64,000 bases of DNA from a virus (Duplodnaviria; Heunggongvirae; Uroviricota; Caudoviricetes), in the IMG/VR virus record IMGVR_UViG_3300029957_000005, positions 1 through 64,000 of that record; one strand, written 5' to 3'. How positions within the stretch are numbered: the first letter of the stretch is position 1; the number at the start of each line of letters is the position of its first letter. Positions 1 through 64,000 of the stretch are shown here, piece by piece. The notes beneath the pieces were generated by a model. The model was given only the letters and a program-made list of their open reading frames with translations, was not told the DNA's origin and did not search any database. The position numbers were made by a program, and so were the translations under genes.

Positions 1-118
1 GAGCAGAAAGGACCAAGATGATCTTCTTGCCGTCGACGCCGTCGAGTCTCTGATCCATGTTGCGGTACTCGGACCAGGTCTCTCCAGTCTCTGTATTCTC
101 GTAGTTGTACGTCGGCAT
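1..118 (-). CDS. hypothetical protein, N-terminal part only; start codon at 118..116, gene continues beyond window start
   Basis: Reverse-complement reads MPTYNYENTETGETWSEYRNMDQRLDGVDGKK with C-ending codons typical of this genome. TAATG overlap with upstream minus-strand ORF. Confidence 0.35.
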   Translation of the reverse strand, partial: MPTYNYENTETGETWSEYRNMDQRLDGVDGKKIILVLSA

Positions 119-351
119 TATGCTCCGGCCCTTTCGACGACCATCTTGGTCTTTGTCTTCTTCATCCATGTGTTGTAGTTGACTTCCAGGAGCCAGTGAA
201 TGGTATCCTCGGTTCCGGCCGTGATCATATCCACTTGGGGATTGATGGAGCCTTTCGGAACGGCAGCCCAGAATTTTTCAGGGTGGGAAGTGACAGGAGC
301 GTATATAGTGTGTGCGGCTTTGAATTCCGCCAATGTCATCGATTTCTGCAT
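118..351 (-). CDS. hypothetical protein (77 aa)
   Basis: ORF track; diverges from the + strand genes. No recognisable motifs. Confidence 0.4.
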   Translation of the reverse strand: MQKSMTLAEFKAAHTIYAPVTSHPEKFWAAVPKGSINPQVDMITAGTEDTIHWLLEVNYNTWMKKTKTKMVVERAGA

Positions 352-393
352 ATTCTTAGTCTAACACAGAATGGACCAAAAGTGAACGAAAAA

Positions 394-927
394 ATGCTTA
401 TTGCCTTCGATTATTCAATGACCTCACCCTCTATGACGATCTACTCGAAGGATCATTACAAATCCTTCGTCGTATCTTCGGAAAAGAAGATCCAGCCGTA
501 CGAAACCTCTCTCTTTAGCTTCTTCCCGATAATGTATCCTCTCTGGAATACCCCACAGGAAAGGTACGAGCTGATCTCGGATGCTCTCATGGCCCGCATC
601 CCGGAAGCATCAAGCTATGAGTTCGGGATCGAGTCCTACTCCATGGGATCCAAAGGGAGGGTTTTCGACATCGCCGAGGCGACTCAGATGATCAAGTACA
701 AGGTCTGGAAGAAGTACGGGAAGGAGATGCACCTGTTCTCTCCGGCCACCGTCAAGAAGGAATTCCACGGGAAGGGCAATGCCAAGAAGGAACAGATGGC
801 CGAGGCATTCCACGATCGCTTCGGGTTCAACGTCCATGATGTCGTCGTCTCGAAAATCCGAGGGTCTGCGTCCGATCTGGTGGACTCGATCGCTGTCAAC
901 GTTTGTCTGCAAAATAAATCCGTTTGA
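394..927 (+). CDS. RuvC-fold Holliday junction resolvase, at the position of T4 endonuclease VII upstream of gene 55
   Basis: N-terminal AFDYS (catalytic Asp), GIESY (Glu), C-terminal DLVDSIAVN: RuvC/YqgF-like arrangement. The long upstream extension to 196 has junk composition. Start at ATG 394 assumed; GTG 382 is an alternative. Confidence 0.55.
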   Translation: MLIAFDYSMTSPSMTIYSKDHYKSFVVSSEKKIQPYETSLFSFFPIMYPLWNTPQERYELISDALMARIPEASSYEFGIESYSMGSKGRVFDIAEATQMIKYKVWKKYGKEMHLFSPATVKKEFHGKGNAKKEQMAEAFHDRFGFNVHDVVVSKIRGSASDLVDSIAVNVCLQNKSV

Positions 928-1196
928 CGTCAACGGGTGTGACACCTTGTCACAGCTAGCCTGGATGTTCATTTGTGGTATCTTAGGCTTCTATTCTTTT
1001 TTCACTCTTGACGGAGAGCTTCAGCTCGGAGGCAGAGTGATGCACTGCAAGTGCTGTTGACTTCAACTCACTGAATCAACTGTTGTGAAGCTTTCGAAGA
1101 AAGCTGAACTTGAAGCTTCAGCTTCAAGAGTTAAATACGTGGGCGAGGAGAGTATCCCGAGTTTCGATAGATACGAGGAATAAGGGATACCACTTC

Positions 1197-2051
1197 ATGA
1201 GCACATTTACGATCAAGTCAGACTATCTCTACCAGGACGGTAAGAAGGTCACGAACGCAGCGACCAAGAAGACTTCAGGAAAATTCAAGACGGGCAACCT
1301 CAAGTTCATCGTAGTCCACTACACCGCTGGAGTCAATTTCGATGCAGACGTTTCCACTCTTTCATCCTCAGACGTTCAGGCTTCTTGTCAGCTTGTCATC
1401 TCGCCGGAAGGCAAGGTCACCCAGATCGGATCCTTCTCGGACGTTGAGTGGCATGCAGGTCGTTCTTCGTGGAAGGGACATCAGAACCTCAATTCCTATT
1501 CCATCGGCATCGAGAACACCGGACCTGGTCCTGTAGACTTTGCCTACGAAAAGGAAGGCGTCAAGTACTTCAAGTTCCCTGGAACCAGCAAGGTTCTTTG
1601 GAACGACAAGGACGACACCATCGTCTTTGCAAAGCATCCGAATGGCGGACAGGCAAGATACTGGGTTCAGTTCACTCCTGCCCAGATGGAAGCCATGGAT
1701 GGAATCATCACGGCCCTCATGGCTGCATATCCTTCGATCAAGGAAGTCGTCGGCCACGACATGATCGCTCCAGACAGAAAGATCGATCCAGGTCCTTCTC
1801 TCCCAGCCGGCTTCTACTCCAAGTACAACCAGGCAGGAGCAGCAGCTCAGCCGAAGGTTCTTGTGGTCTCCAACACCAAGGGATCCGGACTCAACGTCCG
1901 TTCCGGACAGGGAACTACGTTCCCTCGATTGGTTCTCCTCACTGACGGTTCAAAGGTAACCGAACTAGAGAGGCAGAACCTCTGGGTCAAGGTCAGAACG
2001 GCCGCTGGCGTAGAGGGTTGGGCTTCTCGAGATTATCTCAAGGTGTCCTAA
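1197..2051 (+). CDS. endolysin: N-acetylmuramoyl-L-alanine amidase (Amidase_2/PGRP) with C-terminal SH3b-like domain
   Basis: KFIVVHYTAG, EWHAG, SIGIENTGPG and GHDMIAPDRKIDPGP are classic amidase_2 motifs. C-terminal NVRSGQG...WVKVR...GWASRDYL is SH3b-like. AAGGGA RBS 10 nt upstream of ATG 1197. Confidence 0.8.
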   Translation: MSTFTIKSDYLYQDGKKVTNAATKKTSGKFKTGNLKFIVVHYTAGVNFDADVSTLSSSDVQASCQLVISPEGKVTQIGSFSDVEWHAGRSSWKGHQNLNSYSIGIENTGPGPVDFAYEKEGVKYFKFPGTSKVLWNDKDDTIVFAKHPNGGQARYWVQFTPAQMEAMDGIITALMAAYPSIKEVVGHDMIAPDRKIDPGPSLPAGFYSKYNQAGAAAQPKVLVVSNTKGSGLNVRSGQGTTFPRLVLLTDGSKVTELERQNLWVKVRTAAGVEGWASRDYLKVS

Positions 2052-2060
2052 ACCCCGATC

Positions 2061-2351
2061 ATGACTAATCCTGCCGTAGCTGCTCTTGCGAGCGATGAAG
2101 AGATTCGAGTCCTCCAGAAGATTGAAAAGCTCCTGGACGAGACCGACTACGACCCCATTGCTCCGTTCACTCCGGAGGAACAGAAGATCATCAGACAGAT
2201 GATCACAATCTACCAGACCCTTATTTCCTTCGGTAGAGTTGGCGTATTTGCAAAGAACCTAATCATTGGTGCTGCTGCCTTCCTGGCAGCCTGGCTTGTT
2301 GTGTATTCGTGGGCTGTCGGCAACTTGAAGTCTATGCTGGGAATCGAATGA
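2061..2351 (+). CDS. small membrane protein, holin-like; follows the endolysin
   Basis: 96 aa with C-terminal TM helix LIIGAAAFLAAWLVVYSWAV. Position in a lysis cassette. Confidence 0.45.
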   Translation: MTNPAVAALASDEEIRVLQKIEKLLDETDYDPIAPFTPEEQKIIRQMITIYQTLISFGRVGVFAKNLIIGAAAFLAAWLVVYSWAVGNLKSMLGIE

Positions 2352-2551
2352 CTTTTCCTCTATCTCTGGCGCAAAAGATCGTTATCGTTCAGTGGGTTCT
2401 CGGGTTTATGGGTGCTTGGTTGGTTTTCTCGACGGTATCGTCCGTCAAGGACTCGATCAACGGAGCCTCTGAAGCCGATGTGAGAATCGTGGAAACCACT
2501 CCGATGATCAAAGCTCCATATCCTTTGAAGACCCTCCAGTCTCCGAACTAA
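2348..2551 (+). CDS. small membrane protein (holin/antiholin-like)
   Basis: ATGA overlap with preceding stop. TM helix IVIVQWVLGFMGAWLVFSTV. Confidence 0.4.
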   Translation: MTFPLSLAQKIVIVQWVLGFMGAWLVFSTVSSVKDSINGASEADVRIVETTPMIKAPYPLKTLQSPN

Positions 2552-2560
2552 TTTTTCGGT

Positions 2561-2590
2561 GTACATTTCCGTAAGAAAAACGGTATAATG
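2561..2590 (+). promoter_or_regulatory. sigma70-like promoter TGTACA-N18-TATAAT upstream of gene 55
   Basis: TGTACA at 2561, TATAAT at 2585. GTGTACAT motif recurs at 30218 and 35307. Confidence 0.3.
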
Positions 2591-2598
2591 TACTCATA

Positions 2599-3144
2599 AT
2601 GAACAACAAAGTCCAACCGGTCAAGAAGACCACAAAGATCTACGTAGACAACAAAGCCCTCTACGAGAACATCCGAGATGTTTACTATCCACTGGTCAAG
2701 GAATGGAGAGCCGAGGGAAGACCCGGCAATCCACCTCCGATCACGGATCATATGGCCAAGGCGATATTCCTGATTTCCAAGAACTTCTGTCTCTATCGAA
2801 AGTTCTATCACCTTAGGCATATTCACGACGATCTGGCATCCTATGCTTCCTTGACCGTCATGAAGTACATCCACAACTTCAACCCCGACAAGTACGACAA
2901 GCCATTTGCGTACATCACCCGGATCGTCAACAACGCCTTCCTCCAGTACCTCAAGCAAGAGTCCAAGAACAACAAGGCCAAGACAGTCGCGGCCCAACAG
3001 ATGCTGTTCGATCAGATGATGAATGAGGATCCGGAGAACTCCTATGTCGAGCTCCTTACCGGGAAGATCGAGTCAGACAAGATGGAAGACGAACGCTTCG
3101 AGAAGAACAACGAAGAGTTCAAGAAGAGGCATGCTGCAGAATGA
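2599..3144 (+). CDS. 55: late-transcription sigma factor gp55
   Basis: Collinear similarity to T4 gp55 (YVDNKALYENI, AKAIFLISKNF, KPFAYITRIVNNAFLQYLK). Size 181 aa vs 185 in T4. Confidence 0.85.
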   Translation: MNNKVQPVKKTTKIYVDNKALYENIRDVYYPLVKEWRAEGRPGNPPPITDHMAKAIFLISKNFCLYRKFYHLRHIHDDLASYASLTVMKYIHNFNPDKYDKPFAYITRIVNNAFLQYLKQESKNNKAKTVAAQQMLFDQMMNEDPENSYVELLTGKIESDKMEDERFEKNNEEFKKRHAAE

Positions 3145-4232
3145 AGATTGCAATCCTGAACGACCTCCACTTCGGAGCCAGAAATGGCCAGAGCCACCTG
3201 GAAGCTGAGACCAAGAAGTTCTTCAAGGATGTCTTCATTCCGTATGTGATCGAGAACGAGATCTCGGACGTCATCATCGCCGGAGATCTATTCGACGATC
3301 GCAAACAGATCAATGTCAAGACCTTCAACATGGCCGCCGAGTTCTTCCACGACACCGAGTTCCTGAACTACCGGATCATCCCAGGCAATCACGATCTCTA
3401 CTACAAGAACACCATTCGTCCGAACTCCATTGAACCCTTCGTGGCCAACTATCCGAATGTGGAGTTCGTCGGTGTCCCGACGGTCTATGAGTACGATGGC
3501 TACCCGATCCACCTGATCCCTTGGATCTGTCTGGAGAACGAGGAGCTGTGCCTGGAAGCGATCCAGTCCAAGAAGGCCAGGACCTTGATCACCCATACGG
3601 ACATCATCGGCTCCCAGTCCGTGCCTGGTGTCTTCATGGAGCACGGGTTTTCGATGGAGACCTTCTATGACTACGACCACGTCCTAAATGGACACATCCA
3701 TACCAAGTCCCGGATCGGCGGTAACATCATCAATCTCGGAACCCAGTATCAGATGAACTGGTCGGACTACGGTCAGAAGAAGGGCTTCCACGTCTTCGAT
3801 ACCAAGACCATCGACCTGACCTTCGTCCCGAACCCAAGGGACATCTACGTCAAGATCCACTACACCGACAACCTGATCGAAGGATGGGATCCGATCGAGT
3901 GGCTCCTTGCCAACTCCGAGTTCTTCGAGAAGAAGTTCATCAAGGTCATCGTCTCCGGAGAGGTCAATCGATACGTTCTCGACAAGGCCATGAACATTCT
4001 TAACACGGATGTGGAAACCTATGATATAAAGGTCATTGAGGATGTCCAGGGCCTGTTCGTAGATGAGAACTTGTCTGCCGATCTCCTTTCCCAAACCAAG
4101 TCGACCATCCACATCATCCATGACGTCATAGATGAAACTCCGATGGATAAGAACATCAAGAAGGACGTGCTCAAAGCACTGATGTCCAAGTTCTATTCCG
4201 ACGCATTGAACAGAGTAGCCTATAGCGAATAA
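3141..4232 (+). CDS. 47: recombination endonuclease subunit gp47 (Mre11/SbcD-like)
   Basis: MKIAILNDLHFG, GDLFDDRK, GNHDLYYKN, IPW phosphoesterase motifs collinear with T4 gp47. ATGA overlap with gene 55. Confidence 0.9.
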   Translation: MKIAILNDLHFGARNGQSHLEAETKKFFKDVFIPYVIENEISDVIIAGDLFDDRKQINVKTFNMAAEFFHDTEFLNYRIIPGNHDLYYKNTIRPNSIEPFVANYPNVEFVGVPTVYEYDGYPIHLIPWICLENEELCLEAIQSKKARTLITHTDIIGSQSVPGVFMEHGFSMETFYDYDHVLNGHIHTKSRIGGNIINLGTQYQMNWSDYGQKKGFHVFDTKTIDLTFVPNPRDIYVKIHYTDNLIEGWDPIEWLLANSEFFEKKFIKVIVSGEVNRYVLDKAMNILNTDVETYDIKVIEDVQGLFVDENLSADLLSQTKSTIHIIHDVIDETPMDKNIKKDVLKALMSKFYSDALNRVAYSE

Positions 4233-5932
4233 TGCTGATTTTCAAAAAAGTACGATTCAAGAACCTCATGTCCTATGGAAACACCTGGACCGAGGTGACC
4301 CTGGACTCTCACGACTCGACTCTCATCATCGGCAAGAACGGGATGGGCAAGTCTACCATCCTCGAAGCAATCACCTTCGGACTCTACGGAAAGTCCTATC
4401 GCAAGATCAAGAAGGAACAGTTGGTCAATACGATCAACGAGAAGGACTGTGTTGTTGAAGTCTACTTCGAGGTCAATAATGGGTCATATATGGTTCGTAG
4501 AGGCATCAAGCCGGTCATATTTGAAGTCTTCTACAACGGCACCTTGATGAATCAGGACAACAAGAACCGGGACTACCAGAAGATCCTCGAGCAGCAGATC
4601 GTCAAGATGTCCTATCGAACCTTCACCCAGATGGTCGTCCTCGGCGCAGCCAAGTATGTTCCATTCATGGCCCTTCCGACCTGGCAGAGACGAGAATTCA
4701 CCGAGGAGCTCCTGGACTTGTCCATCTTCTCAGTGATCGCCGCCATCGTCAAGGAGACTATCGGCGAGCACAAAGTCGAACTAACCGAACTCCAAACTAA
4801 GATAAAGCTGGTCAAGAATTCGATCGATGAGAACAAGGAATTTCTTTCGCACATCCAATCCAATAAGGATTCTCAGATCCTCGAATTCGAAAAGGACCTA
4901 CTCGAAGCTGAGGCGAGAATTCAAGAGACTGATCAGAAACTGGCGGACGTCCAGAACGACATGAAGGGTCTTCCCTCGGATGAAGAAGTCGCGGCTCTCA
5001 AGGACGACCTTGACGAGCTCAACGGCCAGATCCGTGAGAAGGCTTCCATCATCGCCAAGGACTCAAAGGAGATCAAGTTCTACCACGATCATGATCACTG
5101 CCCGACCTGTGCCCAGACGATCGATGCCAAGTTCAAGACGCACGTGTGCTCTTCCTTGGACGATAGGGTGACCAAGGCGACCGTCTCCAGAGAGAAGCTG
5201 AAGGAACAGTACGATGTTCTTCTCCAGTCCTACAACGACGTCCTGAGCAGAGTAAATGAGGTCAAGTCCAAGCACATCAAGGTCCTGACCGAGTCCCAGT
5301 CCCACAACTCGATCATCGTCAAGATCAAGAAGAGGATCGAGAAGCTCAGGAAGACCGAGGATGGATCCTATTCCTCCTACCAGGAGAAGCTGGACGAGTT
5401 GATCAAGACCTTCCAGGAGTACGAAGCATCCTACAAGAAGGGCATCGCCAAGCTCAAGTACTTCGACCTCTGCCTCCGTCTCTCGTCCGACACGGGCATC
5501 AAGGCCAAGATCATTCAGACCTACCTCCCGATGCTCAACACCCTGATCAACAAGTACCTGGCCATGATGGACTTCTATGTGTCCTTCTACCTGGACGAGA
5601 ACTTCGATGAGACCATCAAGTCTCGCTATCGAGACAACTTCACCTACGGATCCTTCTCCGAAGGAGAGGCGTCTCGCCTCAACCTTGGCCTTCTGTTCTC
5701 CTTCCTGGAGCTGGCCAAGATCAAGAACTCGATCCAGACGAATCTCCTGTTCATGGACGAGTTGTTCGATAGCTCCATGGATCAGGAAGGCGTCGAGTTC
5801 GTCTCCAAGCTCCTCAAGGATGCGGACATGAACGTCTTTGTGATCTCACACAACGATCGCCTCCGCGACAAGTTCCAAAGGTGCCTACTCGCCGAGAAGC
5901 ACGGCAACTTTTCCGTCCTGGATGAAATCTAA
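4232..5932 (+). CDS. 46: recombination endonuclease subunit gp46 (Rad50/SbcC-like ATPase)
   Basis: Walker A GKNGMGKSTILEAITFGLYGK, central coiled coil with CPTC zinc hook, C-terminal signature/Walker B LLFMDE. Confidence 0.9.
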   Translation: MLIFKKVRFKNLMSYGNTWTEVTLDSHDSTLIIGKNGMGKSTILEAITFGLYGKSYRKIKKEQLVNTINEKDCVVEVYFEVNNGSYMVRRGIKPVIFEVFYNGTLMNQDNKNRDYQKILEQQIVKMSYRTFTQMVVLGAAKYVPFMALPTWQRREFTEELLDLSIFSVIAAIVKETIGEHKVELTELQTKIKLVKNSIDENKEFLSHIQSNKDSQILEFEKDLLEAEARIQETDQKLADVQNDMKGLPSDEEVAALKDDLDELNGQIREKASIIAKDSKEIKFYHDHDHCPTCAQTIDAKFKTHVCSSLDDRVTKATVSREKLKEQYDVLLQSYNDVLSRVNEVKSKHIKVLTESQSHNSIIVKIKKRIEKLRKTEDGSYSSYQEKLDELIKTFQEYEASYKKGIAKLKYFDLCLRLSSDTGIKAKIIQTYLPMLNTLINKYLAMMDFYVSFYLDENFDETIKSRYRDNFTYGSFSEGEASRLNLGLLFSFLELAKIKNSIQTNLLFMDELFDSSMDQEGVEFVSKLLKDADMNVFVISHNDRLRDKFQRCLLAEKHGNFSVLDEI

Positions 5933-5988
5933 AGGTTTCATCCGGTCCCATAATGTGATACGATACATCTAAATCAGAAAGGCTAACA

Positions 5989-6672
5989 ATGAAGCTTAGT
6001 GAACAGACCCTCAAGGTCTTGAAGAATTTCTCGTCCATCCATTCCAACATCGTGATCGAGCCAGGATCGGAGATCCGTACTCGAAACGAGTCCAAGTCCA
6101 TCGGCGCCAGGTTCAGATGCCCAGAGACCTTTTCCAAGGAGATCTCCCTATTCTCCTTGAATGAATTCATCTCCATCCATGGCATCTTCAAGGAACCGGA
6201 GATCCAGCTCGAGGACAAGTTCCTCATGCTCTCGGATCAGTTCGGCAAGCAGAAGATCACCTATGCCAACAAGGCAGCCCTGACCTATGCCGACAAGATC
6301 CCCGGGAAGCTGGAGTACAATCACGAGTTCGAACTTAAATCCGATCTCCTGACCCGTCTCAAGCAGGCCATTGCAGCCAACGGCTTCGAGTTCATCGCCT
6401 TCAATTCGACCGGAGGCAGGTTCTCGATCATCGCCGGTGATCTGAACAAGGACACCAAGGACTTCGATCCGAGCTCCAATCTCTACACCATCGACATCGG
6501 CGAAGAGGCATCCCAGGACTTCAACATCGTGGTCTCAACGAACGATCTGATCATGCTCAACGACACCTATCAGGTCGGCATCTTCTTCAATGAGAAAGCC
6601 AAGATCATCCACTTCTACAACGAGACGATCGACTATTGGATCAGCATGCAGAAATTCTCACGCTTCGGCTGA
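5989..6672 (+). CDS. 45: sliding clamp gp45
   Basis: N-terminus MKLSEQTLKVLKNFSSIHSNI vs T4 gp45 MKLSKDTTALLKNFATINSGI. 227 aa. Confidence 0.85.
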   Translation: MKLSEQTLKVLKNFSSIHSNIVIEPGSEIRTRNESKSIGARFRCPETFSKEISLFSLNEFISIHGIFKEPEIQLEDKFLMLSDQFGKQKITYANKAALTYADKIPGKLEYNHEFELKSDLLTRLKQAIAANGFEFIAFNSTGGRFSIIAGDLNKDTKDFDPSSNLYTIDIGEEASQDFNIVVSTNDLIMLNDTYQVGIFFNEKAKIIHFYNETIDYWISMQKFSRFG

Positions 6673-6693
6673 GCCTGTGATAGAGTGAAATTA

Positions 6694-6730
6694 GCCGACG
6701 GTTCTCACAAGGGCCGTCGGCATCTTTATT
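6694..6730 (+). terminator. rho-independent terminator after gene 45
   Basis: GCCGACGG-12nt loop-CCGTCGGC stem followed by ATCTTTATT. Confidence 0.5.
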
Positions 6731-6745
6731 GAACGAAAGCAAATC

Positions 6746-7708
6746 ATGAGCAAGATCACATCAAATCTAGACCAATGGATCTGGGTCGAGAAGTATCGTC
6801 CTCAGACTCTCGACGAATGCATCCTTCCTGAGAAGATCAAGAACGACCTCCTCGCCTTCAAGGACAAGGGCAACCTTCCGAATGCTATCTTCGCCGGAGG
6901 AGCCGGAACAGGCAAGACCACAGCGGCCAAGGCCTTCTGTAAGGAACTCGGATTGGACTACATGTTCCTCCAGGGCTCCGGCAAGGACCGCGGCATCGAC
7001 ACCATCAGAAACAAGATGGAGAAGTTTGCCACGGCAGTATCCTGGGATGACTCAGACCGCCGCAAGGTAGTCATCATCGACGAGGCTGAAAATCTGACCA
7101 CCGATGCTCAGCTCGCCCTCAGGTCCTTCATTGAAGAGAACGCAGACAACTGCGGCTTCATCTTCACCGCCAACTATCCAGGTCGCTTCATCGAGGCCCT
7201 GGTTTCCAGAATGCACGTGATCGAATTCAAGATCCCGAAGAACGAGAAGACCAAGCTGGCCATCCAGTTCCTCAAGCGTCTGGTCGGCATCCTCAAGGCA
7301 GAGGGCATCGAGGACTATTCCGAAGAAGTCCTCAAGACTCTTGTCCAGAAATACTTCCCGGACATGAGGCGCATCCTGAACGCCCTCCAGCACTACTCCT
7401 CGACCGGCAAGATCGATGCCGGCGTTCTCGACTTCATCAAGAGGGCAGACTGCGCTGAGCTCGTGGAGTTCATGAAGGACCGTGAGTGGAACAAGATGCG
7501 CAAGTGGATCGGCGAGAACGTGGACGATCCGGCCGAGGTCATCCTCGATCTCTATCAGAATTGTGCAAAGTACTTCAAGACTGCGTCCCTCCCACAGGCC
7601 ATCATTTACCTGAATGAGGCCCAGAAGGACCACGTCATGGCCATCGACAAGCAGCTATCCCTGGCTGCGAATCTGACTAACATGATGGGGAACCTGGAGT
7701 TCGAATGA
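6746..7708 (+). CDS. 44: clamp loader large subunit gp44 (AAA+)
   Basis: EKYRPQTLDECILPE, Walker A GGAGTGKTT, Walker B VVIIDEAE, FIFTANYP; collinear with T4 gp44. Confidence 0.9.
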   Translation: MSKITSNLDQWIWVEKYRPQTLDECILPEKIKNDLLAFKDKGNLPNAIFAGGAGTGKTTAAKAFCKELGLDYMFLQGSGKDRGIDTIRNKMEKFATAVSWDDSDRRKVVIIDEAENLTTDAQLALRSFIEENADNCGFIFTANYPGRFIEALVSRMHVIEFKIPKNEKTKLAIQFLKRLVGILKAEGIEDYSEEVLKTLVQKYFPDMRRILNALQHYSSTGKIDAGVLDFIKRADCAELVEFMKDREWNKMRKWIGENVDDPAEVILDLYQNCAKYFKTASLPQAIIYLNEAQKDHVMAIDKQLSLAANLTNMMGNLEFE

Positions 7709-8127
7709 CCACACCCTTCGACTGGATCAATAGCATCTGCACCGACAACAAGAATGCGGTCATCGAAGGAAAGCTGGACCCGAGAGAGTACAACTCATTC
7801 ATCGTGAATCGTGGGTTGTCTCTCTACGAGGACACCATCGCCTACGCTCAGCAGATGAACCTTAGACCGGACATTCCGGCCGAGGCTCAGTATCACTTTC
7901 TTCACGGCCTGGTGTCCAAGAAGAGACGCTTCTCCAAGTGGCCGAAGATGGACATAACCAAATTGGATAAGGACCTGTACGATGTACTGCAGGACAAATA
8001 TAGATACTCTCTGGAGAAGTGTATCGAAATTTCCAGGATCCTGTCCGATGAACAGAAGAAGACCCTGATCGATCTGCATATTGCTCCTGTGATGAAGAAG
8101 AGCAAGTCGAGGGATGGCACAGAATGA
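7705..8127 (+). CDS. 62: clamp loader small subunit gp62-like
   Basis: Position between 44 and regA, ATGA overlap with 44. Weak N-terminal similarity to gp62. Confidence 0.6.
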   Translation: MTTPFDWINSICTDNKNAVIEGKLDPREYNSFIVNRGLSLYEDTIAYAQQMNLRPDIPAEAQYHFLHGLVSKKRRFSKWPKMDITKLDKDLYDVLQDKYRYSLEKCIEISRILSDEQKKTLIDLHIAPVMKKSKSRDGTE

Positions 8128-8584
8128 ACAGGGAGATCTCATCATTGAGATCAGAGACTTCTCCGGCTCGGAAATCTATACTCTCGAAGCCATCCGCGTA
8201 ACAATCAAGCCAGAGAACTTCCTCAAGATCAAAGAGACGCTCCAGCGAATGGGGATCTACTCTGATCGAGACGGAACTCTCTGGCAGACTGCGCACATCC
8301 TCCACAAGCGAGGGTTCTACTACATCCTCCACTTCAAAGAACTATTTGCCCTCGACGGAAAGAGTGTAAACTTCTCCGCCGAGGACGAGATTCGTCGTAG
8401 CTACATCGTAGCCCTCCTCGAGAAGTGGAACCTTCTGACCATCTCGGATCCGAAGGTTCTTCTGGATGTTCGAAAGGACATCATCGAAGGCACAAAGCCG
8501 ACCAATCTGACAATCCTCCCACATACGTCAAGAACGAAGGTTCGACTCAGATCAAAATATGAGATCGGTGCCAAAAAAGTTTGA
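8114..8584 (+). CDS. regA: translational repressor RegA
   Basis: IRVTIKPENFLKIKETLQRMGIY...HILHKRGFYYILHFKE collinear with T4 RegA. ORF has about 30 aa N-terminal extension relative to T4 RegA and overlaps 62 by 14 nt. Confidence 0.8.
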   Translation: MAQNEQGDLIIEIRDFSGSEIYTLEAIRVTIKPENFLKIKETLQRMGIYSDRDGTLWQTAHILHKRGFYYILHFKELFALDGKSVNFSAEDEIRRSYIVALLEKWNLLTISDPKVLLDVRKDIIEGTKPTNLTILPHTSRTKVRLRSKYEIGAKKV

Positions 8585-8610
8585 ACATTTCGTCACTTCT
8601 TTGATATAAT
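8581..8610 (+). promoter_or_regulatory. sigma70-like promoter TTGAAC-N18-TATAAT upstream of DNA polymerase gene
   Basis: Hexamers read directly from sequence; 7 nt before ATG 8617 region. Confidence 0.3.
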
Positions 8611-8616
8611 GGGTAT

Positions 8617-11118
8617 ATGAGTTTTCAATACCTAAATTTCTTCCAGCATCGCTCGGCAATCTGCCTCAAGTACATTGACCACACCGGCAAAGTCGGTTAC
8701 AGAACGGTCAAGAACTATACTCCTCCGGTCTTCATCCCTGCAGTGAATGGGTCGTCAATAGACGCTCATTCTATCTTTGGGGTTCCATTGACTCGTCTGT
8801 CAAAGAAAGAGTCGATCTATGAGACTAAAAATCTCATCAAAGAGATCGAAGGCGACAACTTCAAAGCATTCGGCTTCTCCAAAGTCGACTTCTCATACGT
8901 CTATGACACCTTCAAGGAACAGCAGCCGGACAACTCCAAGGTCATGATTCATCTATACGACATCGAGACCACGGTCGACCACGGAAAGCCGGACCCGATA
9001 GCAGCCAAGGAGGAGATCAACATGATCACCGTCCACTGCTCCAAGAGGAAGAAGTTCTTCTGCTTCTACTCCCACTCTGAGTCGATCGATCTTCCGGAGT
9101 TCAAGGGCAAGGCTGTCCTCTATCACTGCGAGAACGAGGAAGAGCTCCTCCGTCGATATCTGGACTGGCACGCGGCAGACTATCCGGACATCCTGGCTGG
9201 TTGGTTCTCAGAAGGCTTCGACCTTCCGTACATCCGCAATCGCATGCTCAAGATCCTCGGCGAGGACTCGGTCAACAAGCTGTCTCCGTTCGGAGTGGTC
9301 AAGATCAAGGAAGGCTTCGATGCCTTCGGTCAGTACATGAACGTGGACATCAAAGGCATCTCCTGCCTGGACTACAAAAAGCTCTATGAGAAGTTCATCA
9401 AGGAACCTCGTGAGTCCTACTCCCTGGACTACATCGCCAAGGTCGAGATCAAGGAAGAGAAGCTCAAGCACGAGTCCGGCATTCCGGGCCACCTTCTCTA
9501 TAAGACCAACTTCGAGGACGCTCTTCGATACAACATCCAGGACGTGGCACTCCTAGTCAATCTGGAAGGCAAGAAGCAGATTCTCGAGCTGGCTATCACC
9601 ATGGCCTATCTGTCCTTCTGTAACTTCCAGGACGTGCTCTCGAACATGCGGATCATCGACATGATGTTCTACATGTACCTCAAGGACCGAGGCATCTACT
9701 TCGAGTGGAACTACAATGCTCCAGCCAGATCTCCATTCGAAGGAGCAGCGGTCAAGGACGTTATCCCAGGCAAGTACAAGTGGATCGCCACCTTCGACGT
9801 GACCTCCGAGTATCCATCCTTGATCATGGCCATGAACATCTCACCGGAGACCATCTACAAGAAGAAGGTCCTTCCGATCACGGTCAAGGAGATCCTGGCC
9901 AAGAAGGCAGCAAGAGACTTCGCTCTCGAGAATGGAATGTCTCTGGCAGCCAATGGAGCCATGTTCTCTCGGAACAAGGAAGGGTTCATGTCGGCAGTCG
10001 TCCGAGAACTCTTCGCCCTGAGGCAGAAGTACAAGAAGCTCAAGGTCGAGGCAGAGAAGATCCATGATGAGGATCTGACCAAGCTCAACGACATGAAGAA
10101 CTTGGCCTACAAGCTGATTCTGAACTCGATCTACGGCGTCACCGGAAATCCATACTTCAGGTTCTTCGATCTCCTGATCGCCGAAGGCATCACCCTCTCC
10201 GGACAGGCTCTCATCGGATGGGTGACCCAGGACGTGAACAGAGCCCTGAGCAAGCTCACTGGAATCGAGAGAGATCGAGCCGTTTCGTCCGACACCGATG
10301 CTGCCTACTTCGATCTCACGGACGTGGTCGAGATGAAGTTCGGCAAGGAGTATGACGACGAGGAGGCCCTCAAGTGGGTGGTCTGGTTCTCTGACACCAA
10401 GATCAACAAGCTGATCGAGGAGTCCATCTCTCGCTTCGCAGAGTATCTGAACGTTCGTGACCCATCGGTCTTGGACATGAAGCGAGAGAACATCGCCGAC
10501 TCTTCGATCTTCATGGCCAAGAAGCGTTATGTGATGTCGGTCAGGAACAACGAAGGCGCCGAATACAAGAGAGGCGAGAAGCTCAAGAAGACAGGACATG
10601 AGATCGTCAAGAGCATCACTCCTCAGTACGTCAAGGATGCCATGGCCAAGTCCTTTGATGCTCTCTTGTTCGGTACTCCTCAGGACTACTACAACTCGGT
10701 GAACGAGTTCAGGACGAGCTTCATGAAGGCCGAGCCGGATACGGTGGCCAAGACGTCCTCGGTGAATGGAATCCAGGAGTATCTCGAGAGAGATGGGACG
10801 ATCCGAAAGGGCTGTCCGAAGCATTCAAGAGCGGCCATCAACTTCAACAAATACATCGAGAAGCTAGGTCTGGTCAACGAATACCCGGCCATCAAGGAGG
10901 GAGACAAGATCAGGTTCATCGGACTCAAGGAGCCGAACCCTATCAAGTCCTACACAATCGGATGGATCGGGAGCATGCCCAAGCCTCTCGAGGCACTGAG
11001 ACCGTACTTCGATTATGAGGATCAGTTCGAAGCTATCTTCCACAAGTCGATGCAGTCAGCCGCCACACCGTGTGGAATACCACCAGAAACGGATACATGC
11101 GAAAATCCGTTTCTCTAA
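8617..11118 (+). CDS. 43: family B DNA polymerase gp43
   Basis: Exo I YDIETT, motif KLILNSIYGVTGN (KxxxNSxYG), SSDTDAAYF (motif C-like). 833 aa. Confidence 0.95.
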   Translation: MSFQYLNFFQHRSAICLKYIDHTGKVGYRTVKNYTPPVFIPAVNGSSIDAHSIFGVPLTRLSKKESIYETKNLIKEIEGDNFKAFGFSKVDFSYVYDTFKEQQPDNSKVMIHLYDIETTVDHGKPDPIAAKEEINMITVHCSKRKKFFCFYSHSESIDLPEFKGKAVLYHCENEEELLRRYLDWHAADYPDILAGWFSEGFDLPYIRNRMLKILGEDSVNKLSPFGVVKIKEGFDAFGQYMNVDIKGISCLDYKKLYEKFIKEPRESYSLDYIAKVEIKEEKLKHESGIPGHLLYKTNFEDALRYNIQDVALLVNLEGKKQILELAITMAYLSFCNFQDVLSNMRIIDMMFYMYLKDRGIYFEWNYNAPARSPFEGAAVKDVIPGKYKWIATFDVTSEYPSLIMAMNISPETIYKKKVLPITVKEILAKKAARDFALENGMSLAANGAMFSRNKEGFMSAVVRELFALRQKYKKLKVEAEKIHDEDLTKLNDMKNLAYKLILNSIYGVTGNPYFRFFDLLIAEGITLSGQALIGWVTQDVNRALSKLTGIERDRAVSSDTDAAYFDLTDVVEMKFGKEYDDEEALKWVVWFSDTKINKLIEESISRFAEYLNVRDPSVLDMKRENIADSSIFMAKKRYVMSVRNNEGAEYKRGEKLKKTGHEIVKSITPQYVKDAMAKSFDALLFGTPQDYYNSVNEFRTSFMKAEPDTVAKTSSVNGIQEYLERDGTIRKGCPKHSRAAINFNKYIEKLGLVNEYPAIKEGDKIRFIGLKEPNPIKSYTIGWIGSMPKPLEALRPYFDYEDQFEAIFHKSMQSAATPCGIPPETDTCENPFL

Positions 11119-11128
11119 TTCAGTTCGA

Positions 11129-11347
11129 ATGGAGTATAATCAGAAGATGAACAAAGTATGGATCGTCGAGTTCCTCACAGAAGACGACGATGATCACTAC
11201 GCCTCGTTTGCTCAAGGTCCGAGCACCGAGGACGTCATAACTTACATCGGAGAGAACGACTGGCTTCTGGAAGAAATGGAAGCCGGCACCCTTGAGTGGA
11301 CGATCTTTCCGGTCGACTTCGTGGACAATAAGAAGGACGAAAATTGA
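11129..11347 (+). CDS. hypothetical acidic protein (72 aa)
   Basis: Internal ATG of ORF 11015, chosen after the polymerase stop. Overlaps the TTG start of uvsX. Confidence 0.4.
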   Translation: MEYNQKMNKVWIVEFLTEDDDDHYASFAQGPSTEDVITYIGENDWLLEEMEAGTLEWTIFPVDFVDNKKDEN

Positions 11348-12459
11348 GCGAATTTTTCAAGAAACTGGTCAAGCACAACAAAGAGTCAGCCTCGATCGAG
11401 GACTCTGAACTCTTCAACGAGCGAGATCTCACCGAACTGCCCGTCTACCTCCTGAACATCGCCTACTCGGGTCGTCTCCGTGGCGGACTAGGCTCCGGCC
11501 TGCACTTCTGGGCTGCTCCGTCCAAGCACTTCAAGACGCTAGCCGGTTTGATCTGCGTCGGCGCCTACCTCAAGAAGTATCCGGACGCCATCTGCTTCTT
11601 CTACGACTCCGAATTCGGTTCAACCCTGTCCTATTGGAAGTCAGCCGGCATCGACCTGTCTCGAGTTATTCACATCCCGATCAGGAACGTGGAGGACTTC
11701 AAGTTCGACATCGTCGGCAAGCTCGAGATGATGGTCGCCGAGAACGATGGGAAGAAGGAGAAGCAGAAGGCTATCATCTTCATCGACTCCATCGGCAACC
11801 TGGCGTCCAAGAAGGAAGTTCAGGATGCCATCGACGAGAAGTCCGTGGCTGATATGACCCGAGCCAAGGCACTCAAAGGCCTGTTCCGCATCATCACCCC
11901 GTACCTGACTCTCGAACAGATCCCGTGCGTAGCCGTCAACCACGTCTACTCCGAACAGGGCATGTTCCCGAAGACCATCATGTCCGGTGGAACGGGTGGT
12001 CAGTACTCGGCGACCAACATCTTCTTCATCTCCAAAGCCCAAGAGCGTGAGACCGATCCGGCCGACAAGAAGGAAAAGCTCTCCGGCTTCACCTTCAAGA
12101 TCAAGGCCGAGAAGTCTCGCTACGTCAAGGAGCAGTCCATCTTCCCGATGACTGTGAACTTCAAGGGAGGCATCTCCAAGTACACCGGCCTGCTCGACAT
12201 CGCCTGTGAGCTCGGATCGGTGACCAAGCCGAAGAATGCCTGGTACAAGCGTGAGATGTTCGATCCGTCCACCGGTGAAGTGATCGAGGACAAGCTCTGG
12301 AGAAAGAGCCAGTTGAACGCCGAATGGTGGGAGACCTTGTTCAAGCAGTCCGACTTCGAGAAGCGAGTCGAAGAGCGCTATCGTCTTCCGACCGCAGACA
12401 TCATCGCTGCGGACATCAAGGACTTCGACGACGGGGAAGAAGATGCATCCGAAGAATGA
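11344..12459 (+). CDS. uvsX: recombinase UvsX (RecA-like), TTG initiation codon
   Basis: MSEFFKKL...LFNERD aligns with T4 UvsX N-terminus from residue 1. Walker A GLHFWAAPSKHFKT, FIDSIGNLASKKE, MTRAKALKGLFR. First codon at 11344 is TTG and no in-frame ATG is nearby. Confidence 0.9.
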   Translation: MSEFFKKLVKHNKESASIEDSELFNERDLTELPVYLLNIAYSGRLRGGLGSGLHFWAAPSKHFKTLAGLICVGAYLKKYPDAICFFYDSEFGSTLSYWKSAGIDLSRVIHIPIRNVEDFKFDIVGKLEMMVAENDGKKEKQKAIIFIDSIGNLASKKEVQDAIDEKSVADMTRAKALKGLFRIITPYLTLEQIPCVAVNHVYSEQGMFPKTIMSGGTGGQYSATNIFFISKAQERETDPADKKEKLSGFTFKIKAEKSRYVKEQSIFPMTVNFKGGISKYTGLLDIACELGSVTKPKNAWYKREMFDPSTGEVIEDKLWRKSQLNAEWWETLFKQSDFEKRVEERYRLPTADIIAADIKDFDDGEEDASEE

Positions 12460-12793
12460 TCGTCCGGATGCCGAGTTCGACTACAACGTCAAGAGGGTGG
12501 TTGAGACCAACTTCCCTCTTGAGGTCACGGTAGACGAGAACCACTCCACCGGCTACTTCAAGATTACCTCGGCATTTCCACAATACGCCGGGGTGATCTT
12601 CAGGTACCAGAATGCCTCATACGATGAGGTCGCCAATCACATCTCCTTTTCGTACGAAATTCTGGTCAACGATAAGAACGCCGACATCGGCGCAAAACCG
12701 TTCAAAGACCTACTTTTCAATGTACTCCAGGTGATCTACCAGGTAGAATGTAATTACCTGCTTCACAAAGGACGTAATGACAACAATCAGTAA
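12443..12793 (+). CDS. hypothetical protein at the gene 40 position between uvsX and 41
   Basis: ORF track and synteny only. Confidence 0.5.
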   Translation: MHPKNDRPDAEFDYNVKRVVETNFPLEVTVDENHSTGYFKITSAFPQYAGVIFRYQNASYDEVANHISFSYEILVNDKNADIGAKPFKDLLFNVLQVIYQVECNYLLHKGRNDNNQ

Positions 12794-14180
12794 GCCGCAG
12801 ATCATTCTCAATGCACTGGTGCACCACAAGGAATTTGCTCGGGAAGTCATCCCATACATCAAGCCGGAATACTTCGAGACCGTAGCCGAACGAGTCGCCT
12901 TCGAAGAAATAGAAAGCTACACCTCGAAGTATTCCGAGACTCCTTCAGCACCAGAACTCCAGGTTGAAGTCCTCAAGAGGAAGGACTTCACTGAAGACCA
13001 AGAACAAGAATTCAAGGACCTCTACTCTACTCACCTCCTGCACAAGTACAAAGTAAAGCCGGAGTGGATCAGAACGACCACCGAGAAGTTCATCCAGGAT
13101 AGAGCAGTCTATCTGGCCCTGAACGAAGCCATCCAGATCTACGACGACAAGACCAAGAACAGAGATCAGATTCCGGACATTCTCCGGGATGCTCTATCGA
13201 TCTCATTCGACAAGAACCTCGGTCTGGACTACTTTGAGGATGCGGAGAAGTCCTGGGAGATGTACAACTCTTCCGAGAACCTGATCCCATTCAAGCTGGA
13301 CATCTTGAACAAGGCTACCGAAGGTGGCCTCCCGGTGAAGACTCTGAACATCTTCATGGGTGGTACCAACACCTTCAAGTCCGGCTTCCTCTGCGACCTA
13401 GCGGCCAACTATCTCCAGTCCGGGTTCGATGTCTTGTACATCACCCTCGAGATGGCCGAATGGAAGATCCGCGAGCGCATCGATGCAAATCTGATGAAGC
13501 TCAAGATTGGTGAAGTCAAGAGTCTCCTCAAGCCTCACTTCATCCAGAAGGTCGCCGATCTCAAGACTGCCGCATCCGGTCGTCTGAAGATCAAAGAATA
13601 CCCGATGACCTCGGCGAATGCCAATCACTTCAGAATCCTTCTGAAGGAGTTGGAGCTCAAGGAGAAATTCAAGCCTCAGATCATCATCGTCGACTACATC
13701 TCCATCTGTGCCTCAATCCGAGTCAAGGATCCGTCCAACCTCTACTCCTACAACAAGTCCATCGCTGAGGAGCTCCGAGGTCTGGCCCAGGAAACGGGCA
13801 CCCTGATGTGGTCGGCCATTCAGACCAACAGGTCCGGATTGGATGCATCGGACGTGTCTCTCGAGAACACCTCCGAGTCCATCGGTGTTCCTCAGTCAGT
13901 CGACGTCATGTGGGGCATCATCAACACAGAAGATCTGGAGAACAAGGGATTGATCATTCTCAAGCAGCTCAAGTCTCGAGCAGGCGACAAGTCCAAATAT
14001 CGACGAATGGTTCTCGGCATCGATCGATCCCGTATGACCATCTATGAGGTCGCTCAACAGCAGCCTGGAATGAACCTCAATCCGGAGGAAGAGTTCAAGG
14101 AACCGGATGGGGATGCCGCATTCGACAATACGAGCTTCGGCAAGGCCGAGAAGAAACAGATGGGGTTCAAGTTCAACTGA
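12777..14180 (+). CDS. 41: replicative DnaB-like helicase gp41
   Basis: Collinear with T4 gp41: KPEYFE, ALSISFD, PFKLDILNK, GFDVLYITLEMAE, IIIVDY. Confidence 0.9.
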   Translation: MTTISKPQIILNALVHHKEFAREVIPYIKPEYFETVAERVAFEEIESYTSKYSETPSAPELQVEVLKRKDFTEDQEQEFKDLYSTHLLHKYKVKPEWIRTTTEKFIQDRAVYLALNEAIQIYDDKTKNRDQIPDILRDALSISFDKNLGLDYFEDAEKSWEMYNSSENLIPFKLDILNKATEGGLPVKTLNIFMGGTNTFKSGFLCDLAANYLQSGFDVLYITLEMAEWKIRERIDANLMKLKIGEVKSLLKPHFIQKVADLKTAASGRLKIKEYPMTSANANHFRILLKELELKEKFKPQIIIVDYISICASIRVKDPSNLYSYNKSIAEELRGLAQETGTLMWSAIQTNRSGLDASDVSLENTSESIGVPQSVDVMWGIINTEDLENKGLIILKQLKSRAGDKSKYRRMVLGIDRSRMTIYEVAQQQPGMNLNPEEEFKEPDGDAAFDNTSFGKAEKKQMGFKFN

Positions 14181-15022
14181 TGAAGTACATCTCACCGTTC
14201 AAGTGGTCGGGCTCAAAGTCCAAGGAGGTCAAGAAGATCCGAGGTCTACTCGGACAGACCAACCTCCGGATCTGCGAACCGTTCATGGGCACCGGAGTGA
14301 TCACAGCCGTCTTCGGAGCCGATGGGTCCTGCTACGGGAACGATCTCAACCAGGACATCTGCAATCTCCTGGAGAACTTCAGATCACCGAGGTTCTTGGC
14401 TCACGTCACCCAGTACATGACCAAGGAGAACATGTCGTCTCACGACTACTTCTATGAGTTGAGAGCCAAGTTCAATCAGACCTCGTTCGAAAAGGGAGTG
14501 GACCGGGCAGCCATGTTCTTCTTCCTCCAGAACAACTCCCACTTCGGACTGTATCGTCTGAACCCAAAGGGCGAGTATACGTCCACCTGGCATTTCTTCG
14601 ATACGGAACCTAAGCTGGCTGAGCGATTGGCCTCCCTTGACGCCCTATCCGCCAAGCTCGTCTCCCTGGATAACCTGCCCTATCAGCAATACATCACCAT
14701 GTTCGGCAATCAGATCCAGAGCAAACTGGACCTCGTCTTCATGGATCCTCCGTACCTGAATGCGTCCCACAAGGACTATTCGGTCGGCAAGGGAGCATTC
14801 ACCATCGATGACTACAAGAGCCTGGACGATTGGGCAGGATACCTGGCAAAAAGCGGCGTCAAGTCCATAATTTGTAACTATTCTACACCCGACGATGATA
14901 TAATCTACTCTAATGCCGAAAGCATCGTGAAGTTCAAGTCCTCAAGATCAATGAGGCTCAACAACTTCATCGAAAGGGAGAGCATATACGTTCTCTACGG
15001 TTTCGGAAACTCACTACTCTGA
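14180..15022 (+). CDS. dam: DNA adenine methyltransferase (Dam family)
   Basis: Motif I EPFMGTG and motif IV DPPY; collinear with T4 Dam. Confidence 0.85.
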   Translation: MKYISPFKWSGSKSKEVKKIRGLLGQTNLRICEPFMGTGVITAVFGADGSCYGNDLNQDICNLLENFRSPRFLAHVTQYMTKENMSSHDYFYELRAKFNQTSFEKGVDRAAMFFFLQNNSHFGLYRLNPKGEYTSTWHFFDTEPKLAERLASLDALSAKLVSLDNLPYQQYITMFGNQIQSKLDLVFMDPPYLNASHKDYSVGKGAFTIDDYKSLDDWAGYLAKSGVKSIICNYSTPDDDIIYSNAESIVKFKSSRSMRLNNFIERESIYVLYGFGNSLL

Positions 15023-15031
15023 AAGCTTAGC

Positions 15032-15571
15032 ATGAACAACCCAGGAACAAGCCTCTCCTTTGAGGTAGCACCAAAAGACTACAATATCGGAAACGACTAT
15101 CAGGTCACGGACGGAACGATCACCTTCACTGCAGGTCCACTCAAGTATCGCTCCAAACTCGCAGACGATCTCCGTCAATTCCACCTCAAGTTTGGTTTCC
15201 ACAATGGCTGGCAGCCGACCATCCACAATCTGGACCAGAGAGCCGGAATGATGGAAGAAGAACTCTCCGAATATCGTGAAGCCCTGGCCGAGAGAGACAA
15301 AGTCAAGCTGGTCGATGCAGTGATCGATCTGATCTACTTCGCAGTCGGCACCTTGGATCTCCTGGACGTGGACTTCGACGGTCACTGGGATGCAGTCCAG
15401 TTGGCCAACATGCAGAAGGTCCGTGGAACCAAGTCCACTCGTCCGAATTCACTAGGCTTCGACTGCATCAAGCCTGAAGGATGGGTCGCACCAGAACGAG
15501 CACACGAAGCCATTCTCCGCGAGCAAGACTTCAACTTCGTCATTGAGCTACCTGCTCCGGTGGAGAACTAA
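15032..15571 (+). CDS. MazG-family all-alpha NTP pyrophosphohydrolase (gp56 dCTPase/dUTPase-like)
   Basis: EEELSEYREA...KLVDAVIDLIYFAVGT...WDAVQLANMQK, MazG/HisE-like acidic helix motifs. Location equivalent to T4 gene 56. Confidence 0.65.
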   Translation: MNNPGTSLSFEVAPKDYNIGNDYQVTDGTITFTAGPLKYRSKLADDLRQFHLKFGFHNGWQPTIHNLDQRAGMMEEELSEYREALAERDKVKLVDAVIDLIYFAVGTLDLLDVDFDGHWDAVQLANMQKVRGTKSTRPNSLGFDCIKPEGWVAPERAHEAILREQDFNFVIELPAPVEN

Positions 15572-15572
15572 G

Positions 15573-15929
15573 ATGCCCTTCAAGAATCAGGGATGGAGCA
15601 TCGAGGAAGGTCTTGCCTTCTGGAATGAACTCTATCCGAACGCCGCCCTCCCTGTAGAAATCTGGAACGAACTTTCGGACTACTACCATGTGATGAAGTC
15701 CATGCAGCAGCTCGTTCCGTACGTGACGAACTGCAAGGTCTCCAAGATCAACACCCACATCGAGGTCATCAAGGCCCTCCACGACGACGCAGTCACCGAG
15801 CTGGTCATTGAGAATGTGGTCGAAGAACTCCAGGACCTTCTCGATCAATCTGGTGTAGACTACGACCGAGACAACGTTGATCCCAACTATCTGAGGATTC
15901 AGATCATCAATGCCATCACCGGCCTATAG
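15573..15929 (+). CDS. hypothetical protein
   Basis: ATG 2 nt after preceding stop; C-ending codon bias. Confidence 0.5.
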   Translation: MPFKNQGWSIEEGLAFWNELYPNAALPVEIWNELSDYYHVMKSMQQLVPYVTNCKVSKINTHIEVIKALHDDAVTELVIENVVEELQDLLDQSGVDYDRDNVDPNYLRIQIINAITGL

Positions 15930-16434
15930 AACCGTCATCGTCGGCATCGCACCTGGAAAGGCTGGTCACGAAGGCCAGCCTCTCTCGGCGATTGCTCCAC
16001 AGAGCTCTGGTCGTAAGATCGCCGACATGATGGGAGTGTCGTGGTCTGCCTACATGCAGGCTTTCGACCGAGTCAACATCTGTCCTTTCCCACAGAAGGG
16101 AACGATCAAGGTCAAGGAGTGGCAGCCCGCCGCAGAGAACCTGGCCGGTTCCATTCTTCGTCAGAGGCGGGTCATCATGCTCGGCCCTAATGTTGCAGAG
16201 TGCTTCGGGATCAATCGAGCGGTCTACAACTTCGGAGACTGGAAGCTCAACAACTCTGCCATCAGAGGCATCGGTGGGTTCCGTATTGGAATGTCTATGC
16301 CATTTGATTGGATGGTCATTCCGCATCCGTCCGGCCGCAATCTCTGGTACAACAATGCCTACAACAAAGAACTGATCTCGAACCTCCTCAAGGACGAGTA
16401 CGAAAGGATGAAAAATGCGAATGGAATCACTTGA
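15910..16434 (+). CDS. uracil-DNA glycosylase superfamily protein
   Basis: Motif A-like VGIAPGKAGHEGQP and motif B-like VIPHPSGRNLWYNN (compare GxxPG and HPSPxN of UDG families 3-5). Confidence 0.55.
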   Translation: MPSPAYRTVIVGIAPGKAGHEGQPLSAIAPQSSGRKIADMMGVSWSAYMQAFDRVNICPFPQKGTIKVKEWQPAAENLAGSILRQRRVIMLGPNVAECFGINRAVYNFGDWKLNNSAIRGIGGFRIGMSMPFDWMVIPHPSGRNLWYNNAYNKELISNLLKDEYERMKNANGIT

Positions 16435-17008
16435 GAACACAAGAAAGAAGGCCGAAGGTCAGCTTGGAACTCTGAGAGAAGCTCTTGAGCTTCTGAGGTC
16501 CGGACGACTCTATCAACAGGATCTTCCACCGGATGCGGGAGCATACGATGGCAACGCTCCGGCAGATCTCAAATTCGAAATTCCGGCTGAAGCCTTCAAA
16601 AAGCCGGTCGGCTACGTTCGTCCTGGAGCCGCCTACCTTCTAGAGCGCTACGGCAATACTGTCATCTACTCCGAGAAGTTCGCCGGTCCTGATGACGTTC
16701 CTCTCTACGAAGAGTCCGATCGAACGGTTGACCTCGAACGCGAGAATGCCCGTCTTCGTCGCGAGAACGAAAAGTTGACCGAGTGGAAGCAAAATATCGT
16801 CCAGCTCTGCGTCGACCTCGGTGCAATGGTTCAGGACTGGACCGGCGGAGACACCAGCAAAGGGTTCGCCCACTACTTCATCAGCAGCCTATACACCCGA
16901 GCCGTCAAGGCTGAAGCCATGGCCGTCAAACCCGGTTGGCTCAACTTGTTCTTCGCCCTCCAGCAGGAAGAACGTAAGAGACAGGAATTCCCTCTCCGTG
17001 CCCATTAG
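16415..17008 (+). CDS. hypothetical protein; C-terminal ~60 aa may encode the missing ThyX N-terminus
   Basis: Continuous ORF with good codon bias and coiled-coil RENARLRRENEKLTEWK. From ATG 16826 (MVQDW..KGF..EERKRQEF) there is weak similarity to the ThyX N-terminal region. Confidence 0.45.
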   Translation: MRMESLENTRKKAEGQLGTLREALELLRSGRLYQQDLPPDAGAYDGNAPADLKFEIPAEAFKKPVGYVRPGAAYLLERYGNTVIYSEKFAGPDDVPLYEESDRTVDLERENARLRRENEKLTEWKQNIVQLCVDLGAMVQDWTGGDTSKGFAHYFISSLYTRAVKAEAMAVKPGWLNLFFALQQEERKRQEFPLRAH

Positions 17009-17852
17009 TGCCAAGATACTACTTCACTCCAAGACTCCTACCAATGACGAGATCTCGACCTGGGAACTACGCTATCCACGCTTCGTCCATGCTGAGTTCA
17101 TGACTCACCGAGTCTTCTCCAGGAACGCAGCTTCCTCGAGAGCGATCCCGACCATCAAGATGCTCAAGTCCATCCTCCAAGAGATGGCAATGCCTATCGA
17201 GTGGGGAGCAAACAATCCAGGCATGCAGTCCAAGTCCCTCCTCACCGGATGGAAGAAGTGGGCAGCTCGTACGATCTGGAAGGCAGCAGGCTATACAGCA
17301 GTTGGGTTCGCCTACCTGATGTACAAGTCCGGCGCTCACAAGCAGATCGTCAATCGAATCGTAGAGCCTTGGTCTTGGATCACCGTCCTGATGACGACCA
17401 CTCAATTGTCCAACTTCTTTGAGCTTCGTGCTCACAAGGACGCTCAACCAGAAATTCGTCATCTGGCCTATCGAATGCTCGAGACCTACAAAAACTCGAG
17501 GCCTACCACCCTGGCCAGGGGCGAGTGGCACATCCCATTCTCGGACAGCAAGAATTCTGTCTACATGGGGGAGGCCCTCAACGGACTCGAAAGTCTGGAC
17601 GATGCACTCTACAGCTCGGTGGCTCGGTGCGCTCGTGTCTCCTATCTGAACCACGATGGCAACAAGTCCACGGTCGAACAGGATCGTAAGCTAGCTTCTC
17701 AGCTGATTATGTCTCGTCCACTTCACGCCTCCCCGGCAGAACACCAGGCTCAGTACAATCCGGACGCTCCGAACCCGGGCAACCTTGTTGGACCGTTCGT
17801 TCAATTCCGCAAGGTTCTCGAAAAAAGAGTGTACAATCTGAAAGATCGGTGA
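17007..17852 (+). CDS. thyX: flavin-dependent thymidylate synthase ThyX; no canonical start, so frameshifted, recoded or a pseudogene
   Basis: ThyX signature FMTHRVFSRNAASSRA (RHRx7S-like) preceded by ELRYPRFVHAEF. Strong C-ending codon bias begins right after the frame-2 stop at 17006-17008. The in-frame upstream part 16821-17006 has junk composition. Confidence 0.6.
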   Translation, partial: SAKILLHSKTPTNDEISTWELRYPRFVHAEFMTHRVFSRNAASSRAIPTIKMLKSILQEMAMPIEWGANNPGMQSKSLLTGWKKWAARTIWKAAGYTAVGFAYLMYKSGAHKQIVNRIVEPWSWITVLMTTTQLSNFFELRAHKDAQPEIRHLAYRMLETYKNSRPTTLARGEWHIPFSDSKNSVYMGEALNGLESLDDALYSSVARCARVSYLNHDGNKSTVEQDRKLASQLIMSRPLHASPAEHQAQYNPDAPNPGNLVGPFVQFRKVLEKRVYNLKDR

Positions 17853-17864
17853 TAGATTAAAACC

Positions 17865-18563
17865 ATGAAACATTTGATATACGCCATCGGAGACATCCAC
17901 GGATGCGACTCCACTCTCGCAGCGATGTTCCAGAAGATCCAGGACCACATGAACGCCAACCCGGCCGACAAGCGGACTGTGGTCTTCCTCGGAGACTATG
18001 TTGACCGTGGACCACGTTCGGCCCAGGTCGTCGATCGAGTCAGACAGTCCATCGAGATCTTTGGACGCATCGGCATCGACGTGATCCCGCTCAAGGGCAA
18101 TCACGAAGACATGATGATCGATGCTCTCGAGAACCCTCTGAATCCACACCACTGGCTTCAGAACGGTGGTGGAGCGACTATGAACTCCTATCCGGAAGGG
18201 ATCGTCTGGTCCGAACACGTTCGCTTTCTCAAGGACCTGAAGCTGATCCATCAGATCGGCCGCTTCGTCTTCGTCCACGCCGGTATCGAGCCACTCGTTC
18301 CGATCGAAGAGCAGAGCCCATACATCTTCCTCTGGGAGCGTGATTGGGTCAAGTACAACGGTCCGTTCGACGAGGAAGAGAAGATGTTCGTGGTCCATGG
18401 TCACACTCCTGGGGAGGACTACGTTCTCCTTGACCATCAGCTGAACATCGACTCCGCTTGTGTCTTCGGAGAGAAGTACAAGCTCACCTGTGTTGTCATC
18501 GACGCCGACCAAGAAGACAACAACTTCGAATACCTCCAAGTGAAGAATATTGACCGAGCTTAA
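17865..18563 (+). CDS. PPP-family Ser/Thr protein phosphatase (lambda PPase / ApaH-like metallophosphoesterase)
   Basis: GDIHG, GDYVDRG, GNHE, HGH motifs. Confidence 0.8.
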   Translation: MKHLIYAIGDIHGCDSTLAAMFQKIQDHMNANPADKRTVVFLGDYVDRGPRSAQVVDRVRQSIEIFGRIGIDVIPLKGNHEDMMIDALENPLNPHHWLQNGGGATMNSYPEGIVWSEHVRFLKDLKLIHQIGRFVFVHAGIEPLVPIEEQSPYIFLWERDWVKYNGPFDEEEKMFVVHGHTPGEDYVLLDHQLNIDSACVFGEKYKLTCVVIDADQEDNNFEYLQVKNIDRA

Positions 18564-19377
18564 TCCTAAGGACAAAATCATCAGGTTCTTTGAAAAGAGA
18601 ACCAACTATTCCGACAAGAAGGGAACCAACATCGGTGTCTATACGGACACCGAGACCACCGGTCTGTCGGACGATGCCGAGATCTGGGAGATCGCTATTC
18701 TTCCGTTCACCTTCACCGACGAAGGCGACATCTGTCAGGTCTTCAAGCCGTACGTCGGTCGAGAGCAGCCTAAGAAGCCTCTCTCGGACGAGATCTGCAG
18801 GCTCTGCGGTGTGACCAATGAGGAACTCGAAGGCAAGTCCTTTGACGACTTCACGGTTCTGGACACCTTCTCCAAGGCAGAGCTTGCAGTGGCCCACAAT
18901 GCCAAGTTCGATCGTCCGAAGATCCACAATCGGTTCCCGTCGATCAAGAACATCATGTGGGCAGACTCGGCCTTCGATCCGGACTACTCCCTGGCCTCCA
19001 TCAACTCCAGGACCTTGGACTATCTGGCCTTCAGGTACGGGTTCTGGTTCGATCACCACGGAGCACTAGCTGACTGTCGAGGTGGATTGAACATCCTGGC
19101 CCAGAATCTGACTCCGACCCTCACGGTCTTTCAGAGCCTACTCCAGAGGGCCTACTCCGGATCGACGACTCTTGAACTAAAGTCCGGTTTCGACTCAAAG
19201 GACATAATCAAGGGACGCGGTGGATATCGTTGGCATCCGGACAAAAAAGTCTGGTACAAGGTATTTACAAACGACGAAGAAATGGATAAAGATATCACCT
19301 TCTTCGACGAACGTGGAGATGGCGACATCATCTGCAAAACCGTTCCAGAAGATCTCAAGAGAAGATTTCTCAAGTGA
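18550..19377 (+). CDS. DEDDh 3'-5' exonuclease (DnaQ/RNase T-like)
   Basis: Exo I DTETTG, Exo II AHNAKFD, Exo III HGALAD. Confidence 0.75.
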   Translation: MTELNPKDKIIRFFEKRTNYSDKKGTNIGVYTDTETTGLSDDAEIWEIAILPFTFTDEGDICQVFKPYVGREQPKKPLSDEICRLCGVTNEELEGKSFDDFTVLDTFSKAELAVAHNAKFDRPKIHNRFPSIKNIMWADSAFDPDYSLASINSRTLDYLAFRYGFWFDHHGALADCRGGLNILAQNLTPTLTVFQSLLQRAYSGSTTLELKSGFDSKDIIKGRGGYRWHPDKKVWYKVFTNDEEMDKDITFFDERGDGDIICKTVPEDLKRRFLK

Positions 19378-19515
19378 ACCAACAAATCAAGGTGCTGGCT
19401 GTGCTGGCACTTTTCTACATCTTCGGTATGGCTTCAGGTGCTCTCTTGGAGAAGACATTCTTCTCCAAGCACGACTTCAGTGATTTCATACCTCCTGCAA
19501 TAGCTGAGAGGCATA

Positions 19516-20031
19516 ATGGAACTACGGAAGCCAGATAAATGGGACTCTCTATTCTTCTCCACAGCTCTGACGACATCTCGGATGTCCAAGGATCCTTCCA
19601 CTAAGGTCGGCGCCTGCATCGTCAAGGATGGGAAGGTCGTTTCGGTCGGCTACAACGGCTTCCCAAAGGGAGTTCCTGATTCAGAGGAGTTCCTGAACAA
19701 TCGAGAGCTCAAGTATAAGCTCGTCGAACACGCCGAACGAAACGCCCTGACCTCCGCCCTCCACAATTCAGGATCGGTCCTCGGTGGTTCAGTCTACATC
19801 TCCCATTGTCCATGCACCGATTGTGCAAAGGGCCTGATCCAAGCCGGGATCAAGATGGTCCGGTTTCCATACTACCCGGTCTTCGAAGACAGGTGGGGCT
19901 TCGACTTCACCGAGAAGCTCTTCAACATGTGTGGAGTCCAGATCGAGAGATACGATCCCAAGGAGCTTAGATCCTCCATCCACGACCTATTCGACATCGA
20001 CATGAACTTCCTAGGAGAACAACCTAAGTGA
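19516..20031 (+). CDS. cd: dCMP deaminase
   Basis: HAERNAL and PCTDCA zinc-binding motifs; N-terminus KWDSLFFSTALTTSRMSKDPSTKVGACIV. Confidence 0.85.
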   Translation: MELRKPDKWDSLFFSTALTTSRMSKDPSTKVGACIVKDGKVVSVGYNGFPKGVPDSEEFLNNRELKYKLVEHAERNALTSALHNSGSVLGGSVYISHCPCTDCAKGLIQAGIKMVRFPYYPVFEDRWGFDFTEKLFNMCGVQIERYDPKELRSSIHDLFDIDMNFLGEQPK

Positions 20032-20309
20032 CAGTAACCACCGATCAGCTCGATATGATCCTTGGACTCTACAAGGAGGGATCGATCACCTCCGTCCAGG
20101 CTCGAGCAAAGCTCCTGGACATGCTCACGGACAATCAGGAGCACATCCAGCAATACATCGAAGTCCTCGCCGAGGAGATCTCCTTGAATGCCTATCGTCA
20201 GGGCTTCGTGGATGGATCGTCGACCGAAAAGACCTATCGATTCGAAGACTATCAACAAGCCCAGGCGCTCAAGGCGACCATTCTCGAACTCATGAAGAAG
20301 CTGGTGTAA
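20028..20309 (+). CDS. hypothetical protein (GTG start, GTGA overlap)
   Basis: ORF track; codon bias. Confidence 0.4.
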   Translation: MTVTTDQLDMILGLYKEGSITSVQARAKLLDMLTDNQEHIQQYIEVLAEEISLNAYRQGFVDGSSTEKTYRFEDYQQAQALKATILELMKKLV

Positions 20310-20312
20310 CGC

Positions 20313-21398
20313 ATGAACCATTCTCCTGCCCAACAGTCTGTGATGTCCTATGAGGATCGTCAGACTCAGTTCATCGACAATCTCATCGACAAGGTTGGAG
20401 TCAACGCGACCTTCACCCCCTACATGCCGGACAAGAACTTCTCCCTGGACATGAACATCTTCGTTCTCTACGACGAGATCAAGACCAAGTATCCGTCCAT
20501 CCACGTTCGCATCGAGTCCTTCTACTCGGCCGTCTTCTTCCTCCCGATCGAGGACCAGAGGCTCCTGACCATCTGCGTCGCCGTGCCTTCATTCTCCCAC
20601 AAGGACGGGATCGTCGAAGCCAAGACCCTCAAGGACCTTTCGATCAACCTGGTCTGCGAGTTCCATTCGGTCAAGGAGCACATCAAGAACCTGGACGAGA
20701 TCTTCTACAATCAGCTCATCATCGAGGCCGATCCGCTCGAGACACAGTGGGTCCAGCTCCAGGCCAACAACTCTCTCCAGTATCGATCGATGCCGATCAA
20801 AGAGACTCCGAAGGAGATCATCCCGGAAGCCTATCCGTGGCTCGAGGATCCGAAGGCCTACATCGAGAGCTTCATCAAGTCCCAGTCCCCGATCCTGATC
20901 ATGTCCGGACCTCCTGGAACCGGCAAGTCCACCTTCATTCGTCACATCATCAATGCCATCCCGAAGTTCGAGGTGTTCTCGGTCTATGATGAGGACATCA
21001 TGAAGCGCGATGATCTCTACACCAACTTCATCTCGAACTCCAAGGAGGCTCTCCTGGTCATCGAGGACGCCGACAGGTTGCTGGAGAGACGCATCGAGGA
21101 TCAGAACACCACCATGTCCAAGATCCTGAACGTCTCGGACGGTATCATCGATCTGACCATGAAGAAGATCATCTTCACCACCAACATCGAGAACACCAAT
21201 GACGTGGACCAAGCCCTGATTAGACCAGGTCGGTGCTTCGACATTCTCGAATTCAGAAATCTTGACCACCACGAGGCCGAAGCCTTGTCGACCAAGATCG
21301 GAAAGAACCTCCCGGCCGAGCGTCCGAAGAATGGATATCCACTCGCCGAGATCTTCAATTCGAAGAACACCCCACGTGCCCAGAAATTTGGATTTTAA
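20313..21398 (+). CDS. classic AAA ATPase (SRH-containing)
   Basis: Walker A SGPPGTGKST, Walker B LLVIEDADRL, sensor TTN, second region of homology ALIRPGRCFDILEF. Confidence 0.75.
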   Translation: MNHSPAQQSVMSYEDRQTQFIDNLIDKVGVNATFTPYMPDKNFSLDMNIFVLYDEIKTKYPSIHVRIESFYSAVFFLPIEDQRLLTICVAVPSFSHKDGIVEAKTLKDLSINLVCEFHSVKEHIKNLDEIFYNQLIIEADPLETQWVQLQANNSLQYRSMPIKETPKEIIPEAYPWLEDPKAYIESFIKSQSPILIMSGPPGTGKSTFIRHIINAIPKFEVFSVYDEDIMKRDDLYTNFISNSKEALLVIEDADRLLERRIEDQNTTMSKILNVSDGIIDLTMKKIIFTTNIENTNDVDQALIRPGRCFDILEFRNLDHHEAEALSTKIGKNLPAERPKNGYPLAEIFNSKNTPRAQKFGF

Positions 21399-21407
21399 GG
21401 AGAGATC

Positions 21408-21596
21408 ATGGTAGAAGAAACAGCCAAGGCTATTGGTTACATCGGAATGTACCCAAACGGCGACATCCACGTTAACGCCAAGGGAATCACCCCACTCTAC
21501 GACAGTTGGGGATCGGCCGTGAGTGCCTTCAAGCGCGGCTATGCTCGTGAAGTCTACGAACGCGACGAACTGAGAGTGGTTCCGGTCTTCGCATGA
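21408..21596 (+). CDS. hypothetical protein
   Basis: ORF track; RBS GGAGAGA upstream. Confidence 0.4.
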   Translation: MVEETAKAIGYIGMYPNGDIHVNAKGITPLYDSWGSAVSAFKRGYAREVYERDELRVVPVFA

Positions 21597-21832
21597 GCAA
21601 GATAATCATGACTTGGGGACCGGTCTTTATGACCGGAGAGGCCCCGGAAGAAATCTACCACGCAGTCAAGGCAGTAGAGTTCAGAAACACAGTAGAAGGT
21701 GAAGGCATTAAGCCGACCAGAACTCTGGAAGAAATCTTGCTCGAAAAGCATCCGGAAGCCCAGATCTTCTACATCCAAGAAATCCGACCAATAGACCAGA
21801 ACATCAAGGTGATTCGTTATGTCGTCGAATGA
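21593..21832 (+). CDS. hypothetical protein
   Basis: ATGA overlap; codon bias. Confidence 0.45.
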   Translation: MSKIIMTWGPVFMTGEAPEEIYHAVKAVEFRNTVEGEGIKPTRTLEEILLEKHPEAQIFYIQEIRPIDQNIKVIRYVVE

Positions 21833-22352
21833 TCTCTGGTTCGTATCGGACACCCACTTCGGCCATGCCAACATCCTGAACTTCGTCAACTACGACGGAG
21901 ACAGGGTCAGGCCCGAGTTCGACTCAGTCGAGGACATGGATGAAACCATGGTCGAACGCTGGAACTCGGTGGTCAAGCCAGGAGACAAGGTCTATCACCT
22001 CGGTGATGTGGCCTTCTTTGCTCCCGCCTATCATCGGTGCATGGTGCGTCTCAACGGCAAGAAGCGTCTGATCCTCGGGAACCACGACAAGTTCACGATG
22101 AAGGAATATCTGATCTACTTCGAGAGGGTCCAGGAGTCCTGGCAGCCGACTCGAAACACTCTCTTCACCCATCGCCCTGTGTTCATGGGTGGTCTCGAAG
22201 GGAGTGGGAAGTTCAACATCCACGGACACGTCCATAGAACCAGGGACTACCTCTCCCCTCAGCACCTGAACATCTCGGTTGAGATGACCAACTACACTCC
22301 CATTCACTGGGATGAAATCTGCAAGAAATTGGGAATCAGCAATGATCGCTAA
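21819..22352 (+). CDS. calcineurin-like binuclear metallophosphoesterase
   Basis: WFVSDTHFGH, GDVAF, GNHD, GHVH motifs. Confidence 0.7.
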   Translation: MSSNDLWFVSDTHFGHANILNFVNYDGDRVRPEFDSVEDMDETMVERWNSVVKPGDKVYHLGDVAFFAPAYHRCMVRLNGKKRLILGNHDKFTMKEYLIYFERVQESWQPTRNTLFTHRPVFMGGLEGSGKFNIHGHVHRTRDYLSPQHLNISVEMTNYTPIHWDEICKKLGISNDR

Positions 22353-22587
22353 CAGAAACGTCTACATCGTGGACATGGAGCCTCAGATCCACAAGGTCGT
22401 CGGCTACATGGCCGTGGATGTCGCAACTCAGATGCCGATTGCCACGAATGCCTGGCCTCGTCGGACCTGCAAGATCTACACCACGGCCGGCATCGGGAAG
22501 TCGGCGATGATGAATTCCGGCCATCGAAAGAAGTATGAAAATGGTCTGATCAGCATCATTCCAGTGACAATTCCGACAAAGTCTTGA
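22342..22587 (+). CDS. hypothetical protein
   Basis: Internal ATG of ORF 22312 after the upstream stop. Confidence 0.35.
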   Translation: MIANRNVYIVDMEPQIHKVVGYMAVDVATQMPIATNAWPRRTCKIYTTAGIGKSAMMNSGHRKKYENGLISIIPVTIPTKS

Positions 22588-22599
22588 TAAGGTAGACAG

Positions 22600-23115
22600 A
22601 TGAACAAAGAAATCAGACTCTTCTCCACTCCGAGCCAAGGCACTTCACTCCACGAGTTCTTGGCTGACTTCACCCAGAAAGAAGTTCTCGAGTATCTTCG
22701 TCAGGCATTCAACGTCGCCGTCGAAGAAGTCAATGCCGGAATGATCCCGACCGAGCAGGTGGAACTGATGTTCGATCTGGCCGAGATCCTCTACGACATC
22801 GAGAACGCCGAGCTGGCAATCCACAAGGCTGCCTTCAAGGACTACATCGTCCACCTCCTGGTCCTCAAGACCGAGGACTACAATGCTGAGCGCATCCAGG
22901 ACCCGAACTTCCGCCTGGACGACAAGCGCATCGAGTACTTCCCGTTCCACGACTATTCCTACCTCCAGATGATCCACACCAAGATCAATCGCATCGAGTC
23001 ATTGGTCAATGTGGATCTTCCGAACTTCGAGGGACTCATGGATTCCGTAGTCGACCTCGGCTCCTACTTGATCTTCTACTACAGCTTCCTGTTGGAAGTC
23101 GATGCAGAACTTTGA
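22600..23115 (+). CDS. hypothetical acidic protein
   Basis: ORF track; RBS; codon bias. Confidence 0.5.
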   Translation: MNKEIRLFSTPSQGTSLHEFLADFTQKEVLEYLRQAFNVAVEEVNAGMIPTEQVELMFDLAEILYDIENAELAIHKAAFKDYIVHLLVLKTEDYNAERIQDPNFRLDDKRIEYFPFHDYSYLQMIHTKINRIESLVNVDLPNFEGLMDSVVDLGSYLIFYYSFLLEVDAEL

Positions 23116-24046
23116 GGACTTCAGGACTCAGCTCTCCTACGAAGTCTCTCAGATACAAGATCCGAACCTCCTCTACAAGACCTACTATGCCATCACAAGT
23201 CCCAGGCTGGAAACTTCAGTCCGGGACTTGTTCGACTCTCGGAAGCTCACAATAGAGTCCACGGACTTCTCGTACTTCGTCAATGAGATACTTCCGACCA
23301 ATGGCTACTCCGTCGAGGACAACAAGGCCCTTCTGAAGAAGATGACGGATGGTGATCTGATCTCCTCCGAGTACATCGCCCAGACTCACGACAAGGTTCT
23401 GAACCTCCGGGATCTGGTCGATCCGATGCTCACTACTCCGACCCTGAACAAGATGGTCTCCCATGTGGCTGATTCTCTGTCTTCGTCCTCGGTCGGAAAG
23501 GGAGAGTTCGCCTTCGTTCTTTTGACTGGTGGATCGACCAAGGCCAAGAAGGGTGGAGATCTCCGGATCGGAGAGATGGATGTAGAGATCAAGGCCAAGG
23601 GATGCAAGCTCGCTTCTCAGTCCTCACACATCTCCCTGATGTCCGTCAAGTCCGCCATCCAGGAGTATCTGGGCCCGAGAGTGGCCATCAAGCCTCTGAC
23701 GCCGATGCAGCTCAGGAAGCACTATCTCCCGGAGCTCGGATCCATGCACGAGCTCATGCTCTTTCTTCAGTTCGTATTCCAGAGGACCATGTTCAGGGAG
23801 ACGAACTTCGACTGGTTTCTCAAATGTGAATCGATCGAAGATTTTTTTGAGAAACTTGCGGTTCACGAGTTTACGTACTACCAGAACTGTGATAAGTTCG
23901 ACCGAATGCTCTTCGTCAATCCTGACAATCTGAACGTCTACAACACGGATTCGATGGACGAGGACAAACTCAAGAACTTCAGTCTGACCAGATCCTTCTC
24001 GTTCGCGTCCGAACGAATTCAAACCAACAATTGGACCCTTCGCTGA
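23102..24046 (+). CDS. hypothetical protein, possible PD-(D/E)xK nuclease fold
   Basis: GGDLRIGEMDVEIKAKG resembles a D...ExK core; otherwise no motifs. Confidence 0.45.
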   Translation: MQNFEDFRTQLSYEVSQIQDPNLLYKTYYAITSPRLETSVRDLFDSRKLTIESTDFSYFVNEILPTNGYSVEDNKALLKKMTDGDLISSEYIAQTHDKVLNLRDLVDPMLTTPTLNKMVSHVADSLSSSSVGKGEFAFVLLTGGSTKAKKGGDLRIGEMDVEIKAKGCKLASQSSHISLMSVKSAIQEYLGPRVAIKPLTPMQLRKHYLPELGSMHELMLFLQFVFQRTMFRETNFDWFLKCESIEDFFEKLAVHEFTYYQNCDKFDRMLFVNPDNLNVYNTDSMDEDKLKNFSLTRSFSFASERIQTNNWTLR

Positions 24047-24837
24047 TGCCATCCATCAAGCATTTCAGAGACCTGTCGCTCGAGAACAAGCTGAGAACAT
24101 ACACGGCCCTTCAGAATGGAGATGTCACAGTCTCTGAGAAGAAGGACGGGGTGTTCATCGGCTTCAGGTTCGGCGTGCCGGTCAACGTCTTCTCTGTCCC
24201 GAAGTTCCCTCCGATCCTAGAGTTCAAGTCCTACAACTCACCGTGGGTCAAGTCCGGAACAGAGTATCTCGAATGGGCTGGAGCTGCAAAGTTTTCGACC
24301 TTCTTCGCCCAGGTCATCGATAAGATCGTGGCCAACGAGAAGCTCTGTTCGATGATCAAGGCCGAGATGGTCCTGACGTCCAAGGAGATCATGACGGCAG
24401 AACTGTTCTCTATGTTCGTGGCCGAGCACAATACCGATCAGCTCCTGATGAAGATGGTCCGGACTTGGTATCCACTCGAGCACTTCAAGGACAATCCGGA
24501 GATGACTCTGTTCTTCCACGGAGCCAGGACTTTGAAGTCCGTCCCGAAGTTCCCTCTGTTCCAGATGTTTGAGACCGAGGTCGACAAGATGTTGACAGAT
24601 CGAACTCTCGCTAGCGTCCTGTCCATGAAGGCAGAAAACAGAGAATTCAGACGAACAGTCGATACACTGATCACGGCCAAGGTCGAGAGTCTGATGCTCA
24701 AGGCCTATGTCCTTCCGGACACCCTGGAAGGCGTGATCATCGACGCATACGAATGCCAGTCCAAGGTCGTCCATCCGGAGTTCTTCAGCTGGCCACTCAA
24801 CAAAGTCCTATTCGAAGGAGAACCCGATGGGCGGTAA
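24046..24837 (+). CDS. hypothetical protein with KxDG-like motif (possible covalent nucleotidyltransferase/ligase-like)
   Basis: SEKKDGVFIGF near N-terminus; tentative. Confidence 0.4.
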   Translation: MPSIKHFRDLSLENKLRTYTALQNGDVTVSEKKDGVFIGFRFGVPVNVFSVPKFPPILEFKSYNSPWVKSGTEYLEWAGAAKFSTFFAQVIDKIVANEKLCSMIKAEMVLTSKEIMTAELFSMFVAEHNTDQLLMKMVRTWYPLEHFKDNPEMTLFFHGARTLKSVPKFPLFQMFETEVDKMLTDRTLASVLSMKAENREFRRTVDTLITAKVESLMLKAYVLPDTLEGVIIDAYECQSKVVHPEFFSWPLNKVLFEGEPDGR

Positions 24838-25621
24838 GATTTTTGAAGGCACTCGTCGAGTCACTGAGGAAGACGTCTCAGATGTCCTATCCTCGATCCA
24901 CAATTTTCGAAAGAGCTACAGTGCCACGACTCAGGTGATCGGCTCCTGGAACAACAGGAAGGCCAGAGGTGCCGCGGACATGGGAGACATCGATCTCCTT
25001 ATCAAGTACCAGCCTTTCGGTGGCATCTGGGGTCCCAATCTGAATCAGAAGCCGGATCCGAAGACCCTCGCGAACGCAATGTTCGACGACGCCGAGGACT
25101 TTGAAGTCAAGGCCGACGGTCCGAATTCAGTCTTCGTCAAGAGGAATGGGGTTCAGATCGATCTTCACTTCACCATCGACGATCAGATCTTTACCTGGAT
25201 CAGCAAGGCAACGACCGTTCCTCACACCGACACCTACAAGCCTTTGTATCGCAATGAGGTCCTGTTCCAGCTCGCCAGATACTACGATGTCGGAAACGTG
25301 GTTCTTCGTCGGGATGGATCGACGGAAAGATACACCCGTCCACGCTACACCCTCTGGGATGGAGCGATCACTTCGACCTACACCTTCACACCAAAGTCCA
25401 AGACTCCGACCAAGACCGCAGATGTCTATGATCGATACGTCAAGTTCGAGGACTTCTTGGTCGACAAGTGCAAACTGGACAAGTCCACGGCAGAAAACCC
25501 GACCTTCATGAACGTCCTTCATGATGCGTCCAAGGATACCAAGAATTGGACGCGTCTGAAGGAAGATCTGGTTGCGGCCTTCACCAAGAAGAATGTCGTC
25601 ATCCCGGATATCCTTCTATGA
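24827..25621 (+). CDS. Pol-beta superfamily nucleotidyltransferase
   Basis: VIGSWNNRKARGAADMGDIDLLI = hG[GS]x9-13 DxD nucleotidyltransferase-fold signature. Confidence 0.65.
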   Translation: MGGKIFEGTRRVTEEDVSDVLSSIHNFRKSYSATTQVIGSWNNRKARGAADMGDIDLLIKYQPFGGIWGPNLNQKPDPKTLANAMFDDAEDFEVKADGPNSVFVKRNGVQIDLHFTIDDQIFTWISKATTVPHTDTYKPLYRNEVLFQLARYYDVGNVVLRRDGSTERYTRPRYTLWDGAITSTYTFTPKSKTPTKTADVYDRYVKFEDFLVDKCKLDKSTAENPTFMNVLHDASKDTKNWTRLKEDLVAAFTKKNVVIPDILL

Positions 25622-25836
25622 ACACGGACGGTCCTCTGAGGGATAACTCCGAACTGATCATGGAGATCTACTTCAAGATCGCCGCCGGTCTCTTCTATCT
25701 CCCTGGCTTTGCTCTGATTGGACAAGCCTTCTCGCTCTGGACCGTTCCGATCCTCCTCTGCTGGATCCTCATCGGAGTCGGGAGCACCATGATCATCGGA
25801 GCTTTCTTCTTCATGCTCTGGGCAGCTAATCACTGA
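25618..25836 (+). CDS. small membrane protein (2 TM)
   Basis: ATGA overlap; hydrophobic stretches LFYLPGFALIGQAF and ILLCWILIGVGSTMIIGAFFFMLWAA. Confidence 0.45.
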   Translation: MNTDGPLRDNSELIMEIYFKIAAGLFYLPGFALIGQAFSLWTVPILLCWILIGVGSTMIIGAFFFMLWAANH

Positions 25837-25846
25837 AAGGACCCTC

Positions 25847-26434
25847 ATGAAACTGATCATGATCTACGGCCGCATGAATCCAATCCACGAAGGCCACGCC
25901 AAGATGCTCCTCCAGGTCAAGAGGCGAGCGCACCAAGAAGGCGCCGACTTCAAGGTCTTCCTGACCCAGACCAAGGACAACGACAAGAACCCTCTCGGCT
26001 ACAAGGACAAACTCAGGTTCCTCCGACTCGTGGTCGGAGTCGCTCCGACGGACGAAGGCTATGAGACCAATAATCTCTTCGGTCTCGTTCGCGAACTCTC
26101 AGAGCAGTACTCCGAGATCGAGCTGGTCTTCGGTGGAGATCGCTACAAGACCTTTGAGCCTCTCATGGTCAAATATCAGGACACATTCAAGTGTCCAGTC
26201 TTCGTAAGCAACTTCGCCGACCGAGATAAATATCCCTATAACGCGACAGAGATGCGCAAGCTGGCTGTCGAAGGGAACTACGAGGACTTCATGTCGAAGT
26301 GCCCGTCCATGTTTACCTCGACTCAGAAGATACAGCTGTTCACTCTGGTCTCCGTAGGATTGACCAATACTGTTGATGGACGTCACGACCGAAAGCATAG
26401 AGCAGCAAGAGTACCTTCAGAGAGCGAGGAATAA
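25847..26434 (+). CDS. HxGH-motif nucleotidyltransferase (NMN/NaMN adenylyltransferase or cytidylyltransferase-like)
   Basis: MIYGRMNPIHEGHAKML = (H/T)xGH class I nucleotidyltransferase motif. Confidence 0.65.
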   Translation: MKLIMIYGRMNPIHEGHAKMLLQVKRRAHQEGADFKVFLTQTKDNDKNPLGYKDKLRFLRLVVGVAPTDEGYETNNLFGLVRELSEQYSEIELVFGGDRYKTFEPLMVKYQDTFKCPVFVSNFADRDKYPYNATEMRKLAVEGNYEDFMSKCPSMFTSTQKIQLFTLVSVGLTNTVDGRHDRKHRAARVPSESEE

Positions 26435-26732
26435 TTCTCTCTCGAAGTTCATAGACGATCAGGATCTGATAGAGGACATCGAGAGAGTTGTCCTCGTCAA
26501 GAAGTTGATCACGAGACTGAAAGCCGGACGACCCAATTATCGTCTGATTCTCAATCACCTCGTGGTCCTCTTCAACACCTTCGAATCCTCCTTCGTGATT
26601 TTCCTCCTCAAGTCCTCAGTGAATGAGAAGGACTGGTATATTCTCAACACCTTCCTGATCTACATGCGCCGATCCCTGGACGTCGTCAACATAGATACCC
26701 AGATGCTGGAATTCCTAAAGAAAGACGTCTAA
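26373..26732 (+). CDS. hypothetical protein
   Basis: ORF track; 62 nt overlap with the upstream gene makes the start uncertain. Confidence 0.4.
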   Translation: MMDVTTESIEQQEYLQRARNNSLSKFIDDQDLIEDIERVVLVKKLITRLKAGRPNYRLILNHLVVLFNTFESSFVIFLLKSSVNEKDWYILNTFLIYMRRSLDVVNIDTQMLEFLKKDV

Positions 26733-27223
26733 TGGGCCTTATCTCCTACGGTGTCAACACCTACTATGCCTACAAGATCCTAAGACGCCTGTCCCAGAGA
26801 TGGGAAGACACTCCGGCATTCAAGGCCGGGATCATCGACAAGACTGGGAAGAAGATCGTGGACACCATGACTCCCGATCAGTCGAGACAATACAATGCCC
26901 TGGATCGCATCATCTACAACATCAAGAGAGTGATCTCCAAGGTTCCTGGATCCCAGAATCCTTTCATCAGGTACGGGACCGCCCTTGCCCTCCTCCGTGA
27001 GGACGAACTCACCGAAGAACAACTCGATGCTCTCCTCGAAGGCATCGAACTTGATCTGGATCCTCGTGACGACATGGACGAAGACACACCTATCGTCACC
27101 GTCGGATCCGGAAATATCGCTCTGACTCCGACCCTTCCGAAGAACAGGAAGATGGCGACGAGAAAGAAACTTTCCGAGGCACTCACGCAAAAAAGAGTTT
27201 CCAAGCTGTCCGAAATAGTGTAA
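26732..27223 (+). CDS. hypothetical protein
   Basis: ATGA overlap; acidic C-terminal half. Confidence 0.5.
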   Translation: MGLISYGVNTYYAYKILRRLSQRWEDTPAFKAGIIDKTGKKIVDTMTPDQSRQYNALDRIIYNIKRVISKVPGSQNPFIRYGTALALLREDELTEEQLDALLEGIELDLDPRDDMDEDTPIVTVGSGNIALTPTLPKNRKMATRKKLSEALTQKRVSKLSEIV

Positions 27224-27257
27224 GATAAGCACGATTTCAACAGAAAGGAAATCTAAC

Positions 27258-27482
27258 TTGGAAAAGACCTATCTCAGGGCCATTCGCCCTGTCCTATGGC
27301 TGTTCTCTGCCATCGCGGCATTCGGAGCAATCTACGGCTACCTGGCTCCGGCCTTGGTATCGTCCACTGACTCAGGCCTAGCACTCCTCGGCCTGTTCAC
27401 AGCCTCGCTCGGCTTCCTGTTCCCAGGATGGCTGATCATCCGAGCCTTCAAGTCCTTCCAACTCGTTTTCAACAAAGCATAA
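27258..27482 (+). CDS. small membrane protein (TTG start in ORF track)
   Basis: Two hydrophobic helices; no ATG available. Confidence 0.3.
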   Translation: MEKTYLRAIRPVLWLFSAIAAFGAIYGYLAPALVSSTDSGLALLGLFTASLGFLFPGWLIIRAFKSFQLVFNKA

Positions 27483-27497
27483 GGAATACAAACTCAT

Positions 27498-28352
27498 ATG
27501 ATGAAGAAGCTTTTTGCTGTCGCCTTTCTTTTGATGGCGTCCCTCTCCCTTGCTGCATGCGGTAAGGTCCCAGCCGGCAACGTCGGCGTCAAAGTCTATC
27601 TCCTCGGCTCCGCCAAGGGCATCGACAACGAAGTCCTAGGACCTGGTCGCTACTGGGTCGGTTGGAACGAAGAACTGTTCATCTTCCCGACCTTCACCCA
27701 GAACAAGACCTGGGAAGCCAATGGTGAAGACAAGTCCTTCACCTTCCAGACCGCCGAAGGCATGGTGGTCGGCGCAGATCTCGGCATCTCCTATGCCGTG
27801 GAGCCGGACAAGGTCTCTACGATCTTCGCCAAGTATCGTCAAGGCATCGACGAGATCACGGACATCTACCTCCGAAACATGGTCCGCGATGCTCTTGTCA
27901 CCGAAGGATCCAAGCTCCGAGTCGAGTCGGTCTACGGCTCCGGCAAGGAAGATCTGATGAAGGCCGTCGAACTCAGAGTTCGAGAACAGGTCGAACCGAT
28001 CGGTCTCAAGGTCGAGCGCATCTATTGGGTCGGTCAGCTCCGACTCCCAGCCGAAGTTCTTGAGAAGATCAATGCCAAGGTCAACGCCGACCAGATCACT
28101 TCTCAGAAGACAGCCGAGGTCGAACAGGCCAAGGCAGATGCCAAGAAGAAAGAAGCTGAAGCCGAAGGCGACAAGAACGCTGCAATCACCCGAGCAGAAG
28201 GTGAAGCATCAGCCAACCGAATCGTCGCCGAGTCCCTCACCGATCCTCTCGTCAAGTACAAGTCGATCGAAAAGTGGGATGGTGCTCTTCCGAAGTTCAC
28301 CGGCTCCAGTGCCGTACCGTTCATCGACACCACCAAGGCCATCGGCCAGTAA
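27498..28352 (+). CDS. SPFH/Band-7 (prohibitin/HflKC-like) lipoprotein
   Basis: Signal peptide with lipobox LSLAAC. SPFH-like core GPGRYWVGWNEELFIFPTFTQ...; Ala/Lys/Glu-rich coiled-coil C-terminus typical of HflK/C. Confidence 0.7.
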   Translation: MMKKLFAVAFLLMASLSLAACGKVPAGNVGVKVYLLGSAKGIDNEVLGPGRYWVGWNEELFIFPTFTQNKTWEANGEDKSFTFQTAEGMVVGADLGISYAVEPDKVSTIFAKYRQGIDEITDIYLRNMVRDALVTEGSKLRVESVYGSGKEDLMKAVELRVREQVEPIGLKVERIYWVGQLRLPAEVLEKINAKVNADQITSQKTAEVEQAKADAKKKEAEAEGDKNAAITRAEGEASANRIVAESLTDPLVKYKSIEKWDGALPKFTGSSAVPFIDTTKAIGQ

Positions 28353-28363
28353 TCTCTGAACTA

Positions 28364-28403
28364 CCACCGAGCGATGTACAATCTGCATCGCTCGGTGTAT
28401 AAT
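28364..28403 (+). terminator. hairpin (12-bp stem CACCGAGCGATG/CATCGCTCGGTG) followed by TATAATTT
   Basis: Could be a terminator after the SPFH gene, or the hairpin plus TATAAT may be promoter-associated. Confidence 0.35.
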
Positions 28404-28423
28404 TTGAGGAAAGGAGATTCGTC

Positions 28424-28627
28424 ATGAAGATCAAAGACCTCAAATGGATCGACGACGGTAATACGAGCTCAGTCGAAACCATAGTCGGTAGGTTCGTAGT
28501 CATCGGAAATAGATGGACCTGCTTCGGACGTATGAAGCACTTTCTCGAAGTCCGTGACGGCGCCACCGCCAAAGAAGCAGTTCAGGCTTACTACGAAAGC
28601 CTAATTCGTTCAGCCATCCAGGAATGA
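28424..28627 (+). CDS. hypothetical protein
   Basis: RBS AAAGGAGA 7 nt upstream. Confidence 0.5.
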   Translation: MKIKDLKWIDDGNTSSVETIVGRFVVIGNRWTCFGRMKHFLEVRDGATAKEAVQAYYESLIRSAIQE

Positions 28628-28628
28628 T

Positions 28629-29090
28629 ATGCATCAGTTCTACAAGAAAGACCCATCCTTCGTTCGAGTCGAGATGGAGCTCGCCGACCTAGAAGCGGCA
28701 GTCGAGCTCAAGAAGGCCCTCCTCGAGAAGATGGAAGACGATCCAGAGTTCAATCGGTTCAAAGACGGAGAGACTGCCGAGGACGTTCTCGAAGAGAAGT
28801 TCCTGGAGAGGGCTCGCGCCGCCTGTGAAGGTTCGTACAACCTCGGTGAGGACACCTACACCCAGGAACTCTACATCGACGACGTTCCCTACGTCTACAC
28901 CCTGAGTGTGGAGTACAATCGTCACGACAAGACCTACTACTATATCGACACCTACGACTCGACCATGATCCGAAAGGATCCGTCGATCACCGAGAAGGAC
29001 GTCCAGGCTCTTATCAACCTGCCGGACTCAACTCTCGATCCGCGCATCAAGCGTGTACTCGAAGAATTCAAAGGACTCAAGGGATGGTAA
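28629..29090 (+). CDS. hypothetical acidic protein
   Basis: ORF track; codon bias. Confidence 0.5.
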   Translation: MHQFYKKDPSFVRVEMELADLEAAVELKKALLEKMEDDPEFNRFKDGETAEDVLEEKFLERARAACEGSYNLGEDTYTQELYIDDVPYVYTLSVEYNRHDKTYYYIDTYDSTMIRKDPSITEKDVQALINLPDSTLDPRIKRVLEEFKGLKGW

Positions 29091-29470
29091 ACTGGTCAGG
29101 CCGTACATCGGCATATCCACACAAGCACGGAGACTGGCAGAACGCCGATCTCACCGGAACACCGGAAGCACTACAGACCAAGAAGATCCTCTATGCCCAG
29201 TGGACCCTGTGTCCAGTGGAGGTCGAGGATGAGATCAAAAATCTCTGGCGCATGAATGAATTCGGCAACGACAATTTCTACTACTCGACGTCCATCAACG
29301 ATCTTCTCGAGGTCGTCGAAGGCGGAGCCACGGTCCGTGAGGTCTATCGAGACTCCAAGGGCAACTATCAGGAGCGACAGGTTCCCATCTCTCTCGAGAA
29401 CCTGATCTACTTCGCCCGGACGAACGGTCTCAAGGAAGATGAGCAATTTCTCATCCATTGGTGGTGGTAG
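29084..29470 (+). CDS. hypothetical protein
   Basis: ORF track; codon bias. Confidence 0.5.
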   Translation: MVNWSGRTSAYPHKHGDWQNADLTGTPEALQTKKILYAQWTLCPVEVEDEIKNLWRMNEFGNDNFYYSTSINDLLEVVEGGATVREVYRDSKGNYQERQVPISLENLIYFARTNGLKEDEQFLIHWWW

Positions 29471-29471
29471 T

Positions 29472-29882
29472 ATGATCCATCTGAAGGACATCATGAGGGC
29501 CGAACCGCAGCCAGTCTATGTACTCCAGGCGGCGGATAGGGCGATCCTGGTCTCATCAGTTTCCTGCCTATCTGTGGAACCTGCCATCCTCACTGCGTCC
29601 ATCATGTCGACCGAAAAGAACGCTCCTTTTCTCCGCGAGAAGGAAACGGCCTTCACTCTCTGGAGGCTCTCGGAAGGCGTGATTTGGACTGGTCGACTCG
29701 AGAAGAGGGACCTCAAGGATCTTCAGCCGCACGAATACGTCTGGAAGGCTAACGGTCTTCTCTGGCCTCTGGTTGGATACGGAGGTCACGAAATCGTGAC
29801 TCTCGAACAGATGGAACTCACAGCCGGGACCGGGACCAATCATCTCACCTGGAAGAATGGAAAGGCCGACGGATGGGTATAG
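29472..29882 (+). CDS. hypothetical protein
   Basis: Internal ATG after upstream stop, GGTGG 5 nt upstream. Confidence 0.45.
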   Translation: MIHLKDIMRAEPQPVYVLQAADRAILVSSVSCLSVEPAILTASIMSTEKNAPFLREKETAFTLWRLSEGVIWTGRLEKRDLKDLQPHEYVWKANGLLWPLVGYGGHEIVTLEQMELTAGTGTNHLTWKNGKADGWV

Positions 29883-30208
29883 CTGCAAACGTTTGTCCGT
29901 GCGACAAGCAGAGTGAACTCAAGGAACGATCCCTTAACGACAACTGGGAGGGCTATGTGACCTGCGACTGCGGGAGCAGGTTCCTCTCGTCGACTCCGAA
30001 GTCGACAGTGCCTGAGCCCCCGGTCGAGAGCGTCAAGTTCGAGATGATCGATACAGCCAACATGTACCGCAAGGAGGTCACGAATCGCCTTGCAGAGATC
30101 CTGGATGCCGGTGGGATTATCATCTCGGTTGAGAAAACCTACGAATATGCCAAAAACACCCTCGCAATGAAGAGATATGAGATTTTTTGGAGAAAACCGA
30201 AAAATTGA
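29873..30208 (+). CDS. hypothetical protein with CxC...CxC zinc-ribbon-like N-terminus
   Basis: VCPCDK...CDCGS. Confidence 0.45.
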   Translation: MGIAANVCPCDKQSELKERSLNDNWEGYVTCDCGSRFLSSTPKSTVPEPPVESVKFEMIDTANMYRKEVTNRLAEILDAGGIIISVEKTYEYAKNTLAMKRYEIFWRKPKN

Positions 30209-30948
30209 GTGTACATCCAGGAGAATCTGGAGTATTCTAAGAGAGTACTGAGTCGAAACAAAAACCACTGAAAATTGAAATGGACGAGCTGAGCATAGTC
30301 CGAAGGTTTCGACTCAAGTCCATGCTCTACAAATAGGAGAAGTACGATGTAACCCGCCGGCTTCCTCTGAGAAATGTAAAAACGCGAAAAAGTGTATAGA
30401 AACAAGTGGTGTCTCCTCGACTAGAGGCGTTGTACCGGCAGCGAAAGGTGAGTGAACTCGCCACCGGAGTTTAGATTTAAGACTGCGGTCCTGCAAAGTA
30501 GAGCGCTACGAACCAGTCCGTGGATCGATGGGAACAAGGAGAGGAGATCCTCGAGCGATTGAAAAAGCTCGGGAAGATCTCACGGACCTCTCCTGGTGCA
30601 AATCCTCCCTGGGACCCCAGTCTTAAGTCTATCCTTTGGTAGTCGGAGTCGTTAAGAGCTTGAATCGGAGTGGGGAATAGGCACGAGTTTGAGGTAACGT
30701 CCCAAGGACGGCCAAAAGAACACAGCTCGAAATGATCATCGAGTCCCAGGATCCGGAAGTTCATACGCAGGCCATGGACGGTATGAACGCCAAAATACCC
30801 CGGCTCCGACTTCCAAAGGATAGAACATGCCAAATTTTTTGCTGAACTTTAGACCAGACAATTTTCCGATCAAGAACCATCCGATCCTGAATGCCGTCAT
30901 TCAGGTTGCAGTGTACTGCTTGATCCTCATGCTCATATAGGAGCCAGA
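30209..30948. other. 740-nt region without credible ORFs; multiple stable hairpins; candidate structured ncRNA or regulatory region
   Basis: Largest non-coding gap in the window. Nested stem GGAGAGG[GAGATCCTCGAGC..GCTCGGGAAGATCTC]CCTCTCC at about 30539-30593. CTGGGACCCCAG hairpin at about 30610. GAGCATAG..CCATGCTC hairpin at 30286-30328. Only weak minus-strand ORFs with atypical composition. Confidence 0.25.
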
Positions 30949-31407
30949 ATGGCTGCTCGTCTCTACATTGCCCTGCGCTCGGACCTACTCGGAATGTCTC
31001 CGGGTCGTGCAGCAGCTCAAGCTTCCCACGGGACTTCTACCTTCCACGAGAAGTTCAATTCTCTGCCCGAGACCAGCTTGACGTACAGCTTGAAGCGAGC
31101 TGTCAACGAGTGGAAGGAAGAAGCCGAAGGGTTCGGGACGGCGATCGTCCTCAAAGCGACCTACGGAGAGATCCTGGATCTCCAGGACCAGGCGGTCTTG
31201 GCTCGAGCTGAGAACTCCGATACTTCGAAGGACAATTTCTATTTTCGTCGGATCATCGATCCTCAGTACTTCTACAAGGGTCCTGGTGAACTCTTCGAGG
31301 CCAAGGACGTCCTGACCGGAGCAGTTGTCTTCATTCCGGACGAATCTCGAGAAGTCGAAGAAGTCGGTCGACTCTTCGAAAAGATCTACGCTCTCCCGCT
31401 TTTCTGA
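30949..31407 (+). CDS. PTH2-family peptidyl-tRNA hydrolase
   Basis: N-terminus RLYIALRSDLLGMSPGRAAAQASHGT matches the PTH2 core (vvRtDLkMgkGKiaAQcsHa). Confidence 0.6.
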   Translation: MAARLYIALRSDLLGMSPGRAAAQASHGTSTFHEKFNSLPETSLTYSLKRAVNEWKEEAEGFGTAIVLKATYGEILDLQDQAVLARAENSDTSKDNFYFRRIIDPQYFYKGPGELFEAKDVLTGAVVFIPDESREVEEVGRLFEKIYALPLF

Positions 31408-31436
31408 TTTACAATCGGTTCGATCTAGAGTAGTAT
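31408..31436 (+). promoter_or_regulatory. sigma70-like promoter TTTACA-N17-TAGTAT; predicted +1 at ATG 31443 (leaderless)
   Basis: Member of the GTTTACA-N16/17-TAgagT family. Confidence 0.45.
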
Positions 31437-31442
31437 CTTCTC

Positions 31443-31625
31443 ATGAAAGCTACTCTCGGTGAAATAGTCTGGATGGTTGATGGTTCCCGTCTCAAGGTGA
31501 CCGAAGTCCGATCCAAGTATCTTCTCGTCGAAGACGGTCGGAAGATCCTGTCCACGAACTTGAACCGACAGCACAAGACCCAACTTCTCCTTGAGCTCCA
31601 ATTCGGAGTCAAGAAATTCCATTGA
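31443..31625 (+). CDS. hypothetical protein (60 aa), possibly leaderless
   Basis: ATG 7 nt after the -10 hexamer; no SD. Confidence 0.4.
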   Translation: MKATLGEIVWMVDGSRLKVTEVRSKYLLVEDGRKILSTNLNRQHKTQLLLELQFGVKKFH

Positions 31626-31635
31626 AAGGCTGACC

Positions 31636-32343
31636 ATGTCAAAGAAGACCAAGACCGGCGCTCCGACCATGAGCATCGATGCCGCCGTGACTGCTCCTGA
31701 AGCTCCCAAGGATAAGAGCCAGACCATCTCCCTGGCCAAGGCGAACAAGCTTCGCAACTCGATCGACTCCTTCCTGAGTGAGGTCCGAGACCAGATTACT
31801 CAGAAGGCCAACGGCACCGTCACCGGCTTCCCGGGCGAGACTCTCGAGGCCATCAAGGCCAAGATCGAAGTCAAGAAGAACGAGATCTCCGTCCTTGCCC
31901 GGGACTACGGAATTCTGTCCTCGATCCGTGCGAGCCTCAAGACCCAGATCGGCATCCTGAATGCCTCGGTCGGGATCGGCGAGACCATGGCCAACATCGA
32001 GCGTCTGGAACGCATCATCGAGACCTTTGGTTCCATCTATGAGAACCGTCGCTACACGACCGGTGTCTCGGTCTTCGATGAAGAGACAGTGAACTACACC
32101 ATCGCCAGGAACATCGCCCTGGCTGAAACAGAGAATCGTTCAACGGTTGCGACGGCCAATCCGTCGACCTTCTCGGTGAACCTCTATACCAAAGCAGACA
32201 TCGACGGCGAAGTCGTCGGTCTCCGCAACCTCCGCAAGGCCAAGGCCGAGCTGGAGGAAAAGAGAAATGCCCTCAATTACTCTTCTACCATCAACCTTGA
32301 CGGGAGCGTGGTAGAGTTTCTTGAGGCAAGATCTCTCATCTGA
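31636..32343 (+). CDS. hypothetical protein
   Basis: Internal ATG of ORF 31591 with GAAAGG RBS; coiled-coil-like. Confidence 0.55.
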   Translation: MSKKTKTGAPTMSIDAAVTAPEAPKDKSQTISLAKANKLRNSIDSFLSEVRDQITQKANGTVTGFPGETLEAIKAKIEVKKNEISVLARDYGILSSIRASLKTQIGILNASVGIGETMANIERLERIIETFGSIYENRRYTTGVSVFDEETVNYTIARNIALAETENRSTVATANPSTFSVNLYTKADIDGEVVGLRNLRKAKAELEEKRNALNYSSTINLDGSVVEFLEARSLI

Positions 32344-32454
32344 GAGATCTTGGACGATCGAGAGGGAATTCCAGTAACGCGACCTTTATGGTCATATCAG
32401 TCGGTCCCTCACTCCAATCACCCAGGCTTGCTTAGTGCTGCCATTTTTGACTTT

Positions 32455-32530
32455 GTCACAGGGTGTGGGCCGAAGTGTAACCTTGTCATCTTTCTGACTT
32501 TGTCGATTGTGACCTTGTTCAAATTCTTCT
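32455..32530 (+). promoter_or_regulatory. four operator-like repeats C(T/C)TTGT(C/T)(A/G), partly palindromic TGAC-TTT-GTCA, upstream of gene 32573
   Basis: ctttgtca 32461, ccttgtca 32491, ctttgtcg 32508, ccttgttc 32523. TGACTTTGTCACA and GTCGATTGTGAC are dyad-symmetric. Confidence 0.3.
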
Positions 32531-32572
32531 CTCGATCGTTGCATCCCATTTTCAACACCAGGAGCAGCCGAC

Positions 32573-32875
32573 ATGGATCGTATTACCTCTCTCAAGGATT
32601 TGGACGCCTTCATCGGAAAGGCCGTGACCATCGTGGTCACCTTCAAGCCTCACCAGATGGCGACCATCAAGCTCAACAAACTCTGGGTTTCTGAAGGCAA
32701 TCACTGGGACTTCCATCCGGGCTGCTTCGGTGGCTGGCACTTTGAACTCGAGAAGGCCACCGGATCCTACAGCCGTCCGAACTCCATGGCCGGCCGACTC
32801 GAAGAGCATCTGATCAACATCGGTGCCAAGGTCAAGGTCATCACTGTGGATGCGACCAAGAAGGCTTCACGATGA
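32573..32875 (+). CDS. hypothetical protein
   Basis: RBS AGGAG 8 nt upstream; codon bias. Confidence 0.5.
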   Translation: MDRITSLKDLDAFIGKAVTIVVTFKPHQMATIKLNKLWVSEGNHWDFHPGCFGGWHFELEKATGSYSRPNSMAGRLEEHLINIGAKVKVITVDATKKASR

Positions 32876-33411
32876 CCGACGTCTGCTTCTCTGGTGGCGC
32901 CGTCGGTGCTGACACTCTGTTCGGCGAGCTTGCTGCAAAGGCCGGCCATCACGTCTGCCACTATCACTTCAATCCGAAGTTCAAGAACCGTCCGAACTTC
33001 AAGATCCTGACTGAGACCGAACTCGGGTTCGCAGCCAAGTATCTTCTCCGCGCCAACAAGACCCTGAAGCGTCGAGTTCCACATCCGGACGAATTCGCCT
33101 ACAATCTCCTCGCCCGAAACTACTACCAGGTTCGAGACACCACCTGCGTCTATGCAGTCGGGACTCTCTGGGACGGGAAGATTCAGGGCGGGACTGCATG
33201 GGCGATTCAGATGTTCATCGACTGCACCATGGATCCGACGGTCTTCTTCTTTGATCAGATGGGTCGCGGTTGGCTGTCCTACGACAAGATGGAAGATCAG
33301 TGGTGCTCCATTCTCCAGCCGGCGCATCCGCACGGTTACTACACAGGAATCGGAACCCGCGGAATCAACGAAGAAGGCGAAAAAGCCATAAGAAAGCTGT
33401 TTACTTCATAG
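32872..33411 (+). CDS. Rossmann-fold nucleotide-binding protein with SGGAxGADT motif (SLOG/DprA-like, tentative)
   Basis: VCFSGGAVGADTLFGELAAKAG resembles the DprA/SLOG signature SGxAxGxDxxAH..A...G. Confidence 0.45.
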   Translation: MTDVCFSGGAVGADTLFGELAAKAGHHVCHYHFNPKFKNRPNFKILTETELGFAAKYLLRANKTLKRRVPHPDEFAYNLLARNYYQVRDTTCVYAVGTLWDGKIQGGTAWAIQMFIDCTMDPTVFFFDQMGRGWLSYDKMEDQWCSILQPAHPHGYYTGIGTRGINEEGEKAIRKLFTS

Positions 33412-33428
33412 AAGAATCAGATTAGACT
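33400..33428 (+). promoter_or_regulatory. sigma70-like promoter TTTACT-N17-TAGACT followed by 9-bp palindrome GTTCTTATC/GATAAGAAC
   Basis: Palindrome 33429-33452 spans +1 to the SD (GGAG in loop). Confidence 0.45.
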
Positions 33429-33453
33429 GTTCTTATCAACTGGAGATAAGAAC

Positions 33454-33690
33454 ATGGATCCCAAGATCATTCTCACCATCCCAGGTTCTCGTATGGACAT
33501 CCGGATCGTCGAGACCCGGTTCGAGAGATACACCGTCCAGTACCTCTACTCCAGGGACAAGAACATCTGGAAGAACTTCATCTGGATCGATTACCGTAAG
33601 GGTTCGATCGGTGAACGTCAAGGTGGTCTGTTCTTCGAACTCGCAGACGCCAAGCGCGCTGCCAAAGCGAAGCATCGCGACAACAACTAA
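33454..33690 (+). CDS. hypothetical protein
   Basis: ORF track; ATG immediately after palindrome. Confidence 0.5.
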   Translation: MDPKIILTIPGSRMDIRIVETRFERYTVQYLYSRDKNIWKNFIWIDYRKGSIGERQGGLFFELADAKRAAKAKHRDNN

Positions 33691-33701
33691 GGTTTTTCGG
33701 A

Positions 33702-34352
33702 ATGAAAGTCAAGCATACCGCAATCCTCAACGGGAAGCACAACAACTGCGTCCCGTTGGCCTTCAAGAATGCCTGCTCCTGGCTCGATGAACAGCACATC
33801 CTGGACGTAGGCCACTCCAACAAGTTCTACTCCGAGAAGGGTGGGACGACCACCGGCCTGGTCCCCAAGTACATGGATCACCTCGGCATCCAGTATAAAA
33901 AGATCTATGACTGCTGGGACGACGTCTCGATCAAGAAGCCGACCATTCATCGGTTCGCAGCCAAGCACCCCAAGGGTGTCTATCTTCTTATCGTTCGTGG
34001 TCACGGAATGATCCTGAACAACGGTCGAGTCTTCGATCCGAACATGGGGAACTACGGAATCCAGAGGCGCATCCTCGAGGCCTTCGAGATCCTGAACTCG
34101 GACATGAAGGCTCAAACCGACGTCTGGACCCAGAAGACCAAGTTCATCATGGTGGCTCCGAACCTCAAACTGGCCGGTCTCGGCTTCAGGAAAGGCTCGT
34201 TCAACCACGAGATCATCCGCAAGATGGCTGGTGATCCTGCTTTTCGGGATCATCCTTTCTCCTACGAATTCGCCAAGGAAAAGGTCGGAATGACCATGAC
34301 AACTTGGGTCTACTTCATCGAACGTGGCATCATCCAAAAGAAGGACATCTGA
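33702..34352 (+). CDS. hypothetical protein
   Basis: Good codon bias. The antisense ORF 33687..34481 is rejected. Confidence 0.55.
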   Translation: MKVKHTAILNGKHNNCVPLAFKNACSWLDEQHILDVGHSNKFYSEKGGTTTGLVPKYMDHLGIQYKKIYDCWDDVSIKKPTIHRFAAKHPKGVYLLIVRGHGMILNNGRVFDPNMGNYGIQRRILEAFEILNSDMKAQTDVWTQKTKFIMVAPNLKLAGLGFRKGSFNHEIIRKMAGDPAFRDHPFSYEFAKEKVGMTMTTWVYFIERGIIQKKDI

Positions 34353-34355
34353 AGA

Positions 34356-34610
34356 ATGAACCTCCAGCATCTGATCGGCGACACCAAGATGAAGGGCGTA
34401 TCCAACCCACAGCGTCGGTTCTACGACTGGGATCGCCTCAAGATCAAGGGAGACAGCCTGATCTTCGACGCCAAGGGTCATTCCGAGATGGACACCCTCC
34501 AGAGCTCCCTCGGAGCAGTCTGCCGATACCGCGAGAAGAAGAATCGCGGAGAGATGTACGTGACCCGTCGTCTCAAAGGAAATCAGATCGCGATCATCAA
34601 GGTTCGCTGA
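34356..34610 (+). CDS. hypothetical protein
   Basis: ORF track. Confidence 0.45.
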   Translation: MNLQHLIGDTKMKGVSNPQRRFYDWDRLKIKGDSLIFDAKGHSEMDTLQSSLGAVCRYREKKNRGEMYVTRRLKGNQIAIIKVR

Positions 34611-34637
34611 TCAACTGATCAATCAACAAGGAAATTT

Positions 34638-34898
34638 ATGACAATCAGAGTCGTGGGACGTTGTTCCCTCTGCAATGGTCGGGTGACGTGCCCGACCATT
34701 TTTCACAGCATCTATCCTCCGGTCCCGAGCTGCGAGAGTTGTGGTGCAACTGCCGACGCCGACAAGAATCTGCCGGTGATCCCGATGTCCAAGCCTTCGC
34801 GTCCTCGGTATCCTACACCGGGTTCTGCCGGAGACATCCCATCGATCCCGGAATGGAACGGTGGAAACACCAGCGGAAAGAAGCTCCTCAATGGATAG
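34638..34898 (+). CDS. hypothetical Cys-rich protein (CxxC...CxxC)
   Basis: CSLCNGRVTC ... CESCG. Confidence 0.4.
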   Translation: MTIRVVGRCSLCNGRVTCPTIFHSIYPPVPSCESCGATADADKNLPVIPMSKPSRPRYPTPGSAGDIPSIPEWNGGNTSGKKLLNG

Positions 34899-35024
34899 GC
34901 TGGCGCTGGAAGGGAGGCTTCTCGTCCTCCAGACTGTCTACACTCTTCACTGTCTGATCGCCTCCCCTGATCACGTCCTGTGGTCCATCGAGCGTGAAAT
35001 CAGAAGCCTCAAAAGGAGACGCTG

Positions 35025-35273
35025 ATGCCGTATTTCAAGAAGAAGCCTGTGACCATCGAAGCCGACCAATGGTTCGATCACGGTGATCATCCGAAGGTCC
35101 GGACCTACAACAACGAACTCGGCTACGTCAAGGGCATCGGCCCTTACGGCTGGATCGAGACCCTCGAAGGTGGTCACATCGTCACCCGAGGTGATTGGAT
35201 CATCAAGGGAGTCCAAGGCGAGTTCTATCCCTGCAAGCCGGACATTTTCGAGCTAACCTACGAACCTGTGTGA
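35025..35273 (+). CDS. hypothetical protein
   Basis: ORF track; RBS. Confidence 0.5.
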   Translation: MPYFKKKPVTIEADQWFDHGDHPKVRTYNNELGYVKGIGPYGWIETLEGGHIVTRGDWIIKGVQGEFYPCKPDIFELTYEPV

Positions 35274-35510
35274 TCCGAAAATATTTTGGCCTTTCCGAAG
35301 GATTTCAGTGTACATCCTCGGTGGATGGTGTAGAATGACAACATACAAGGAGTACAGAAGCATGCCGATCCCGTGGAAGACCAAAGATGGATGGAAAATT
35401 GAGTTTCATCTTCCATCCATTCCTGGAAGCGAGTTCGGTAGCTCGGTCGTAATGGCCGGATACTTCCTCGTCCTCGAAGCCATCTGGAAAAACCTCTAGG
35501 AGTTGCAGAC

Positions 35511-35909
35511 ATGAACATGTTCGAAGACATCTGGACTGAAGCCACCAACGCCGCAATCGTCGCCCACAATGACTGCGTCCCCGTCGGAATGACGGTCGGT
35601 CAAGCAAGCGGTCTCTTCGGTAACGCGATCATCCCAGGAACCGAGGAATACGTCGCCGACGGTGTCTGTGGTTATGCCTGGATCCAGGTCAAGCCAGCCC
35701 GTGGTCCCTTCGTCAAGTGGATGAAGCAGAACAAGCTCGGTGACACCGGAGTCTACGGTGGTTGGACGATCTCTCCGTCCGACTTCGACCGGAGCCTCGG
35801 AAGGACTTTGTCCATGCAGCGCAAGGAAGCAGCAATGCGAGCTGCCTGTGCTGTTCTCAAGAAGCACTTCCCGGAGTCGAAGATCTGGGTCACGAGCAGG
35901 ATGGACTGA
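35511..35909 (+). CDS. hypothetical protein
   Basis: ORF track; RBS GGAG. Confidence 0.5.
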   Translation: MNMFEDIWTEATNAAIVAHNDCVPVGMTVGQASGLFGNAIIPGTEEYVADGVCGYAWIQVKPARGPFVKWMKQNKLGDTGVYGGWTISPSDFDRSLGRTLSMQRKEAAMRAACAVLKKHFPESKIWVTSRMD

Positions 35910-36124
35910 TGGACCAGCTGATCGCTGCTCTCCAGGTGTTTCGTGGACACCTCTCCGGATACCAACTGACGTATCCGACCTACTGCTCCCACGAGGTTCT
36001 CGAAGTCGTCTGCATCGATGAACCCGATAAATTTACCGAGGAAGAACTCAAGATCCTCGACGCCGCCGGCTTCGAATACGATGATGCCGGTACCTGGAAA
36101 TCCTACAGATTTGGAAGCTGCTGA
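35909..36124 (+). CDS. hypothetical protein
   Basis: ATG overlapping upstream stop (TGATG). Confidence 0.4.
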   Translation: MDQLIAALQVFRGHLSGYQLTYPTYCSHEVLEVVCIDEPDKFTEEELKILDAAGFEYDDAGTWKSYRFGSC

Positions 36125-36125
36125 C

Positions 36126-36524
36126 ATGGAAGACTCTGAGACGCCTCGCACCCTCCGCGAAATCCTCGAAGACGCGGAGGCTCGCATCAGCCAGTACAAA
36201 CACCCGAACATCGATGAAGCCAAGGATCGCCTCAACGATCTCCTCGTCGAAGCTGGCCTCGGGAACATCAGTCACGACACCATCGAATATCTCTCAATCG
36301 GACAAGAGAAAGTTTATCTCCTGACTCGATATTCGATCAGATCCTGCGAACAAGAAGATCGGTTCGAGTTTCCAACCTCGGTGATCGATGCTCAAGACCC
36401 GATCGCCGCCATCAAGTCCTTTGCGAAGGGTCAGCGGATCACCGAAGCTCGACGTCGTTTCGCCGAAGCGACCCAAGAGTGGACTGATGCCAGGAACCAC
36501 CTGGAAGAAATGCTCAAGTCCTAA
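36126..36524 (+). CDS. hypothetical acidic protein
   Basis: ATG right after upstream stop. Confidence 0.45.
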   Translation: MEDSETPRTLREILEDAEARISQYKHPNIDEAKDRLNDLLVEAGLGNISHDTIEYLSIGQEKVYLLTRYSIRSCEQEDRFEFPTSVIDAQDPIAAIKSFAKGQRITEARRRFAEATQEWTDARNHLEEMLKS

Positions 36525-36550
36525 TCCCTCCAACAGAAAGTCAAAAGCAT

Positions 36551-37243
36551 ATGCTCTCGTACTTCAATCGGGTCGGAGACAATCCGATCACTGAATCCCT
36601 GGTGGCCTCGATAGGCCTGATGGTCATCATCTACGGTGTCTCGGCCCTGATGGGTGTGGACATCTCCTGGAACCCGATCGAGATCTCCGCGGTCTGGACC
36701 TCCTTCGTCTGCACCTACCTCTGCGTCGTCCAGAGCCGCTTCAACTATGTGGTCGGCGTGATCACCACAGCCCTCTACTCCTATCTCTTCTACCAGTCCC
36801 ATCTGGTCGGTTCGATGGTCCTGAACCTTTATCTCATCCCGACCCTGATCTATGGATGGTTCATCTGGGGACCTGACAACAATGCCAAGCCGGTCCAATG
36901 GGTCAAGTGGAAGTACATCCCGGTCTACGTCCTTGCTACCTTCGCCACCTATCTCGGCGCCCTCTGGATCGTCCAATACTTCGGCGGAAGCATGGCGCCT
37001 CTTGACTCCTGGATCCTGATCGGCACGATCCTTGCTCAGTACCTCCTGGACCGAAAGAAACTCCAAACCTGGTTCATCTGGGTCGCCGTGAATGTGGTCT
37101 CGATCTACGTCTACTACAACTCCGGCCTCTACCTGGTCGCCATCCAATACATCTTCTTCCTCCTGAACACCGTCTTCGGATGGTACATGTGGAACAAGTC
37201 CATGCAGCCTCAGCCTGCATTTGGTCGACTCCCAGCCGAATAA
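36551..37243 (+). CDS. pnuC: PnuC-family nicotinamide riboside/NMN transporter
   Basis: Polytopic membrane protein. YGWFIWG, QTWFIWVAVNVVSI and FGWYMWN match PnuC conserved W-rich motifs (E. coli YGWYAW, ENWLLWVIINVISV). Confidence 0.65.
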   Translation: MLSYFNRVGDNPITESLVASIGLMVIIYGVSALMGVDISWNPIEISAVWTSFVCTYLCVVQSRFNYVVGVITTALYSYLFYQSHLVGSMVLNLYLIPTLIYGWFIWGPDNNAKPVQWVKWKYIPVYVLATFATYLGALWIVQYFGGSMAPLDSWILIGTILAQYLLDRKKLQTWFIWVAVNVVSIYVYYNSGLYLVAIQYIFFLLNTVFGWYMWNKSMQPQPAFGRLPAE

Positions 37244-37247
37244 GCTG

Positions 37248-37276
37248 TTTACATTCCTCTGAATCCTGTGTAAGTT
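37248..37276 (+). promoter_or_regulatory. sigma70-like promoter TTTACA-N17-TAAGTT embedded in 10-bp palindrome CCTCTGAATC/GATTCAGAGG
   Basis: Palindrome arms at 37256-37265 and 37289-37298 flank the -10 and +1. Confidence 0.4.
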
Positions 37277-37307
37277 CGACTTATATGAGATTCAGAGGAA
37301 TTCCGAA

Positions 37308-37556
37308 ATGCCACGCAATATCGAAATTGTCTCTTACGATCTGACCTTCTTCAAAGGTGAAGAGACCAAGGTCCTGTCCTTCTCGACCTACGTGGATCGT
37401 GATGTCTATGATGATCCGAAAGAAGCGATCATCGATCACATCTCCGACAAGATCACCCTCATCCAGGGAGATGCCAACATCCCAGGGTTCCTCCCCAAGT
37501 TCAAGACCCTGAGGATCTGGAGATCTCACAAGCCCTCCGACCTCGATTTGAAATAG
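37308..37556 (+). CDS. hypothetical protein
   Basis: ORF track. Confidence 0.5.
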   Translation: MPRNIEIVSYDLTFFKGEETKVLSFSTYVDRDVYDDPKEAIIDHISDKITLIQGDANIPGFLPKFKTLRIWRSHKPSDLDLK

Positions 37557-37563
37557 GACAAGC

Positions 37564-38616
37564 ATGCGCGGACTTCTAATGATGACTGCCCTCCTTCCCA
37601 CGGAGGGTCACAGAAACTTTATCGAGTTCGCTCGGAACTTCATGGAGATCAAAGGTGGTCAGTTGACCGTCATGGTCAACACCAGAGGATTTGAGCCGAT
37701 CTCAGGTGGTCTTCGCCTTCGTTGGCTGACCGAAGAATTCAAAGGTCCGGTGGACAACGGTCAGATCGACATCGTAGTCACTGACATCGACACCGCTCCT
37801 CAGAACCCGGAAGATCATCCGGACTTCTGGAACTGGTGGGCTCAAACCACCTGGGACTGGACCGGAAGCAAGAACTACGACTACTTCTTCGCCTCGGAAG
37901 CGTACGGCCTGGAGATGTCCAAGCATCTCGGCCAAGACTGTCGCTTCGTTCCATACGACATCGCCAGGGACATCCTCCCGATCTCAGGAACAGTGGTTCG
38001 TCGCGGTGGTCCGGAGTTCTGGGATCAGATCATTCGTCCAGCTCGGAATCACCTCGGTCAGAAGCTCGGATCCTTCTGCATGTTCGGTCAGGAGTCCGTC
38101 GGCAAGACCACCATCGCCAAGGCCCTAGCCAAGCAGAACAGTGCAGCATCCTTCCAGCCCGAATGGGCCCGCCCTTATCTGGAGACCGTCGGCCCGGATC
38201 TGAACCCGAATGTCATGGACATCATCTTCGCTGGTCAACTCGCCCAGATGAAGGCCACGGCCGGACAGACCATGGTCACCTATCGGGACACGGACCTCCT
38301 GAGCACCATCGGATATCAGAGACTCGCCGGGTGGAAGGTTCCGTCCTATTGGAACGATCAGTTCGACTCTTTCAGGTCCTCCCACTATTTCCTCCTCCCG
38401 GATGATGTCCCATTCGAACCGGATCCTCTTCGCTATGGTGGAGACAAGAGGGAGACGGACACGAAGTTCTGGTATGATCTCCTGATAGAATACAGCTGCA
38501 ACTTCACCGTCGTCCCCAGAGGGACCCTGGCGTCCAAGATCGACTACATCTTCGAGAAGTCAGCCGGTCTCGTCCACAAGAACTGGGAACCCATTCGAGA
38601 ATTCAAGAGGACCTGA
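37564..38616 (+). CDS. NadR-like protein with P-loop kinase domain (ribosylnicotinamide kinase-like; N-terminal adenylyltransferase-like region)
   Basis: Walker A FGQESVGKTTIAKALA matches the NadR/NRK motif GxESxGKS[T]. Adjacent to pnuC as in bacterial pnuC-nadR operons. N-terminal region is divergent. Confidence 0.55.
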   Translation: MRGLLMMTALLPTEGHRNFIEFARNFMEIKGGQLTVMVNTRGFEPISGGLRLRWLTEEFKGPVDNGQIDIVVTDIDTAPQNPEDHPDFWNWWAQTTWDWTGSKNYDYFFASEAYGLEMSKHLGQDCRFVPYDIARDILPISGTVVRRGGPEFWDQIIRPARNHLGQKLGSFCMFGQESVGKTTIAKALAKQNSAASFQPEWARPYLETVGPDLNPNVMDIIFAGQLAQMKATAGQTMVTYRDTDLLSTIGYQRLAGWKVPSYWNDQFDSFRSSHYFLLPDDVPFEPDPLRYGGDKRETDTKFWYDLLIEYSCNFTVVPRGTLASKIDYIFEKSAGLVHKNWEPIREFKRT

Positions 38617-38960
38617 TGTTCAATTTCAAACGCTCGGATTGGTTCAAGAAAGGCCGCAAGAAGGTCGAACCTGAGCCCGACTACTCCGGGATCGAATCTC
38701 CGATGAAGTATATGGTCGTTCCGAAGAGTCCTCATCGCTGGGATGTCTATCAGATCAATCGAAAGGACGCCGAGTTCTTGACCAAGAAGAAGGGTCGTGA
38801 GCCCTCACTCGAGGAATGGACCTTCGTCATCTACAGCACCTCCGAGAACGCAGCCAAGGGCTACATCTACGAGAAGCTGGAGCAAGATCGCCGAGATGTC
38901 TTCGAGATGCACAGGGACCTCGCCTTTCGTCGAGATAATCAGCCGTACGAAGTCGAATAA
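38616..38960 (+). CDS. hypothetical protein
   Basis: ATGA overlap. Confidence 0.5.
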   Translation: MFNFKRSDWFKKGRKKVEPEPDYSGIESPMKYMVVPKSPHRWDVYQINRKDAEFLTKKKGREPSLEEWTFVIYSTSENAAKGYIYEKLEQDRRDVFEMHRDLAFRRDNQPYEVE

Positions 38961-38989
38961 ATACAAGCGGTACGAGAAAGGAACAAATC

Positions 38990-39412
38990 ATGAATCTCCG
39001 TCCGATAATCCTGGGAGCAGTCTTTGCACTGGCTACCCTGTTCGCCGTGAATGCAAGTGCCCACACCTACGACGGAGGTCCTGATGCTCCCGTCCAGATC
39101 CAAGAAAATCAGCCGATCACTCTCCAGCAGCTCCTCGACGGGACCCTCAAGGGCGTCGCCGACAAGATGAACGTCACCGCCTCCGAACCCAAGAAGGAGA
39201 CGATGACGATCTACGCCAACGTCATCAATCAGATCTTCGGTGTCGGCGTCCTCAACGGAACGATCGATGCCTATGCGATCGAAGGCTCCGACGGCAATCT
39301 CCGAGTTCGTCTCATCAAGGGCGACCAGAAGGCCGAACAGACCGTGAACTTCGGCAAGGTTCAAACGGACGCCTTGTTCTTCATGGAGACCTCCCCGACC
39401 TTCGGAAAATAA
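38990..39412 (+). CDS. secreted hypothetical protein (signal peptide)
   Basis: MNLRPIILGAVFALATLFAVNASA|HTY. AATAAATA (late-promoter-like) about 28 nt upstream. Confidence 0.55.
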   Translation: MNLRPIILGAVFALATLFAVNASAHTYDGGPDAPVQIQENQPITLQQLLDGTLKGVADKMNVTASEPKKETMTIYANVINQIFGVGVLNGTIDAYAIEGSDGNLRVRLIKGDQKAEQTVNFGKVQTDALFFMETSPTFGK

Positions 39413-39415
39413 GAG

Positions 39416-39444
39416 TTTACAACTCACGAAGGATGTAGTAGACT
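39416..39444 (+). promoter_or_regulatory. sigma70-like promoter TTTACA-N17-TAGACT followed by 10-bp palindrome CTGTCTCCGT/ACGGAGACAG
   Basis: Palindrome 39443-39472 overlaps the -10/+1 and contains the SD GGAGA. Confidence 0.45.
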
Positions 39445-39475
39445 GTCTCCGTTGTCAAACAAACGGAGACAGAAC

Positions 39476-39694
39476 ATGGAAATGTCCGAAGCCAAGATGA
39501 ACCACTTCAAAGAAGTCGCTCGTCGCGCTCGTCAAGCTGAAGAGTTCATCGTCGCCGAAGCCAAGAAGATGGGGATCGAGCTGTCTGCCGAATCCGCTGC
39601 CATCTTCCGGAACATCGTCACCGAGATCTACGGTGACAACATGAAGCCGGTTCCCGTCGATCCCGACGAGAATATCGGATCCACAACCCCCTAA
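39476..39694 (+). CDS. hypothetical protein
   Basis: ATG after the palindrome; the ORF-track start at 39452 is a TTG inside the palindrome. Confidence 0.45.
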   Translation: MEMSEAKMNHFKEVARRARQAEEFIVAEAKKMGIELSAESAAIFRNIVTEIYGDNMKPVPVDPDENIGSTTP

Positions 39695-39702
39695 GGAATT
39701 CA

Positions 39703-39903
39703 ATGGAATACGACATAGAATCTGAAGTCCACATCTACGACGGTCGAGGGGAGAAGCTCTCGATCGTCTCAGACCCGGACAGTCTTGGTCTTGTAGTGAT
39801 CAAGGGCAATGACTACTTCGGAGGAGAGATCCAGTTCGACAAAGCCATGCTCGGCGCTGTGATCGAAGGCCTTCAGAAATTCAAGTCGTCCAATGACCTC
39901 TAA
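39703..39903 (+). CDS. hypothetical protein
   Basis: ORF track. Confidence 0.4.
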   Translation: MEYDIESEVHIYDGRGEKLSIVSDPDSLGLVVIKGNDYFGGEIQFDKAMLGAVIEGLQKFKSSNDL

Positions 39904-39913
39904 GGAGAAGAAG

Positions 39914-40429
39914 ATGCCCAAGAAAGTCGTGAAAGTCGCCGAGAACCACGCAGACGAAGCGTTCTACAACGGTGGACCAGCTCCTGCTCCCGCTCCAAAG
40001 GACTACGGTCCAGGACCTCACACAGCCGTGGATGCTGTGGTGATCTTCTCAGACGACTTCGAGGACCACATCCTCGTGATCACCCGCAAGGACGGGACAA
40101 CTGCTCTCCCAGGTGGATTCGTGGATCCGGAAGATGATTCTCTTCTCGCTGCGATCCTTCGTGAGGTCAAGGAAGAGACGGGTCTGGATCTCCTTCAGTA
40201 CTGGAGACAGGAGCCGATCGAACTTCCTTCGATGACCGACAAGAAGCGTGATCCACGAAGCTGGGTCATCTCCCATCCGTTCTTCTTCAAGGTTCGTTCG
40301 AGGGTTCTACCCAAGGTCACCGGAATGGACGATGCCATCGGTGCCAGGTGGGTGGTGGACAATTTGATCGATCACCAGAACTGGTTCCTCGATCATCGTC
40401 AGATCATCAGGAACGCTTTCGAAGCCTGA
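39914..40429 (+). CDS. Nudix hydrolase
   Basis: Nudix box GGFVDPEDDSLLAAILREVKEETGL. AAGGAG RBS 7 nt upstream of ATG 39914. Confidence 0.75.
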   Translation: MPKKVVKVAENHADEAFYNGGPAPAPAPKDYGPGPHTAVDAVVIFSDDFEDHILVITRKDGTTALPGGFVDPEDDSLLAAILREVKEETGLDLLQYWRQEPIELPSMTDKKRDPRSWVISHPFFFKVRSRVLPKVTGMDDAIGARWVVDNLIDHQNWFLDHRQIIRNAFEA

Positions 40430-40511
40430 GATCTACGATCAGAGCCTTCCAGCAGTGGTCCTTATCGAAGACCACTGCTCCGACGAACCGACAGAACAAA
40501 CAGTCATGACC

Positions 40512-40553
40512 GAACCTTCTCGCTATTCTGGCGCAGAAGGTTTGGTTCGTTTG
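40512..40553 (+). terminator. hairpin GAACCTTCT..AGAAGGTT followed by TTTGGTTCGTTTG in the convergent gap
   Basis: A second hairpin AGCAGTGGTC/GACCACTGCT sits at 40451-40479. Confidence 0.3.
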
Positions 40554-40606
40554 TCCACCAGTTAGTCTGTTCAGGAGCCTGGAGCTGGAGCAAAGGGTTT
40601 CGTAGA

Positions 40607-41209
40607 TCATGTCGGCCAGTATGACGGGTTCTGATAGTCAGTTGGAATTGGTGAAGTATCCTTGAGAGCCCTGGCTGCAAAGATGCAGTTCATCTCCCAG
40701 GTCGCTGCTGCCTGACCGAAAGCGAAGACGGTCGGAGCATCCATTGGATTGAGGCTGTTGTCATCGGCGATCCAGACGAAGTCAGTATCTCCTCCGTGCC
40801 AACGATAATTTCCGGCTGCAGCTCCTGCACCGACAGCAAAGCCAGCCAGAGTGGCCATATAGGCAATGCGAGCCTTGGAAATTTCGTCCATGGCATAGGA
40901 CTTACCGAAGAACTTGAAGCCGGTAGAGATCCTCGCATCCCTCTCGACGTCCACGTCCGTGGAATCAATCACATGAATGCTCGTGGTCCAGACGTATTTT
41001 GGAACTCCATCAGTGACCACCACCGACTGGGAGACACCGATCTCTCCGACCGGAATCAGATCTGCTGGTAGGATCTCTGCAAGACGATAGTCCTCGTTCT
41101 CCCATCCGGCTTCTGCTGGAGAGATCACATCAGTCCCGATCGTGAACCGGCTGTTGGTCATCACTTCCTGGAGGACGAGAGAGTCAGACTTTCTGATGAG
41201 GGCTAGCAT
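40607..41209 (-). CDS. hypothetical protein, last gene of minus-strand fiber module (possible adhesin or fiber chaperone)
   Basis: Gly/Ala-rich segment GFAVGAGAAAGNYRWHGG. 26-nt overlap with the upstream gene. Confidence 0.5.
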   Translation of the reverse strand: MLALIRKSDSLVLQEVMTNSRFTIGTDVISPAEAGWENEDYRLAEILPADLIPVGEIGVSQSVVVTDGVPKYVWTTSIHVIDSTDVDVERDARISTGFKFFGKSYAMDEISKARIAYMATLAGFAVGAGAAAGNYRWHGGDTDFVWIADDNSLNPMDAPTVFAFGQAAATWEMNCIFAARALKDTSPIPTDYQNPSYWPT

Positions 41210-41837
41210 TCTTTATCCTGTTGTAGAGTTCGATGTCCTGCTCATAGTATTTATGCACAGCCTTCAGGGAGGCGGCATCATAGAAGGTGGCCACGAAATC
41301 CTTGGTCTTCTGATCTCGTAGAGATCGGTTCTGGAACTTCAGAGGCTCCTTGACTCGGATCCCATGATCCCTCACGAAGGTCTCAATGTGATCACTGATT
41401 CTATCGAACAGCCACCACTCACCTCCCTCCGGAAGGAATGTGAACTGAAGCTGATTCTGCCAAGGGAAGTCCGGATAGAATCCGTGAGCCGAGACAATCC
41501 GTCTGAAGTCCTGGACGCCTGGGGAGCCTATTAGGGCCTGTTTTGCTCGATAGAGATAGAGACTCAGAACTCTCTCGACCGGCTCCCTGACGACACCTAC
41601 GACCTTCTCTGATGCATCCAAGAGTCCGTGCTTGATAGCATAGGTCGAGTCCATATGAGAATTGTCGGCATGAACCGGATCCATGTTCTGGGACCAGGTT
41701 TCGTCCTCAGTCTCGTAGTAATTCGAGAAGGAGTCCTCCGGCTGAACAACGTTGTCGATGAAGAAGCGCCTGATCGAAGTCGAAGCGTTCTTCGGAACGT
41801 TGATGAAGTTGAAGCCGAGCCTCTTGATCTTGATCAT
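41184..41837 (-). CDS. sulfotransferase-like protein (PAPS-dependent family)
   Basis: 5'-PSB-like FINVPKNASTS and 3'-PB-like VVREPVERVLSLY (compare RDPxERxxSxY). Start at internal ATG (ATGA overlap); the ORF-track N-terminal extension to 41945 overlaps the upstream gene. Confidence 0.5.
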   Translation of the reverse strand: MIKIKRLGFNFINVPKNASTSIRRFFIDNVVQPEDSFSNYYETEDETWSQNMDPVHADNSHMDSTYAIKHGLLDASEKVVGVVREPVERVLSLYLYRAKQALIGSPGVQDFRRIVSAHGFYPDFPWQNQLQFTFLPEGGEWWLFDRISDHIETFVRDHGIRVKEPLKFQNRSLRDQKTKDFVATFYDAASLKAVHKYYEQDIELYNRIKNASPHQKV

Positions 41838-42424
41838 CTGAGGAGGAAGGTGTTGAGAGTCAGCCGGATCCCGGAGGTCGACTTGTAGGAGTGCCAGGTG
41901 GTTCCGGTCTCGGCTGCGAAGACCATGGTCCTGTTCGGCTTCCATTCGATCTGCTTGACGAACTTCTTGTCTCGGTCGTAGAGGAGGGTTCCGTCTCCTG
42001 TCTCCGGATAGAGATAGGTCACGGCCGAGAGAACCTTGTCTTCGACTTCATCGTGGATCGGGTGCTCGGACTCCTTGAGGCAGAGGATGACCTCACCGTA
42101 GACTTCAAGAGAGTCGTAGTCTCGATGGTTCGGAAAGTGCTTGAGAAGATAGCTAGGATTCCTGGACTGAAGGAGCTTCCTGGTCTCCGGAAACTTGTCG
42201 CTGGTGTAGAGATTACGAGCCGAGATGAAAACGTCTCCACTCGTCTTGGTCACGAACTCTGATCGTTCAGTCTTGACCTTGGTCAAGATCTCTCGAACGG
42301 CCGAGTCGGTCTGGACTTGGTCATAGTATCCATCGATGACTTCGTGCGGCCAAGGATCATACGAGAACATTGGAGCCGGCAGCATGATCGAGTATGCGCT
42401 TTTCGATTCTTTCTTCATAACCAT
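41834..42424 (-). CDS. 2OG-Fe(II) oxygenase-like protein (tentative)
   Basis: HPIHDEVED (HxD) ... TTWHSY (distal His) ... GIRLTLN (RxS/T), spaced as in the 2OG-oxygenase jelly roll. Confidence 0.4.
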   Translation of the reverse strand: MVMKKESKSAYSIMLPAPMFSYDPWPHEVIDGYYDQVQTDSAVREILTKVKTERSEFVTKTSGDVFISARNLYTSDKFPETRKLLQSRNPSYLLKHFPNHRDYDSLEVYGEVILCLKESEHPIHDEVEDKVLSAVTYLYPETGDGTLLYDRDKKFVKQIEWKPNRTMVFAAETGTTWHSYKSTSGIRLTLNTFLLR

Positions 42425-43214
42425 CTTCTTTCACATTGATGCATAGTTTGGTGGAGTACCAGGTCAGGAACTTGCCGAGATCGTTCCTGGACACAGGAGG
42501 GATATCCTTGAGTTCGGCCGCGCTCTTGATTGTAGGAACCAGTTCCGAGAAGATCATCGGATCGTAGGTGGCACAGGGCTTGTCGGCAAGCATGGCGTTC
42601 AGGGACACCGAACTCCAGGAACTGAAGACTCTATCAGCCTTCTCGACCAGGTGATTGAGATTGTAGGAGGCATCGATGAAGATCGCATACTCGCTGTCCA
42701 GACCTACGATCTTGTTCAGAGCGAGAGGATGCCTCTTGAAGACGGTGTAGGACTTGCTCTGGGTGGCATAGGCTGCTGCGTCCACGATGTGATTGTACTC
42801 GATCCCTACAGGGTCCTGCATCACGAACAAATTGTAGGAGGACGGAAGTTCCGGGACTCCTTCCGGCTGAGGATATTCGGTGTTGGATCGAGAGCGATAG
42901 AGATCCACAACCGACTGGTCGAGAGTGGTGTTCTTCCAATAGTTCCACTGAGGATTGTTCTTGTCGATGTAGGCCCGATTCGGAGAAAAGATGAAGTACT
43001 CTAGATTCGGAATGCCGAAGCGCCAAGTCAGGACGTTGGTGAACTCCTGAGCGTCGTCCGGATCCGCGAAGATGCAGTTCTTGAGATCCCTCTTCTCGAG
43101 GATAGAATCCACGAGAGTGGCTACTTTGAGAGTCGGCGAAAAGGATGAATGCATCTCTTTATACTGGACGACCTTGTTGATCCACAGGAGGACGGTGTTT
43201 CTATTCGGGGTCAT
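42357..43214 (-). CDS. hypothetical protein, possible glycosyltransferase / capsule-biosynthesis-like
   Basis: 285 aa. HPLALNKIVGLDSEYAIFIDASYNLNHLV is weakly reminiscent of KpsS/KpsC-type transferases. Low confidence. Confidence 0.45.
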   Translation of the reverse strand: MTPNRNTVLLWINKVVQYKEMHSSFSPTLKVATLVDSILEKRDLKNCIFADPDDAQEFTNVLTWRFGIPNLEYFIFSPNRAYIDKNNPQWNYWKNTTLDQSVVDLYRSRSNTEYPQPEGVPELPSSYNLFVMQDPVGIEYNHIVDAAAYATQSKSYTVFKRHPLALNKIVGLDSEYAIFIDASYNLNHLVEKADRVFSSWSSVSLNAMLADKPCATYDPMIFSELVPTIKSAAELKDIPPVSRNDLGKFLTWYSTKLCINVKEDGYEERIEKRILDHAAGSNVLV

Positions 43215-43504
43215 TCGAGATCCGGAACTGCTGCAAGGATGCGAGCGAATTGATCGTCGGTGAGAGTCTGATCGTTGTATGAAGCCACAATGTCTCCCTC
43301 TCTAGATTTCTGATAGGCCTGGACGATGTCGTCGGTCCAAACGGTGGCGTGAGCCTGGTTCACAGCATCTCTGAGGGCCGGGATGACAAAGTCTGAGGCT
43401 GGAAATCGAATCCACTTGTTGTCACGAACCAGAGCCGGAGGGATCTCGAAAGAGCAGTTGTCGACCTCGATGTGGAGAATTTTGAATGGGCCTTCGTAGG
43501 TCAT
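43211..43504 (-). CDS. hypothetical protein
   Basis: ATGA overlaps on both sides. Confidence 0.5.
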   Translation of the reverse strand: MTYEGPFKILHIEVDNCSFEIPPALVRDNKWIRFPASDFVIPALRDAVNQAHATVWTDDIVQAYQKSREGDIVASYNDQTLTDDQFARILAAVPDLE

Positions 43505-44370
43505 GGCGAGATGAACCTCAGGCTTTGGGCCAGATTGCTGTAGAAGTAATAGGTCGTCGTAGTTCCTCCGCCACGTCCACCGCTGCTTGTAGTTACCGCT
43601 TCATAGCTTGTATCGGAAGTGAAAGTTCCGGCCGCGTCCATGACGTGGAGAGCCATTTGTCTAGCGGTGGAGTTGTAGTTTTCGTTGGTCTCGATGATTC
43701 TGGTGTTCGCAGGTCCACCATGTCCAATTGTTGGGATGCTGGTATCGGCTCGGCTCAGTCCGCCCTTGATGAACACGATGTCGTTGGTAGTCACGGAAAG
43801 AGAAGTAGAGCTGTGAGACGTATTCAACGCCTGACCACCTCCATAGAACGAATTCGAGATGCCTCCCCACTTGCCTGGAAGAACATAGACCTGCTGGGAG
43901 TTCGTTCCACCACCGGTGCCCTTGTTGAAGGTCACTGCAATGGATCTGATATTACCGAAGCCAATCGGAATTTGGAACAGACAGAGCTTGAAGTTAGATC
44001 CGACGCCAGTGGTCTTGGAATAGAGGATCGTTTCGTCCGTAGCCGAATAGGCTCCACCGTCGGCTGAGACGACGGTCGTTCCTGGAGAATTTCCTTCATT
44101 GACAGTAAGGACGGTGGTCCATCGACTGAACAGGTTCATGGTGGACTGCGGATAGGTTATGGTTCCAGAGACGGCCGTGGAAGCCTGATAGGTCGAGCTG
44201 AAGCCTTCGGCGAAGGGTCCTGCTCCGGCGTTGGACTCAAAGCCTTGGGCAATCGAAGTCTTGGTGATCAGCTGATTTCTGGATGCAATCGTCTTGATCG
44301 CAGAAATCGCCTGGGCCAGGGTGAGCATCTTGAATCCTGGCGACGTAATAGGCATCAGAGGAAAGCTCAT
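43501..44370 (-). CDS. Gly/Ser/Thr-rich fiber-associated protein (possible distal fiber or receptor-binding protein)
   Basis: AAGGAGAG RBS. GGGT/GGRGGG stretches and beta-rich composition. Confidence 0.55.
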   Translation of the reverse strand: MSFPLMPITSPGFKMLTLAQAISAIKTIASRNQLITKTSIAQGFESNAGAGPFAEGFSSTYQASTAVSGTITYPQSTMNLFSRWTTVLTVNEGNSPGTTVVSADGGAYSATDETILYSKTTGVGSNFKLCLFQIPIGFGNIRSIAVTFNKGTGGGTNSQQVYVLPGKWGGISNSFYGGGQALNTSHSSTSLSVTTNDIVFIKGGLSRADTSIPTIGHGGPANTRIIETNENYNSTARQMALHVMDAAGTFTSDTSYEAVTTSSGGRGGGTTTTYYFYSNLAQSLRFISP

Positions 44371-44380
44371 TGAACTCTCC

Positions 44381-45427
44381 TTATACGCACTTGACGACGT
44401 TGGCTAGTTTGAGACCGGACATGCTGGTCAGGAAGATCATGAATTGGGATCCGTTGGTGGTGTCGAAGGAGTCTCCGACAACATTGTGGAAACCGGACAT
44501 AGTGACGGCTCCGGCTGTCGCACTGTTGACCAAACGAACGACCATAGAAACTGTTGCCGCTGATGGTGCAGCGAGAGTGAATGCTCCGCCATTCGTGGCC
44601 AGACGGAAGTTGCTTCCGGACTGAGATGGAGTATAGGTTACTCCGGACTTGGATCCATCATTGACTTCTGTGCCCTGGTAGCCTGCGGCACCGATCGTCG
44701 CATCAGCATTGACGACCACAGCATTTGAGAGCTTGGTCGCTTCGGTGGTCGTATATCCTTGGTAGCCGCCGGACCAGGACAGAGAGATGTTGCCGGATGT
44801 GGTCACCGCAGATCCGGCGGTCAGGCCAGTAGGAGCCGAGATGCCGACCGATGTCACAGTTCCTGTGTTTGCAGTAGCGCCTGAAGCGATGCCAGCAAGC
44901 TTGGTGGCCTCGGTGGTTGTATAGCCTTGGTAGCCAGCGGCATAGACGATGGCCAGAGTTCCTGATCCGGTGACTGGGCCGCCTGAGACTGAGAAGCCGG
45001 TCGGGACTGAGGCTTGGACAGAAGTGACGGTGCCTGGCTGGGCGCCAGAGGCAATGCCTGAGAGCTTGGTCGCTTCAGCAGAAGTATATCCCTGATAGCC
45101 AGCCTGATAGGTGATGGCTAGGGTGCCTGAGACCGTGATCGGAGAGTTAGCTACAGAGAGACCGGTTGGGACGGTCATTGCGACTGAAGTCACGGTTCCG
45201 GAGGTGATAGTCGGCTTGCCTGTTAGATCGCTGTAGGCACCGGTTTTGCCGGCCAAGGAGATGTCGGACAGCTTGGCCATCGCAACAGAAACACTGGTCG
45301 AAGTGGCCATCTCCAGACGACCTTCGTCGGTAACGAATAGGAGCTCATAAGCCGTCAGGGACGAGGATCCCTGGAGGGCAGTCAACGCCGCTCGTGTTCC
45401 TCTCTTGGGAAGAATTTTGTTTGCCAT
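44381..45427 (-). CDS. tail-fiber-like protein with three tandem ~56-aa repeats
   Basis: N-terminus MANKILPKRGTRAALTALQGSSSLTAYELLFVTDEGRL is a typical fiber N-terminal motif. Repeats GTVTSV..VPTGL......SGT..I.Y.AGYQGYT..EATKL.GIASGA x3. Confidence 0.7.
   Translation of the reverse strand: MANKILPKRGTRAALTALQGSSSLTAYELLFVTDEGRLEMATSTSVSVAMAKLSDISLAGKTGAYSDLTGKPTITSGTVTSVAMTVPTGLSVANSPITVSGTLAITYQAGYQGYTSAEATKLSGIASGAQPGTVTSVQASVPTGFSVSGGPVTGSGTLAIVYAAGYQGYTTTEATKLAGIASGATANTGTVTSVGISAPTGLTAGSAVTTSGNISLSWSGGYQGYTTTEATKLSNAVVVNADATIGAAGYQGTEVNDGSKSGVTYTPSQSGSNFRLATNGGAFTLAAPSAATVSMVVRLVNSATAGAVTMSGFHNVVGDSFDTTNGSQFMIFLTSMSGLKLANVVKCV
44700..45200 (-). repeat. three tandem ~170-nt repeats inside fiber gene 44381..45427
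   Basis: Recurrent GAGCTTGGTCGCTTCGG..GTATATCC(T/C)TGGTAGCC on the + strand at about 44721, 44881 and 45061. Confidence 0.6.
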
Positions 45428-45451
45428 ACCGAACTATGTATCCTTGGAACC

Positions 45452-46474
45452 TTAGAAGGTTCCACCGTCGAGAGTGACACCGTCGATCGTTCCACCGGTG
45501 ATTGCAACTGCTGAGGCGCTCTGGTAAGCCATGGTTCCGGCCGATGCCAGATCCGCAACGTCGATGACGACAATGCCTGTGTAGCCGTTGACCGAGACCA
45601 CCTGATCGGTGTTGTCGATCTTATCCCAGGCTGCACCGTCCGAAACGATCCAGTCTCCGATTGCCCATTCTGAAATCCCGTCGACTGTCGTTGTTCCGGC
45701 AGTGGTGACGATGTAGTACCAACCCTTGTTTCCAGAGGCGGCCGCAGGGATGGTTGGGCTGTTGGTAGTTGCATTCCATCCACCCTGATAGTTCATTCCA
45801 CCTAGGACTGCATCAGGCAGCTGGGAGGTTGGGACCTTTCCGGATCCATCCAGACCGGCGACTCCGAGAGAAGCACCGATCTGAGTGATGTCGATCTTTG
45901 CGTCCAGAGCAGTCTGAAGTCCGGAGACGGTAGAGATTGCCTGGGTTCCGGTGTGATTTCCACGAGACAGGAGATATGCATCGGACTGGTTGGCCGTTGC
46001 ACCGGAGGCGATGCCTGAGAGCTTGGTGGCTTCGGCTGAAGTGTAGCCCTGGTAGCCGGTGTCGTAGGTGATCGAGATCGTTCCGGACGTGGTGACCGGG
46101 GATCCGGAAACGACGAGTCCTGCTGGGACCGAGACGGCGATCGAAGTGACAGTTCCGGCTCCGGCCCCGGCCATTGCAGCGTTGACCCATGCGACTGTGG
46201 TCAGGTCGTCGTTTGCAGAAGGAGTACCGGAGGTCTTTGGAACAGAACCGAAGGTCTTGATGCCTCCGACTGTCTGATTTCCGGAGAGCATGACCGTTCC
46301 GCCTGGTCCACCGACCGGGATGACCGTGGTTGCGGTTCCACCTCCTCCGCCTGTGCCCTTACCGTAGTAGAGGATGTCGTCTACTTCGTTGTATGCGAGT
46401 TCTGCGTTCAGAAGACTCGAAGGAGCTCCAGGTGCGCCGCCTGAACGACGCTTGATACGAATTGGTGATGCCAC
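45452..46474 (-). CDS. tail-fiber-like protein with poly-Gly hinge and one copy of the shared repeat
   Basis: N-terminus LAYNEVDDILYYGKGTGGGGG. Repeat copy GTVTSIAVSVPAGLVVSGSPVTTSGTISITYDTGYQGYTSAEATKLSGIASGA. Confidence 0.7.
   Translation of the reverse strand: MASPIRIKRRSGGAPGAPSSLLNAELAYNEVDDILYYGKGTGGGGGTATTVIPVGGPGGTVMLSGNQTVGGIKTFGSVPKTSGTPSANDDLTTVAWVNAAMAGAGAGTVTSIAVSVPAGLVVSGSPVTTSGTISITYDTGYQGYTSAEATKLSGIASGATANQSDAYLLSRGNHTGTQAISTVSGLQTALDAKIDITQIGASLGVAGLDGSGKVPTSQLPDAVLGGMNYQGGWNATTNSPTIPAAASGNKGWYYIVTTAGTTTVDGISEWAIGDWIVSDGAAWDKIDNTDQVVSVNGYTGIVVIDVADLASAGTMAYQSASAVAITGGTIDGVTLDGGTF
45988..46156 (-). repeat. fourth copy of the ~170-nt fiber repeat, in the upstream fiber gene
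   Basis: CTTGGTGGCTTCGGCTGAAGTGTAGCCCTGGTAGCC at 46021. Confidence 0.5.
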
Positions 46475-46678
46475 TTAGAAATTACCTCCATCGGTAAGAA
46501 TTAGTCGTGTTTGATTGACCCACTTCTGAGCCGAGGAATCGTAGACAACCACATCGAGGTCCTGCGGATTGATGATTTTCACGTTGAACTGATCCTCCGG
46601 TGGGGCCGGAGGCACTTCTTCATAATTGAAGATCGACTTACCAAATCCAAGTTGAAGCTGGCCGATCGGACCCTGCAT
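46475..46678 (-). CDS. hypothetical small protein, first gene of the minus-strand module
   Basis: TATAAAGG (near-match to T4 late TATAAATA) about 18 nt upstream. Confidence 0.45.
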   Translation of the reverse strand: MQGPIGQLQLGFGKSIFNYEEVPPAPPEDQFNVKIINPQDLDVVVYDSSAQKWVNQTRLILTDGGNF

Positions 46679-46730
46679 GCCTACTCATTTCCTTTATAGA
46701 GTATGTATTTCACCCGAATGTTGTGTTAAG

Positions 46731-47759
46731 ATGGAATCCATGACAGTTCAAGACGATCTCTTCTTTCTCCGCCAGGTTTCAAATAGGCTCCAGCTCTTCA
46801 AACAAGTCGATCGCTACAAGTTCGCATTCAGGTGCTGGTACTGCGGGGACTCCAAGAAGGACGAGTACGCAACCCGAGGCACGTGCTACCCACAGGAGGA
46901 TCACCTTCAGTATGGGTGCTTCAACTGCGGGAAGCAGATCCGGTTCTCTCGGTTCCTCCAGGACCTGGACTCCTCAGTCTACAAGGACTATCTTCGCCAC
47001 AAGTTCCACGGAGTTCATACGGCCGAGCCAAAGAAGGACAAGGTCTCTCCGGAGGATGTGGACTTTCCGGTCCTGTTCAAGCTGACCAAGGTCTTCCCGA
47101 TCTCGGCTTCGACCAAGGCCATGTCCTATCTCAAGTCCAGGTTCGTGACCAAGTTCAACGACATGTACTACACCAACGACGCCTCAGAGGTCATCGGGAA
47201 GTACAAGACGGACATGAAGCCTGAGTCCGTGGCCAGGTTCTCAGGGATGGAGGCGGTTGTCTTCCCACTGATGACCATGGATCGAGCGGTGATCGGAGTT
47301 CAGCTCAGGTTCCTTGAGGGCGACTTCAGGTACATGACCCTCAAGTTCCACGATGACTTCGCCAAGCTCTACCTGACTCCGGGCTTTGATCCTGAGAAGG
47401 AGGTCTGGGTCACCGAAGGCGTCTTTGATGCTCTCATGCTCCCGAACGGTCTGGCAAACCTGGACGCCTCCCTGTCCAGGGTCTCGGATCGAACTCTCCT
47501 GCCAAAGAGCCGGTTCGTATTGGTCCACGACTTCGAACCAAGGAACAAGGACGTCATGAAGGAGATGAAGGACTCGGTCGAAAAGGGCTATCGAGTTTTC
47601 TTCTGGCCGAAGTGGACCAAGGAATTTGGTAAGGATTTGAATGACATAAGGAAGACTTCCAAGGAGGCATTCGATCGTCTCATGAAGGAGAGGAACAAGT
47701 ACGTCAAGTCCGGATTGAGCGCAAAACTCGAAATGCAAAAATTCTTGTCGAATGCCTAA
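46731..47759 (+). CDS. 61: DNA primase gp61
   Basis: Zinc ribbon FRCWYCGDSKKDEYATRG..CFNCG vs T4 FRCPVCGDSKTD..ARG. TOPRIM VTEGVFDAL, FVLVHDFEPRN, VFFWPKW collinear with gp61. Start at the second ATG to match the T4 N-terminal length. Confidence 0.85.
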   Translation: MESMTVQDDLFFLRQVSNRLQLFKQVDRYKFAFRCWYCGDSKKDEYATRGTCYPQEDHLQYGCFNCGKQIRFSRFLQDLDSSVYKDYLRHKFHGVHTAEPKKDKVSPEDVDFPVLFKLTKVFPISASTKAMSYLKSRFVTKFNDMYYTNDASEVIGKYKTDMKPESVARFSGMEAVVFPLMTMDRAVIGVQLRFLEGDFRYMTLKFHDDFAKLYLTPGFDPEKEVWVTEGVFDALMLPNGLANLDASLSRVSDRTLLPKSRFVLVHDFEPRNKDVMKEMKDSVEKGYRVFFWPKWTKEFGKDLNDIRKTSKEAFDRLMKERNKYVKSGLSAKLEMQKFLSNA

Positions 47760-47830
47760 GTTTCATTGTACTTTTTGAAGAATCAGAGATATACTGACAC
47801 TATCGAAACACAGTCCCGAGGACGAACCCA

Positions 47831-48082
47831 ATGATTACCTATGATGAAGTCCGTTCCGGTGTGGTTTCCGAACAGTCTCCTCACGATTTCTATGCATTCG
47901 CATCCGACCTCTACAATGCGGTGCCCGGACTTCGTACAGGGTTCCCGAAGATCATCGAAACGTCCATCGGGAACAGCCTTCCGTTCGTCGCATCGTCCAA
48001 GAAGGTCGACGACGGAGACGTGCTCTACGTTCGCTATCGCCAGTCGAACGGGTGCATCACCCTCGTAGTCTACAACGACTAA
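47831..48082 (+). CDS. hypothetical protein
   Basis: ORF track. Confidence 0.45.
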   Translation: MITYDEVRSGVVSEQSPHDFYAFASDLYNAVPGLRTGFPKIIETSIGNSLPFVASSKKVDDGDVLYVRYRQSNGCITLVVYND

Positions 48083-48113
48083 GAGTCTTTCAACAAAAAC
48101 AAAAGGGAAATAA

Positions 48114-48356
48114 ATGAGCGAAAACTCCTCCGCGCTCCGTGCTTACGTCGAGAGAATCGAACGTGAGAACGAAGCAAAGAAAGACATCCAAGAAGGCATC
48201 AAGGAAATCTTCGCCGAGCTCAAGGGCAACGGCTATGACCCCAAGATCGTCCGACTCCTGATTCGTCGCCGGGCCAAGGACCGTGCGGAACTCGAAGAAG
48301 AAGAGTCCCTCCTGGAAATGTACGAAAAAGCAGTCGCAATCGGAATGGGTGCATAA
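48114..48356 (+). CDS. hypothetical helical protein
   Basis: RBS AAGGGAAA. Confidence 0.5.
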   Translation: MSENSSALRAYVERIERENEAKKDIQEGIKEIFAELKGNGYDPKIVRLLIRRRAKDRAELEEEESLLEMYEKAVAIGMGA

Positions 48357-48359
48357 GAA

Positions 48360-48659
48360 ATGCGGTTTCACGTCAAGGACAAAACTGGCCAGAAGATCTT
48401 CATCGGCTTCCAGGTTAAGAAGTACCGAATGGTCTTCTACACCCACGGCATCATGAAGTCGGTGGCCGACTGGGAGAAGGTGGTCAAGGGGACCTACGGC
48501 AACAAGATCTTCGACGAAGATCCGGCCGGTGAAAACCAGATCGACTGGGATCAGTTCATGAAGTTCGTGGACCACTGCCAGTACCATTCCAACGCCAAGT
48601 GGGCAAACAACTATCGCCGGTTCGGCGAATACAACTTCAGTCACAACGTCAAGGAGTAG
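48360..48659 (+). CDS. hypothetical protein
   Basis: ORF track. Confidence 0.5.
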   Translation: MRFHVKDKTGQKIFIGFQVKKYRMVFYTHGIMKSVADWEKVVKGTYGNKIFDEDPAGENQIDWDQFMKFVDHCQYHSNAKWANNYRRFGEYNFSHNVKE

Positions 48660-48664
48660 AGCAA

Positions 48665-48979
48665 ATGACTCGCATAGTTTCCGTTGTAGTTCTCGGATCC
48701 GTCCAGAACTATGAGCAATCCCGCTATGCGATCTTTGTTACCGATCGTGAGAACCTCGACCTCGTGGTCAACGAGAACATCGAGTTCTTGAACGAACAGC
48801 TGGAGACAGCCACGATCGTCCAGGGTGCAGTCCACAAAGCCCTGATCCTCGCGGACTTCGAAGCCGACGTCGTTGCAAACGACTCTGAAACCGGAGACGG
48901 GTACCTTCCCGGTATCCTTCTCCACCACCTCACCACGTGCCGGATTGCTCCGGATGCGTTTACCGTAATCCCTCTCTGA
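48665..48979 (+). CDS. hypothetical protein
   Basis: Internal ATG after upstream stop. Confidence 0.45.
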   Translation: MTRIVSVVVLGSVQNYEQSRYAIFVTDRENLDLVVNENIEFLNEQLETATIVQGAVHKALILADFEADVVANDSETGDGYLPGILLHHLTTCRIAPDAFTVIPL

Positions 48980-48992
48980 ACAAGGATCCAAG

Positions 48993-49226
48993 ATGGGAAA
49001 GAAGAAAAGCCGTGCAAAGTACGAGTCCAAAGGCGGACTCGGTGGTCGCTTCCTCGCCGGAGCATGCTCCAAGTCTCCGCTCGAGACCGTTCTCAACAAG
49101 TGGGAAGCATTCAAGGCCGGCAAGAAGGCCTATGTGACCATCCCGAACCCCAACACGGCTGAGACCAACAAGCGTTGGATCCGAGTCGAAATGCGTACCC
49201 AGTACGCCGACCCGAAGAAGCGCTGA
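48993..49226 (+). CDS. hypothetical basic protein
   Basis: ORF track; RBS. Confidence 0.45.
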   Translation: MGKKKSRAKYESKGGLGGRFLAGACSKSPLETVLNKWEAFKAGKKAYVTIPNPNTAETNKRWIRVEMRTQYADPKKR

Positions 49227-49228
49227 TA

Positions 49229-49627
49229 ATGAGCGAGGCAACCTATATTCTGGTTGGCAAGGAGGATCCGCTTACTCAAGCGGTCCTCACCCTCGCCCAG
49301 ATCGGCGTCATCGAGTGGCAGGAAAAGCAGACCGACGAGATCGAATCGACCATTCGATACACTCTCTCGGGCAGCCCAACCACCCTCATCAGTCTCACCT
49401 ATTCGTCCTTCATGAGCAGCGAATCGCTCACCGGATGGATCAACAAGACCTATCAGTTTCAATTCATGTACAAGAATTTTCTCGGCTTCAAGAGCCGCGG
49501 CTTCCAGAGACTCGAGGACTACAAGAAGATCCTTAAGTCCCGTCGCCGTGGAGACTCTCATTCCATCGACATCTACGTCGAGAGTGCACTTGAGCGTCTC
49601 GTCAAGGAATTGACGAAAGTTCAGTAA
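49229..49627 (+). CDS. hypothetical protein
   Basis: ATG 2 nt after upstream stop. Confidence 0.5.
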   Translation: MSEATYILVGKEDPLTQAVLTLAQIGVIEWQEKQTDEIESTIRYTLSGSPTTLISLTYSSFMSSESLTGWINKTYQFQFMYKNFLGFKSRGFQRLEDYKKILKSRRRGDSHSIDIYVESALERLVKELTKVQ

Positions 49628-49642
49628 TTCTTCGATTCCGTA

Positions 49643-49671
49643 TTTACAAGAGGATTTAGGTGGTGTATTCT
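49643..49671 (+). promoter_or_regulatory. sigma70-like promoter TTTACA-N17-TATTCT with upstream TTCCGTA element, followed by 9-bp palindrome TCTGTCTTC/GAAGACAGA
   Basis: Palindrome 49670-49697 ends in the ATG of the small ORF. Confidence 0.45.
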
Positions 49672-49695
49672 GTCTTCAACAAACGGAGAAGACAG

Positions 49696-49806
49696 ATGCA
49701 CAATCCCTACGCAAAGTCCCTTTCGTCCAAGCTCTTCCAGAAGAAAGCCATTCGCGCCAAGAAGGGTCGTGGTTCCTACACCCGTCGCGACAAGCACGCA
49801 AAGTGA
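49696..49806 (+). CDS. small highly basic protein (36 aa), not in ORF track
   Basis: MHNPYAKSLSSKLFQKKAIRAKKGRGSYTRRDKHAK with C-ending codons. Ends in AAGTGA overlapping the next gene. Confidence 0.35.
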   Translation: MHNPYAKSLSSKLFQKKAIRAKKGRGSYTRRDKHAK

Positions 49807-49817
49807 GAATTGATCAC

Positions 49818-51155
49818 ATGATCGTCGATATGTGCGACATCCCCTACGGGTGGACCTGCGGTTTTCCTCGTCCGATCTTCGATACGGACAAAGCTTCTCC
49901 GGAAGCGATGAGGGACTATTTCCGACGTCACGGCGTCGTCGAAGAGCCTCTCCATCTCCGTTACTTCCACTCGGAGATCAATGTCACAGATCTCAAGGAG
50001 AACTATCGGATCGCCATCCCAGGTTTCGTCTATGAAATCCTTGCCGTCCTGAACCAGTGCGGTCATCAGGCCTATGCGGTCGGTGGTGCGGTTCGTGACT
50101 CCTTCCTGAATCGTCCAATCAAGGACTGGGACGTTTCCACCTCCGCCACCCCTCAGCAGGTGACCAACATCTTTGAGAACCTGATGGTTCCTGTTCATCC
50201 GACCGGGATCGCCCATGGGACGGTCACCGTGGTCTTCGGTGGTGAGAACATCGAGGTGACGACCTTCCGGACCGATGTGAACACCGATGGTCGTCATGCC
50301 GAGGTCGCCTTCTCGGACAACATCGTCGAGGACGCCTATCGTCGGGATTTGACGATCAATGCTCTCTATGCCGATCGGGACGGTCGAGTCTTCGATCCGA
50401 CCACCGAAGGTCTCTATGACCTGATGAACCAGAAGATCAGAATGGTCGGTTCCCCGAGGGATCGGATCAACGAGGACACCCTTCGCATCCTGAGAGCGGT
50501 TCGGTTCGCCGGTCAGCTGGACTTCCAGATCGAAGCCCACACAGCCTACGTGATTCACAACTGTGAAGCCGACGTCCTTAGGAACCTGAGTCTGGAGAGG
50601 ATCATCTCCGAGCTGGAGCGCATCCGTCCATCCCACGTCAAGGTCATTGCCAAATTCCTTGCTCCGGTGTTCGGGGTCCAGCATCTCCACCTGCCTTACG
50701 AGGAGCACATCCTTGAAGAGCTTTCGAAGATGCCGTGGTTCTATCTCTACATCTTCGCCAAGGTCCCTGGTCAGTGGTTCACCGCCAATCCTGTGATCTC
50801 CAAGGACGTCAAGAGAGCAGTCAAGCTCCTCCTGAACATGTCCTATGGAGTCCCGATGGACTCCTGGGACGCAGCTCAGCGCTTCGGCCTGGAGGAGATT
50901 CGTCTCGTCCAGAAGTTCTATCTCCTGAAGCATCCGAGTGGAGAGGTTCCGAAGATGCCTTTCTTCCACACTCTACCGGTAGCGCTTGTCAAGAACCCAG
51001 TCGGATCCGCCGACTTCATAGAGGAATTCAAGGGCCCTGAGCTCGGGAAGATCCTCGATATTGCCAACACTCTTCACGCCGAATTCAGGTTCAGCCTGAA
51101 CAAAGAAGAATTGTCAAAACTCGCAAGGATAAAGTATAATCACTTCTATGGATAA
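49818..51155 (+). CDS. tRNA nucleotidyltransferase (CCA-adding enzyme, class II head domain)
   Basis: AVGGAVRDSFL...DWDVST (GGxVRD/DxD) and RRDLTINALY motifs. Confidence 0.8.
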   Translation: MIVDMCDIPYGWTCGFPRPIFDTDKASPEAMRDYFRRHGVVEEPLHLRYFHSEINVTDLKENYRIAIPGFVYEILAVLNQCGHQAYAVGGAVRDSFLNRPIKDWDVSTSATPQQVTNIFENLMVPVHPTGIAHGTVTVVFGGENIEVTTFRTDVNTDGRHAEVAFSDNIVEDAYRRDLTINALYADRDGRVFDPTTEGLYDLMNQKIRMVGSPRDRINEDTLRILRAVRFAGQLDFQIEAHTAYVIHNCEADVLRNLSLERIISELERIRPSHVKVIAKFLAPVFGVQHLHLPYEEHILEELSKMPWFYLYIFAKVPGQWFTANPVISKDVKRAVKLLLNMSYGVPMDSWDAAQRFGLEEIRLVQKFYLLKHPSGEVPKMPFFHTLPVALVKNPVGSADFIEEFKGPELGKILDIANTLHAEFRFSLNKEELSKLARIKYNHFYG

Positions 51156-51753
51156 ATTCACATGCGCGCCGAGAGTCGGCGATTGGATGCAAACCTATAC
51201 CGGCCGTAAGTTCTGGCCCCTGGACCCCCGAGTAGAAGATTTCGACATCCTGGACATAGCTCACGCTTTGTCCTTGACCTGTCGCTTCAACGGCCACTGC
51301 ATCGAGTTCTATTCGGTGGCCGAACACTCATGTCACATCTACGACAAGGCTCCGTACCCGAAGAAGAAGCAGGCGCTTCTTCATGATGCTCCGGAAGGCT
51401 ACATTTCGGACATCGTCACTCCTCTCAAGAGGTACATGCCGGAGTTCCGGGAGATCGAGGACAAGATATTCAGGTCCTTGGCTCGTCGATACGAAGTCAG
51501 CGCCGAGATCGATCCTATTGTCCACATTCTGGACAAGTCCATCGTTCGAGACGAATTGATCAACATGAGGAATGTGCCGGCCGAATGGAACATTCCTGCT
51601 CGAGGCATCGGAGTCAAAATTCAGCTCTGGTCTCCGAAGAGGGCCGAATACGAGTTCCTCAAGAGAGCCAAGGCCTGTGGCATCGACACCGGTCCTATCA
51701 CTCACCCACTCATTCAGAAGGTCTCGTCCTTCTTCAACCGAAAAGGAAACTGA
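51148..51753 (+). CDS. HD-domain phosphohydrolase (YfbR-like 5'-deoxynucleotidase family)
   Basis: H...HD...D arrangement: SVAEHSCH, LLHDAPE, D residues downstream. Confidence 0.65.
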   Translation: MDKFTCAPRVGDWMQTYTGRKFWPLDPRVEDFDILDIAHALSLTCRFNGHCIEFYSVAEHSCHIYDKAPYPKKKQALLHDAPEGYISDIVTPLKRYMPEFREIEDKIFRSLARRYEVSAEIDPIVHILDKSIVRDELINMRNVPAEWNIPARGIGVKIQLWSPKRAEYEFLKRAKACGIDTGPITHPLIQKVSSFFNRKGN

Positions 51754-51754
51754 C

Positions 51755-52150
51755 ATGAACAGCCTATCCTGGATTCTCTACTTCGCCGACGTCCTCTCGA
51801 AGCTTGGTGATATCTTCGCCGGACTTGGAGCGGTCCTCATGTTCGTCTCCATCGTCTGCATCATTCCGGGCTTCCTGGTCGTCTGGCAATATTCCAGCGA
51901 GCAGTTCGCCCAGTCCAAACGGACCTTCGGCCGCATCTCCTTGATCGGCATCCCGATCGCAACCTTCATGATCATCGTCTCGATCTTCATCCCTTCCAAG
52001 GAGACCATGTACATGATCGCTGCCTCAGAGGTCGGTGAGACCGTCATGACTTCGAACGACGGCAAGGAGATCTACGCCGAACTCAAGTCCACGATCCTGG
52101 ACAACATTCGTCAGCTCCGCACCCAGGCTGAGAAGGGATCCGGCAAGTGA
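51755..52150 (+). CDS. membrane protein (2 TM)
   Basis: Internal ATG after HD stop; hydrophobic helices. Confidence 0.5.
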   Translation: MNSLSWILYFADVLSKLGDIFAGLGAVLMFVSIVCIIPGFLVVWQYSSEQFAQSKRTFGRISLIGIPIATFMIIVSIFIPSKETMYMIAASEVGETVMTSNDGKEIYAELKSTILDNIRQLRTQAEKGSGK

Positions 52151-52563
52151 GCGACGTCCACGTAAAGCTTCAGGCAGATAAGGTCGAGGAATTCCTCGAG
52201 CTCAAGATCCGGTACTACAACGAACACTGGAAGATCGCCAAGGAGGAAGCTTATTCCTTCATGGCCAATCGCCTCAAGAAGACTTGGTTCGGTTTGATCA
52301 AGCGTCCTTTCACCGACAAGGAGAGGAGCGATCTCGTGAGCCTCCACTTCGGATGGGCTTCGACCTACTATACCAATCGTTTGGATCGCATCGCCGAGCG
52401 GGCCAAGTGGTCAAAGACCAACAACGGCGGCTTCAACGAAGTCTATCTCTCGACCTATGAGTTCCAGGACTACATCACAAACCCCTCGGATCAGATCGAG
52501 GAATACGAGGACCGGTTCAGACTGGTCATTCGCAATATGTCAGTTCTGGCGGATGTGATCTGA
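52147..52563 (+). CDS. hypothetical protein
   Basis: GTGA overlap. Confidence 0.5.
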   Translation: MSDVHVKLQADKVEEFLELKIRYYNEHWKIAKEEAYSFMANRLKKTWFGLIKRPFTDKERSDLVSLHFGWASTYYTNRLDRIAERAKWSKTNNGGFNEVYLSTYEFQDYITNPSDQIEEYEDRFRLVIRNMSVLADVI

Positions 52564-52835
52564 TGAAGCAGCTGGAATTCGAATTCGAAGTCTCGATCTT
52601 TCCACAGGCTTTCGAAGGCCGGGCTCGCCTCCTGTTCGGAGATCCCTTCCCGGACGGAAAGCCGGATGGAGACTACTACATCAAGAAGAACCACTACTGC
52701 TCTTCTCCTGACAAGGAGTACGGCGTCTGGAAGCGAACCTATGCTTCCGTTGAGGTGGATTGGGACTACATCGTCCACGCCTCCAAGGACGAAGCAGACG
52801 AACTGGTAAAGGTCGGCTATGCAAGATACTGGTGA
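52563..52835 (+). CDS. hypothetical protein
   Basis: ORF track. Confidence 0.45.
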   Translation: MKQLEFEFEVSIFPQAFEGRARLLFGDPFPDGKPDGDYYIKKNHYCSSPDKEYGVWKRTYASVEVDWDYIVHASKDEADELVKVGYARYW

Positions 52836-53091
52836 AGAAGTTCAAACCATTCGCCTGAGCCACTGGATCCGTCGAGGCAATATGCTCCTAAATGCGAGCT
52901 GTCTGGACCTCGACGATCCCGAACATCTGTTCAATCAAGCCCTGGAACAAGGGGTCGATCCGACGGACTTCGGGATCGAGGATCCACTCGAAGAAATGTT
53001 CGGAGACTGGTCTGTGTCCAAGCTCCGTCGTGAAGTCTACAATCTCAGGAAGGAACTGGAATCAGTCCTTCGCTGGCAAGCGGCAGGTTGA
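52819..53091 (+). CDS. hypothetical acidic protein
   Basis: ORF track. Confidence 0.45.
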   Translation: MQDTGEEVQTIRLSHWIRRGNMLLNASCLDLDDPEHLFNQALEQGVDPTDFGIEDPLEEMFGDWSVSKLRREVYNLRKELESVLRWQAAG

Positions 53092-53092
53092 T

Positions 53093-53287
53093 ATGGATCT
53101 CAAGGCTCTACACACCCTCGTGATGGCGATGGCCGACGGCTACGCCTTCAACACCTTCACACCGGAGGACGATGAGTTCGATCGGACCATGCTCCTCGTC
53201 GAAAACCCGAAGTATGATCCAATCAATGGAGAGGATCCGTATCTTGTCCTTGACCTCAATGAGTTCAAGGATTTTTGTAAATCCTGA
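53093..53287 (+). CDS. hypothetical protein (64 aa)
   Basis: ATG after upstream TGA; the longer ORF 52892 has junk N-terminus. Confidence 0.4.
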   Translation: MDLKALHTLVMAMADGYAFNTFTPEDDEFDRTMLLVENPKYDPINGEDPYLVLDLNEFKDFCKS

Positions 53288-53298
53288 CGAAAATACGG

Positions 53299-53326
53299 TT
53301 TACAAAGTCTGGAATCAGTTTAGAGT
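53299..53326 (+). promoter_or_regulatory. sigma70-like promoter TTTACA-N16-TAGAGT
   Basis: Preceded by GAAAATACGG, the reverse complement of the CCGTATTTTC upstream element. Confidence 0.4.
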
Positions 53327-53558
53327 GATCATCAACGAAACAGAGATCGCTCCAATGTTCAAGATCCACTACACAATTCGAATGACCTTTGGTCCTCTCG
53401 CCGGACTCGACATTCCATGTTCGATCACCTATCCGGAAAGCTCCCGAGCTCGAGTCGTCGCCAGCTTCGACACGGACATTCGCGATCGTCGGATCATCAA
53501 TGGGATCGGTCACTCTCGCTATACGATCGAGAGCTATTGGATCGAGGAAAACCTCTAG

Positions 53559-53865
53559 CATGTGCAAACCTAAAGCCGGAAAGCTGACTACGAACGCGCG
53601 GCGGCACCGCATCAATCTCCTCAAGAAATCCCAAGGAATGAACTGCTGCTACTGCGACGTCGAGATGATCGAGGTCCCGAGAGTGGATGGAGTCACTCCT
53701 CCGAAGACCTCCCTGACTCTGGAGCACCTCAAGAGGATCGAGGACGGCGGCACCCACGCCATGGATAATCTAGCCCTGGCCTGCTTCGAATGCAATTACT
53801 ACAGAGGAAATATCGATTGGTTCACCTACAAGTCCTACAGACAGGGTGAACTCTGGGCAGCATAG
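53559..53865 (+). CDS. HNH endonuclease
   Basis: CCYCDVEM...TLEHLKRIEDGGTHAMDNLALACFECNYYRG = HNH zinc-finger nuclease motif. Confidence 0.7.
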
Positions 53866-53910
53866 ATATACCCGATTAATACTTTGACTTCCTTTCCAGG
53901 AGACATCGAG

Positions 53911-54099
53911 ATGAAGATAGACGACATGCGTGAAGAGTACGGTCCAGTCGTGGATCGAAGAAAGAAAGCCGTCTCTCACAATCTCCTCACCGTCTATAAA
54001 CTCCTCAAGACACTCGAAGCCAACTCAGACCCCGGCCTTGTTGCCATCGCCGCGGCCGAATCTGCCAAGTGGGTAGAGGACTACAGGAACTCGCTATGA
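53911..54099 (+). CDS. hypothetical protein
   Basis: AGGAGA RBS 8 nt upstream. Confidence 0.4.
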   Translation: MKIDDMREEYGPVVDRRKKAVSHNLLTVYKLLKTLEANSDPGLVAIAAAESAKWVEDYRNSL

Positions 54100-54506
54100 C
54101 GACCAGATGGGTCATCTTCAATTCGGTGTCGGTCTTCATCCTGGCCTACCTCTATGAGTTCTATTCGATCTTCGGCGTGGTCTCATCCATGGACCCTACC
54201 ATGGTCACTTCCCTGATCTTCAGCATCTACTTGGGCTGTACTTTCTACATCGGATGGAACGGCTTTGACTCCAACTTCAGGGCCGTTAGATTCATCGGCT
54301 CGAAGCTGACAGGCATCGGTCTTATCGGAACGGTGGCCGGGATCATGATCCTCCTGAGAGAAGCATCAACTCTGGCCCCGGACGATGTGATCGGTCCTCT
54401 GTTCAGAGGAATGGGCACGGTCTTGATCACCACCCTCTTCGGTGTGGCGTTCAATCTCCTCCTGGCGTTCCAGATCGCCTTCTGCTTCGAGGAGTATGAT
54501 GAATAA
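54096..54506 (+). CDS. minimal MotA/TolQ/ExbB-family proton-channel protein (136 aa, 4 TM)
   Basis: IGLIGTVAGIM and GMGTVLITTLFGVAFNLLLAF match the conserved C-terminal TM pair of ExbB/TolQ/MotA (IGLFGTVWGIM ... ALIATAAGLFAAIPAVVAFN). No large cytoplasmic domain. Confidence 0.6.
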   Translation: MTTRWVIFNSVSVFILAYLYEFYSIFGVVSSMDPTMVTSLIFSIYLGCTFYIGWNGFDSNFRAVRFIGSKLTGIGLIGTVAGIMILLREASTLAPDDVIGPLFRGMGTVLITTLFGVAFNLLLAFQIAFCFEEYDE

Positions 54507-55074
54507 GGTAACTTCTGTTGCCTACATAGACCTTCTCTCCGTCCTCTTCGTTTTCTTCTTCGTCGCCTTTGCCATAGTCTATTCAGTCCAGAAGAAGCAC
54601 GATGCGATCCTCGGAAATACGGTCTCAAAGGCAGAATTCCTGGTGACCATGGATTGGCCGGATGCTTCGGACAATGACTATGATCTCTGGGTTCGTGACC
54701 CCGACGACAGGACCGCCTTCTTCAGGAACAAGGAGACCAAGCTCCTGACCCTGGATCGTGATGATCAGGGAGACGGAGGCAAGATCTTTCCGGTTCGTCG
54801 TGAGATCGTCTCCTTCCGTGGACTCAAGGCTGGGACCTACACCGTGAATGTCGTCCTCTGGAACAAGAGGGCTGCCCCCGAAAAGGCCCGGATCTCCGTG
54901 GTCAAGCTCAATCCATTCTCGATCATCGAAGAAAAGACGGTCGAACTAACTCAGACAAAAGAAGAAGTAACGATCCTGTCCTTCACAGTGGACGAGACGG
55001 GTCGTGTCATCGCCAAGAACCACGATCCGGTTAAGATGGTTCAAGACTTCTTCGCCGAGGACTCCACAAAATGA
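54496..55074 (+). CDS. ExbD/TolR/MotB-like protein (single N-terminal TM with conserved Asp, periplasmic domain)
   Basis: TM VAYIDLLSVLFVFFFVAF matches ExbD/TolR INVTPFIDVMLVLLIIF, including the invariant TM Asp. Overlaps the MotA-like gene by 11 nt. Confidence 0.6.
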   Translation: MMNKVTSVAYIDLLSVLFVFFFVAFAIVYSVQKKHDAILGNTVSKAEFLVTMDWPDASDNDYDLWVRDPDDRTAFFRNKETKLLTLDRDDQGDGGKIFPVRREIVSFRGLKAGTYTVNVVLWNKRAAPEKARISVVKLNPFSIIEEKTVELTQTKEEVTILSFTVDETGRVIAKNHDPVKMVQDFFAEDSTK

Positions 55075-55511
55075 TCAATACTGCCGTCTTCGTGCTGGTT
55101 GCTACTCTCCTGATCCTGACCCTGTTCCTGAGATACATCGAGGTCAAGCTCGCCGTCCCGATCCTTCTGGTCATGGCTCTTCTTGCCATCCAACCTCTCC
55201 CATCGATCCTCGGATATCCGGTGGAAGAGAGGTTCGTCCAAGGCAAGGAGGGCGTCGTCCTGGGCGGATCCGGAAGAACGTTGATGCTCATGTTCAAGGG
55301 CGAGTCCCAGCCCAGGCTCGTCATCCTCTCGGACGCCAATAAGGTCCAGGAGGCCCTGAAGAAATCCAAGACAACAGTGGTCTTCATCAAGTTCGATAAG
55401 AAGTCCGGAAAGACCAAGGACGGCACAAGCGGAGAGACCGAGAACGAAGATCTCTCAAGTCTCCAATTTGTCGACGGAAACGATCAAACCATGGTTCAGA
55501 AGGATCCTTGA
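55071..55511 (+). CDS. membrane protein (2 N-terminal TM, soluble Lys/Glu-rich C-terminal domain); third gene of the MotA/ExbD-like operon
   Basis: ATGA overlap with the ExbD-like gene. Could be a TolA/TonB-like partner, although no SHLS motif is seen. Confidence 0.5.
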   Translation: MINTAVFVLVATLLILTLFLRYIEVKLAVPILLVMALLAIQPLPSILGYPVEERFVQGKEGVVLGGSGRTLMLMFKGESQPRLVILSDANKVQEALKKSKTTVVFIKFDKKSGKTKDGTSGETENEDLSSLQFVDGNDQTMVQKDP

Positions 55512-55531
55512 GGATCCACGCATTTTCCGTA

Positions 55532-55560
55532 TTTACATTCCTTTCGAGATAGAGTAGAGT
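55532..55560 (+). promoter_or_regulatory. sigma70-like promoter TTTACA-N17-TAGAGT with conserved upstream element CGCATTTTCCGTA
   Basis: The 18-nt upstream block is identical to that at 58389-58406. Confidence 0.5.
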
Positions 55561-55584
55561 CTTCTCAGAATACAGGAGATCGAC

Positions 55585-55764
55585 GTGAACATCCAACAGC
55601 TTCGAGATCAGATCGTTTCAGACCTTCGGACTCTTCCGAACGGTCGGGAATACTCCAAGGTTTCGGACAAGCTTCGGTCCTTCGTCAACGCCCACATCCC
55701 CGAAGCCGAGATCGTCAAGGTCGGTCGCAAGTTCATCCTCCGTCTCAAGGGAGAATTGAAGTGA
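55585..55764 (+). CDS. small hypothetical protein (GTG start), paralogous to the next gene
   Basis: AGGAGA RBS 8 nt upstream of GTG. VNIQQLRDQIVSDL... vs MNIQLSEEEIRELV... Confidence 0.4.
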   Translation: MNIQQLRDQIVSDLRTLPNGREYSKVSDKLRSFVNAHIPEAEIVKVGRKFILRLKGELK

Positions 55765-55946
55765 ACATCCAACTGTCCGAAGAAGAAATTCGAGAGCTCG
55801 TTGAAGTTCTTGGGAGCGCCCAAGCGGTCTTCGAGGATGCAGCTGAAACCGAGACTGGTCTGGTCCACAACACCCTGATCTATCGCATGAAGCAGTGTGA
55901 GAAGTTCATCTCCAAGATCGCCGACCAGTTCAACAAGCAATTTTGA
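55761..55946 (+). CDS. small hypothetical protein (GTG start, GTGA overlap)
   Basis: ORF track; GGGAGA RBS. Confidence 0.4.
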   Translation: MNIQLSEEEIRELVEVLGSAQAVFEDAAETETGLVHNTLIYRMKQCEKFISKIADQFNKQF

Positions 55947-55956
55947 GGAACTCGCA

Positions 55957-56145
55957 ATGATCTTCTGGTACCTCGTTTCCTTCCCGTTCTGGATTTCCGG
56001 AATCTGGATCCTCTACATGATCGCCCGGGACTTCAAGCGATTTGGACTCAAAGCCTTCACCGAGACACCGGTCCTCGAGTCCTTCGCCATCTGGTTCGGT
56101 CTCGTTCTGCTCGCCGTCGCCGGCCACCTCTGTGGAGTAATCTGA
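55957..56145 (+). CDS. small membrane protein
   Basis: Internal ATG with GAGGAA RBS; two hydrophobic helices. Confidence 0.4.
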   Translation: MIFWYLVSFPFWISGIWILYMIARDFKRFGLKAFTETPVLESFAIWFGLVLLAVAGHLCGVI

Positions 56146-56438
56146 TGCCCAGCCCGATGTACCCGAAGAAGGACGAACCGAAGCATGGTCTTGTCTACAA
56201 GATCATCGAAGGTCTCGCCATCGCCTACATCATCGGAGCCTCGATCGTCTTCCTTCCGACGGCCACAATGCTCTACACCGCCCTTGAAGAGAACGACTCG
56301 CTCTACGCCATGAGCAAACGACTCCTCAAGACCAACGACTATCTGTTCAATGCCGCCAACTCCCGCGGTCTCCTTGAAATCTGCGAAAACGCAGACGGAG
56401 AGATGGGTGTCATCTTCAAAGAGGACTGCAAGAAATGA
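56145..56438 (+). CDS. membrane protein
   Basis: ATGA overlap; one TM. Confidence 0.5.
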   Translation: MPSPMYPKKDEPKHGLVYKIIEGLAIAYIIGASIVFLPTATMLYTALEENDSLYAMSKRLLKTNDYLFNAANSRGLLEICENADGEMGVIFKEDCKK

Positions 56439-56608
56439 GCCCACGTTTCAACGACTATTTTCTCGTACTCGGAATTGCCTTCGTCTGCCTCCTGGTCCTC
56501 GGAGGGATCGTTCTCGAGTTCTCGGCCCTCTACCACTGTGGATGGTCCGGTGTCCTCTACGGTCGGAATGTCTTCTGGGCCTACATATTCGGATACTGCA
56601 ATGGGTGA
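56435..56608 (+). CDS. small membrane protein (57 aa), not in ORF track
   Basis: MSPRFNDYFLVLGIAFVCLLVLGGIVLEF... ATGA overlap upstream and ATG..TGA overlap downstream. Confidence 0.3.
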   Translation: MSPRFNDYFLVLGIAFVCLLVLGGIVLEFSALYHCGWSGVLYGRNVFWAYIFGYCNG

Positions 56609-56843
56609 TCACATCGAAGGACTCCACCCAGGTCCTCTCGTCTACCCGGACAATCCGGAGCTGGATGCCACCGATTGGGCTCACCCGGCCTGGTGGAGAG
56701 GAAACGACCGAGGAGTCGAGGCGACCTGTGAGATGCTCCACGCCATCATCGATGGGAAGTATCCGCAGGGAACAGTAGGCTACGAACCACTGGAGCGCCT
56801 CCGCTGGAGGATCCAGGGATTGCTCGAACAACAAGCGATGTGA
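56601..56843 (+). CDS. hypothetical protein
   Basis: Internal ATG of ORF 56475. Confidence 0.4.
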   Translation: MGDHIEGLHPGPLVYPDNPELDATDWAHPAWWRGNDRGVEATCEMLHAIIDGKYPQGTVGYEPLERLRWRIQGLLEQQAM

Positions 56844-56847
56844 TGCC

Positions 56848-57105
56848 ATGCAGTTCAATCTCTTCGTTCCTCAAGAAATCGTTCCGACCAACAGCGATGG
56901 GTGGTTCTTCTGGGACCCCTGGGTTTCATTCACCAAGGAAACCCTGAAGCTCTACTCGGACATTCTCGGAGACGATCAGTTCGAGCTGTTCGATTACGAA
57001 GAAGTAGCAGTGGACACCTACGTCTGCAAGTTTCTGATCTCTCCGATCGGGATGGACAGACTCGAGAAGTGGTCCTCCAAGAGGAAAAGTCTGAATGCTT
57101 TTTGA
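56848..57105 (+). CDS. hypothetical protein
   Basis: ORF track. Confidence 0.45.
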   Translation: MQFNLFVPQEIVPTNSDGWFFWDPWVSFTKETLKLYSDILGDDQFELFDYEEVAVDTYVCKFLISPIGMDRLEKWSSKRKSLNAF

Positions 57106-57325
57106 TCCAATCCTGTCCCTCGCCGATCCGCTCCCGGAAGTGGAGATCCCTCACGTTCATCACGACGTCCCGGAGCGAGACGTGATCTATCCGAACCCAC
57201 TCCCTCTCTGGCCGACGCCTTGGTATCTCATGATGCTCGGCTATGCAGCCTGGAGATTCAGGACCCCGGCCATGGGCTGGCACTACCTCCCGAATTGCGA
57301 ATACCAGAGGCTGTTCGCCCGATGA
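57095..57325 (+). CDS. hypothetical protein
   Basis: ORF track. Confidence 0.4.
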   Translation: MLFDPILSLADPLPEVEIPHVHHDVPERDVIYPNPLPLWPTPWYLMMLGYAAWRFRTPAMGWHYLPNCEYQRLFAR

Positions 57326-57615
57326 GCACCAACTCCACAACCTTGGACATTCCTCTTACGACTCCGGAGGAACTCCTGGAGGACTTGGATCTCGTCCAAT
57401 ATCTCCCTCCGAGGATCAAGCACTACGTCTTCTACGAATGCCTCTATCCGGTGAGCGCCAAGGCGATTCTGGATGTCTGGAACCAGGCTACTCACTTCTT
57501 CATGTCGCGGCAGGAGAAGGATGAAATCGAAATCGAAATCCTCGAATCGATCAAGGAGGTCTCGCATGGAGCTTTCCTCAAAGAAACCACGTACATCGAA
57601 GGTATGTACACCTAA
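57322..57615 (+). CDS. hypothetical protein
   Basis: ATGA overlap. Confidence 0.45.
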   Translation: MSTNSTTLDIPLTTPEELLEDLDLVQYLPPRIKHYVFYECLYPVSAKAILDVWNQATHFFMSRQEKDEIEIEILESIKEVSHGAFLKETTYIEGMYT

Positions 57616-57633
57616 CCCCACAAAGGATATAGA

Positions 57634-57822
57634 ATGCAAGGACCACTCGAATCTCAGACCGACGCAGGTCTGATCACCGCCCTTCGCCTGATGGAAGAAG
57701 CCTTCGAAGAAAATCCGACGGAGTTCGGTGGACTCGCAGGTTCCATGTCCCAGATCTGCGAGCATGCTCAACGTCGTATTCGCGAACTCCTCGGAGTTCC
57801 AGCACCAGGAATTCTTCACTAA
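57634..57822 (+). CDS. hypothetical protein
   Basis: AAAGGA RBS. Confidence 0.4.
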   Translation: MQGPLESQTDAGLITALRLMEEAFEENPTEFGGLAGSMSQICEHAQRRIRELLGVPAPGILH

Positions 57823-58187
57823 TGACTCGCATCAACCTTGTAGATCCGAAGACCCTCTCAGGCCCTCACCTTGTGGCCGAGTATCGGGAACTTCCTCGGA
57901 TCTTCGGGTTGGTGACCAAGCGTCTGGAAGCCGGGAAGAAGTTCAACGACATTCCCGAAGCCTACACCATGGGAGCCGGTCACGTTCGGTTCTTCTACGA
58001 CAAACTTCAGTTCCTAGCGGATAGGCAGGCGTCACTGGTTAAAGAGATGCTCAGGCGGAATTATTCTCCATCCTACACCGCCTATCCGCCGCTGGACAAC
58101 TACCCTGCAGAGTTGACCAAGTCCTGGACGCCAACTGCAGCCGACATTGCAATATCTCAAGCTCGCATCGACGAGAGGACCAAGTGA
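57822..58187 (+). CDS. denV: endonuclease V (pyrimidine-dimer DNA glycosylase) DenV
   Basis: MTRINLVDPKTLSGPHLVAEYRELPRIFG...GAGHVRFFYDKLQFL...AISQARIDE collinear with T4 DenV. Confidence 0.85.
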   Translation: MTRINLVDPKTLSGPHLVAEYRELPRIFGLVTKRLEAGKKFNDIPEAYTMGAGHVRFFYDKLQFLADRQASLVKEMLRRNYSPSYTAYPPLDNYPAELTKSWTPTAADIAISQARIDERTK

Positions 58188-58390
58188 TGGCATTCAAGTC
58201 AAGCAACCCAATCGGTCGAAGAGTCCGACTCAAGATCCCAGTCACGGTGATGGCCGGCACTTTCGAGTCCGGAACCCCGATGACGATCACCGATTCCGGC
58301 CCAATGGGGCTGAACCTGATCGATGACCACGGAAATCGTCTTCTCGACACAGGGATCATGGGCGACCGGTTCTACGAATTTATCGACTAG
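58184..58390 (+). CDS. hypothetical protein
   Basis: ATGA overlap. Confidence 0.45.
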   Translation: MMAFKSSNPIGRRVRLKIPVTVMAGTFESGTPMTITDSGPMGLNLIDDHGNRLLDTGIMGDRFYEFID

Positions 58391-58406
58391 CCGCGCATTT
58401 TCCGTA

Positions 58407-58434
58407 TTTACTTCTCCCGAGGGTTTGATAGAGT
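58407..58434 (+). promoter_or_regulatory. sigma70-like promoter TTTACT-N16-TAGAGT with conserved upstream element CGCATTTTCCGTA
   Basis: Same 18-nt upstream block as the promoter at 55532. Confidence 0.5.
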
Positions 58435-58465
58435 GCTTCTATCGAATACGAACGGAGTGACGAAA

Positions 58466-58720
58466 ATGCCTTGTGCAGTGAAAGTTCACCTCGACAACTT
58501 CTACGGAACTCAGATCCGGAACGAGATTGCCTCGAGGAAGTTCCTCCGCCAGGACGGTAAGCGTCTCACCCTCGAGGTGGTGGTTCACGTGTTCGACAAC
58601 ATGCTTCGGTACATCGTTTCAGTCGATGGGACTCAGGTCGCCGAGGTCAACGAAATTGCAGTCGGTCTCTTCTACTACAACAACGCCGAAGAGATCGTCA
58701 CCAAGCTGGAGACCAAGTGA
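58466..58720 (+). CDS. hypothetical protein
   Basis: Internal ATG of ORF 58433 downstream of the promoter. Confidence 0.4.
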   Translation: MPCAVKVHLDNFYGTQIRNEIASRKFLRQDGKRLTLEVVVHVFDNMLRYIVSVDGTQVAEVNEIAVGLFYYNNAEEIVTKLETK

Positions 58721-59046
58721 TGCGCCTGACTTTCAAGAAGGACAAGCGCGAGACTGGTCTACGAGCTGTCGGTAACGGAAACCCGGACGTCAACATAAAA
58801 GCCGATGGTGAAATCGTCGGTCTGATCAACGGTCCAACCTGGCAGACCAAGGACGGAAAGTTCAGCATCTCCCTGGTCGTGGACAAAGAGATCGTCCCGA
58901 ATGATCCAGCCGGATTTCAGTGGGTGACCTTGAAAGCCCGCTTTGATGCCGAGACAGAAGCCCGGGACTTCGTCAAGAGGAACTGGGAAACCATTCAATC
59001 GAAGTATGCCCTTCACCGGATGGGTGACTGGAAGCAGGAGAACTGA
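58717..59046 (+). CDS. hypothetical protein
   Basis: ATGA overlap. Confidence 0.5.
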   Translation: MMRLTFKKDKRETGLRAVGNGNPDVNIKADGEIVGLINGPTWQTKDGKFSISLVVDKEIVPNDPAGFQWVTLKARFDAETEARDFVKRNWETIQSKYALHRMGDWKQEN

Positions 59047-59048
59047 GG

Positions 59049-59446
59049 TGGATTGCCGTTCAGACTACCTCGAGCAGACAGGTCGTGAAGCAGAACTCCA
59101 GCGAGCTGCGAAGCTCTTGGTCTTCATCTTCGAGAAGCGCGGTCAGCCCGACCTGATCACCAAGAAGCTCCGCGATGCAGCCAAGGACTACTACTGCAAC
59201 GCCGACTACGTCGCCACCCTCTGCCGGACCCTCAAGTCCTTGAACCTGGACGAAGTCGAAGCCATCGTCTTCGACGCCCATGATGCCACCAGCCGGCACC
59301 TCGCCACCTGGTGGGAAGAGCACAAGAGAGCCGACGAGGTTCGCGAAGCCAAGGAGCAGGTCGAGCGTGCTCGGATCGTCAAGAAGGAAAAGATCCTGAA
59401 GAAGCTCGGGATCACCGAAGTCGAACTCAAGGAGATCCTCAAGTGA
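59049..59446 (+). CDS. hypothetical protein (GTG start after GAGG)
   Basis: The ORF 58943 N-terminus overlaps the upstream gene; start uncertain. Confidence 0.4.
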
Positions 59447-59589
59447 AGATCTTCTCTGCCCTTCTCTTCGCTTTTGGAGCAATTTTGTTCATCACCTCTG
59501 CAGGCATGATGACTGGAGTTCCTGGAGTGTTCTTTGCTACTGGACTGACCATCATGCTTGCAGCTGTCATTGGAGCCTGTGAAAAATGA
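59443..59589 (+). CDS. small membrane peptide (48 aa; GTG start)
   Basis: VKIFSALLFAFGAILFITSAGMMTGVPGVFFATGLTIMLAAVIGACEK. Confidence 0.3.
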   Translation: MKIFSALLFAFGAILFITSAGMMTGVPGVFFATGLTIMLAAVIGACEK

Positions 59590-60140
59590 AGAAGATCGCC
59601 GAACTCCTCGAAAGCCGGATCCTCTATGCCCTGTCCATCGGGAAGATCGATCAGGCCTCAACCCTTCGAGTCATCCTGAACACAGTCAACTCCATCATCG
59701 AGGAGGACGACGATCCAACCGAGATCCCGACCTATGAAGAAGCCTTCAGGTCGATCCTGACCCAGTGCGCTCAACTCGGCCTCGGGGCCGGTGACGACGA
59801 GAACGGTGTCTTCAAGTTGAAGAACGTTCCGCTCGAACATGCCCAGGAGAAGATCCAACAGTGCTTCGCCGCTCTCCGGACCTACGAAGCATTCCACAAC
59901 TCGATCTTCTACACCGGTCAACCTCTCCAACACATGGGGAAGCCTCTCGATCACACCCAGATGAACGAAGCCTTCCGTCTCGCCCAGATCGCCCTGTATG
60001 AGGAGCCGAAGATCTTCCTTCGCCACAAGTGGCCGTACGGAGGATGCGAGCTGGACGAAGCCACGCCCTGCAATCCATTCAACTGCTGCGAACTCTGTCA
60101 GGTGCCGGGAGCCGGCCACCACACCCCCAAAGGAGCCTAA
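59586..60140 (+). CDS. hypothetical protein
   Basis: ATGA overlap; the long antisense ORF 59658..60908 is rejected. Confidence 0.5.
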   Translation: MKKIAELLESRILYALSIGKIDQASTLRVILNTVNSIIEEDDDPTEIPTYEEAFRSILTQCAQLGLGAGDDENGVFKLKNVPLEHAQEKIQQCFAALRTYEAFHNSIFYTGQPLQHMGKPLDHTQMNEAFRLAQIALYEEPKIFLRHKWPYGGCELDEATPCNPFNCCELCQVPGAGHHTPKGA

Positions 60141-60143
60141 GCC

Positions 60144-60791
60144 ATGAACATCACTGGGAAGATCAAGGAACTCGTCTGGACCGAGTTCGGAGTCGGCTCC
60201 TACGTCTGTAGGGTCTTCGATGAACCGACTCCGATGGTTTATGCCATCGTCCGCTACTACAGCGAGGATCCGTTCTATTCGGTCCGAGTCAATGGGAACG
60301 AGATCGCTCCTGCCTCGGATGCCGACACCGGGAAGAAGGTCGCCCAGGACCACTACCACAACCACGTCCGAGCCGGCTTCGAATACATCTGGGACGAGAA
60401 CAAGACTGTGGACGGTCTCGACGATCAGATGCAGAACTTCCTGTCCGGAGTGGTCGGCGTCGTCGAAGCCAGCTCCTACGAGTCCATGATGCTCTGGTCC
60501 GAGAACCACAACAAGCTGGACTGGAAGGAAGGACGCTCCGGGTTCCTGTCCACGGTCGGTTTCATCGGGACCAAGCCGGTCTGCATCTCGGTCCTGACTC
60601 CGGTCATCGGTGGCCACAAGCTCCTGTTCTGGCATGCTACCTCCACGGTGGTCGACTACGACATGATCCGTGCCTGGCTCGAGCTCGCTGTCCCGAAGAC
60701 TGCCTGGAACCACGGTCGTCTCAATCAAACGGACGCCATGAACTTCCACAACGTTCTGCACGAAGCAGATCGGATGAAGGAAGCAGCGTGA
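60144..60791 (+). CDS. hypothetical protein
   Basis: ORF track; codon bias. Confidence 0.5.
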   Translation: MNITGKIKELVWTEFGVGSYVCRVFDEPTPMVYAIVRYYSEDPFYSVRVNGNEIAPASDADTGKKVAQDHYHNHVRAGFEYIWDENKTVDGLDDQMQNFLSGVVGVVEASSYESMMLWSENHNKLDWKEGRSGFLSTVGFIGTKPVCISVLTPVIGGHKLLFWHATSTVVDYDMIRAWLELAVPKTAWNHGRLNQTDAMNFHNVLHEADRMKEAA

Positions 60792-60988
60792 GATCCAAGC
60801 GCACTCGAAAGGTCGAATGGATCGTCGGATGCGGATCCGGTATTGCCCGGAATCCTGAGTTCGACAACGAAGCAGATGCGATCTCCTGCTACGAGAAGGA
60901 GATCGCAATCCCTTCCTACTTTGGTCCAGGACACAAGCGCTCTGCGGAAGTGTTCAAGATCACAACCATCACAGAAAGAATTCGATGA
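60788..60988 (+). CDS. hypothetical protein (GTG start)
   Basis: ORF track. Confidence 0.35.
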   Translation: MRSKRTRKVEWIVGCGSGIARNPEFDNEADAISCYEKEIAIPSYFGPGHKRSAEVFKITTITERIR

Positions 60989-61170
60989 CCCCGAAGCAGA
61001 AGTACGATGAGCGCAAGCGTTTGAGACTCGAGAACGATCTCCGCTACGAGCAGAAGCGCTCAGCCGATCTTGATCGTGAAGAACTGCTCGAAGAGAAGTT
61101 CATGCGAATCCTGACTGCAGTCGAGAAGATCGCCGAGGTTATGGAGCTTTGGGCAGATCAGCAGACGTGA
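60985..61170 (+). CDS. hypothetical basic/acidic helical protein
   Basis: ATGA overlap. Confidence 0.4.
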   Translation: MTPKQKYDERKRLRLENDLRYEQKRSADLDREELLEEKFMRILTAVEKIAEVMELWADQQT

Positions 61171-61185
61171 CTGAAAAAGAATCAG

Positions 61186-61214
61186 TTTACAAAGAAGACA
61201 AGATATTGTATCTT
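61186..61214 (+). promoter_or_regulatory. sigma70-like promoter TTTACA-N17-TATCTT
   Basis: Same family as the other early-type promoters. Confidence 0.4.
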
Positions 61215-61315
61215 CTGAAGTATCTTGTTGATGCCGACGAAAGAGAAGAAATCCTATATCTCCTCGTCGACATTCTCCGAAAAGAAAATCGACTCCTAAG
61301 GAAAGCTTTGAAGCT

Positions 61316-61603
61316 ATGATTGATCTGACTCGCGACCGGTTTCTTGCCTTCTGTCTCTCGAAGGGACAGGAGAAGTACGATCCACTGGACGTTTGGAACT
61401 GTGCCTTCAGCCAGTTCGTCCGTTCGGAGATTCCGGAGACCCGCTCGACCACAGTGGACTTCGACACCGGTGAAGTGATCGGTATCGGTCAGACTTGGAA
61501 CAACATCGCCAAGCTGGTCCTCGATGACGCCGAGATTGAGACGGTCATGCAGACCGGTCAGACCTTCGCCGACATCGTCGACGCCTTCGAAGGAGCAAAC
61601 TGA
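61316..61603 (+). CDS. hypothetical protein
   Basis: ORF track. Confidence 0.45.
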   Translation: MIDLTRDRFLAFCLSKGQEKYDPLDVWNCAFSQFVRSEIPETRSTTVDFDTGEVIGIGQTWNNIAKLVLDDAEIETVMQTGQTFADIVDAFEGAN

Positions 61604-61959
61604 TGCGAGCTATCGCCACAATCTTCCTCTTCGCCGTCTTCTTGATCTTCGTCGGATCGGCCGGATACATCGTCCAGTCCCACATCGAGACCAAGGACAT
61701 CCACGTGGTGTCCAAGGAACGCCTGATGAAGCTCGAGACGGACAACGACGGGAAGTCCACGACATCCTACAAGAACTTCGTCTACTCCACGGACGAGACC
61801 TACATCGTCGAGGACTCATTCTGGAACTGGCACTTCACCGCCGGTACGGTCTATGCCCGAGTCCAGCCGAATGAGACCTGCAGGGTCAAGCTCGCCGGCT
61901 ATCGGATCGGTTTCATCTCGATGTATCAGAACATCATCGAAGTCACCTGTCACGCCTGA
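61603..61959 (+). CDS. membrane-anchored protein (N-terminal TM)
   Basis: MRAIATIFLFAVFLIFVGSAGYIV. Confidence 0.5.
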   Translation: MRAIATIFLFAVFLIFVGSAGYIVQSHIETKDIHVVSKERLMKLETDNDGKSTTSYKNFVYSTDETYIVEDSFWNWHFTAGTVYARVQPNETCRVKLAGYRIGFISMYQNIIEVTCHA

Positions 61960-62249
61960 TGGATGACTTCGAAAAGAGGATCGGGACCCTCGAAGCCCGA
62001 CTTGCCCAGAAGACCAAGGAACTGGAGACGACGGACAAGGAGCGAAAGCGCCTCCTGAGCGTCATGAGATCCTTCACCGAGAAGGAGATGGATCTCAGAG
62101 AGGATCTGGCCGAGGCCGTTCGCTCTGTTTCCAATCTGGAAAAGGAAATGATCTACTTCCTCCGGATGATCCGGTATGGAGAGCCGAATGCTCTCAAGAT
62201 GATCGAGATCCGTCTCGCAGACAGGTTCAAAAATGAAGTTCAGGACTAA
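61959..62249 (+). CDS. coiled-coil protein
   Basis: ATGA overlap; heptad-rich sequence. Confidence 0.45.
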   Translation: MDDFEKRIGTLEARLAQKTKELETTDKERKRLLSVMRSFTEKEMDLREDLAEAVRSVSNLEKEMIYFLRMIRYGEPNALKMIEIRLADRFKNEVQD

Positions 62250-62619
62250 AGAGGCAAGAGACACATTCAAGCACATCTTCGGTGCCGAACTGGAAGTCGC
62301 CGTCTACCAGAACAAGGAAGTTCTCTCGTGCTCCCACTGTTCTGGAACCGGATGGACTTCACGTGAAGAGATGACCGACTACCACAAGAGGGAATCAGCC
62401 ATCTTCAACGACGAATGCAAATTCTGCAAAGGCAACGGACGCGTAACCAGAACCAACAACATCGTCCGGATTTCTCCACACTACTCCCACCACATCAACT
62501 CTCAAGAATTCAAGACGCATACGGACGTGCCTTTCTCCGAGGACCCTCTCGAGAAGCCGAACGTTTCGGTCTTCAACACCTATGAAAGGGTCCCAATCGA
62601 TGAAAAGCTGCGTAATTGA
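62233..62619 (+). CDS. zinc-ribbon protein (CSHCSGTG...CKFCKGNG)
   Basis: Two CxxC pairs. Confidence 0.5.
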   Translation: MKFRTKEARDTFKHIFGAELEVAVYQNKEVLSCSHCSGTGWTSREEMTDYHKRESAIFNDECKFCKGNGRVTRTNNIVRISPHYSHHINSQEFKTHTDVPFSEDPLEKPNVSVFNTYERVPIDEKLRN

Positions 62620-62890
62620 AACCATCATCCCGGCCGTGATCACCAACAAGCCGGGCTATCTCCTGGAGCTCGAGAAGCGTGAAGTCAAACTTCTGATCGA
62701 TCTTCTCGGTGCCACCGGTGGCACCCCCGGCAACAGCGTTCGCAAGTACGGTGATGCCATCCTCGCCAAGATCGCTTCCAACCCAGACTTCGTCGAGAAC
62801 GGCGAGATCAAGTACATGACTCCGACAAGCGATCGCTTCAAGCGGCTGGACATCACAGCTGCCGAAGGCTCTAACTACAACGACGAATAA
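62582..62890 (+). CDS. hypothetical protein
   Basis: Start is either 62582 or 62599. Confidence 0.4.
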   Translation: MKGSQSMKSCVIETIIPAVITNKPGYLLELEKREVKLLIDLLGATGGTPGNSVRKYGDAILAKIASNPDFVENGEIKYMTPTSDRFKRLDITAAEGSNYNDE

Positions 62891-62898
62891 GGAACCCA

Positions 62899-63945
62899 AT
62901 GGAAATTGATAGAGCACTAGCGTCCATTCGACGCATCGCAGGCATTCGCCCGATCGAGGGAGCAGACGTCATCGTCTGTGCAACCGTGGACGGATGGGAA
63001 CTCGTCACCCAGAAGAGCAACGGCTTCAAGACCGGGGATCTGGTCGTCTACTTCGAGATCGACTCGGTCCTCCCGGAGAAGGAGCCTTTTGAGTTCCTCC
63101 GTGAGCGCTGCTACGTCTCTGCAGAACGTTCGGTCAACGGAGCAGGCTTCCGTCTGAGGACCATCAAGCTCCGTGGACAGGTTTCACAAGGCCTGATCCT
63201 TCCGATCTCTGCTCTGGATCATCTGATCTACGATGGGGACCACACCTCCTACGAGGAAGGAACGGACCTCACCGAGATCTTGGGAGTGGTCAAGTACGAG
63301 AAGCCTCTGTCGGCCAATCTGGCCGGTGTGGCTCGAGGCAACTTCCCGACCTTCATCCCGAAGACTGATGAGACCAGAGTTCAGAATGCCCGTCGCATTC
63401 TCGAGCAGTCCTGGGATCACACCTTCGAGGTCTCGATCAAGCTGGATGGGTCGTCATGCACGATCTATGAACACGACGGCAAGTTCGGCGTCTGTTCCAG
63501 GAATCTGGATCTCGAAGAGACCGAAGGCAACTCCTTCTGGCAGGTGGCTCGCAAGTACGATCTCCCGAACAAGCTCGGAGGTCTCGGTCGCTTCAAGTCC
63601 ATCGCAATCCAAGGAGAGCTGATGGGTCCTGGAGTCCAGGGCAATCCGGAGGACCTGAAGGAACTCGATCTCTTCGTCTTCAACATCTATGACATCGCAC
63701 GTCGTGGGTACTTCAACCCACACGATCGTGGAGTCATCTGCAAGGTCCTCGGCCTGAAGTCCGTTCCGGTTCTGGAGTACAGGACCTTTGACACCTTCAC
63801 CATCGCCGACTATGTGGCCTATGCCGATGGTCCATCCCTGAACGAAAAGAAGAACCGTGAAGGTCTGGTCTTCAAGAGCCAGAGGGATCCATCGATCTCC
63901 TTCAAGGCAATCTCAAACAAGTGGTTGCTCAAGAACGATGGGTAA
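62899..63945 (+). CDS. ATP-dependent RNA ligase (Rnl-type covalent nucleotidyltransferase)
   Basis: Motif I SIKLDGSS (KxDGS), motif III IAIQGELMG, motif IV REGLVFKS, motif V K-x-K near C-terminus. Confidence 0.6.
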   Translation: MEIDRALASIRRIAGIRPIEGADVIVCATVDGWELVTQKSNGFKTGDLVVYFEIDSVLPEKEPFEFLRERCYVSAERSVNGAGFRLRTIKLRGQVSQGLILPISALDHLIYDGDHTSYEEGTDLTEILGVVKYEKPLSANLAGVARGNFPTFIPKTDETRVQNARRILEQSWDHTFEVSIKLDGSSCTIYEHDGKFGVCSRNLDLEETEGNSFWQVARKYDLPNKLGGLGRFKSIAIQGELMGPGVQGNPEDLKELDLFVFNIYDIARRGYFNPHDRGVICKVLGLKSVPVLEYRTFDTFTIADYVAYADGPSLNEKKNREGLVFKSQRDPSISFKAISNKWLLKNDG

Positions 63946-64000
63946 GCTCGCAGACGTTCCAAAGACTGCCCACTTCGCCGTCCTCGAAGAGTCCTCAACT

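Follow-up and report, generated by a model that had tools for sequence, protein, structure and literature searches.

A predicted nicotinamide riboside salvage module of the NARP3 type in a T4-like environmental phage

Introduction

Does a phage that carries a PnuC-like transporter gene beside a NadR-like gene encode its own route from nicotinamide riboside (NR) to NAD+, and would such a route be new? The question was raised by an initial annotation of a 64,000-nucleotide stretch of viral DNA (IMG/VR record IMGVR_UViG_3300029957_000005; hereafter, the window), which proposed that a locus at 36551-40429 represents a phage NAD+ pathway distinct from those described. The proposal was sound but not new, and the mechanism it put forward has been shown for Bas30_86/87. 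A PnuC plus NadR phage operon was predicted in 2024 (Osterman et al.), and pnuC and nadR are annotated in Sinorhizobium phages phiM12, M7, M19, and N3, Agrobacterium phage Atu_ph07 (gp586/587), and Ochrobactrum phage vB_OspM_OC (p120/p119). The route was demonstrated and named NARP3 in 2026 (Yan et al., Sci Adv, Aug 2026; PMC13464706): with Bas30_87 and Bas30_86, NR was imported, NAD+ was synthesized, and phages were rescued from Sir2-HerA, in experiments that used heterologous expression rather than the native phage. Reported carriers are Escherichia phage TrudiRoth and the T5-like Epseptimavirus phages (PMC13464706). Here, we present evidence that the window locus is likely a virus-borne NR salvage module of the NARP3 type, with predicted substrates and activities and a putative anti-defense role. 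The carrier is a T4-like environmental phage, and the locus falls within its early/replication region.

Results and Discussion

All of the open reading frames on which the initial annotation had drawn were present at the positions given (Table 1). The membrane protein encoded upstream clusters with PnuC, as had been claimed, and its family membership is established by matches to Pfam PF04973 NMN_transporter (E = 3.5e-39, profile positions 2-175 of 175), to the PnuC equivalog TIGR01528 (76 bits; cutoff, 42.45), and to the N. mucosa PnuC structure PDB 4QTN (6.3e-11). Identity to PnuC of the closest relatives (loci L006-L008) is 83%; to the Bas30_87-like protein of Salmonella phage S126, it is 26% (2e-12).

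Table 1. Features of the locus and two further window genes
Feature	Position	Strand	Length	Basis
PnuC-family transporter, predicted NR importer	36551..37243	+	230 aa	Pfam, NCBIfam, PDB matches
ORFan between pnuC and nadR	37308..37556	+	82 aa	Codon usage
HTH-less NadR-type bifunctional enzyme	37564..38616	+	350 aa	Profiles, PDB matches, AF2 model, motifs
Four small genes, nadR to Nudix	38616..39903	+	114, 140, 80, 66 aa	Codon usage, synteny
Stand-alone Nudix hydrolase	39893..40429	+	178 aa	Pfam, NCBIfam, PDB matches
HxGH nucleotidyltransferase	25847-26434		195 aa	Pfam CTP_transf_like 1.3e-6, motif H14-E-G-H17
DprA-like protein	32872-33411			phrog_768 'DprA-like' 2.1e-16

The NadR-like protein has an N-terminal NMN adenylyltransferase (NMNAT) domain at residues ∼1-165 and a C-terminal ribosylnicotinamide kinase (RNK) domain at ∼170-320; the P-loop GQESVGKTT, from which the initial annotation had recognized it, is the Walker A motif at residues 175-183. 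Pfam AAA_28 matched residues 171-323 (7.3e-19), and TIGR01526 nadR_NMN_Atrans matched residues 14-317 (1.8e-24; 86.6 bits, well under the equivalog cutoff of 341). PDB sequence matches were 9x6f, 6gye, and 8x7f, and hhalign aligned the protein with the Bas30_86-like protein over 297 columns (99.7% probability, E = 1.9e-26). The AF2 model (pLDDT 94.9) agreed with these profiles: the best eight PDB matches in Foldseek were all NadR, spanning both domains, with 8x7f first (TMq 0.72), then 1lw7 and structures of the 6gy series. An unrelated P-loop kinase such as a dNMP kinase, the outcome that had been named as fatal to the annotation, would fit AAA_28 being the sole domain to pass Pfam thresholds. 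However, the full-length NadR matches by profile and by structure refute it, and dTMP kinases covered just the C-terminal half of the model, at a TMq of ∼0.38 at most, leaving this reading with almost no probability.

Active-site motifs were conserved in both domains. The window protein carries T13-E-G-H16, I140-SGTVVR146, Walker A, D242-T-D244, R290, and R296, all of which vary little or not at all among 44 homologues; ISxTxxR, Walker A, DTD, and the two LID-region arginines are invariant. The clade consensus MTALxPTxGH, R146 of the ISGTxVR region, and W89 and W92 of the NMN loop are likewise invariant or nearly so in this set. The TxGH variant of HxGH is common to the window protein and the Bas30_86-type enzyme (PLTRGH in phage S126, whose protein has K10 and F11 in agreement with the published Bas30_86 numbering). 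Several mutation-sensitive residues of Bas30_86 are changed in the window (K10 to T8, F11 to A9, E80 to I75, G89 to F88, D115 to A113, and D275 to S273, with a gap at E230), as are N45 (S51) and Q94 (L99) of Bas30_87 in the window PnuC. Since many of these positions differ in E. coli NadR too, they are not family-defining.

Two readings would alter the predicted chemistry of the pair. The NadR-like protein could be an NR kinase only, its N-terminal adenylyltransferase lost and NMN converted to NAD+ by the host or by the 195-aa HxGH protein: the first HxGH histidine is substituted (TEGH), the GxF of the canonical GxFxPxHxGH is MTA, Pfam CTP_transf_like was not found in residues 1-165, and the window encodes that separate HIGH-family nucleotidyltransferase. 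However, the validated Bas30_86-type enzyme, reported to make NAD+, likewise has TxGH; the invariance of the motifs across the 44 homologues argues for purifying selection on the active site; the AF2 model can be superposed on NadR across both domains; and the family of the 195-aa protein occurs in phages without pnuC/nadR, with a fold match that gives no single specificity. We consider loss of the adenylyltransferase unlikely. A more improbable reading still concerns the transporter. Some members of the PnuC family transport substrates other than NR, and if the window protein moved thiamine, riboflavin, or a deoxynucleoside, its linkage to nadR would be incidental. Of the three residues reported to contact NR in Bas30_87, two are indeed changed, but the protein exceeds the cutoff of TIGR01528, which is NR specific; at the polar positions N65, Q163, N181, and N206, it has the same residues as the NR transporter 4QTN in the alignment; and pnuC is linked to nadR almost universally in both viruses and cells.

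This linkage was quantified in both settings. Among IMG/VR loci with a NadR at least 30% identical, pnuC lay upstream of nadR, on the same strand and within 1.5 kb, in 36 of 36; in cellular genomes, it was directly upstream in 65 of 80 loci. The association is not chance, and with the same arrangement on both sides, the window module resembles an operon captured from bacteria. The operon of the window clade occurs widely in cellular genomes, such as those of auxotrophic Saccharibacteria, and eight IMG/VR loci have NatV and NadV within 10 kb of pnuC-nadR.

In L006-L008, the entire stretch of PnuC, NadR, four small genes, and Nudix is syntenic. The four small genes keep the same order there (40 to 73% identity) and have coding-like codon usage; searches of Pfam and PHROG returned no match for any of them, and the 140-aa product has a signal-peptide-like N terminus. 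The ORFan between pnuC and nadR also had no Pfam or PHROG match, and its codon usage is coding-like (+0.49 in frame versus -0.66 and -0.83 out of frame). It is absent from L006-L008, where the two genes are separated by 9 bp, and inserts of 300 to 1400 bp occur between them in ∼10 other viral loci.

The Nudix hydrolase that had been placed 1.3 kb on is present, starting 1.28 kb past the NadR stop (Pfam NUDIX, E = 4.9e-14), and its translation has an intact catalytic REVKEETG core. Its best NCBIfam matches were the Nudix halves of bifunctional NMNAT/Nudix models, its best phage matches were the Nudix halves of NatV-like proteins, and it aligned with residues 199-336 of PDB 2qjo (Synechocystis slr0787; 2.9e-10) and with 2qjt (1.5e-7). 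Its nearest solved and annotated relatives are the ADP-ribose pyrophosphatase domains of NadM-Nudix/NatV, with which it is homologous. The orthologue in L006-L008 is 143 aa long and begins MPKDYGPGPH, and translation of the window gene may accordingly start further downstream than 39893. Saccharibacteria genomes also have Nudix homologues, 2 to 3 kb downstream of pnuC-nadR. Nampt was not found in the window (best tblastn E = 5).

Taken together with the published systems, these comparisons make the window pnuC and nadR a divergent new example of NARP3, not a new kind of system. Both families are as in NARP3, with a NadR that lacks the HTH but has NMNAT and RNK domains, the two genes adjacent on one strand, the TxGH variant, and a predicted path from NR through NMN to NAD+. 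In contrast, identity is ∼25% for NadR and 22 to 26% for PnuC, gene order is nadR then pnuC in Bas30 but pnuC then nadR in the window, and the Bas30 phage is T5-like whereas the window phage is T4-like; the window also has the ORFan between the genes and the syntenic Nudix downstream. The alphaproteobacterial phages are closer. They belong to the window clade (NadR 38 to 40% identical over the full length, PnuC 36 to 52%) and have pnuC then nadR, with a small ORF between them in phiM12 as in the window. However, at another genomic site they encode a NatV-like bifunctional NMNAT-Nudix, whereas the window has the Nudix half alone, and vB_OspM_OC additionally carries NadV. Bacterial NR salvage (NadR of H. 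influenzae, L. lactis, and E. coli; PnuC of N. mucosa) shares the fold and the two catalytic domains, and cellular genomes with the HTH-less clade share the operon arrangement; enterobacterial NadR, unlike the window protein, has an N-terminal HTH repressor domain, and the window operon is virus-borne. The NARP2/KVP40 pair NadV and NatV (Nampt plus bifunctional NMNAT-Nudix) resembles the window in the NatV-like Nudix half, but there the entry point is nicotinamide plus PRPP rather than, as predicted here, NR, and the window Nudix is unfused to NMNAT. The stand-alone Nudix, the lack of Nampt in the window, and the ORFan amid pnuC and nadR are lineage-specific features.

By analogy with these systems, PnuC in the host inner membrane would admit NR, the RNK domain would phosphorylate it with ATP to NMN, also trapping it in the cell, and the NMNAT domain would adenylylate NMN to NAD+. 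NAD+ could thus be supplied without need of host de novo synthesis or PRPP and might be upheld during infection, including under depletion by NADase-based defenses (SIR2-HerA, Thoeris, DSR, and some CBASS). The Nudix hydrolase, an accessory outside this core pathway, would most likely hydrolyze ADP-ribose or related dinucleotides, the by-products of NAD+ cleavage. The same biochemistry might instead serve as an auxiliary metabolic cassette that raises NAD+ to aid phage replication overall, such as in hosts that grow slowly or are NAD limited, with no dedicated counter-defense. The frequency of the operon in cellular genomes, auxotrophic Saccharibacteria among them, suggests plain salvage; genes of nucleotide metabolism lie nearby, and earlier phage papers took pnuC-nadR as NAD+ metabolism. 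However, the homologous Bas30 module overcomes Sir2-HerA, and, as a class, the NAD+ genes of phages show enrichment as counter-defenses. We regard a purely metabolic purpose as possible but rather doubtful; the metabolic and counter-defense readings are not mutually exclusive.

Outside the module, the 195-aa protein at 25847-26434 had been called an HxGH adenylyltransferase. It does have the motif and a Pfam CTP_transf_like match, but these do not justify the name NMNAT: the protein is a member of a 'cytidylyltransferase' family of cyanophages, and its fold matched FMNAT, NaMNAT, and PPAT about equally. The DprA-like assignment, also made earlier, was confirmed. The nucleotide-metabolism genes around pnuC-nadR in the window include ThyX, dCMP deaminase, and a MazG-like gene. 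The phage is probably not enterobacterial.

A phage nadR gene paired with pnuC

The window belongs to a T4-like phage genome in which, as the initial annotation had proposed, a PnuC-family transporter gene is followed on the same strand, 320 bp away, by a gene for a NadR-type protein. For the transporter, the PF04973 NMN_transporter profile was covered in its entirety (135 bits against a cutoff of 27.3; E = 3.5e-39), the nicotinamide riboside (NR) transporter equivalog TIGR01528 scored above its cutoff (76 versus 42.45 bits), and the Neisseria mucosa PnuC structure 4QTN aligned across residues 29 to 218 (E = 6.3e-11). Residues N65, Q163, N181, and N206 are identical to their aligned counterparts in 4QTN, which we take to line the NR pocket. 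We predict that this gene encodes an NR transporter of the PnuC family.

Features of the window, with strand, length, and principal matches.
Feature	Position	Strand	Length (aa)	Matches and remarks
HIGH-motif nucleotidyltransferase	25847-26434	+	195	H14-E-G-H17; CTP_transf_like 1.3e-6
SPFH/Band-7 membrane-scaffold protein	27498-28352	+		Early region; also in relatives
PTH2-type peptidyl-tRNA hydrolase homologue	30949-31407	+		Early region; also in relatives
DprA-like/SLOG-type protein	32872-33411	+		phrog_768, 2.1e-16
PnuC-family transporter	36551-37243		230	PF04973, TIGR01528, 4QTN
ORFan	37308-37556	+	82	Between pnuC and nadR; coding-like codon usage
NadR-type protein	37564-38616		350	AAA_28, TIGR01526, AlphaFold2 model
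Protein with signal-peptide-like N terminus	38990-39412	+	140	Between nadR and Nudix gene
Stand-alone Nudix hydrolase	39893-40429		178	PF00293, 4.9e-14
Pro/Ala-rich N terminus of Nudix ORF	39893-40000	+	~35
Minus-strand gene block	40607-46474	-
CCA-adding enzyme/poly(A) polymerase head domain	49803-51155	+		4.9e-33

The NadR-type protein combines an N-terminal HIGH-type nucleotidyltransferase with a C-terminal P-loop ribosylnicotinamide kinase (RNK), as judged from its AlphaFold2 model and from the TIGR01526 NadR model, which aligns with residues 14 to 317; an HTH domain is absent. AAA_28, the Pfam family covering the NadR kinase domain, also matches. Equivalog cutoffs were missed for both TIGR01526 (86.6 versus 341 bits) and PRK08099 (37.2 versus 201), models trained on enterobacterial and Haemophilus-type NadR, relative to which the protein is assigned by its sequence to a divergent NadR clade. 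A PDB sequence search returned only NadR-type chains (9x6f/9x6h, Lactococcus 6gye, and E. coli 8x7f), and hhalign of a 44-homologue profile against the Bas30_86-type protein of Salmonella phage S126 gave 99.7% probability (E = 1.9e-26) over 297 columns, beginning at template residue 1. The AlphaFold2 model, built on the alignment of the same 44 homologues, had a mean pLDDT of 94.9, and its best eight PDB matches were all NadR (8x7f, 1lw7, and entries with the prefix 6gy), spanning both domains with TMq values of 0.59 to 0.72. Thymidylate kinases matched the C-terminal half only (TMq ~0.38) and archaeal NMNATs the N-terminal half only. The NadR matches over both domains rule out that this is just any P-loop kinase.

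The catalytic motifs of the two domains differ in how closely they follow the canonical pattern. On the RNK side, the P-loop given in the initial annotation, GQESVGKTT, is the Walker A motif at residues 175 to 183, accompanied by D242-T-D244, R290, and R296; G175, G180, K181, D242, D244, R290, and R296 are invariant in the 44 homologues and common to E. coli NadR and the Bas30_86-like protein. On the NMNAT side, the second motif is ISGTVVR (residues 140 to 146), and the first reads MTALLPTEGH versus the canonical NadR GKFYPLHTGH: G15 and H16 are retained, Thr replaces the first His, and GxF is missing. This substitution might be read as inactivating. The S126 protein, however, whose K10 and F11 fit the published Bas30_86 numbering, carries the same Thr in GKFAPLTRGH, although its GKF is kept. 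Because the validated Bas30_86-type enzyme has TxGH, and because the first motif is nearly invariant across the 44 homologues of the window's clade, we set inactivation aside and predict with moderate confidence that the NMNAT domain is active.

A stand-alone Nudix hydrolase downstream of nadR

The Nudix hydrolase proposed downstream of the pair was borne out by its Pfam match. In NCBIfam, in the PDB, and among phage proteins, it is matched best by the Nudix halves, which are ADP-ribose pyrophosphatases, of NadM-Nudix and NatV proteins, NatV being a bifunctional NMNAT-Nudix enzyme. They include residues 199 to 336 of Synechocystis slr0787 (2qjo; E = 2.9e-10), Francisella 2qjt, and NatV-like proteins of phiRSL1, phiM12, and others. 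NatV-like proteins from eight IMG/VR loci match the window significantly through their Nudix half alone, and the NMNAT half is absent from the ORF, as from the relatives' 143-aa orthologue. The catalytic REVKEETG core is present and intact; the Gx5E position is occupied by Asp, with a one-residue insertion. Given this intact core and the lack of a C-terminal wHTH, we predict that the protein is an enzyme and reject an NrtR-type regulator. The Pro/Ala-rich N terminus (…GGPAPAPAPKDYGPGPH) is missing from the 143-aa orthologue, and the true start codon may lie downstream of position 39893.

Gene linkage and origin

Homologues of the NadR-like protein number more than 400 at E ≤ 1e-5, and 55 IMG/VR loci encoding such relatives served as the linkage sample. 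A same-strand pnuC homologue ends no more than 1.5 kb upstream of nadR in every viral locus at ≥30% identity (36/36); as in the window, inserts of 300 to 1,400 bp separate the two genes in about 10 viral loci. In the closest relatives (NadR 58% and PnuC 83% identical), the pnuC-nadR gap is only 9 bp, which points to the 82-aa ORF of the window as a lineage-specific insertion. Downstream of nadR these relatives carry the same four small genes and then the 143-aa Nudix gene. One product encoded between nadR and the Nudix gene, the 140-aa protein with the signal-peptide-like N terminus (MNLRPIILGAVFALATLFAVNASAH), is 48% conserved in relatives and has no family match.

Members of the same NadR clade also occur in cells, with identities of up to 35%: Saccharibacteria, Hyphomonadaceae, actinomycetes, and Anabaena. 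There, pnuC ends ≤500 bp upstream of nadR in 65 of 80 loci, and the phage module thus has the look of an NR-salvage operon captured from bacteria. In Saccharibacteria genomes, Nudix homologues likewise lie downstream of pnuC-nadR, at a distance of 2 to 3 kb, so that the three-gene set is found outside phages as well. These homologues (loci L074, L077, L078, L085, L116, L125, L130, L133, and L137) are either stand-alone proteins of 149 to 229 aa or are fused C-terminally to a kinase-like domain (~300 aa), and may represent an unstudied NAD-salvage accessory.

Other candidate NAD+ genes

Among the ~70 ORFs of the window, no Pfam match to Nampt, Adps, or Namat was found; tblastn with phage NadV (Nampt) reached a best E value of 5, and the sequence retrieved around the module in the closest relatives (L006 to L008) gave no NadV homologue. 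A Nudix half without an NMNAT half, in a window without Nampt, is the only feature here that is even mildly unusual. In eight other IMG/VR loci (L009, L011, L014, L017, L019, L040, L053, and L056), NadV and a NatV-like NMNAT-Nudix gene lie within 10 kb of pnuC-nadR; the NatV-like gene adjoins NadV, and a NARP3-type route (pnuC-nadR) and a NARP2-type route (NadV plus NatV-like) share one island.

Two further proteins of the window had been pointed out in the initial annotation. The 195-aa HIGH-motif protein is indeed a nucleotidyltransferase, and the comparison with NMNAT left three assignments level: Foldseek with its model (pLDDT 75) matched FMNAT, NaMNAT, and PPAT about equally (TM ~0.5). 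The archaeal NMNAT model reached only 0.004, a PDB sequence search gave no match, and a homologue search yielded only 4 matches. Among PHROGs it matched phrog_3041, "cytidyltransferase", at 6.6e-31 and phrog_395, in its N half, at 1.4e-17; the C half of phrog_395 is matched by the Nudix protein. It falls in a family annotated "cytidylyltransferase", with members in 485 phage records, mostly T4-like cyanophages. With these three fits equal and the gene 10 kb from pnuC-nadR, we did not count it as part of the module. The DprA-like protein likewise exists as annotated, with a PHROG match only and an empty PDB sequence search. Its counterpart in the closest relatives shares 83% identity, and in the window and the relatives alike the gene lies ~4 kb upstream of pnuC; as this linkage amounts to shared synteny in the closest relatives only, it was not counted as part of the module either. 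A role in processing signals derived from ADPR has been put forward for SLOG domains of viruses (Iyer et al. 2022).

Relation to NARP3 and possible function

Phage NadR genes usually lie in one operon with PnuC, and the two were suggested as a possible further NAD+ reconstitution pathway in the preprint "Phages reconstitute NAD+ to counter bacterial immunity" (Osterman et al. 2024). Under the name NARP3, Yan et al. (Sci Adv, 12 Aug 2026, PMC13464706) reported that NR is bound and imported by the PnuC-like Bas30_87 and converted to NMN and then NAD+ by the NadR-like Bas30_86, structures of which were solved. The same study placed NARP3 by BLAST (124 matches) in T5-like phages of Enterobacteriaceae. 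Closer homologues of the window pair are already annotated in Sinorhizobium phages phiM12, M7, M19, and N3, Agrobacterium phage Atu_ph07, and Ochrobactrum phage vB_OspM_OC, and a pnuC-nadR-nadM cluster was previously described in gut jumbo phages.

Like NARP3, the window has neighboring genes for a PnuC-like and an HTH-less NadR-like protein in a phage, and the Bas30_87-like protein matches the window PnuC by BLASTP at 2e-12. Unlike NARP3, identity is ~25%, the order of pnuC and nadR is reversed, the phage backbone is T4-like, an ORFan separates the two genes, and a stand-alone Nudix gene is syntenic with the pair. Among the residues that mutagenesis in the NARP3 study showed to be required, P84, W90, F110, S112, and I141 of Bas30_86 and N180 of Bas30_87 are kept, whereas Bas30_86 residues K10, F11, E80, G89, D115, E230, and D275 and Bas30_87 residues N45 and Q94 are not. 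Most of the latter differ in E. coli NadR too and thus point to lineage-specific contacts. The finding is real and was correctly interpreted: the pair is a divergent new example of the NARP3 type, and it probably converts NR to NMN and NMN to NAD+. The initial reading of a PnuC plus NadR route as a distinct solution was right in substance, but that solution is already known as NARP3.

What the pair does for the phage can be argued by analogy. Against Sir2-HerA, the Bas30 pair was reported to restore NAD+ and phage growth in an NR-dependent manner, in experiments that did not use the native phage (PMC13464706), and an analogous anti-defense role may be proposed for the window pair; general NAD+ provisioning could equally account for it. 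A more elaborate version of the anti-defense reading, which we consider improbable, is that NARP3 became a three-part system of PnuC, NadR, and stand-alone Nudix in the window lineage. The Nudix protein would then be the retained ADPR-pyrophosphatase half of NatV, kept syntenic with pnuC-nadR, and would break down ADP-ribose, or molecules derived from it, that host NADases produce, whether toxic by-products or immune signals, while NR import would rebuild NAD+ from an external precursor beyond the reach of the defense.

The NR-import route extends beyond the T5-like phages of Enterobacteriaceae. The same operon is kept in a far larger, deeply divergent clade that takes in T4-like phages, jumbo phages, and many cellular genomes. 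This raises the proportion of phages that may escape NAD+-depleting defenses, and the divergent enzymes could be used to test which residues are important. No new question is opened, since the concept, the mechanism, and even close homologues have been published before.

Genomic surroundings

The T4-like genes of the window encode a gp55-like sigma factor, gp47/gp46-like nuclease subunits, the gp45 clamp, the gp44/62 clamp loader, RegA, a family-B DNA polymerase, UvsX, and a gp41-like helicase; a Dam methylase, a MazG-like pyrophosphatase, ThyX, a dCMP deaminase, and an RNA ligase are also encoded. The polymerase shares only ~33% identity with its counterparts in T4-like phages of cyanobacteria and Rhizobium, and megablast of positions 36000 to 41000 against 50,697 phage records returned no match and hence no close sequenced relative there; together these results place the phage in an unsequenced lineage. 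An identical NadR-like protein is also encoded on a ~163-kb metagenomic contig. Neither NAD+ riboswitches, the pnuC motif among them, nor any other RNA turned up in an Rfam scan (0 matches). Promoter and terminator scans between 34 and 42 kb were at chance level, and so we make no claim about transcription units.

Several other genes deserve mention. A minus-strand block breaks the plus-strand early region, and GC skew flips sign there; it encodes a DUF4376 protein, a sulfotransferase-family protein, and several family-less ORFs, with a weak, below-cutoff match to 2OG-Fe(II) oxygenase. Relatives have a Peptidase_S74 (tail-fiber-type) protein in the equivalent place. No tRNA genes were found anywhere in the 64-kb window, despite which a CCA-adding enzyme/poly(A) polymerase head domain is encoded. 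The early region also encodes an SPFH/Band-7 protein and a PTH2-type peptidyl-tRNA hydrolase homologue, both of which are present in relatives too.

Follow-up and report, generated by a model that had tools for sequence, protein, structure and literature searches.

Introduction

The locus described here raises the question of why a phage would place enzyme-like proteins among its tail-fibre genes, and what these proteins would modify. It lies in the window (the whole stretch of DNA analysed, 64,000 nucleotides) of an uncultured, deep-branching T4-like phage, and consists of a minus-strand operon encoding two fibre proteins, the presumed tip protein p289, the small protein p97, three soluble enzymes and the putative chaperone p200 (Table 1). 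The original prediction saw here an inverted fibre module with modifying enzymes, an interpretation that is only partly supported: gene content, inversion and fibre linkage hold, the late promoter proposed ahead of the operon lacks statistical support, and the fibre as substrate and the suggested decoy role are conjecture. Many uncultured, unrelated phages carry the gene set beside their tail fibres, so that it probably decorates the fibre tip chemically. We infer that the cassette is a tail-fibre host-recognition module with its own enzymes for glyco-modification of the fibre tip, and judge the chances of this reading to be about even.

An inverted operon among replication genes

The operon runs from 46678 to 40407 on the minus strand, with its ORFs packed head-to-tail, separated by gaps of at most 24 nt or overlapping (ATGA-type overlaps join p289/p97, p97/p285 and p196/sulfotransferase). 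The cassette is inverted among replication and NAD genes and not located in the structural region. Upstream of it, the plus strand encodes a PnuC-like transporter, a NadR-like NMN adenylyltransferase and a NUDIX protein, and farther upstream are genes for DNA polymerase and gp46/47-like, UvsX-like and gp41-like proteins; a primase gene lies downstream, also on the plus strand. The sign of the GC skew flips exactly across 40-46 kb. Both the strand switch amid plus-strand NAD-salvage and replication genes and the tight packing bear out the predicted minus-strand operon and inverted fibre module. At the 5′ end, g67a has no match in Pfam, PHROG or NCBIfam and no similarity to fibres or to small ORFs of related loci; at the 3′ end, p67b is convergent with the NUDIX gene, which it overlaps by 23 nt. 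The TATAAAGG box predicted as a late promoter is present ahead of the operon, but not above chance: the window has 3 copies of TATAAAKR versus 1.09 expected, a count equalled or exceeded in 7 of 100 shuffles. A sigma-70/terminator scan gave nothing informative.

Table 1. Features of the operon, in window coordinates.
Feature	Coordinates	Strand	Description
TATAAAGG box	46691..46698	-	13 nt 5′ of the operon's first ATG; candidate, possible T4-type late promoter
g67a	46475..46678	-	Putative 67-aa ORF; start ATG in a CATG palindrome common to the divergent primase ORF (longest form)
fib340	45452..46474	-	Fibre protein; conserved N-terminal domain, one 54-aa repeat, shared C-terminal domain
fib348	44381..45427	-	Second fibre protein; three 54-aa repeats
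p289	43501..44370	-	Gly/Ser/Thr-rich all-beta protein, 289 aa; resembles phage minor tail proteins
p97	43211..43504	-	Small acidic protein, pI 4.5, 97 aa; between tip protein and enzymes
p285	42357..43214	-	GT-B-like, 285 aa; phage-only branch related to Capsule_synth/beta-Kdo transferases
p196	41834..42424	-	2OG-Fe(II) oxygenase-like; conserved metal/2OG motif, Pfam sub-threshold
Sulfotransferase	41184..41837	-	Sulfotransfer_2, 217 aa; start overlaps p196 stop (ATGA)
p200	40607..41209	-	DUF4376 protein; Pfam 2e-15, passes DUF4376 threshold
p67b	40407..40610	-	Cys-rich 67-aa ORF, operon 3′ end; phrog_3342, 1.7e-8

Fibres, tip protein and chaperone

The first fibre, fib340, starts at a GTG with GGAGG ahead of it and matches PHROG tail and minor-tail families (2.5e-22). 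Over residues 144-333 it shares 53-58% identity with the tail fibres of Rhizobium, Ochrobactrum and Agrobacterium phages, and its N-terminus is 44% identical to those of 570-650-aa proteins in three other loci (L034, L035, L045). A unit of about 54 aa, 74% identical between the fibres, is single in fib340 and present in three copies in fib348, and the C-terminal ~100 aa of fib348 are also conserved at the C-termini of those fibres that stand immediately before p289 homologues in other loci. The two N-termini show no significant alignment with each other, and the conserved fibre N-termini that had been claimed are demonstrable for fib340 only. The predicted Gly/Ser/Thr-rich fibre bodies are real, with a G+S+T content of 38-40% in both fibres, as also in p289.

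This last protein is probably a fibre-tip or receptor-binding protein and, judging from its modelled fold, is better described as fibre-tip or minor-tail-like beta-sandwich protein than as merely Gly-rich. It has no match to Pfam GP38 or Gly_rich_2; its positional equivalents in L013 and L014 match Gly_rich_2 weakly. By gene linkage alone, p289 is a candidate substrate of the modification. Proteins of the p97 type are always encoded between tip protein and enzymes and have in common a C-terminal LTxEEIxxIL-type helix; in L001, L002 and L004 they are fused with a SAM-methyltransferase domain.

The 200-aa protein at the other end of the enzymes had been called Gly/Ala-rich, a description to be abandoned (G 7%, A 12.5%, thus not notably Gly-rich) in favour of that of a DUF4376 chaperone. 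It is 43-53% identical to Agrobacterium and Rhizobium phage proteins annotated as 'tail fiber assembly', and on this similarity p200 is probably a tail-fibre chaperone or assembly protein, the fibre chaperone role of DUF4376 proteins being described in Alteromonas phages (PMC7289586, PMC10579305).

The three enzymes

The suggestion that p285 is a possible glycosyltransferase is sustained by profile searches, which tie it to the GT-B-like Capsule_synth/beta-Kdo transferases. The nearest solved relatives of the family profile are WbbB (1.6e-6) and KpsC (6e-5), and all ten distant matches scanned are Capsule_synth proteins. An HP motif and an S-x-x-G/S-x-x-A...GKP nucleotide-binding stretch are shared with beta-Kdo transferases, and within the p285 family conservation is high (HP motif 77/80, S201 80/80, K212 71/80). 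The QXXXD nucleophile, invariant in retaining beta-Kdo transferases (PMC10148158), is absent: only 7 of 69 family sequences have D/E at Q+4, and the window protein reads QDPVG. Thus p285 may use another donor or another chemistry, or may have no catalytic activity. Searched against Pfam, p285 itself has no Capsule_synth match and only a Glyphos_transf one (E=0.025), and its AF2 model is poor (pLDDT 48.9). WbbB and KpsC extend lipid-linked O-antigen or capsule acceptors (PMC10148158, PMC9587256); that its closest solved kin by sequence use lipid-linked glycans and not proteins counts against tip modification.

The sulfotransferase call is upheld, with 37.9 bits to Sulfotransfer_2 against Pfam's own cut-off of 22, a match confined to the N-terminal ~90 residues of the model. 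Both PAPS motifs, PKNASTS (5′-PSB) and RxPxxRxxS (3′-PB), are invariant, and the protein matches PHROG 3347 ('galactose-3-O-sulfotransferase'). Its start was corrected to 41837 (MIKIKR...) from 41945.

For p196, whose true start is probably 42418 or 42370, the predicted oxygenase likeness is supported by the motif and by its relatives, and not by its own Pfam score, which falls below the cut-off of the prolyl-hydroxylase-type family 2OG-FeII_Oxy_3 (22.3 versus 27 bits), a family matched by 13 of 16 p196-family members. The HxE...H...RxT motif is intact (H124-x-E126, H178, R187-x-T189), and triad and Arg are conserved across the 16 sequences. One cyanophage match is annotated as 2OG-Fe(II) oxygenase; PDB holds no sequence match to p196. 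No hydrophobic segments, whether membrane anchors or amphipathic, were detected in the enzymes, which are thus probably cytoplasmic, where fibres assemble.

Conserved synteny and recurrence

Conserved synteny across related loci adds much weight to the idea of a functional tie between enzymes and fibres. In uncultured T4-like phages (L001-L004 and L007/L008) the order fib348 C-terminus, p289, p97, p285, p196, sulfotransferase, p200 is kept. The gene products are 39-69% identical and the fibre C-termini 44-54%, with 45-70% for the block overall. There the block forms part of the structural region, flanked by baseplate/giant-fibre genes on one side and gp13 on the other (in L007, between gp8-like/DUF4815 giant fibres and DUF1353/T4 gp13). 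Within 20 kb around the modules of L001-L004 no homologue of the window's flanking genes was found, so that the cassette is the conserved unit; going by these comparisons, the block from fibre C-terminus to chaperone is inherited as one.

A looser core (tip protein, small acidic protein, GT-like protein, oxygenase) recurs in other phage types with varying tailoring enzymes: downstream of a GpJ-like and an S74 fibre (L009), behind a giant fibre of 1321+ aa (L010), beside gp13, gp14 and gp15 in the T4-like L012, and with an S74 fibre and/or a Gly-rich tip protein (L013-L015). Fifteen IMG/VR loci encode an oxygenase with at least 37% identity to p196; a p285-like gene lies immediately upstream of it in every one, and a sulfotransferase gene immediately downstream in nine. 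Several variants include rSAM-SPASM maturase-type enzymes which, like the p97-methyltransferase fusion, hint at a protein substrate. Sugar-pathway genes (KdsB-like, aminotransferase, FkbM methyltransferase, GT8) are present in some variants. The cytidylyltransferase of L022 passes the NCBIfam 3-deoxy-manno-octulosonate cytidylyltransferase model (193.8 bits, cut-off 193) and matches Pfam CTP_transf_3 (3e-34); L024 shares this gene order and an almost identical cytidylyltransferase N-terminus (domain scores are from L022 only). This KdsB-like putative CMP-Kdo synthetase is an independent link, by sequence, to a CMP-Kdo-type donor. In the window itself there is no gene for a CMP-sugar synthetase. 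Among 50,697 GenBank phages no relative was found, and no cultured phage is known to carry the cassette. Reference genomes of bacteria and archaea (185,579) were scanned twice by pattern, once with the close GT-like alignment as seed and once with the oxygenase family; neither scan found the family, so no prophage copy was seen.

Comparison with known systems

In T-even phages the distal-fibre gene gp37 is followed by gp38, a tip adhesin or chaperone, and here too a distal-fibre gene precedes a Gly-rich protein of ~270-290 aa. Unlike gp38, p289 lacks GP38 and Gly_rich_2 matches and has a predicted beta-sandwich fold like mycobacteriophage minor tail proteins. In flagellin and pilin glycosylation islands a surface-filament gene lies beside a CMP-ulosonic-acid-type transferase and variable tailoring enzymes, comparable to the methyltransferases, aminotransferase and cytidylyltransferase of the cassette variants. 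Collagen-type modification proceeds by hydroxylation and then glycosylation, and a P4H-type oxygenase adjoining a glycosyltransferase recalls, by analogy, such Hyp/Hyl glycosylation. The likeness to Maf/PseE-type transferases and collagen enzymes is so far one of arrangement, and the cassette differs from both systems in being phage-encoded and including a sulfotransferase.

Glycosylation of giant-virus fibrils relies on virus-encoded transferases. In the mycobacteriophage work on capsid and tail glycosylation, as far as it is reflected in PMC11256854 and PMC12363180, such transferases likewise lie beside structural genes and are thought to decorate the virion surface. The present enzymes, known from genes alone, differ in being tied specifically to a fibre-tip protein, in the CMP-sugar/Capsule_synth-like lineage of p285, and in the coupling of transferase to oxygenase and sulfotransferase.

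The beta-Kdo transferases WbbB (GT99) and KpsC/KpsS (GT107; Capsule_synth, PF05159) resemble p285 as its best PDB sequence matches, in the motifs described above and in the CMP-Kdo synthetase that the L022 variant also encodes. In contrast to them, p285 has not kept QXXXD (as defined in PMC10148158), has no direct Capsule_synth match, is ~285 aa long with a short, unrelated N-terminal half, and belongs to a family whose known members come from phage contigs only, next to fibre-tip genes rather than in loci for capsule or O-antigen. Alteromonas phages V22, A5 and P24 also encode a DUF4376 protein downstream of the fibre, in a host-recognition module exchanged between distantly related phages; their chaperone gene is directly 3′ of the fibre gene, whereas here five genes, three for enzymes, intervene, and no enzymes are described for their modules (PMC7289586, PMC10579305).

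What do the enzymes modify?

Instead of the tip, the three enzymes could act at the cytoplasmic face on a glycan of the host envelope (LPS core, lipid-linked Kdo or K-antigen capsule), changing the receptor of this fibre set in infected cells and limiting superinfection or progeny loss on debris. Enzymes and fibre genes would then travel together through a shared specificity for one receptor. We consider this unlikely, although it fits the lipid-linked acceptors of WbbB and KpsC, the carbohydrate-type families Sulfotransfer_2 and PHROG 3347, and the sugar-pathway genes of some variants. The domains of fibre and chaperone suggest hosts among the Rhizobiales, which make Kdo-rich K-antigens and sulfated LPS. 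However, the enzymes are inserted between tip protein and fibre chaperone rather than placed at one end of the fibre module, p289/p97-type proteins are always part of the core, and the rSAM-SPASM enzymes and the p97-methyltransferase fusion better fit protein maturation. Co-transcription with the fibres would moreover imply late expression, when new envelope glycan would make up a small share of the surface. That no membrane anchor or amphipathic segment was detected, and that the two pattern-based scans of the reference genomes did not find the family, also speaks against it.

It is less probable still that this is an ordinary fibre locus in which p285, p196 and/or p97 are catalytically dead or assist folding or assembly of the tip protein, their enzyme-like folds being relics and only the sulfotransferase, if any, active on an unrelated substrate. 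Dedicated chaperones are common in tail-fibre loci (PMC7289586, PMC10579305), p285 lacks the QXXXD nucleophile, and the Pfam matches of p285 and p196 are sub-threshold. Against this, cofactor-binding residues of p285 are kept over wide divergence, the H, E, H and R of p196 show little or no variation and the two PAPS loops none, and variants add bona fide enzymes (KdsB-like, rSAM, methyltransferases).

The cassette's place among replication genes also suggests hydroxylation and glycosylation of phage DNA bases, as in T-even and TET-encoding phages, and T4 beta-glucosyltransferase is likewise a GT-B enzyme, but this reading is already disfavoured and very improbable, given that the relatives' enzymes lie in the virion-structure region, where fibre, chaperone and neck genes surround them, that p196 matches a prolyl-hydroxylase-type family with no TET/JBP family among its Pfam matches, and that the enzymes are strictly linked to p289/p97-type proteins.

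If the fibre tip is indeed what is modified, p289 would dock late in infection on the conserved C-terminal domain of fib348, with p97 as an adaptor presenting it to the enzymes and p200 aiding fibre folding. As a CMP-sugar-type GT-B enzyme, p285 would attach an acidic ulosonic sugar to the tip protein, the likeliest being Kdo drawn from the host's CMP-Kdo; p196 would hydroxylate the acceptor residue or the sugar using Fe(II) and 2-oxoglutarate, and the sulfotransferase would sulfate the glycan with host PAPS. The receptor-binding tip would be expected to end up with a glycan of negative charge, and this could tune adsorption or shield the tip.

Organisation and genomic setting of the fibre operon

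Ten head-to-tail ORFs on the minus strand, overlapping or separated by at most 24 nt and showing an ATGA-type stop/start overlap at three junctions, make up a fibre operon that encodes a tip protein, a chaperone and, between them, three enzyme-like proteins in which the cofactor sites are conserved (in the order g67a, fib340, fib348, p289, p97, p285, p196, ST, p200, p67b; see the table). The surrounding genes are nearly all on the plus strand, the sign of the GC skew flips over exactly the operon stretch, and both flanks consist of non-structural genes. With minus-strand ORFs amid plus-strand genes and replication genes in the flanks, the original prediction of an inverted fibre module within the replication region was correct. 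Recent horizontal acquisition as judged from base composition was considered and dropped, the operon having a GC content of 0.52-0.56, like its flanks. A cluster for NAD salvage (PnuC-like, NadR-like and NUDIX proteins) directly adjoins the operon, and in L012, a related T4-like locus, a NAMPT gene stands in place of this trio. The window also encodes an RNA ligase and a CCA-adding enzyme, yet ARAGORN found no tRNA genes in its 64 kb.

No polymerase in 50,697 deposited phage genomes exceeds ~33% identity to the T4-type family-B DNA polymerase of the window, for which the top matches are scattered across cyanophages and Rhizobium T4-like phages. Taken together with the result of Megablast, in which the 6.3-kb operon region had no nucleotide match in 50,697 phage records, this polymerase divergence identifies the source of the window as a deep-branching, uncultured T4-like phage.

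A late-promoter-like box had been proposed ahead of the operon. Such promoters of the T4 type are recognised as a TATAAATA-like box that lies upstream of late genes and is commoner than chance. The box itself is present (TATAAAGG, 13 nt upstream of the first ATG of the operon), but enrichment is not clear-cut: the window has three copies of TATAAAKR where 1.09 would be expected, a count reached in 7 of 100 shuffles, and the other two copies are intragenic. A late promoter at this position is plausible but not supported by counts. The signal in a sigma-70/terminator scan was no higher than in shuffles. The longest primase ORF (ATG at 46677, plus strand) and the first operon ORF, g67a (46475-46678, ATG at 46678, minus strand), diverge from a shared GCATGC palindrome; a primase start at 46731 (MESMTVQ...) is more probable, which would leave a divergent intergenic region of ~52 bp with the TATAAAGG box inside it. 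There is no room for a ribosome-binding site ahead of g67a, homologues of which were not found, and the idea that it is what is left of the giant fibre that relatives have upstream was discarded for want of similarity. Its C-terminal peptide resembles that of fib340 (...LTDGGNF and ...TLDGGTF, respectively), which may be chance.

Features of the window and of related viral loci (L001-L029); "core" denotes genes for a tip protein, a small acidic protein, a p285-like protein and a p196-like oxygenase
Locus	Feature	Position	Strand	Remarks
Window	T4-type family-B DNA polymerase	8617-11118	+	
Window	gp47/46-like nuclease subunits, family-B DNA polymerase, UvsX-like recombinase, DnaB-like helicase	farther upstream of operon		
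Window	PnuC-like NMN transporter	upstream flank, within 36551-40429	+	PF04973, 3.5e-39
Window	NadR-like NMN adenylyltransferase	upstream flank, within 36551-40429	+	phrog_3462, 4e-47
Window	NUDIX hydrolase	upstream flank, within 36551-40429	+	
Window	fibre operon	40407-46678	-	
Window	p200, DUF4376 protein	40607-41209	-	
Window	ST, Sulfotransfer_2 protein	41184-41837	-	start at 41837 overlaps stop of preceding gene
Window	p196, 2OG-Fe(II) oxygenase-like	41834-42424	-	
Window	p285, GT-B-like protein	42357-43214	-	
Window	p97, small acidic protein	43211-43504	-	
Window	p289, putative fibre-tip protein	43501-44370	-	
Window	fib348, fibre protein	44381-45427	-	
Window	fib340, fibre protein	45452-46474	-	GTG start, GGAGG ten nt ahead
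Window	TATAAAGG box	46691-46698		
Window	gp61-like primase	downstream flank	+	
Window	tRNA nucleotidyltransferase (CCA-adding enzyme)	49803-51155	+	phrog_2244, 5.5e-52
Window	RNA ligase	62899-63945	+	PHA02142-type OB-fold N-terminal domain; PF21189 1.4e-32, PF09414 1.5e-26
L001	p97-methyltransferase fusion	7987-8685		
L002	p97-methyltransferase fusion	7969-8679		
L004	p97-methyltransferase fusion	~8009-8700		
L009	core			after GpJ-type central fibre and S74 fibre; two sulfotransferases, second oxygenase, GT8
L010	core			with SAM methyltransferase
L012	core			another T4-like phage; adjoins gp13/14/15; with radical-SAM/SPASM enzyme
L013-L015	core			with Gly_rich_2-type tip proteins
L013	~165-aa family member	2014-2511		
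L014	~165-aa family member	6997-7482		
L015	~165-aa family member	649-1146		
L021	~165-aa family member	6561-7079		
L022	~165-aa family member	6631-7143		
L022	HisC/CobD-like PLP aminotransferase, rSAM-SPASM, KdsB-like CMP-Kdo synthetase, small SAM methyltransferase	9150-11943		downstream of sulfotransferase gene
L023	three p285-like paralogues (322, 330, 334 aa) around one p196-like oxygenase	273-3814		directly upstream of neck and terminase-type genes
L024	ORF order as in L022	7181-9995		near-identical cytidylyltransferase N-terminus; likeness from sequence only
L025	~165-aa family member	3328-3819		
L029	~165-aa family member	6621-7133		

Conservation and variation of the cassette

Conserved gene neighbourhoods are the decisive evidence, and mark the cassette, that is, the block from the fibre C-terminus to p200, as a unit that is conserved, mobile and linked to tail fibres. 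The same order (fib348 C-terminus, p289, p97, p285, p196, ST, p200) recurs in four IMG/VR contigs and in a 262-kb JGI contig, with 39-69% identity between the gene products and 44-54% in the fibre C-terminus. No homologues of the genes that flank the operon in the window were found within 20 kb around the module in L001-L004, and the block of the JGI contig stands among virion-structure genes, behind those for gp8-like and DUF4815 giant-fibre proteins and ahead of DUF1353 and T4 gp13. A looser core of tip protein, small acidic protein, p285-like and p196-like genes occurs in quite different phages (see the table). Linkage was surveyed in 46 IMG/VR loci encoding a p196-like oxygenase: where the oxygenase is at least 37% identical to p196, a p285-like gene lies immediately upstream in 15 of 15 loci and a sulfotransferase gene immediately downstream in nine of them, while the more distant oxygenases have neither neighbour.

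Around these genes the tailoring functions vary, with one or two rSAM-SPASM enzymes, an FkbM methyltransferase or a HisC/CobD-like aminotransferase, and further variation lies in extra p285 paralogues, a p97-methyltransferase fusion and a conserved family of ~165 aa. The cytidylyltransferase of L022 scores 193.8 bits against the NCBIfam 3-deoxy-manno-octulosonate cytidylyltransferase model (cut-off 193). The p285-like set of L023 is a tandem duplication of this GT-like family. Homologues of p97 are fused to a class-I SAM-methyltransferase domain of ~135 aa (IIDCGAGxG) in L001, L002 and L004; the window and the JGI contig have a short p97 with no such fusion; an assignment of the extension in L001 and L002 to the ~165-aa family was ruled out, the extension being this methyltransferase domain. 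In many cassettes a member of the ~165-aa family (motifs WHTNSD...GxRxYY...WHxVW...RFxFGF) separates the p285-like gene from that of the small acidic protein. The L022 member, the only one scanned, matched no Pfam or NCBIfam model, and a six-frame search showed the family to be absent from the window.

Fibre, tip and chaperone proteins

Among PHROG families, fib340 matches those of minor tail and tail-fibre proteins. Over its C-terminal 190 residues it shares 53-58% identity with the tail fibre of N4-like Rhizobium phages, and fibres of Ochrobactrum and Agrobacterium phages match it as well. Both fibre proteins had been credited with conserved fibre N-termini, which holds for fib340, where residues 1-56 show 44% identity to the N-terminal ends of 570-650-aa proteins on other viral contigs and are regarded as a genuine conserved fibre N-terminus, whereas such conservation was not demonstrated for fib348. 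The latter contains three copies of a ~54-aa unit common to fib340 (74% identity), behind which TRF found no DNA-level tandem repeat, and over the final ~100 residues it shares 46-54% identity with the C-terminal ends of fibres encoded ahead of p289 homologues in other phages.

The putative tip protein p289 (Gly, Ser and Thr together 38%) belongs to a family of 11 proteins in 5.8 billion, its own sequence included. Its AF2 model (pTM 0.73) is entirely beta, with mycobacteriophage 'minor tail proteins' as best matches among predicted viral structures (TM ~0.44). Classification as a gp38/Gly_rich_2 adhesin was rejected, since p289 and nine relatives have no GP38 or Gly_rich_2 Pfam match at E values up to 10; weak Gly_rich_2 matches occur only in its positional equivalents in L013 and L014.

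Described earlier as Gly-rich, p200 is not particularly so in composition. It contains DUF4376 (57.6 bits, Pfam cut-off 25, E = 2e-15) and is 43-53% identical to Agrobacterium/Rhizobium phage proteins annotated as 'tail fiber assembly'. DUF4376 proteins have been identified by experiment as fibre chaperones in Alteromonas phages (PMC7289586, PMC10579305). In those phages the chaperone gene directly follows that of the fibre; p200, although in the same operon as fib348, has five genes lying in between, in the window as in L001-L007. The closest cultured relatives of both the receptor-binding half of fib340 and the p200 domain come from Rhizobium, Agrobacterium and Ochrobactrum phages, which hints at a Hyphomicrobiales host from soil or rhizosphere.

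The three enzyme-like proteins

ST passes the Pfam threshold for Sulfotransfer_2 (PF03567; 37.9 bits, gathering cut-off 22, E = 2.9e-9), with an alignment restricted to model positions 10-101 of 252, the N-terminal third, and matches PHROG 3347 (1.9e-8). Members of Sulfotransfer_2 carry a 5'-PSB loop PKxxS/T and a 3'-PB motif RxPxxRxxS, and the corresponding PAPS-binding motifs, NVPKNASTS and R84-x-P86-x-x-R89-V-x-S92, respectively, are invariant in five orthologues, all of which bears out the sulfotransferase assignment. A single-sequence search of the PDB gave no significant match, and tblastn found no relatives in phages.

The oxygenase assignment of p196 is sustained by its motifs and falls short at the Pfam cut-off. 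The 2OG oxygenases are defined by an HxD/E...H iron triad and an Rx(S/T) motif for 2OG binding; in 16 family members, down to 36% identity, H124, H178 and R187 are invariant and E126 (D in one sequence) and T189 nearly so. The score against 2OG-FeII_Oxy_3 (PF13640) is 22.3-22.6 bits (cut-off 27), and a match at E = 0.1 or better is found in 13 of the 16 (best 1.4e-4). Two profile searches of the PDB gave nothing credible. The family numbers 17 proteins in 5.8 billion, that of the window included, and among cultured phages p196 has a single match, in a cyanophage, to a protein with the annotation 2OG-Fe(II) oxygenase.

The original prediction of a possible glycosyltransferase holds for p285 as regards a link to Capsule_synth, WbbB and KpsC that is established through profiles only; a direct match to Capsule_synth (PF05159) is absent, the single sequence giving in Pfam a weak Glyphos_transf hit (E = 0.025). 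A profile of eight close relatives (A2) found 145 proteins, mostly of 280-330 aa, among 1.84 billion representatives, and ten of ten longer, distant matches scanned contain Capsule_synth aligned over the conserved core. An 80-sequence profile (A6) matched in the PDB the WbbB beta-Kdo transferase domain (1.6e-6) and KpsC (6e-5), followed by UDP-GlcNAc 2-epimerase and TarL. In retaining beta-Kdo transferases (GT99/GT107) the motif QXXXD, which holds the Asp nucleophile, is invariant and defines the group (PMC10148158). The p285 family keeps the HP motif (H162 in 77 and P163 in 74 of 80 sequences) but not QXXXD: Q is present in 69 of 80, and D/E follows at Q+4 in seven and at Q+6 in 24 of these 69, the window protein reading QDPVGIE. 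From the profile links, the retained HP and the QXXXD not kept, p285 is placed in a new branch of the superfamily confined to phages, and is not a canonical GT99/GT107 enzyme. Its AF2 model is poor (pLDDT 48.9, confident and Rossmann-like at residues ~120-215 only), and the top Foldseek matches are all GT-B, WbbB, KpsC and TagF among them, at a TM of only 0.25-0.32.

The close family of p285 comprises eight proteins in 5.8 billion, including its own. No relatives were found in GenBank phages by tblastn with p285 and two divergent family members, in viral contigs with single-protein p285 patterns, or in 185,579 reference bacterial and archaeal genomes with p285- and p196-based patterns. NCBIfam scans of the ten module proteins gave nothing meaningful, and ST, p196 and p285 have no hydrophobic segments. 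The p285, p289 and p196 families are small, were seen in metagenomic phage contigs only and are currently unannotated 'hypothetical proteins'.

Proposed function and alternative readings

The functional statements made here are based on sequence, gene linkage and two structure models, one of medium quality and one poor. We give about an even chance to modification of the tip, in which ST, p196 and p285 would act on the tip protein or fibre with p97 as adaptor: p285 would transfer an acidic sugar of the Kdo type, with host CMP-Kdo as donor, p196 would hydroxylate the acceptor or the sugar, and ST would add sulfate from host PAPS. Use of a CMP-Kdo-type donor by the p285 family gains independent, if indirect, support because the L022 cassette encodes a KdsB-like cytidylyltransferase.

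The main rival is that the three proteins edit the host envelope glycan that the fibre recognises, as would be suggested by what WbbB and KpsC act on and by the membership of ST in a carbohydrate-type family. However, the enzyme genes sit between those for the tip protein and the chaperone, some cassettes contain maturase-type rSAM enzymes or a fusion of p97 to an enzyme, co-expression with the fibres would be late, and reference-genome scans revealed no prophage copy, so that we consider host-glycan editing unlikely; were it correct, a receptor-matched glycan-editing set in the fibre operon of a lytic T4-like phage would still be unusual. Even less probable is a non-catalytic role of the enzyme-like proteins in assembly, with which the conserved cofactor residues are hard to reconcile. 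DNA hypermodification by the cassette enzymes, hard to square with the synteny, was rejected on synteny and family grounds and retains hardly any probability.

Generalised beyond the window, tip modification leads to a tentative proposal, possible rather than probable, that a widespread class of cassettes in uncultured phages makes a glycoprotein fibre tip. In these a phage-specific CMP-ulosonic-acid (Kdo-type) transferase, always paired with a 2OG oxygenase, would modify the tip protein, with variable tailoring by sulfotransferases, radical-SAM enzymes, methyltransferases or a phage KdsB, and the product would be an acidic, hydroxylated, sulfated glycan.

Significance

Virus-encoded glycosylation of virion proteins and fibre cassettes with chaperones are already known. 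The literature searched on sulfotransferases or radical SAM with tail fibres contained no description of such a cassette, nor of the combination of a tip protein with a nucleophile-less Capsule_synth-like transferase, an obligatorily paired oxygenase and a sulfotransferase, and no cultured phage carrying the cassette was found. If the wider proposal is true, the fibre tip would be the first bacteriophage virion protein to carry a sulfated glycan, and phages would have a new means of diversifying or shielding the surface that binds the receptor. Tip modification would also matter more generally, in that glycobiology would gain a new branch of the beta-Kdo-transferase superfamily without the canonical nucleophile. 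The host range of tailed phages is usually explained by the amino-acid sequence of the fibre tip, but the chemistry of the tip may also depend on post-translational decoration drawing on host CMP-Kdo, 2-oxoglutarate and PAPS. Sequence-based prediction of host range would then have to take tip decoration into account, and phage engineering would be affected because fibres transferred without their enzymes might fail.

Follow-up and report, generated by a model that had tools for sequence, protein, structure and literature searches.

Why would a phage carry genes resembling those of an ion-driven motor of the bacterial envelope? To our knowledge, the characterized motors of the MotA/ExbB type (the flagellar stator, Ton, Tol, the gliding/T9SS motor and Zorya) are all host machines. 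In a 64,000-nucleotide stretch of a Caudoviricetes genome (positions 1 to 64,000 of IMG/VR record IMGVR_UViG_3300029957_000005; hereafter the window), the original prediction placed a minimal MotA/ExbB-like and ExbD/TolR-like pair together with a third membrane protein, and could assign no described phage function to them. We therefore examined the three genes, here called A, B and C, and their relatives computationally.

A three-gene locus in a T4-like phage

Three overlapping reading frames were found where they had been predicted, at 54096-55511 (Table 1). They are coupled translationally via stop/start overlaps: the TAA stop of gene A (54504-54506) lies 11 nt within gene B, and genes B and C meet in an ATGA overlap (55071-55074). 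A second ATG in gene B, at 54499, gives a 191-aa form recorded as P0001. A Shine-Dalgarno-like purine run precedes each start. Directly upstream, the TGA stop of a small ORF of 62 aa overlaps the ATG of gene A, again as ATGA. This ORF shares 68% identity with its counterpart in the syntenic relative L150 and is missing from the remaining 140 loci that we sampled. As a fourth coupled gene it is specific to this lineage and stands outside the conserved A-B-C trio, and it was rejected as a further component because only the window and this close relative carry it.

The surrounding genes agree with the T4-like context that had been proposed, and include those for a primase, a tRNA nucleotidyltransferase, a dNMP phosphatase, an HNH protein, the endonuclease V DenV, an RNA ligase and a T4-type DNA polymerase. 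Megablast of positions 53000-57000 against 50,697 phage records yielded zero matches, indicating that the locus has no close cultured relative among them.

Table 1 Features of the A-B-C locus, with positions in the window
Feature	Position	Strand	Description
Small soluble ORF	53911-54099	+	62 aa; basis: sequence, RBS AGGAGA
Gene A	54096-54506	+	ATG start, 136 aa; MotA/TolQ/ExbB-family subunit, four hydrophobic helices
Penultimate TM helix of A, IGLIGTVAGIM	54315-54347	+	residues 74-84; G75, G78, T79, G82
Last TM helix of A, GMGTVLITTLFGVAFNLLL	54408-54464	+	residues 105-123; T112, T113, G116
Gene B	54496-55074	+	192 aa (MMNKVTS...); N-terminal TM helix, short linker, predicted ten-strand periplasmic beta-sandwich
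B Asp12 codon, GAC	54529-54531	+	candidate ion-binding residue of axle helix
DUF2135-like beta-sandwich, predicted TerD-like fold	54631-55023	+	B residues 46-176
Gene C	55071-55511	+	146 aa; two N-terminal TM helices, small beta/alpha domain, linker, C-terminal motif
C extreme C-terminal motif, LQFVDGNDQTMVQKDP	55461-55508	+	residues 131-146

Sequence and model analysis of the three proteins

Judged from its sequence, protein A is a member of the MotA/TolQ/ExbB family in which both pore threonines are retained. It scored 28.7 bits against Pfam MotA_ExbB (PF01618) over residues 60-124, above the GA cut-off of 22.9, and PF01618 is also assigned to six of its six close homologues in precomputed annotation. 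ZorA, PomA, ExbB and TolQ were its leading matches in PADLOC and NCBIfam, with ZorA2 at the top of both (1.3e-8 and 3.5e-5, respectively), and a profile of A matched ZorA, TolQ, MotA and ExbB in the PDB at 7e-4 to 7e-2. In hhalign, A aligned with E. coli TolQ at E 4e-5, its hairpin pairing with TolQ TM2-TM3, T79 with TolQ T145 and T113 with TolQ T178. Two conserved threonines in the last two TM helices (T145/T178 in TolQ, T148/T181 in ExbB) were taken as the mark of the pore; in A, T79 is conserved in 129 and T113 in 135 of 138 family members, alongside the glycines G75 (137), G78 (137), G82 (136) and G116 (all 138). Thus, the earlier assignment of A as a channel subunit, which had been read from IGLIGTVAGIM and GMGTVLITTLFGVAFNLLL, is upheld by the PF01618 score, the ZorA2 matches, the PDB profiles and the TolQ alignment. 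PHROGs gave no match for A.

The large cytoplasmic domain is absent from A, as had also been noted. Only ~11 residues separate helix 2 from helix 3, whereas bacterial homologues carry a cytoplasmic insert of ~100 aa exactly at this gap. The protein is 136 aa long in the window, and its homologues have a median length of 165 aa in IMG/VR and 254 aa in genomes. Among solved 5:2 motors, we know of no precedent for a ring without a cytoplasmic domain.

Protein B was predicted to be single-pass with an invariant aspartate in its TM helix; the single pass holds, and the aspartate, near the cytoplasmic end of the helix, is near-invariant. The segment VAYIDLLSVLFVFFFVAF, present as quoted, spans residues 8-25 and includes Asp12; 140 of 141 family members have one TM segment, and at least 90% of 150 diverse representatives of the family share Asp12. 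Asp occupies position 12 in all 53 IMG/VR loci, all four Rhizobium-phage loci and all ten Burkholderiales-type loci. In ~70 Bradyrhizobium-type chromosomal B proteins, of a D8/V12/K16 type, Val stands at the canonical Asp position, with an Asp four residues upstream and a Lys one turn downstream, suggesting that the ion path is not uniform across the family.

The kinship of B with ExbD that this aspartate had suggested did not survive a profile search: Pfam PF02472 (ExbD) gave no match to window B and matched one of 150 relatives (E 0.005). No TM alignment was obtained when the B profile was compared by hhalign with TolR, or with TolR plus ExbD, and NCBIfam MotD reached only E 0.26. The TM motif AYIDLL resembles AYADFM of MotB and PFIDVM of ExbD, and a weak hhalign match to MotB (E 0.005, probability 7%) pairs D12 with MotB D32. 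The same weak alignment places the KAEF segment of B on the plug region of MotB, and Pfam MotB_plug matched one of 22 and three of 150 relatives of B; in the AF2 model, KAEF forms the first sandwich strand and no amphipathic plug helix is seen. Because ExbD/TolR profiles did not match and the MotB match is weak, we regard B as an analogue in position and pattern rather than a demonstrated homologue.

Outside the membrane, B is modelled as a β-sandwich (AF2, pLDDT 84; helix 7-39, strands 48-175), in line with the earlier view that its periplasmic domain is unrelated to those of ExbD, TolR and MotB. By hhalign, residues 43-128 of B aligned with residues 138-218 of E. coli YfaP (probability 89%, E 2.3e-6, 78 columns), and the JGI label for P0014 is 'YfaP (DUF2135 family)'; the Pfam DUF2135 model itself matched neither window B nor the relatives searched. 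These comparisons point to a remote homology between the sandwich and DUF2135. In fold, the modelled domain appears closest to TerD; the B profile and TerD could not be meaningfully aligned by hhalign, Foldseek of the model against the PDB returned nothing at E<=1e-3, and a single-sequence PDB search with B found no match. An OmpA-like peptidoglycan-binding domain is absent from the Pfam matches of the window protein and its relatives. Within the family, W54, D61, D63, P69, L86, D87, D89, G92, E103, R108, G113, N118 and KLNP137-140 are invariant. The DxD and LDRDD motifs resemble the calcium sites of such sandwiches, and by this analogy the domain may bind calcium. YfaP, part of an alpha-2-macroglobulin operon, and the cytoplasmic TerD proteins are not known to be linked to a MotA-type channel.

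Protein C had been described as bitopic, which it is not, and as a possible TolA/TonB-like partner, for which no homology was found. Hydropathy indicates two N-terminal hydrophobic helices (about residues 2-20 and 26-46), and single-sequence AF2 (pLDDT 55) is confident only for helices within residues 2-40 and poor for the remainder, which together describe a two-helix hairpin. No similarity to TolA/TonB was detectable: hhalign of C against TolA gave no alignment, a C profile against the PDB yielded noise only, and neither the TolA/TonB-type histidine (SHLS motif) nor a TonB/TolA C-terminal domain was found in C. Pfam, PDB and PHROGs searches also returned no match for C. After the hairpin come a GYP motif and a small β/α domain that contains a PRL motif; a charged linker of low complexity then leads to a C-terminal motif with the family consensus h-x-F-Y-x-L-P-P-x-x-L-P-x-K-D. 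This motif recurs in phage and bacterial C proteins, and in L150 (VRFLGSEEQTMIQKDP) it is conserved while the linker preceding it has diverged. The K/R counts of C are too even to settle its topology; we infer that the tail is exposed in the periplasm.

Distribution and conservation of the trio

The same cassette was sought elsewhere and was readily found. We sampled 141 unrelated loci in bacterial chromosomes, in IMG/VR contigs and in phages of Rhizobium and Sinorhizobium; 125 retain the order A-B-C, and in 127 B is followed downstream by a C homologue detected with an HMM. Searching 1.84 billion proteins for B homologues (E<=1e-3) returned 2292 cluster representatives, so that the family comprises at least 2292 clusters at the 50% identity level. 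Carriers of the module include hundreds of bacterial species, with soil and water bacteria among them, and many other phages. Alpha- and Betaproteobacteria have homologous chromosomal modules, chromosomal copies being found in Bradyrhizobium, Burkholderiales and others, and phage copies occur in T4-like phages, Pootjesviridae, 68-kb Rhizobium phages, the temperate phage 16-3 and marine myophages. Examples are genes p038-p042 of Sinorhizobium phage 16-3 and genes 191-193 of Rhizobium phage P10VF. All GenBank phage copies of A, B and C are labelled "hypothetical".

Compared with L150, the genes have dN/dS values of 0.25 (A), 0.18 (B) and 0.35 (C); the trio is under purifying selection. The PF01618 score, the conserved Thr and Asp residues, the A-B-C synteny and this selection together led us to reject the explanation that the motifs arose by chance in unrelated small membrane proteins. 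Around the trio in 81 bacterial loci, synteny extends only within genera (e.g. a two-component system in Bradyrhizobium), and no neighbouring gene conserved across genera was found there. A larger operon was therefore rejected. The idea that the module is Ton, Tol or Mot trimmed down specifically in phages was likewise rejected, since A-B-C constitutes a large three-gene family of its own, with chromosomal members too. The earlier statement that the trio has no assigned phage function still stands: in the libraries searched and the portions of the literature available to us, nothing names one, and within those portions our literature search found neither this module described nor a MotA/ExbB-type motor encoded by any phage.

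A possible motor and its alternatives

Like the genes for TolQ-TolR-TolA and ExbB-ExbD-TonB, those for A, B and C are three adjacent genes for inner-membrane proteins, encoding a ring subunit of the MotA/ExbB family, a subunit that crosses the membrane once and has a TM aspartate, and a membrane-anchored third partner with an extended periplasmic part; in the Tol and Ton systems the output is periplasmic, as proposed here for A-B-C. The components differ, however. A is built of four helices without a cytoplasmic domain, B carries a DUF2135/TerD-like sandwich in place of the ExbD/TolR fold and gives no profile match to it, and C, unlike TonB and TolA, has a two-helix hairpin and lacks both their histidine motif and their C-terminal domain. 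With MotA and PomA, A shares a four-TM topology with both termini inside, and the genes of MotA-MotB and PomA-PomB overlap as do A and B; B resembles MotB in the AYIDLL motif and the weakly aligned D12/D32 pair. In contrast to MotAB and PomAB, the trio lacks a cytoplasmic domain for generating torque and an OmpA-like domain for binding peptidoglycan, has no flagellar genes nearby and includes an obligatory third gene. A is scored best by ZorA2 models, with which it shares a compact TM domain without an insert, but the trio lacks the long ZorA tail, a ZorB-like peptidoglycan-binding domain and ZorC/D/E partners, and it occurs in phages, and in bacteria that have no Zor genes.

Taken together, it appears fairly likely that the three proteins make up an inner-membrane machine that is complete in itself, belongs to the MotA/ExbB class of 5:2 ion-driven motors and does its work in the periplasm. 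The gene overlaps and one natural A-B fusion (P0070) support an A-B complex, for which a 5:2 stoichiometry is assumed from the family. In such a machine, A subunits would assemble into an outer ring whose centre is occupied by two B helices, and B Asp12 would lie opposite A Thr79 and Thr113 to form a proton path. Proton flow would rotate A relative to B. The membrane-proximal sandwich of B, probably calcium-binding, might serve as a periplasmic stator or anchor, while the hairpin of C would dock on the ring, and its flexible charged linker and C-terminal peptide could reach a periplasmic or cell-wall target as TolA and TonB do with TolQR and ExbBD. A periplasmic output is suggested by the remote homology that the B domain appears to share with the extracytoplasmic DUF2135 of YfaP, and the loss of the cytoplasmic insert from phage A suggests that nothing cytoplasmic needs engaging. 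As for infection, our guess is that the phage uses the PMF to manipulate or protect the envelope of its host, for instance to keep out competing phages or to stabilize the envelope until lysis.

Three other readings deserve weighing, all of them improbable in our judgement. The phage copy could substitute for a host ABC module or for Tol/Ton after host shut-off, keeping up the outer membrane or uptake until lysis. Host-like auxiliary genes are common in phages, Alpha- and Betaproteobacteria carry homologous chromosomal modules, and the B domains of phages and bacteria are about equally diverged (37-47% identity). This substitution is nevertheless unlikely: phage A consistently lacks the cytoplasmic insert, so the phage modules are not simple copies, there is no TonB/TolA similarity, and within our sample we saw chromosomal copies in Bradyrhizobium and Burkholderiales but none in Rhizobium, to which hosts of the cultured phages belong. 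A slightly smaller chance attaches to A-B as a regulated proton leak or PMF sensor that times holin triggering or arrests the host, with the B sandwich as plug or gate and C as regulator. Mutants of the MotB plug show that unplugged MotAB-type channels leak protons, the KAEF segment and the MotB_plug matches among relatives recall such a plug, and A has no cytoplasmic domain for mechanical work. Against this, KAEF is a sandwich strand in the model and not a plug helix, the conserved tail motif of C suggests the binding of a target rather than gating, neither in the window nor in the Rhizobium phages do recognizable lysis genes adjoin the module, and free-living bacteria, for which a leak would carry a cost, keep it on the chromosome by itself.

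The similarity of A to the TM domain of type II ZorA raises a further alternative, which we rate lowest: tail-less A together with B might mimic or poison host ZorAB-type or other MotAB-like sensors and so block the Zorya signal. In this reading, A and B would mix into the rings of the host sensors or occupy their envelope sites. That phage A has no cytoplasmic effector-coupling part would suit a decoy, as would ZorA2 being its top match, aligned contiguously, and the ZorA chains among its best PDB matches; the contiguous match covers only the first ~115 positions of ZorA2 profiles of 420-590 positions. However, TolQ matches the A family profile as well as ZorA does, B is unlike ZorB, and neither B nor C has a PADLOC match. 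Moreover, many bacterial chromosomes carry the trio at a distance from any Zor genes and with A at full length, and a decoy would need neither the conserved ion-path Asp and Thr nor a conserved third partner.

A motor working in the periplasm remains our best reading. It would make the module a new, self-standing type of 5:2 ion-driven motor, which phages repeatedly carry in a form lacking the cytoplasmic domain. More tentatively, and with clearly less confidence, the family may represent an unrecognized class of ring-and-axle ion-driven motors, reduced to the TM core in phages and equipped with a calcium-binding DUF2135/TerD-like stator and a hairpin-anchored, peptide-tipped transducer. Several unrelated phage lineages might then use it for a PMF-powered envelope process (exclusion of rivals, resistance to envelope-sensing defences or control of lysis), and it would be the first such motor encoded by a virus. 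If a phage motor without a cytoplasmic domain proves real, the TM core alone would suffice as an engine, and the module would offer the most compact natural model in which to study the conversion of ion flow into work in the periplasm.

In a recent study, vWA-type motor-coupled force transducers were proposed beside tolQR-like genes and read as new PMF-driven trans-envelope systems (Mol Biol Evol 2025, PMC12204202). There too, partners of an uncharacterized kind are encoded beside motor genes; the vWA transducers are single-TM proteins with a conserved His, whereas the A-B-C module has no vWA domain, has a different B and is phage-borne. The A-B-C family, with hundreds of bacterial species among its carriers, has no name in current libraries. 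It raises the question of how phages act on the envelope from inside, for which phages 16-3 and P10VF provide tractable systems.

Gene layout and distribution of the A-B-C module

The three overlapping membrane-protein genes expected at 54096-55511 of the window, A, B and C, are present, with the stop codon of A lying inside B (an 11-nt overlap) and the junction of B and C formed by ATGA. A purine-rich ribosome-binding stretch precedes each of the three starts, and a second ATG at 54499 would give B as the 191-aa form on record as P0001. The product of the 62-aa ORF upstream of A is soluble and probably helical, and its counterpart in L150, a syntenic relative of the window phage, is 68% identical (5413-5604). 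No such ORF was found in any A-B-C locus other than these two; its product may act as a regulator or partner peculiar to this lineage. Between the window and L150, dN/dS is 0.25 (A), 0.18 (B) and 0.35 (C).

Coding features of the A-B-C module and its upstream ORF in the window
Feature	Position	Strand	Description
Small upstream ORF	53911-54099	+	62 aa, stop/start-coupled to A (ATGA)
Gene A	54096-54506	+	ORF, 136 aa
Gene B	54496-55074	+	ORF, 192 aa
Gene C	55071-55511	+	ORF, 146 aa

The neighbouring genes are of phage type and encode a primase, a tRNA nucleotidyltransferase, a dNMP phosphatase, an HNH endonuclease, a DenV endonuclease V and an RNA ligase. The T4-type DNA polymerase of the window shares only ~33% identity with any cultured phage, the source contig is 163 kb long, and a megablast search of 50,697 phage records with the window region turned up no related DNA. 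Just upstream of the module, a small membrane protein with hydrophobic helices (51755-52150, + strand) matches phrog_3878, a family of unknown function (E 3e-16). In L150, a 36-aa product matching Pfam ArfA, alternative ribosome-rescue factor A, is encoded at 736-846 and adjoins the tRNA nucleotidyltransferase gene.

Searches for the same cassette in other phages recovered it from Rhizobium and Sinorhizobium phages and from IMG/VR contigs. Cultured-phage matches by tblastn (23 records for A and 28 for B) all belong to phages of these two genera, in which every copy of A and B is annotated as hypothetical. The trio occurs in Pootjesviridae (P10VF genes 191-193; RHph_I46 EVB81_147-149), in 68-kb phages (RHph_I3_11 genes 063-065) and in a 171-kb phage (RHph_I1_18 EVB91_122-124). 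Temperate phage 16-3 (NC_011103, 1675-3536) carries a split module, in which the small genes p039 and p041 are inserted between p038 (A-like, E 3e-9), p040 (B-like, E 1.5e-27) and p042 (C-like, E 2e-14). A periplasmic trypsin-like protease, p036, is encoded just upstream of this split module, and a trypsin-like peptidase lies ~2.5 kb downstream of the trio in RHph_I3_11. Fifty-three IMG/VR contigs, the longest of 242 kb, match a peptide pattern of B, and a marine T4-like contig with a trio of 159/233/165 aa also encodes RNase H; on that contig, ribosomal protein S21 is encoded immediately downstream of the trio (2371-2586).

Among 1.84 billion proteins, the B profile matched 2292 cluster representatives with E<=1e-3, of which 685 reach E<=1e-30; most of the matches listed are 190-230 aa long. 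The peptide pattern of B was found in at least 590 species genomes, the best 80 of which are mostly Bradyrhizobium and also include Burkholderiales, Rhodovulum and Dongia. HMMs of A, B and C, run over all 141 loci, recovered the A-B-C order in 125. The bacterial loci are chromosomal and their surroundings vary by genus (for example, a two-component system with ADSL; a PQQ dehydrogenase with ABC transporters), with no gene besides A-B-C conserved across genera in the loci examined for neighbours. Since the level of divergence is much the same for phage and bacterial B domains (37-47% identity) and the nearest neighbour of most viral B sequences is another viral sequence, the phage copies are old and diverse rather than recently captured. 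The module is real, widespread and unannotated.

Proteins A and B

The original prediction placed A in the MotA/TolQ/ExbB family, and Pfam MotA_ExbB (PF01618) indeed matched residues 60-124 with 28.7 bits, above the gathering threshold of 22.9 bits. The top PADLOC and NCBIfam matches were to ZorA2 (1.3e-8 and 3.5e-5), followed by PomA, ExbB, MotP and TolQ, and a profile of seven A-family members picked out chains from structurally solved 5:2 motors (ZorA, TolQ, MotA and ExbB) with E values between 7e-4 and 7e-2; PDB 8vvn and 8vvi represent ZorA of Zorya. Alignment with E. coli TolQ by hhalign (E 4e-5, 69% probability) paired GLIGTVAG of A with GLFGTVWG and LITTLFG with LIATAIG, so T79 and T113 of A are counterparts of TolQ T145 and T178 (positions along the TolQ sequence itself), the pore threonines of the family. 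These two residues are kept in 129 and 135 of the 138 A proteins collected, as are W5 (135), D33, G75 and G78 (137 each), G82 (136), G116 (all 138) and Q126 (134). Among the four hydrophobic helices of A, helices 2 and 3 are separated by only ~11 residues, exactly where a bacterial homologue from locus L007 has an insert of ~100 residues, in agreement with the predicted lack of a large cytoplasmic domain. With 136 aa in the window and medians of 165 in IMG/VR contigs versus 254 in bacterial genomes, phage forms of A are consistently short.

The AF2 model of B, built on a 41-sequence alignment (mean pLDDT 84), has a TM helix at 7-39 and, beyond a short linker of low confidence, a beta-sandwich of ten strands at 48-175. 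The TM helix, VAYIDLLSVLFVFFFVAF, resembles MotB IAYADFMTAMMAFFLV and ExbD TPFIDVMLVLLIIF, and D12 is conserved in at least 90% of 150 representatives of clusters at 50% identity. The profile of these representatives placed D12 opposite D32 of E. coli MotB in a weak hhalign match (E 0.005, 7% probability) and gave no TM alignment with TolR or with TolR plus ExbD. Pfam ExbD had no match in window B, and relatives of B showed only sporadic Pfam matches (MotB_plug in 1/22 and 3/150, ExbD in 1/150). The proposed ExbD/TolR-like nature of B therefore stands for the single N-terminal TM helix with its conserved Asp and fails at the profile level. Because the TM match is weak to MotB and absent to TolR and ExbD, we treat B as their positional and pattern equivalent; homology is no more than plausible. 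The cluster representative P0070 (411 aa) joins a MotA_ExbB domain to B (B profile at 266-408), a natural fusion unless gene-calling read-through produced it. In some 70 chromosomal B proteins of the Bradyrhizobium type, the D12 column is occupied by Val, with Asp four positions before it and Lys four after it (D8/V12/K16), a pattern that may mark a displaced or modified ion site; B proteins of the Burkholderiales type carry both Asps.

The domain following the TM helix was correctly expected to be unrelated to ExbD/TolR, being a beta-sandwich with remote DUF2135 similarity. It aligned with 78 columns of the DUF2135 region of E. coli YfaP (hhalign, 89% probability, E 2.3e-6), in agreement with the JGI name of the B-family member P0014 (DUF2135, YfaP); hhalign found no sequence match to TerD. 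Its invariant residues are W54, D61, D63, P69, L86, D87, D89, G92, E103, R108, G113, N118 and KLNP137-140, and by analogy with DUF2135/TerD-type relatives the acidic motifs may bind calcium. Foldseek found nothing significant for the B model in the PDB.

Protein C

C had no match in Pfam, PHROG, PADLOC or PDB, and the sole match in a word-indexed search was C itself; nevertheless, the third gene of each related locus encodes a protein that can be aligned with it. From the N-terminus, the features in common are a pair of hydrophobic helices, a G-Y/W-P motif, some strands, a P-R-L/A motif preceding a helix, a variable low-complexity G/D/E/K-rich stretch and a C-terminal motif, h-x-F-Y-x-L-P-P-x-x-L-P-x-K-D. 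This last motif reads LQFVDGNDQTMVQKDP in the window (55461-55508; QTMVQKDP) and VRFLGSEEQTMIQKDP in L150, whose C is 53% identical and whose preceding linker has diverged, and it recurs in the C proteins of L001-L140. It looks like a docking peptide for some partner. Hydropathy at a strict threshold gave two TM segments in window C and in 70 of 131 family members, so the earlier label of C as bitopic was wrong, and its suggested TolA/TonB-like character found no counterpart in an hhalign comparison with TolA. K/R counts of 1.6 for the loop between the helices and 1.5 for the first 15 residues beyond helix 2 are too even to settle the topology; we infer that C is oriented N-out/C-out, which would place its tail in the periplasm. 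Single-sequence AF2 modelled C poorly (pLDDT 55).

Proposed mechanism and role

The best-supported reading is that the module is a self-contained MotA/ExbB-type ion-driven motor, based on the family and conserved residues of A, the conserved Asp of B, translational coupling, synteny and purifying selection. By analogy with TolQRA and ExbBD-TonB, from which the stoichiometry, conduction, biological role and parts played by the B domain and C are drawn, a ring of A would enclose a B dimer, with B D12 and A T79/T113 providing the ion path. The membrane-proximal B sandwich would serve as a periplasmic stator, and C as a ring-associated transducer whose flexible tail and terminal peptide would grip a periplasmic target. 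Since the phage A proteins are devoid of a cytoplasmic domain, any useful work has to be delivered within the membrane or the periplasm.

In the proposed form, the module shares with Tol and Ton the architecture of ring, axle, transducer and periplasmic output. It resembles MotAB in A topology and the B TM motif, and ZorA2 in the compact TM domain of A. In contrast, the cytoplasmic domain of known motors is missing from its A, B has neither the fold of ExbD/TolR nor a profile match to them, and the module contains no OmpA-like domain, no TonB/TolA-type partner, and neither the partners nor the tail of Zorya. As originally anticipated, the trio could not be assigned to a described phage function: neither B nor C is named by a model of Pfam, NCBIfam, PHROG or PADLOC, and in the literature searched we found no account of this module, nor of any MotA/ExbB-class motor encoded by a phage. 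Passages of recent surveys state explicitly that further motor-coupled systems are still to be found (PMC12204202; PMC12505986), and the present one is notable for being phage-borne and in minimal form.

For the role of such a motor, our first guess, again by analogy, is a PMF-powered envelope function for the phage, for instance keeping other phages out or stabilising the envelope. That the module substitutes for a host machine ranks second and appears unlikely; that it leaks protons in a regulated way, or senses PMF, to time lysis ranks third and is slightly less probable still. A decoy against ZorAB-type defences comes fourth, as the most doubtful of these alternatives.

The B-type DUF2135/TerD-like sandwich may also have a wider role in phage-envelope contacts, because it recurs inside large phage proteins of unknown function (phrog_1735; S0A5K4) and a DDVDIYVKGPNG-type motif occurs in PDB 11pb_C, a solved 'virion structural protein' of 864 aa. 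S0A5K4 of Cellulophaga phage phi4:1 (713 aa) was the best BFVD match of the B model (E 4e-6), in line with the match of B to phrog_1735.
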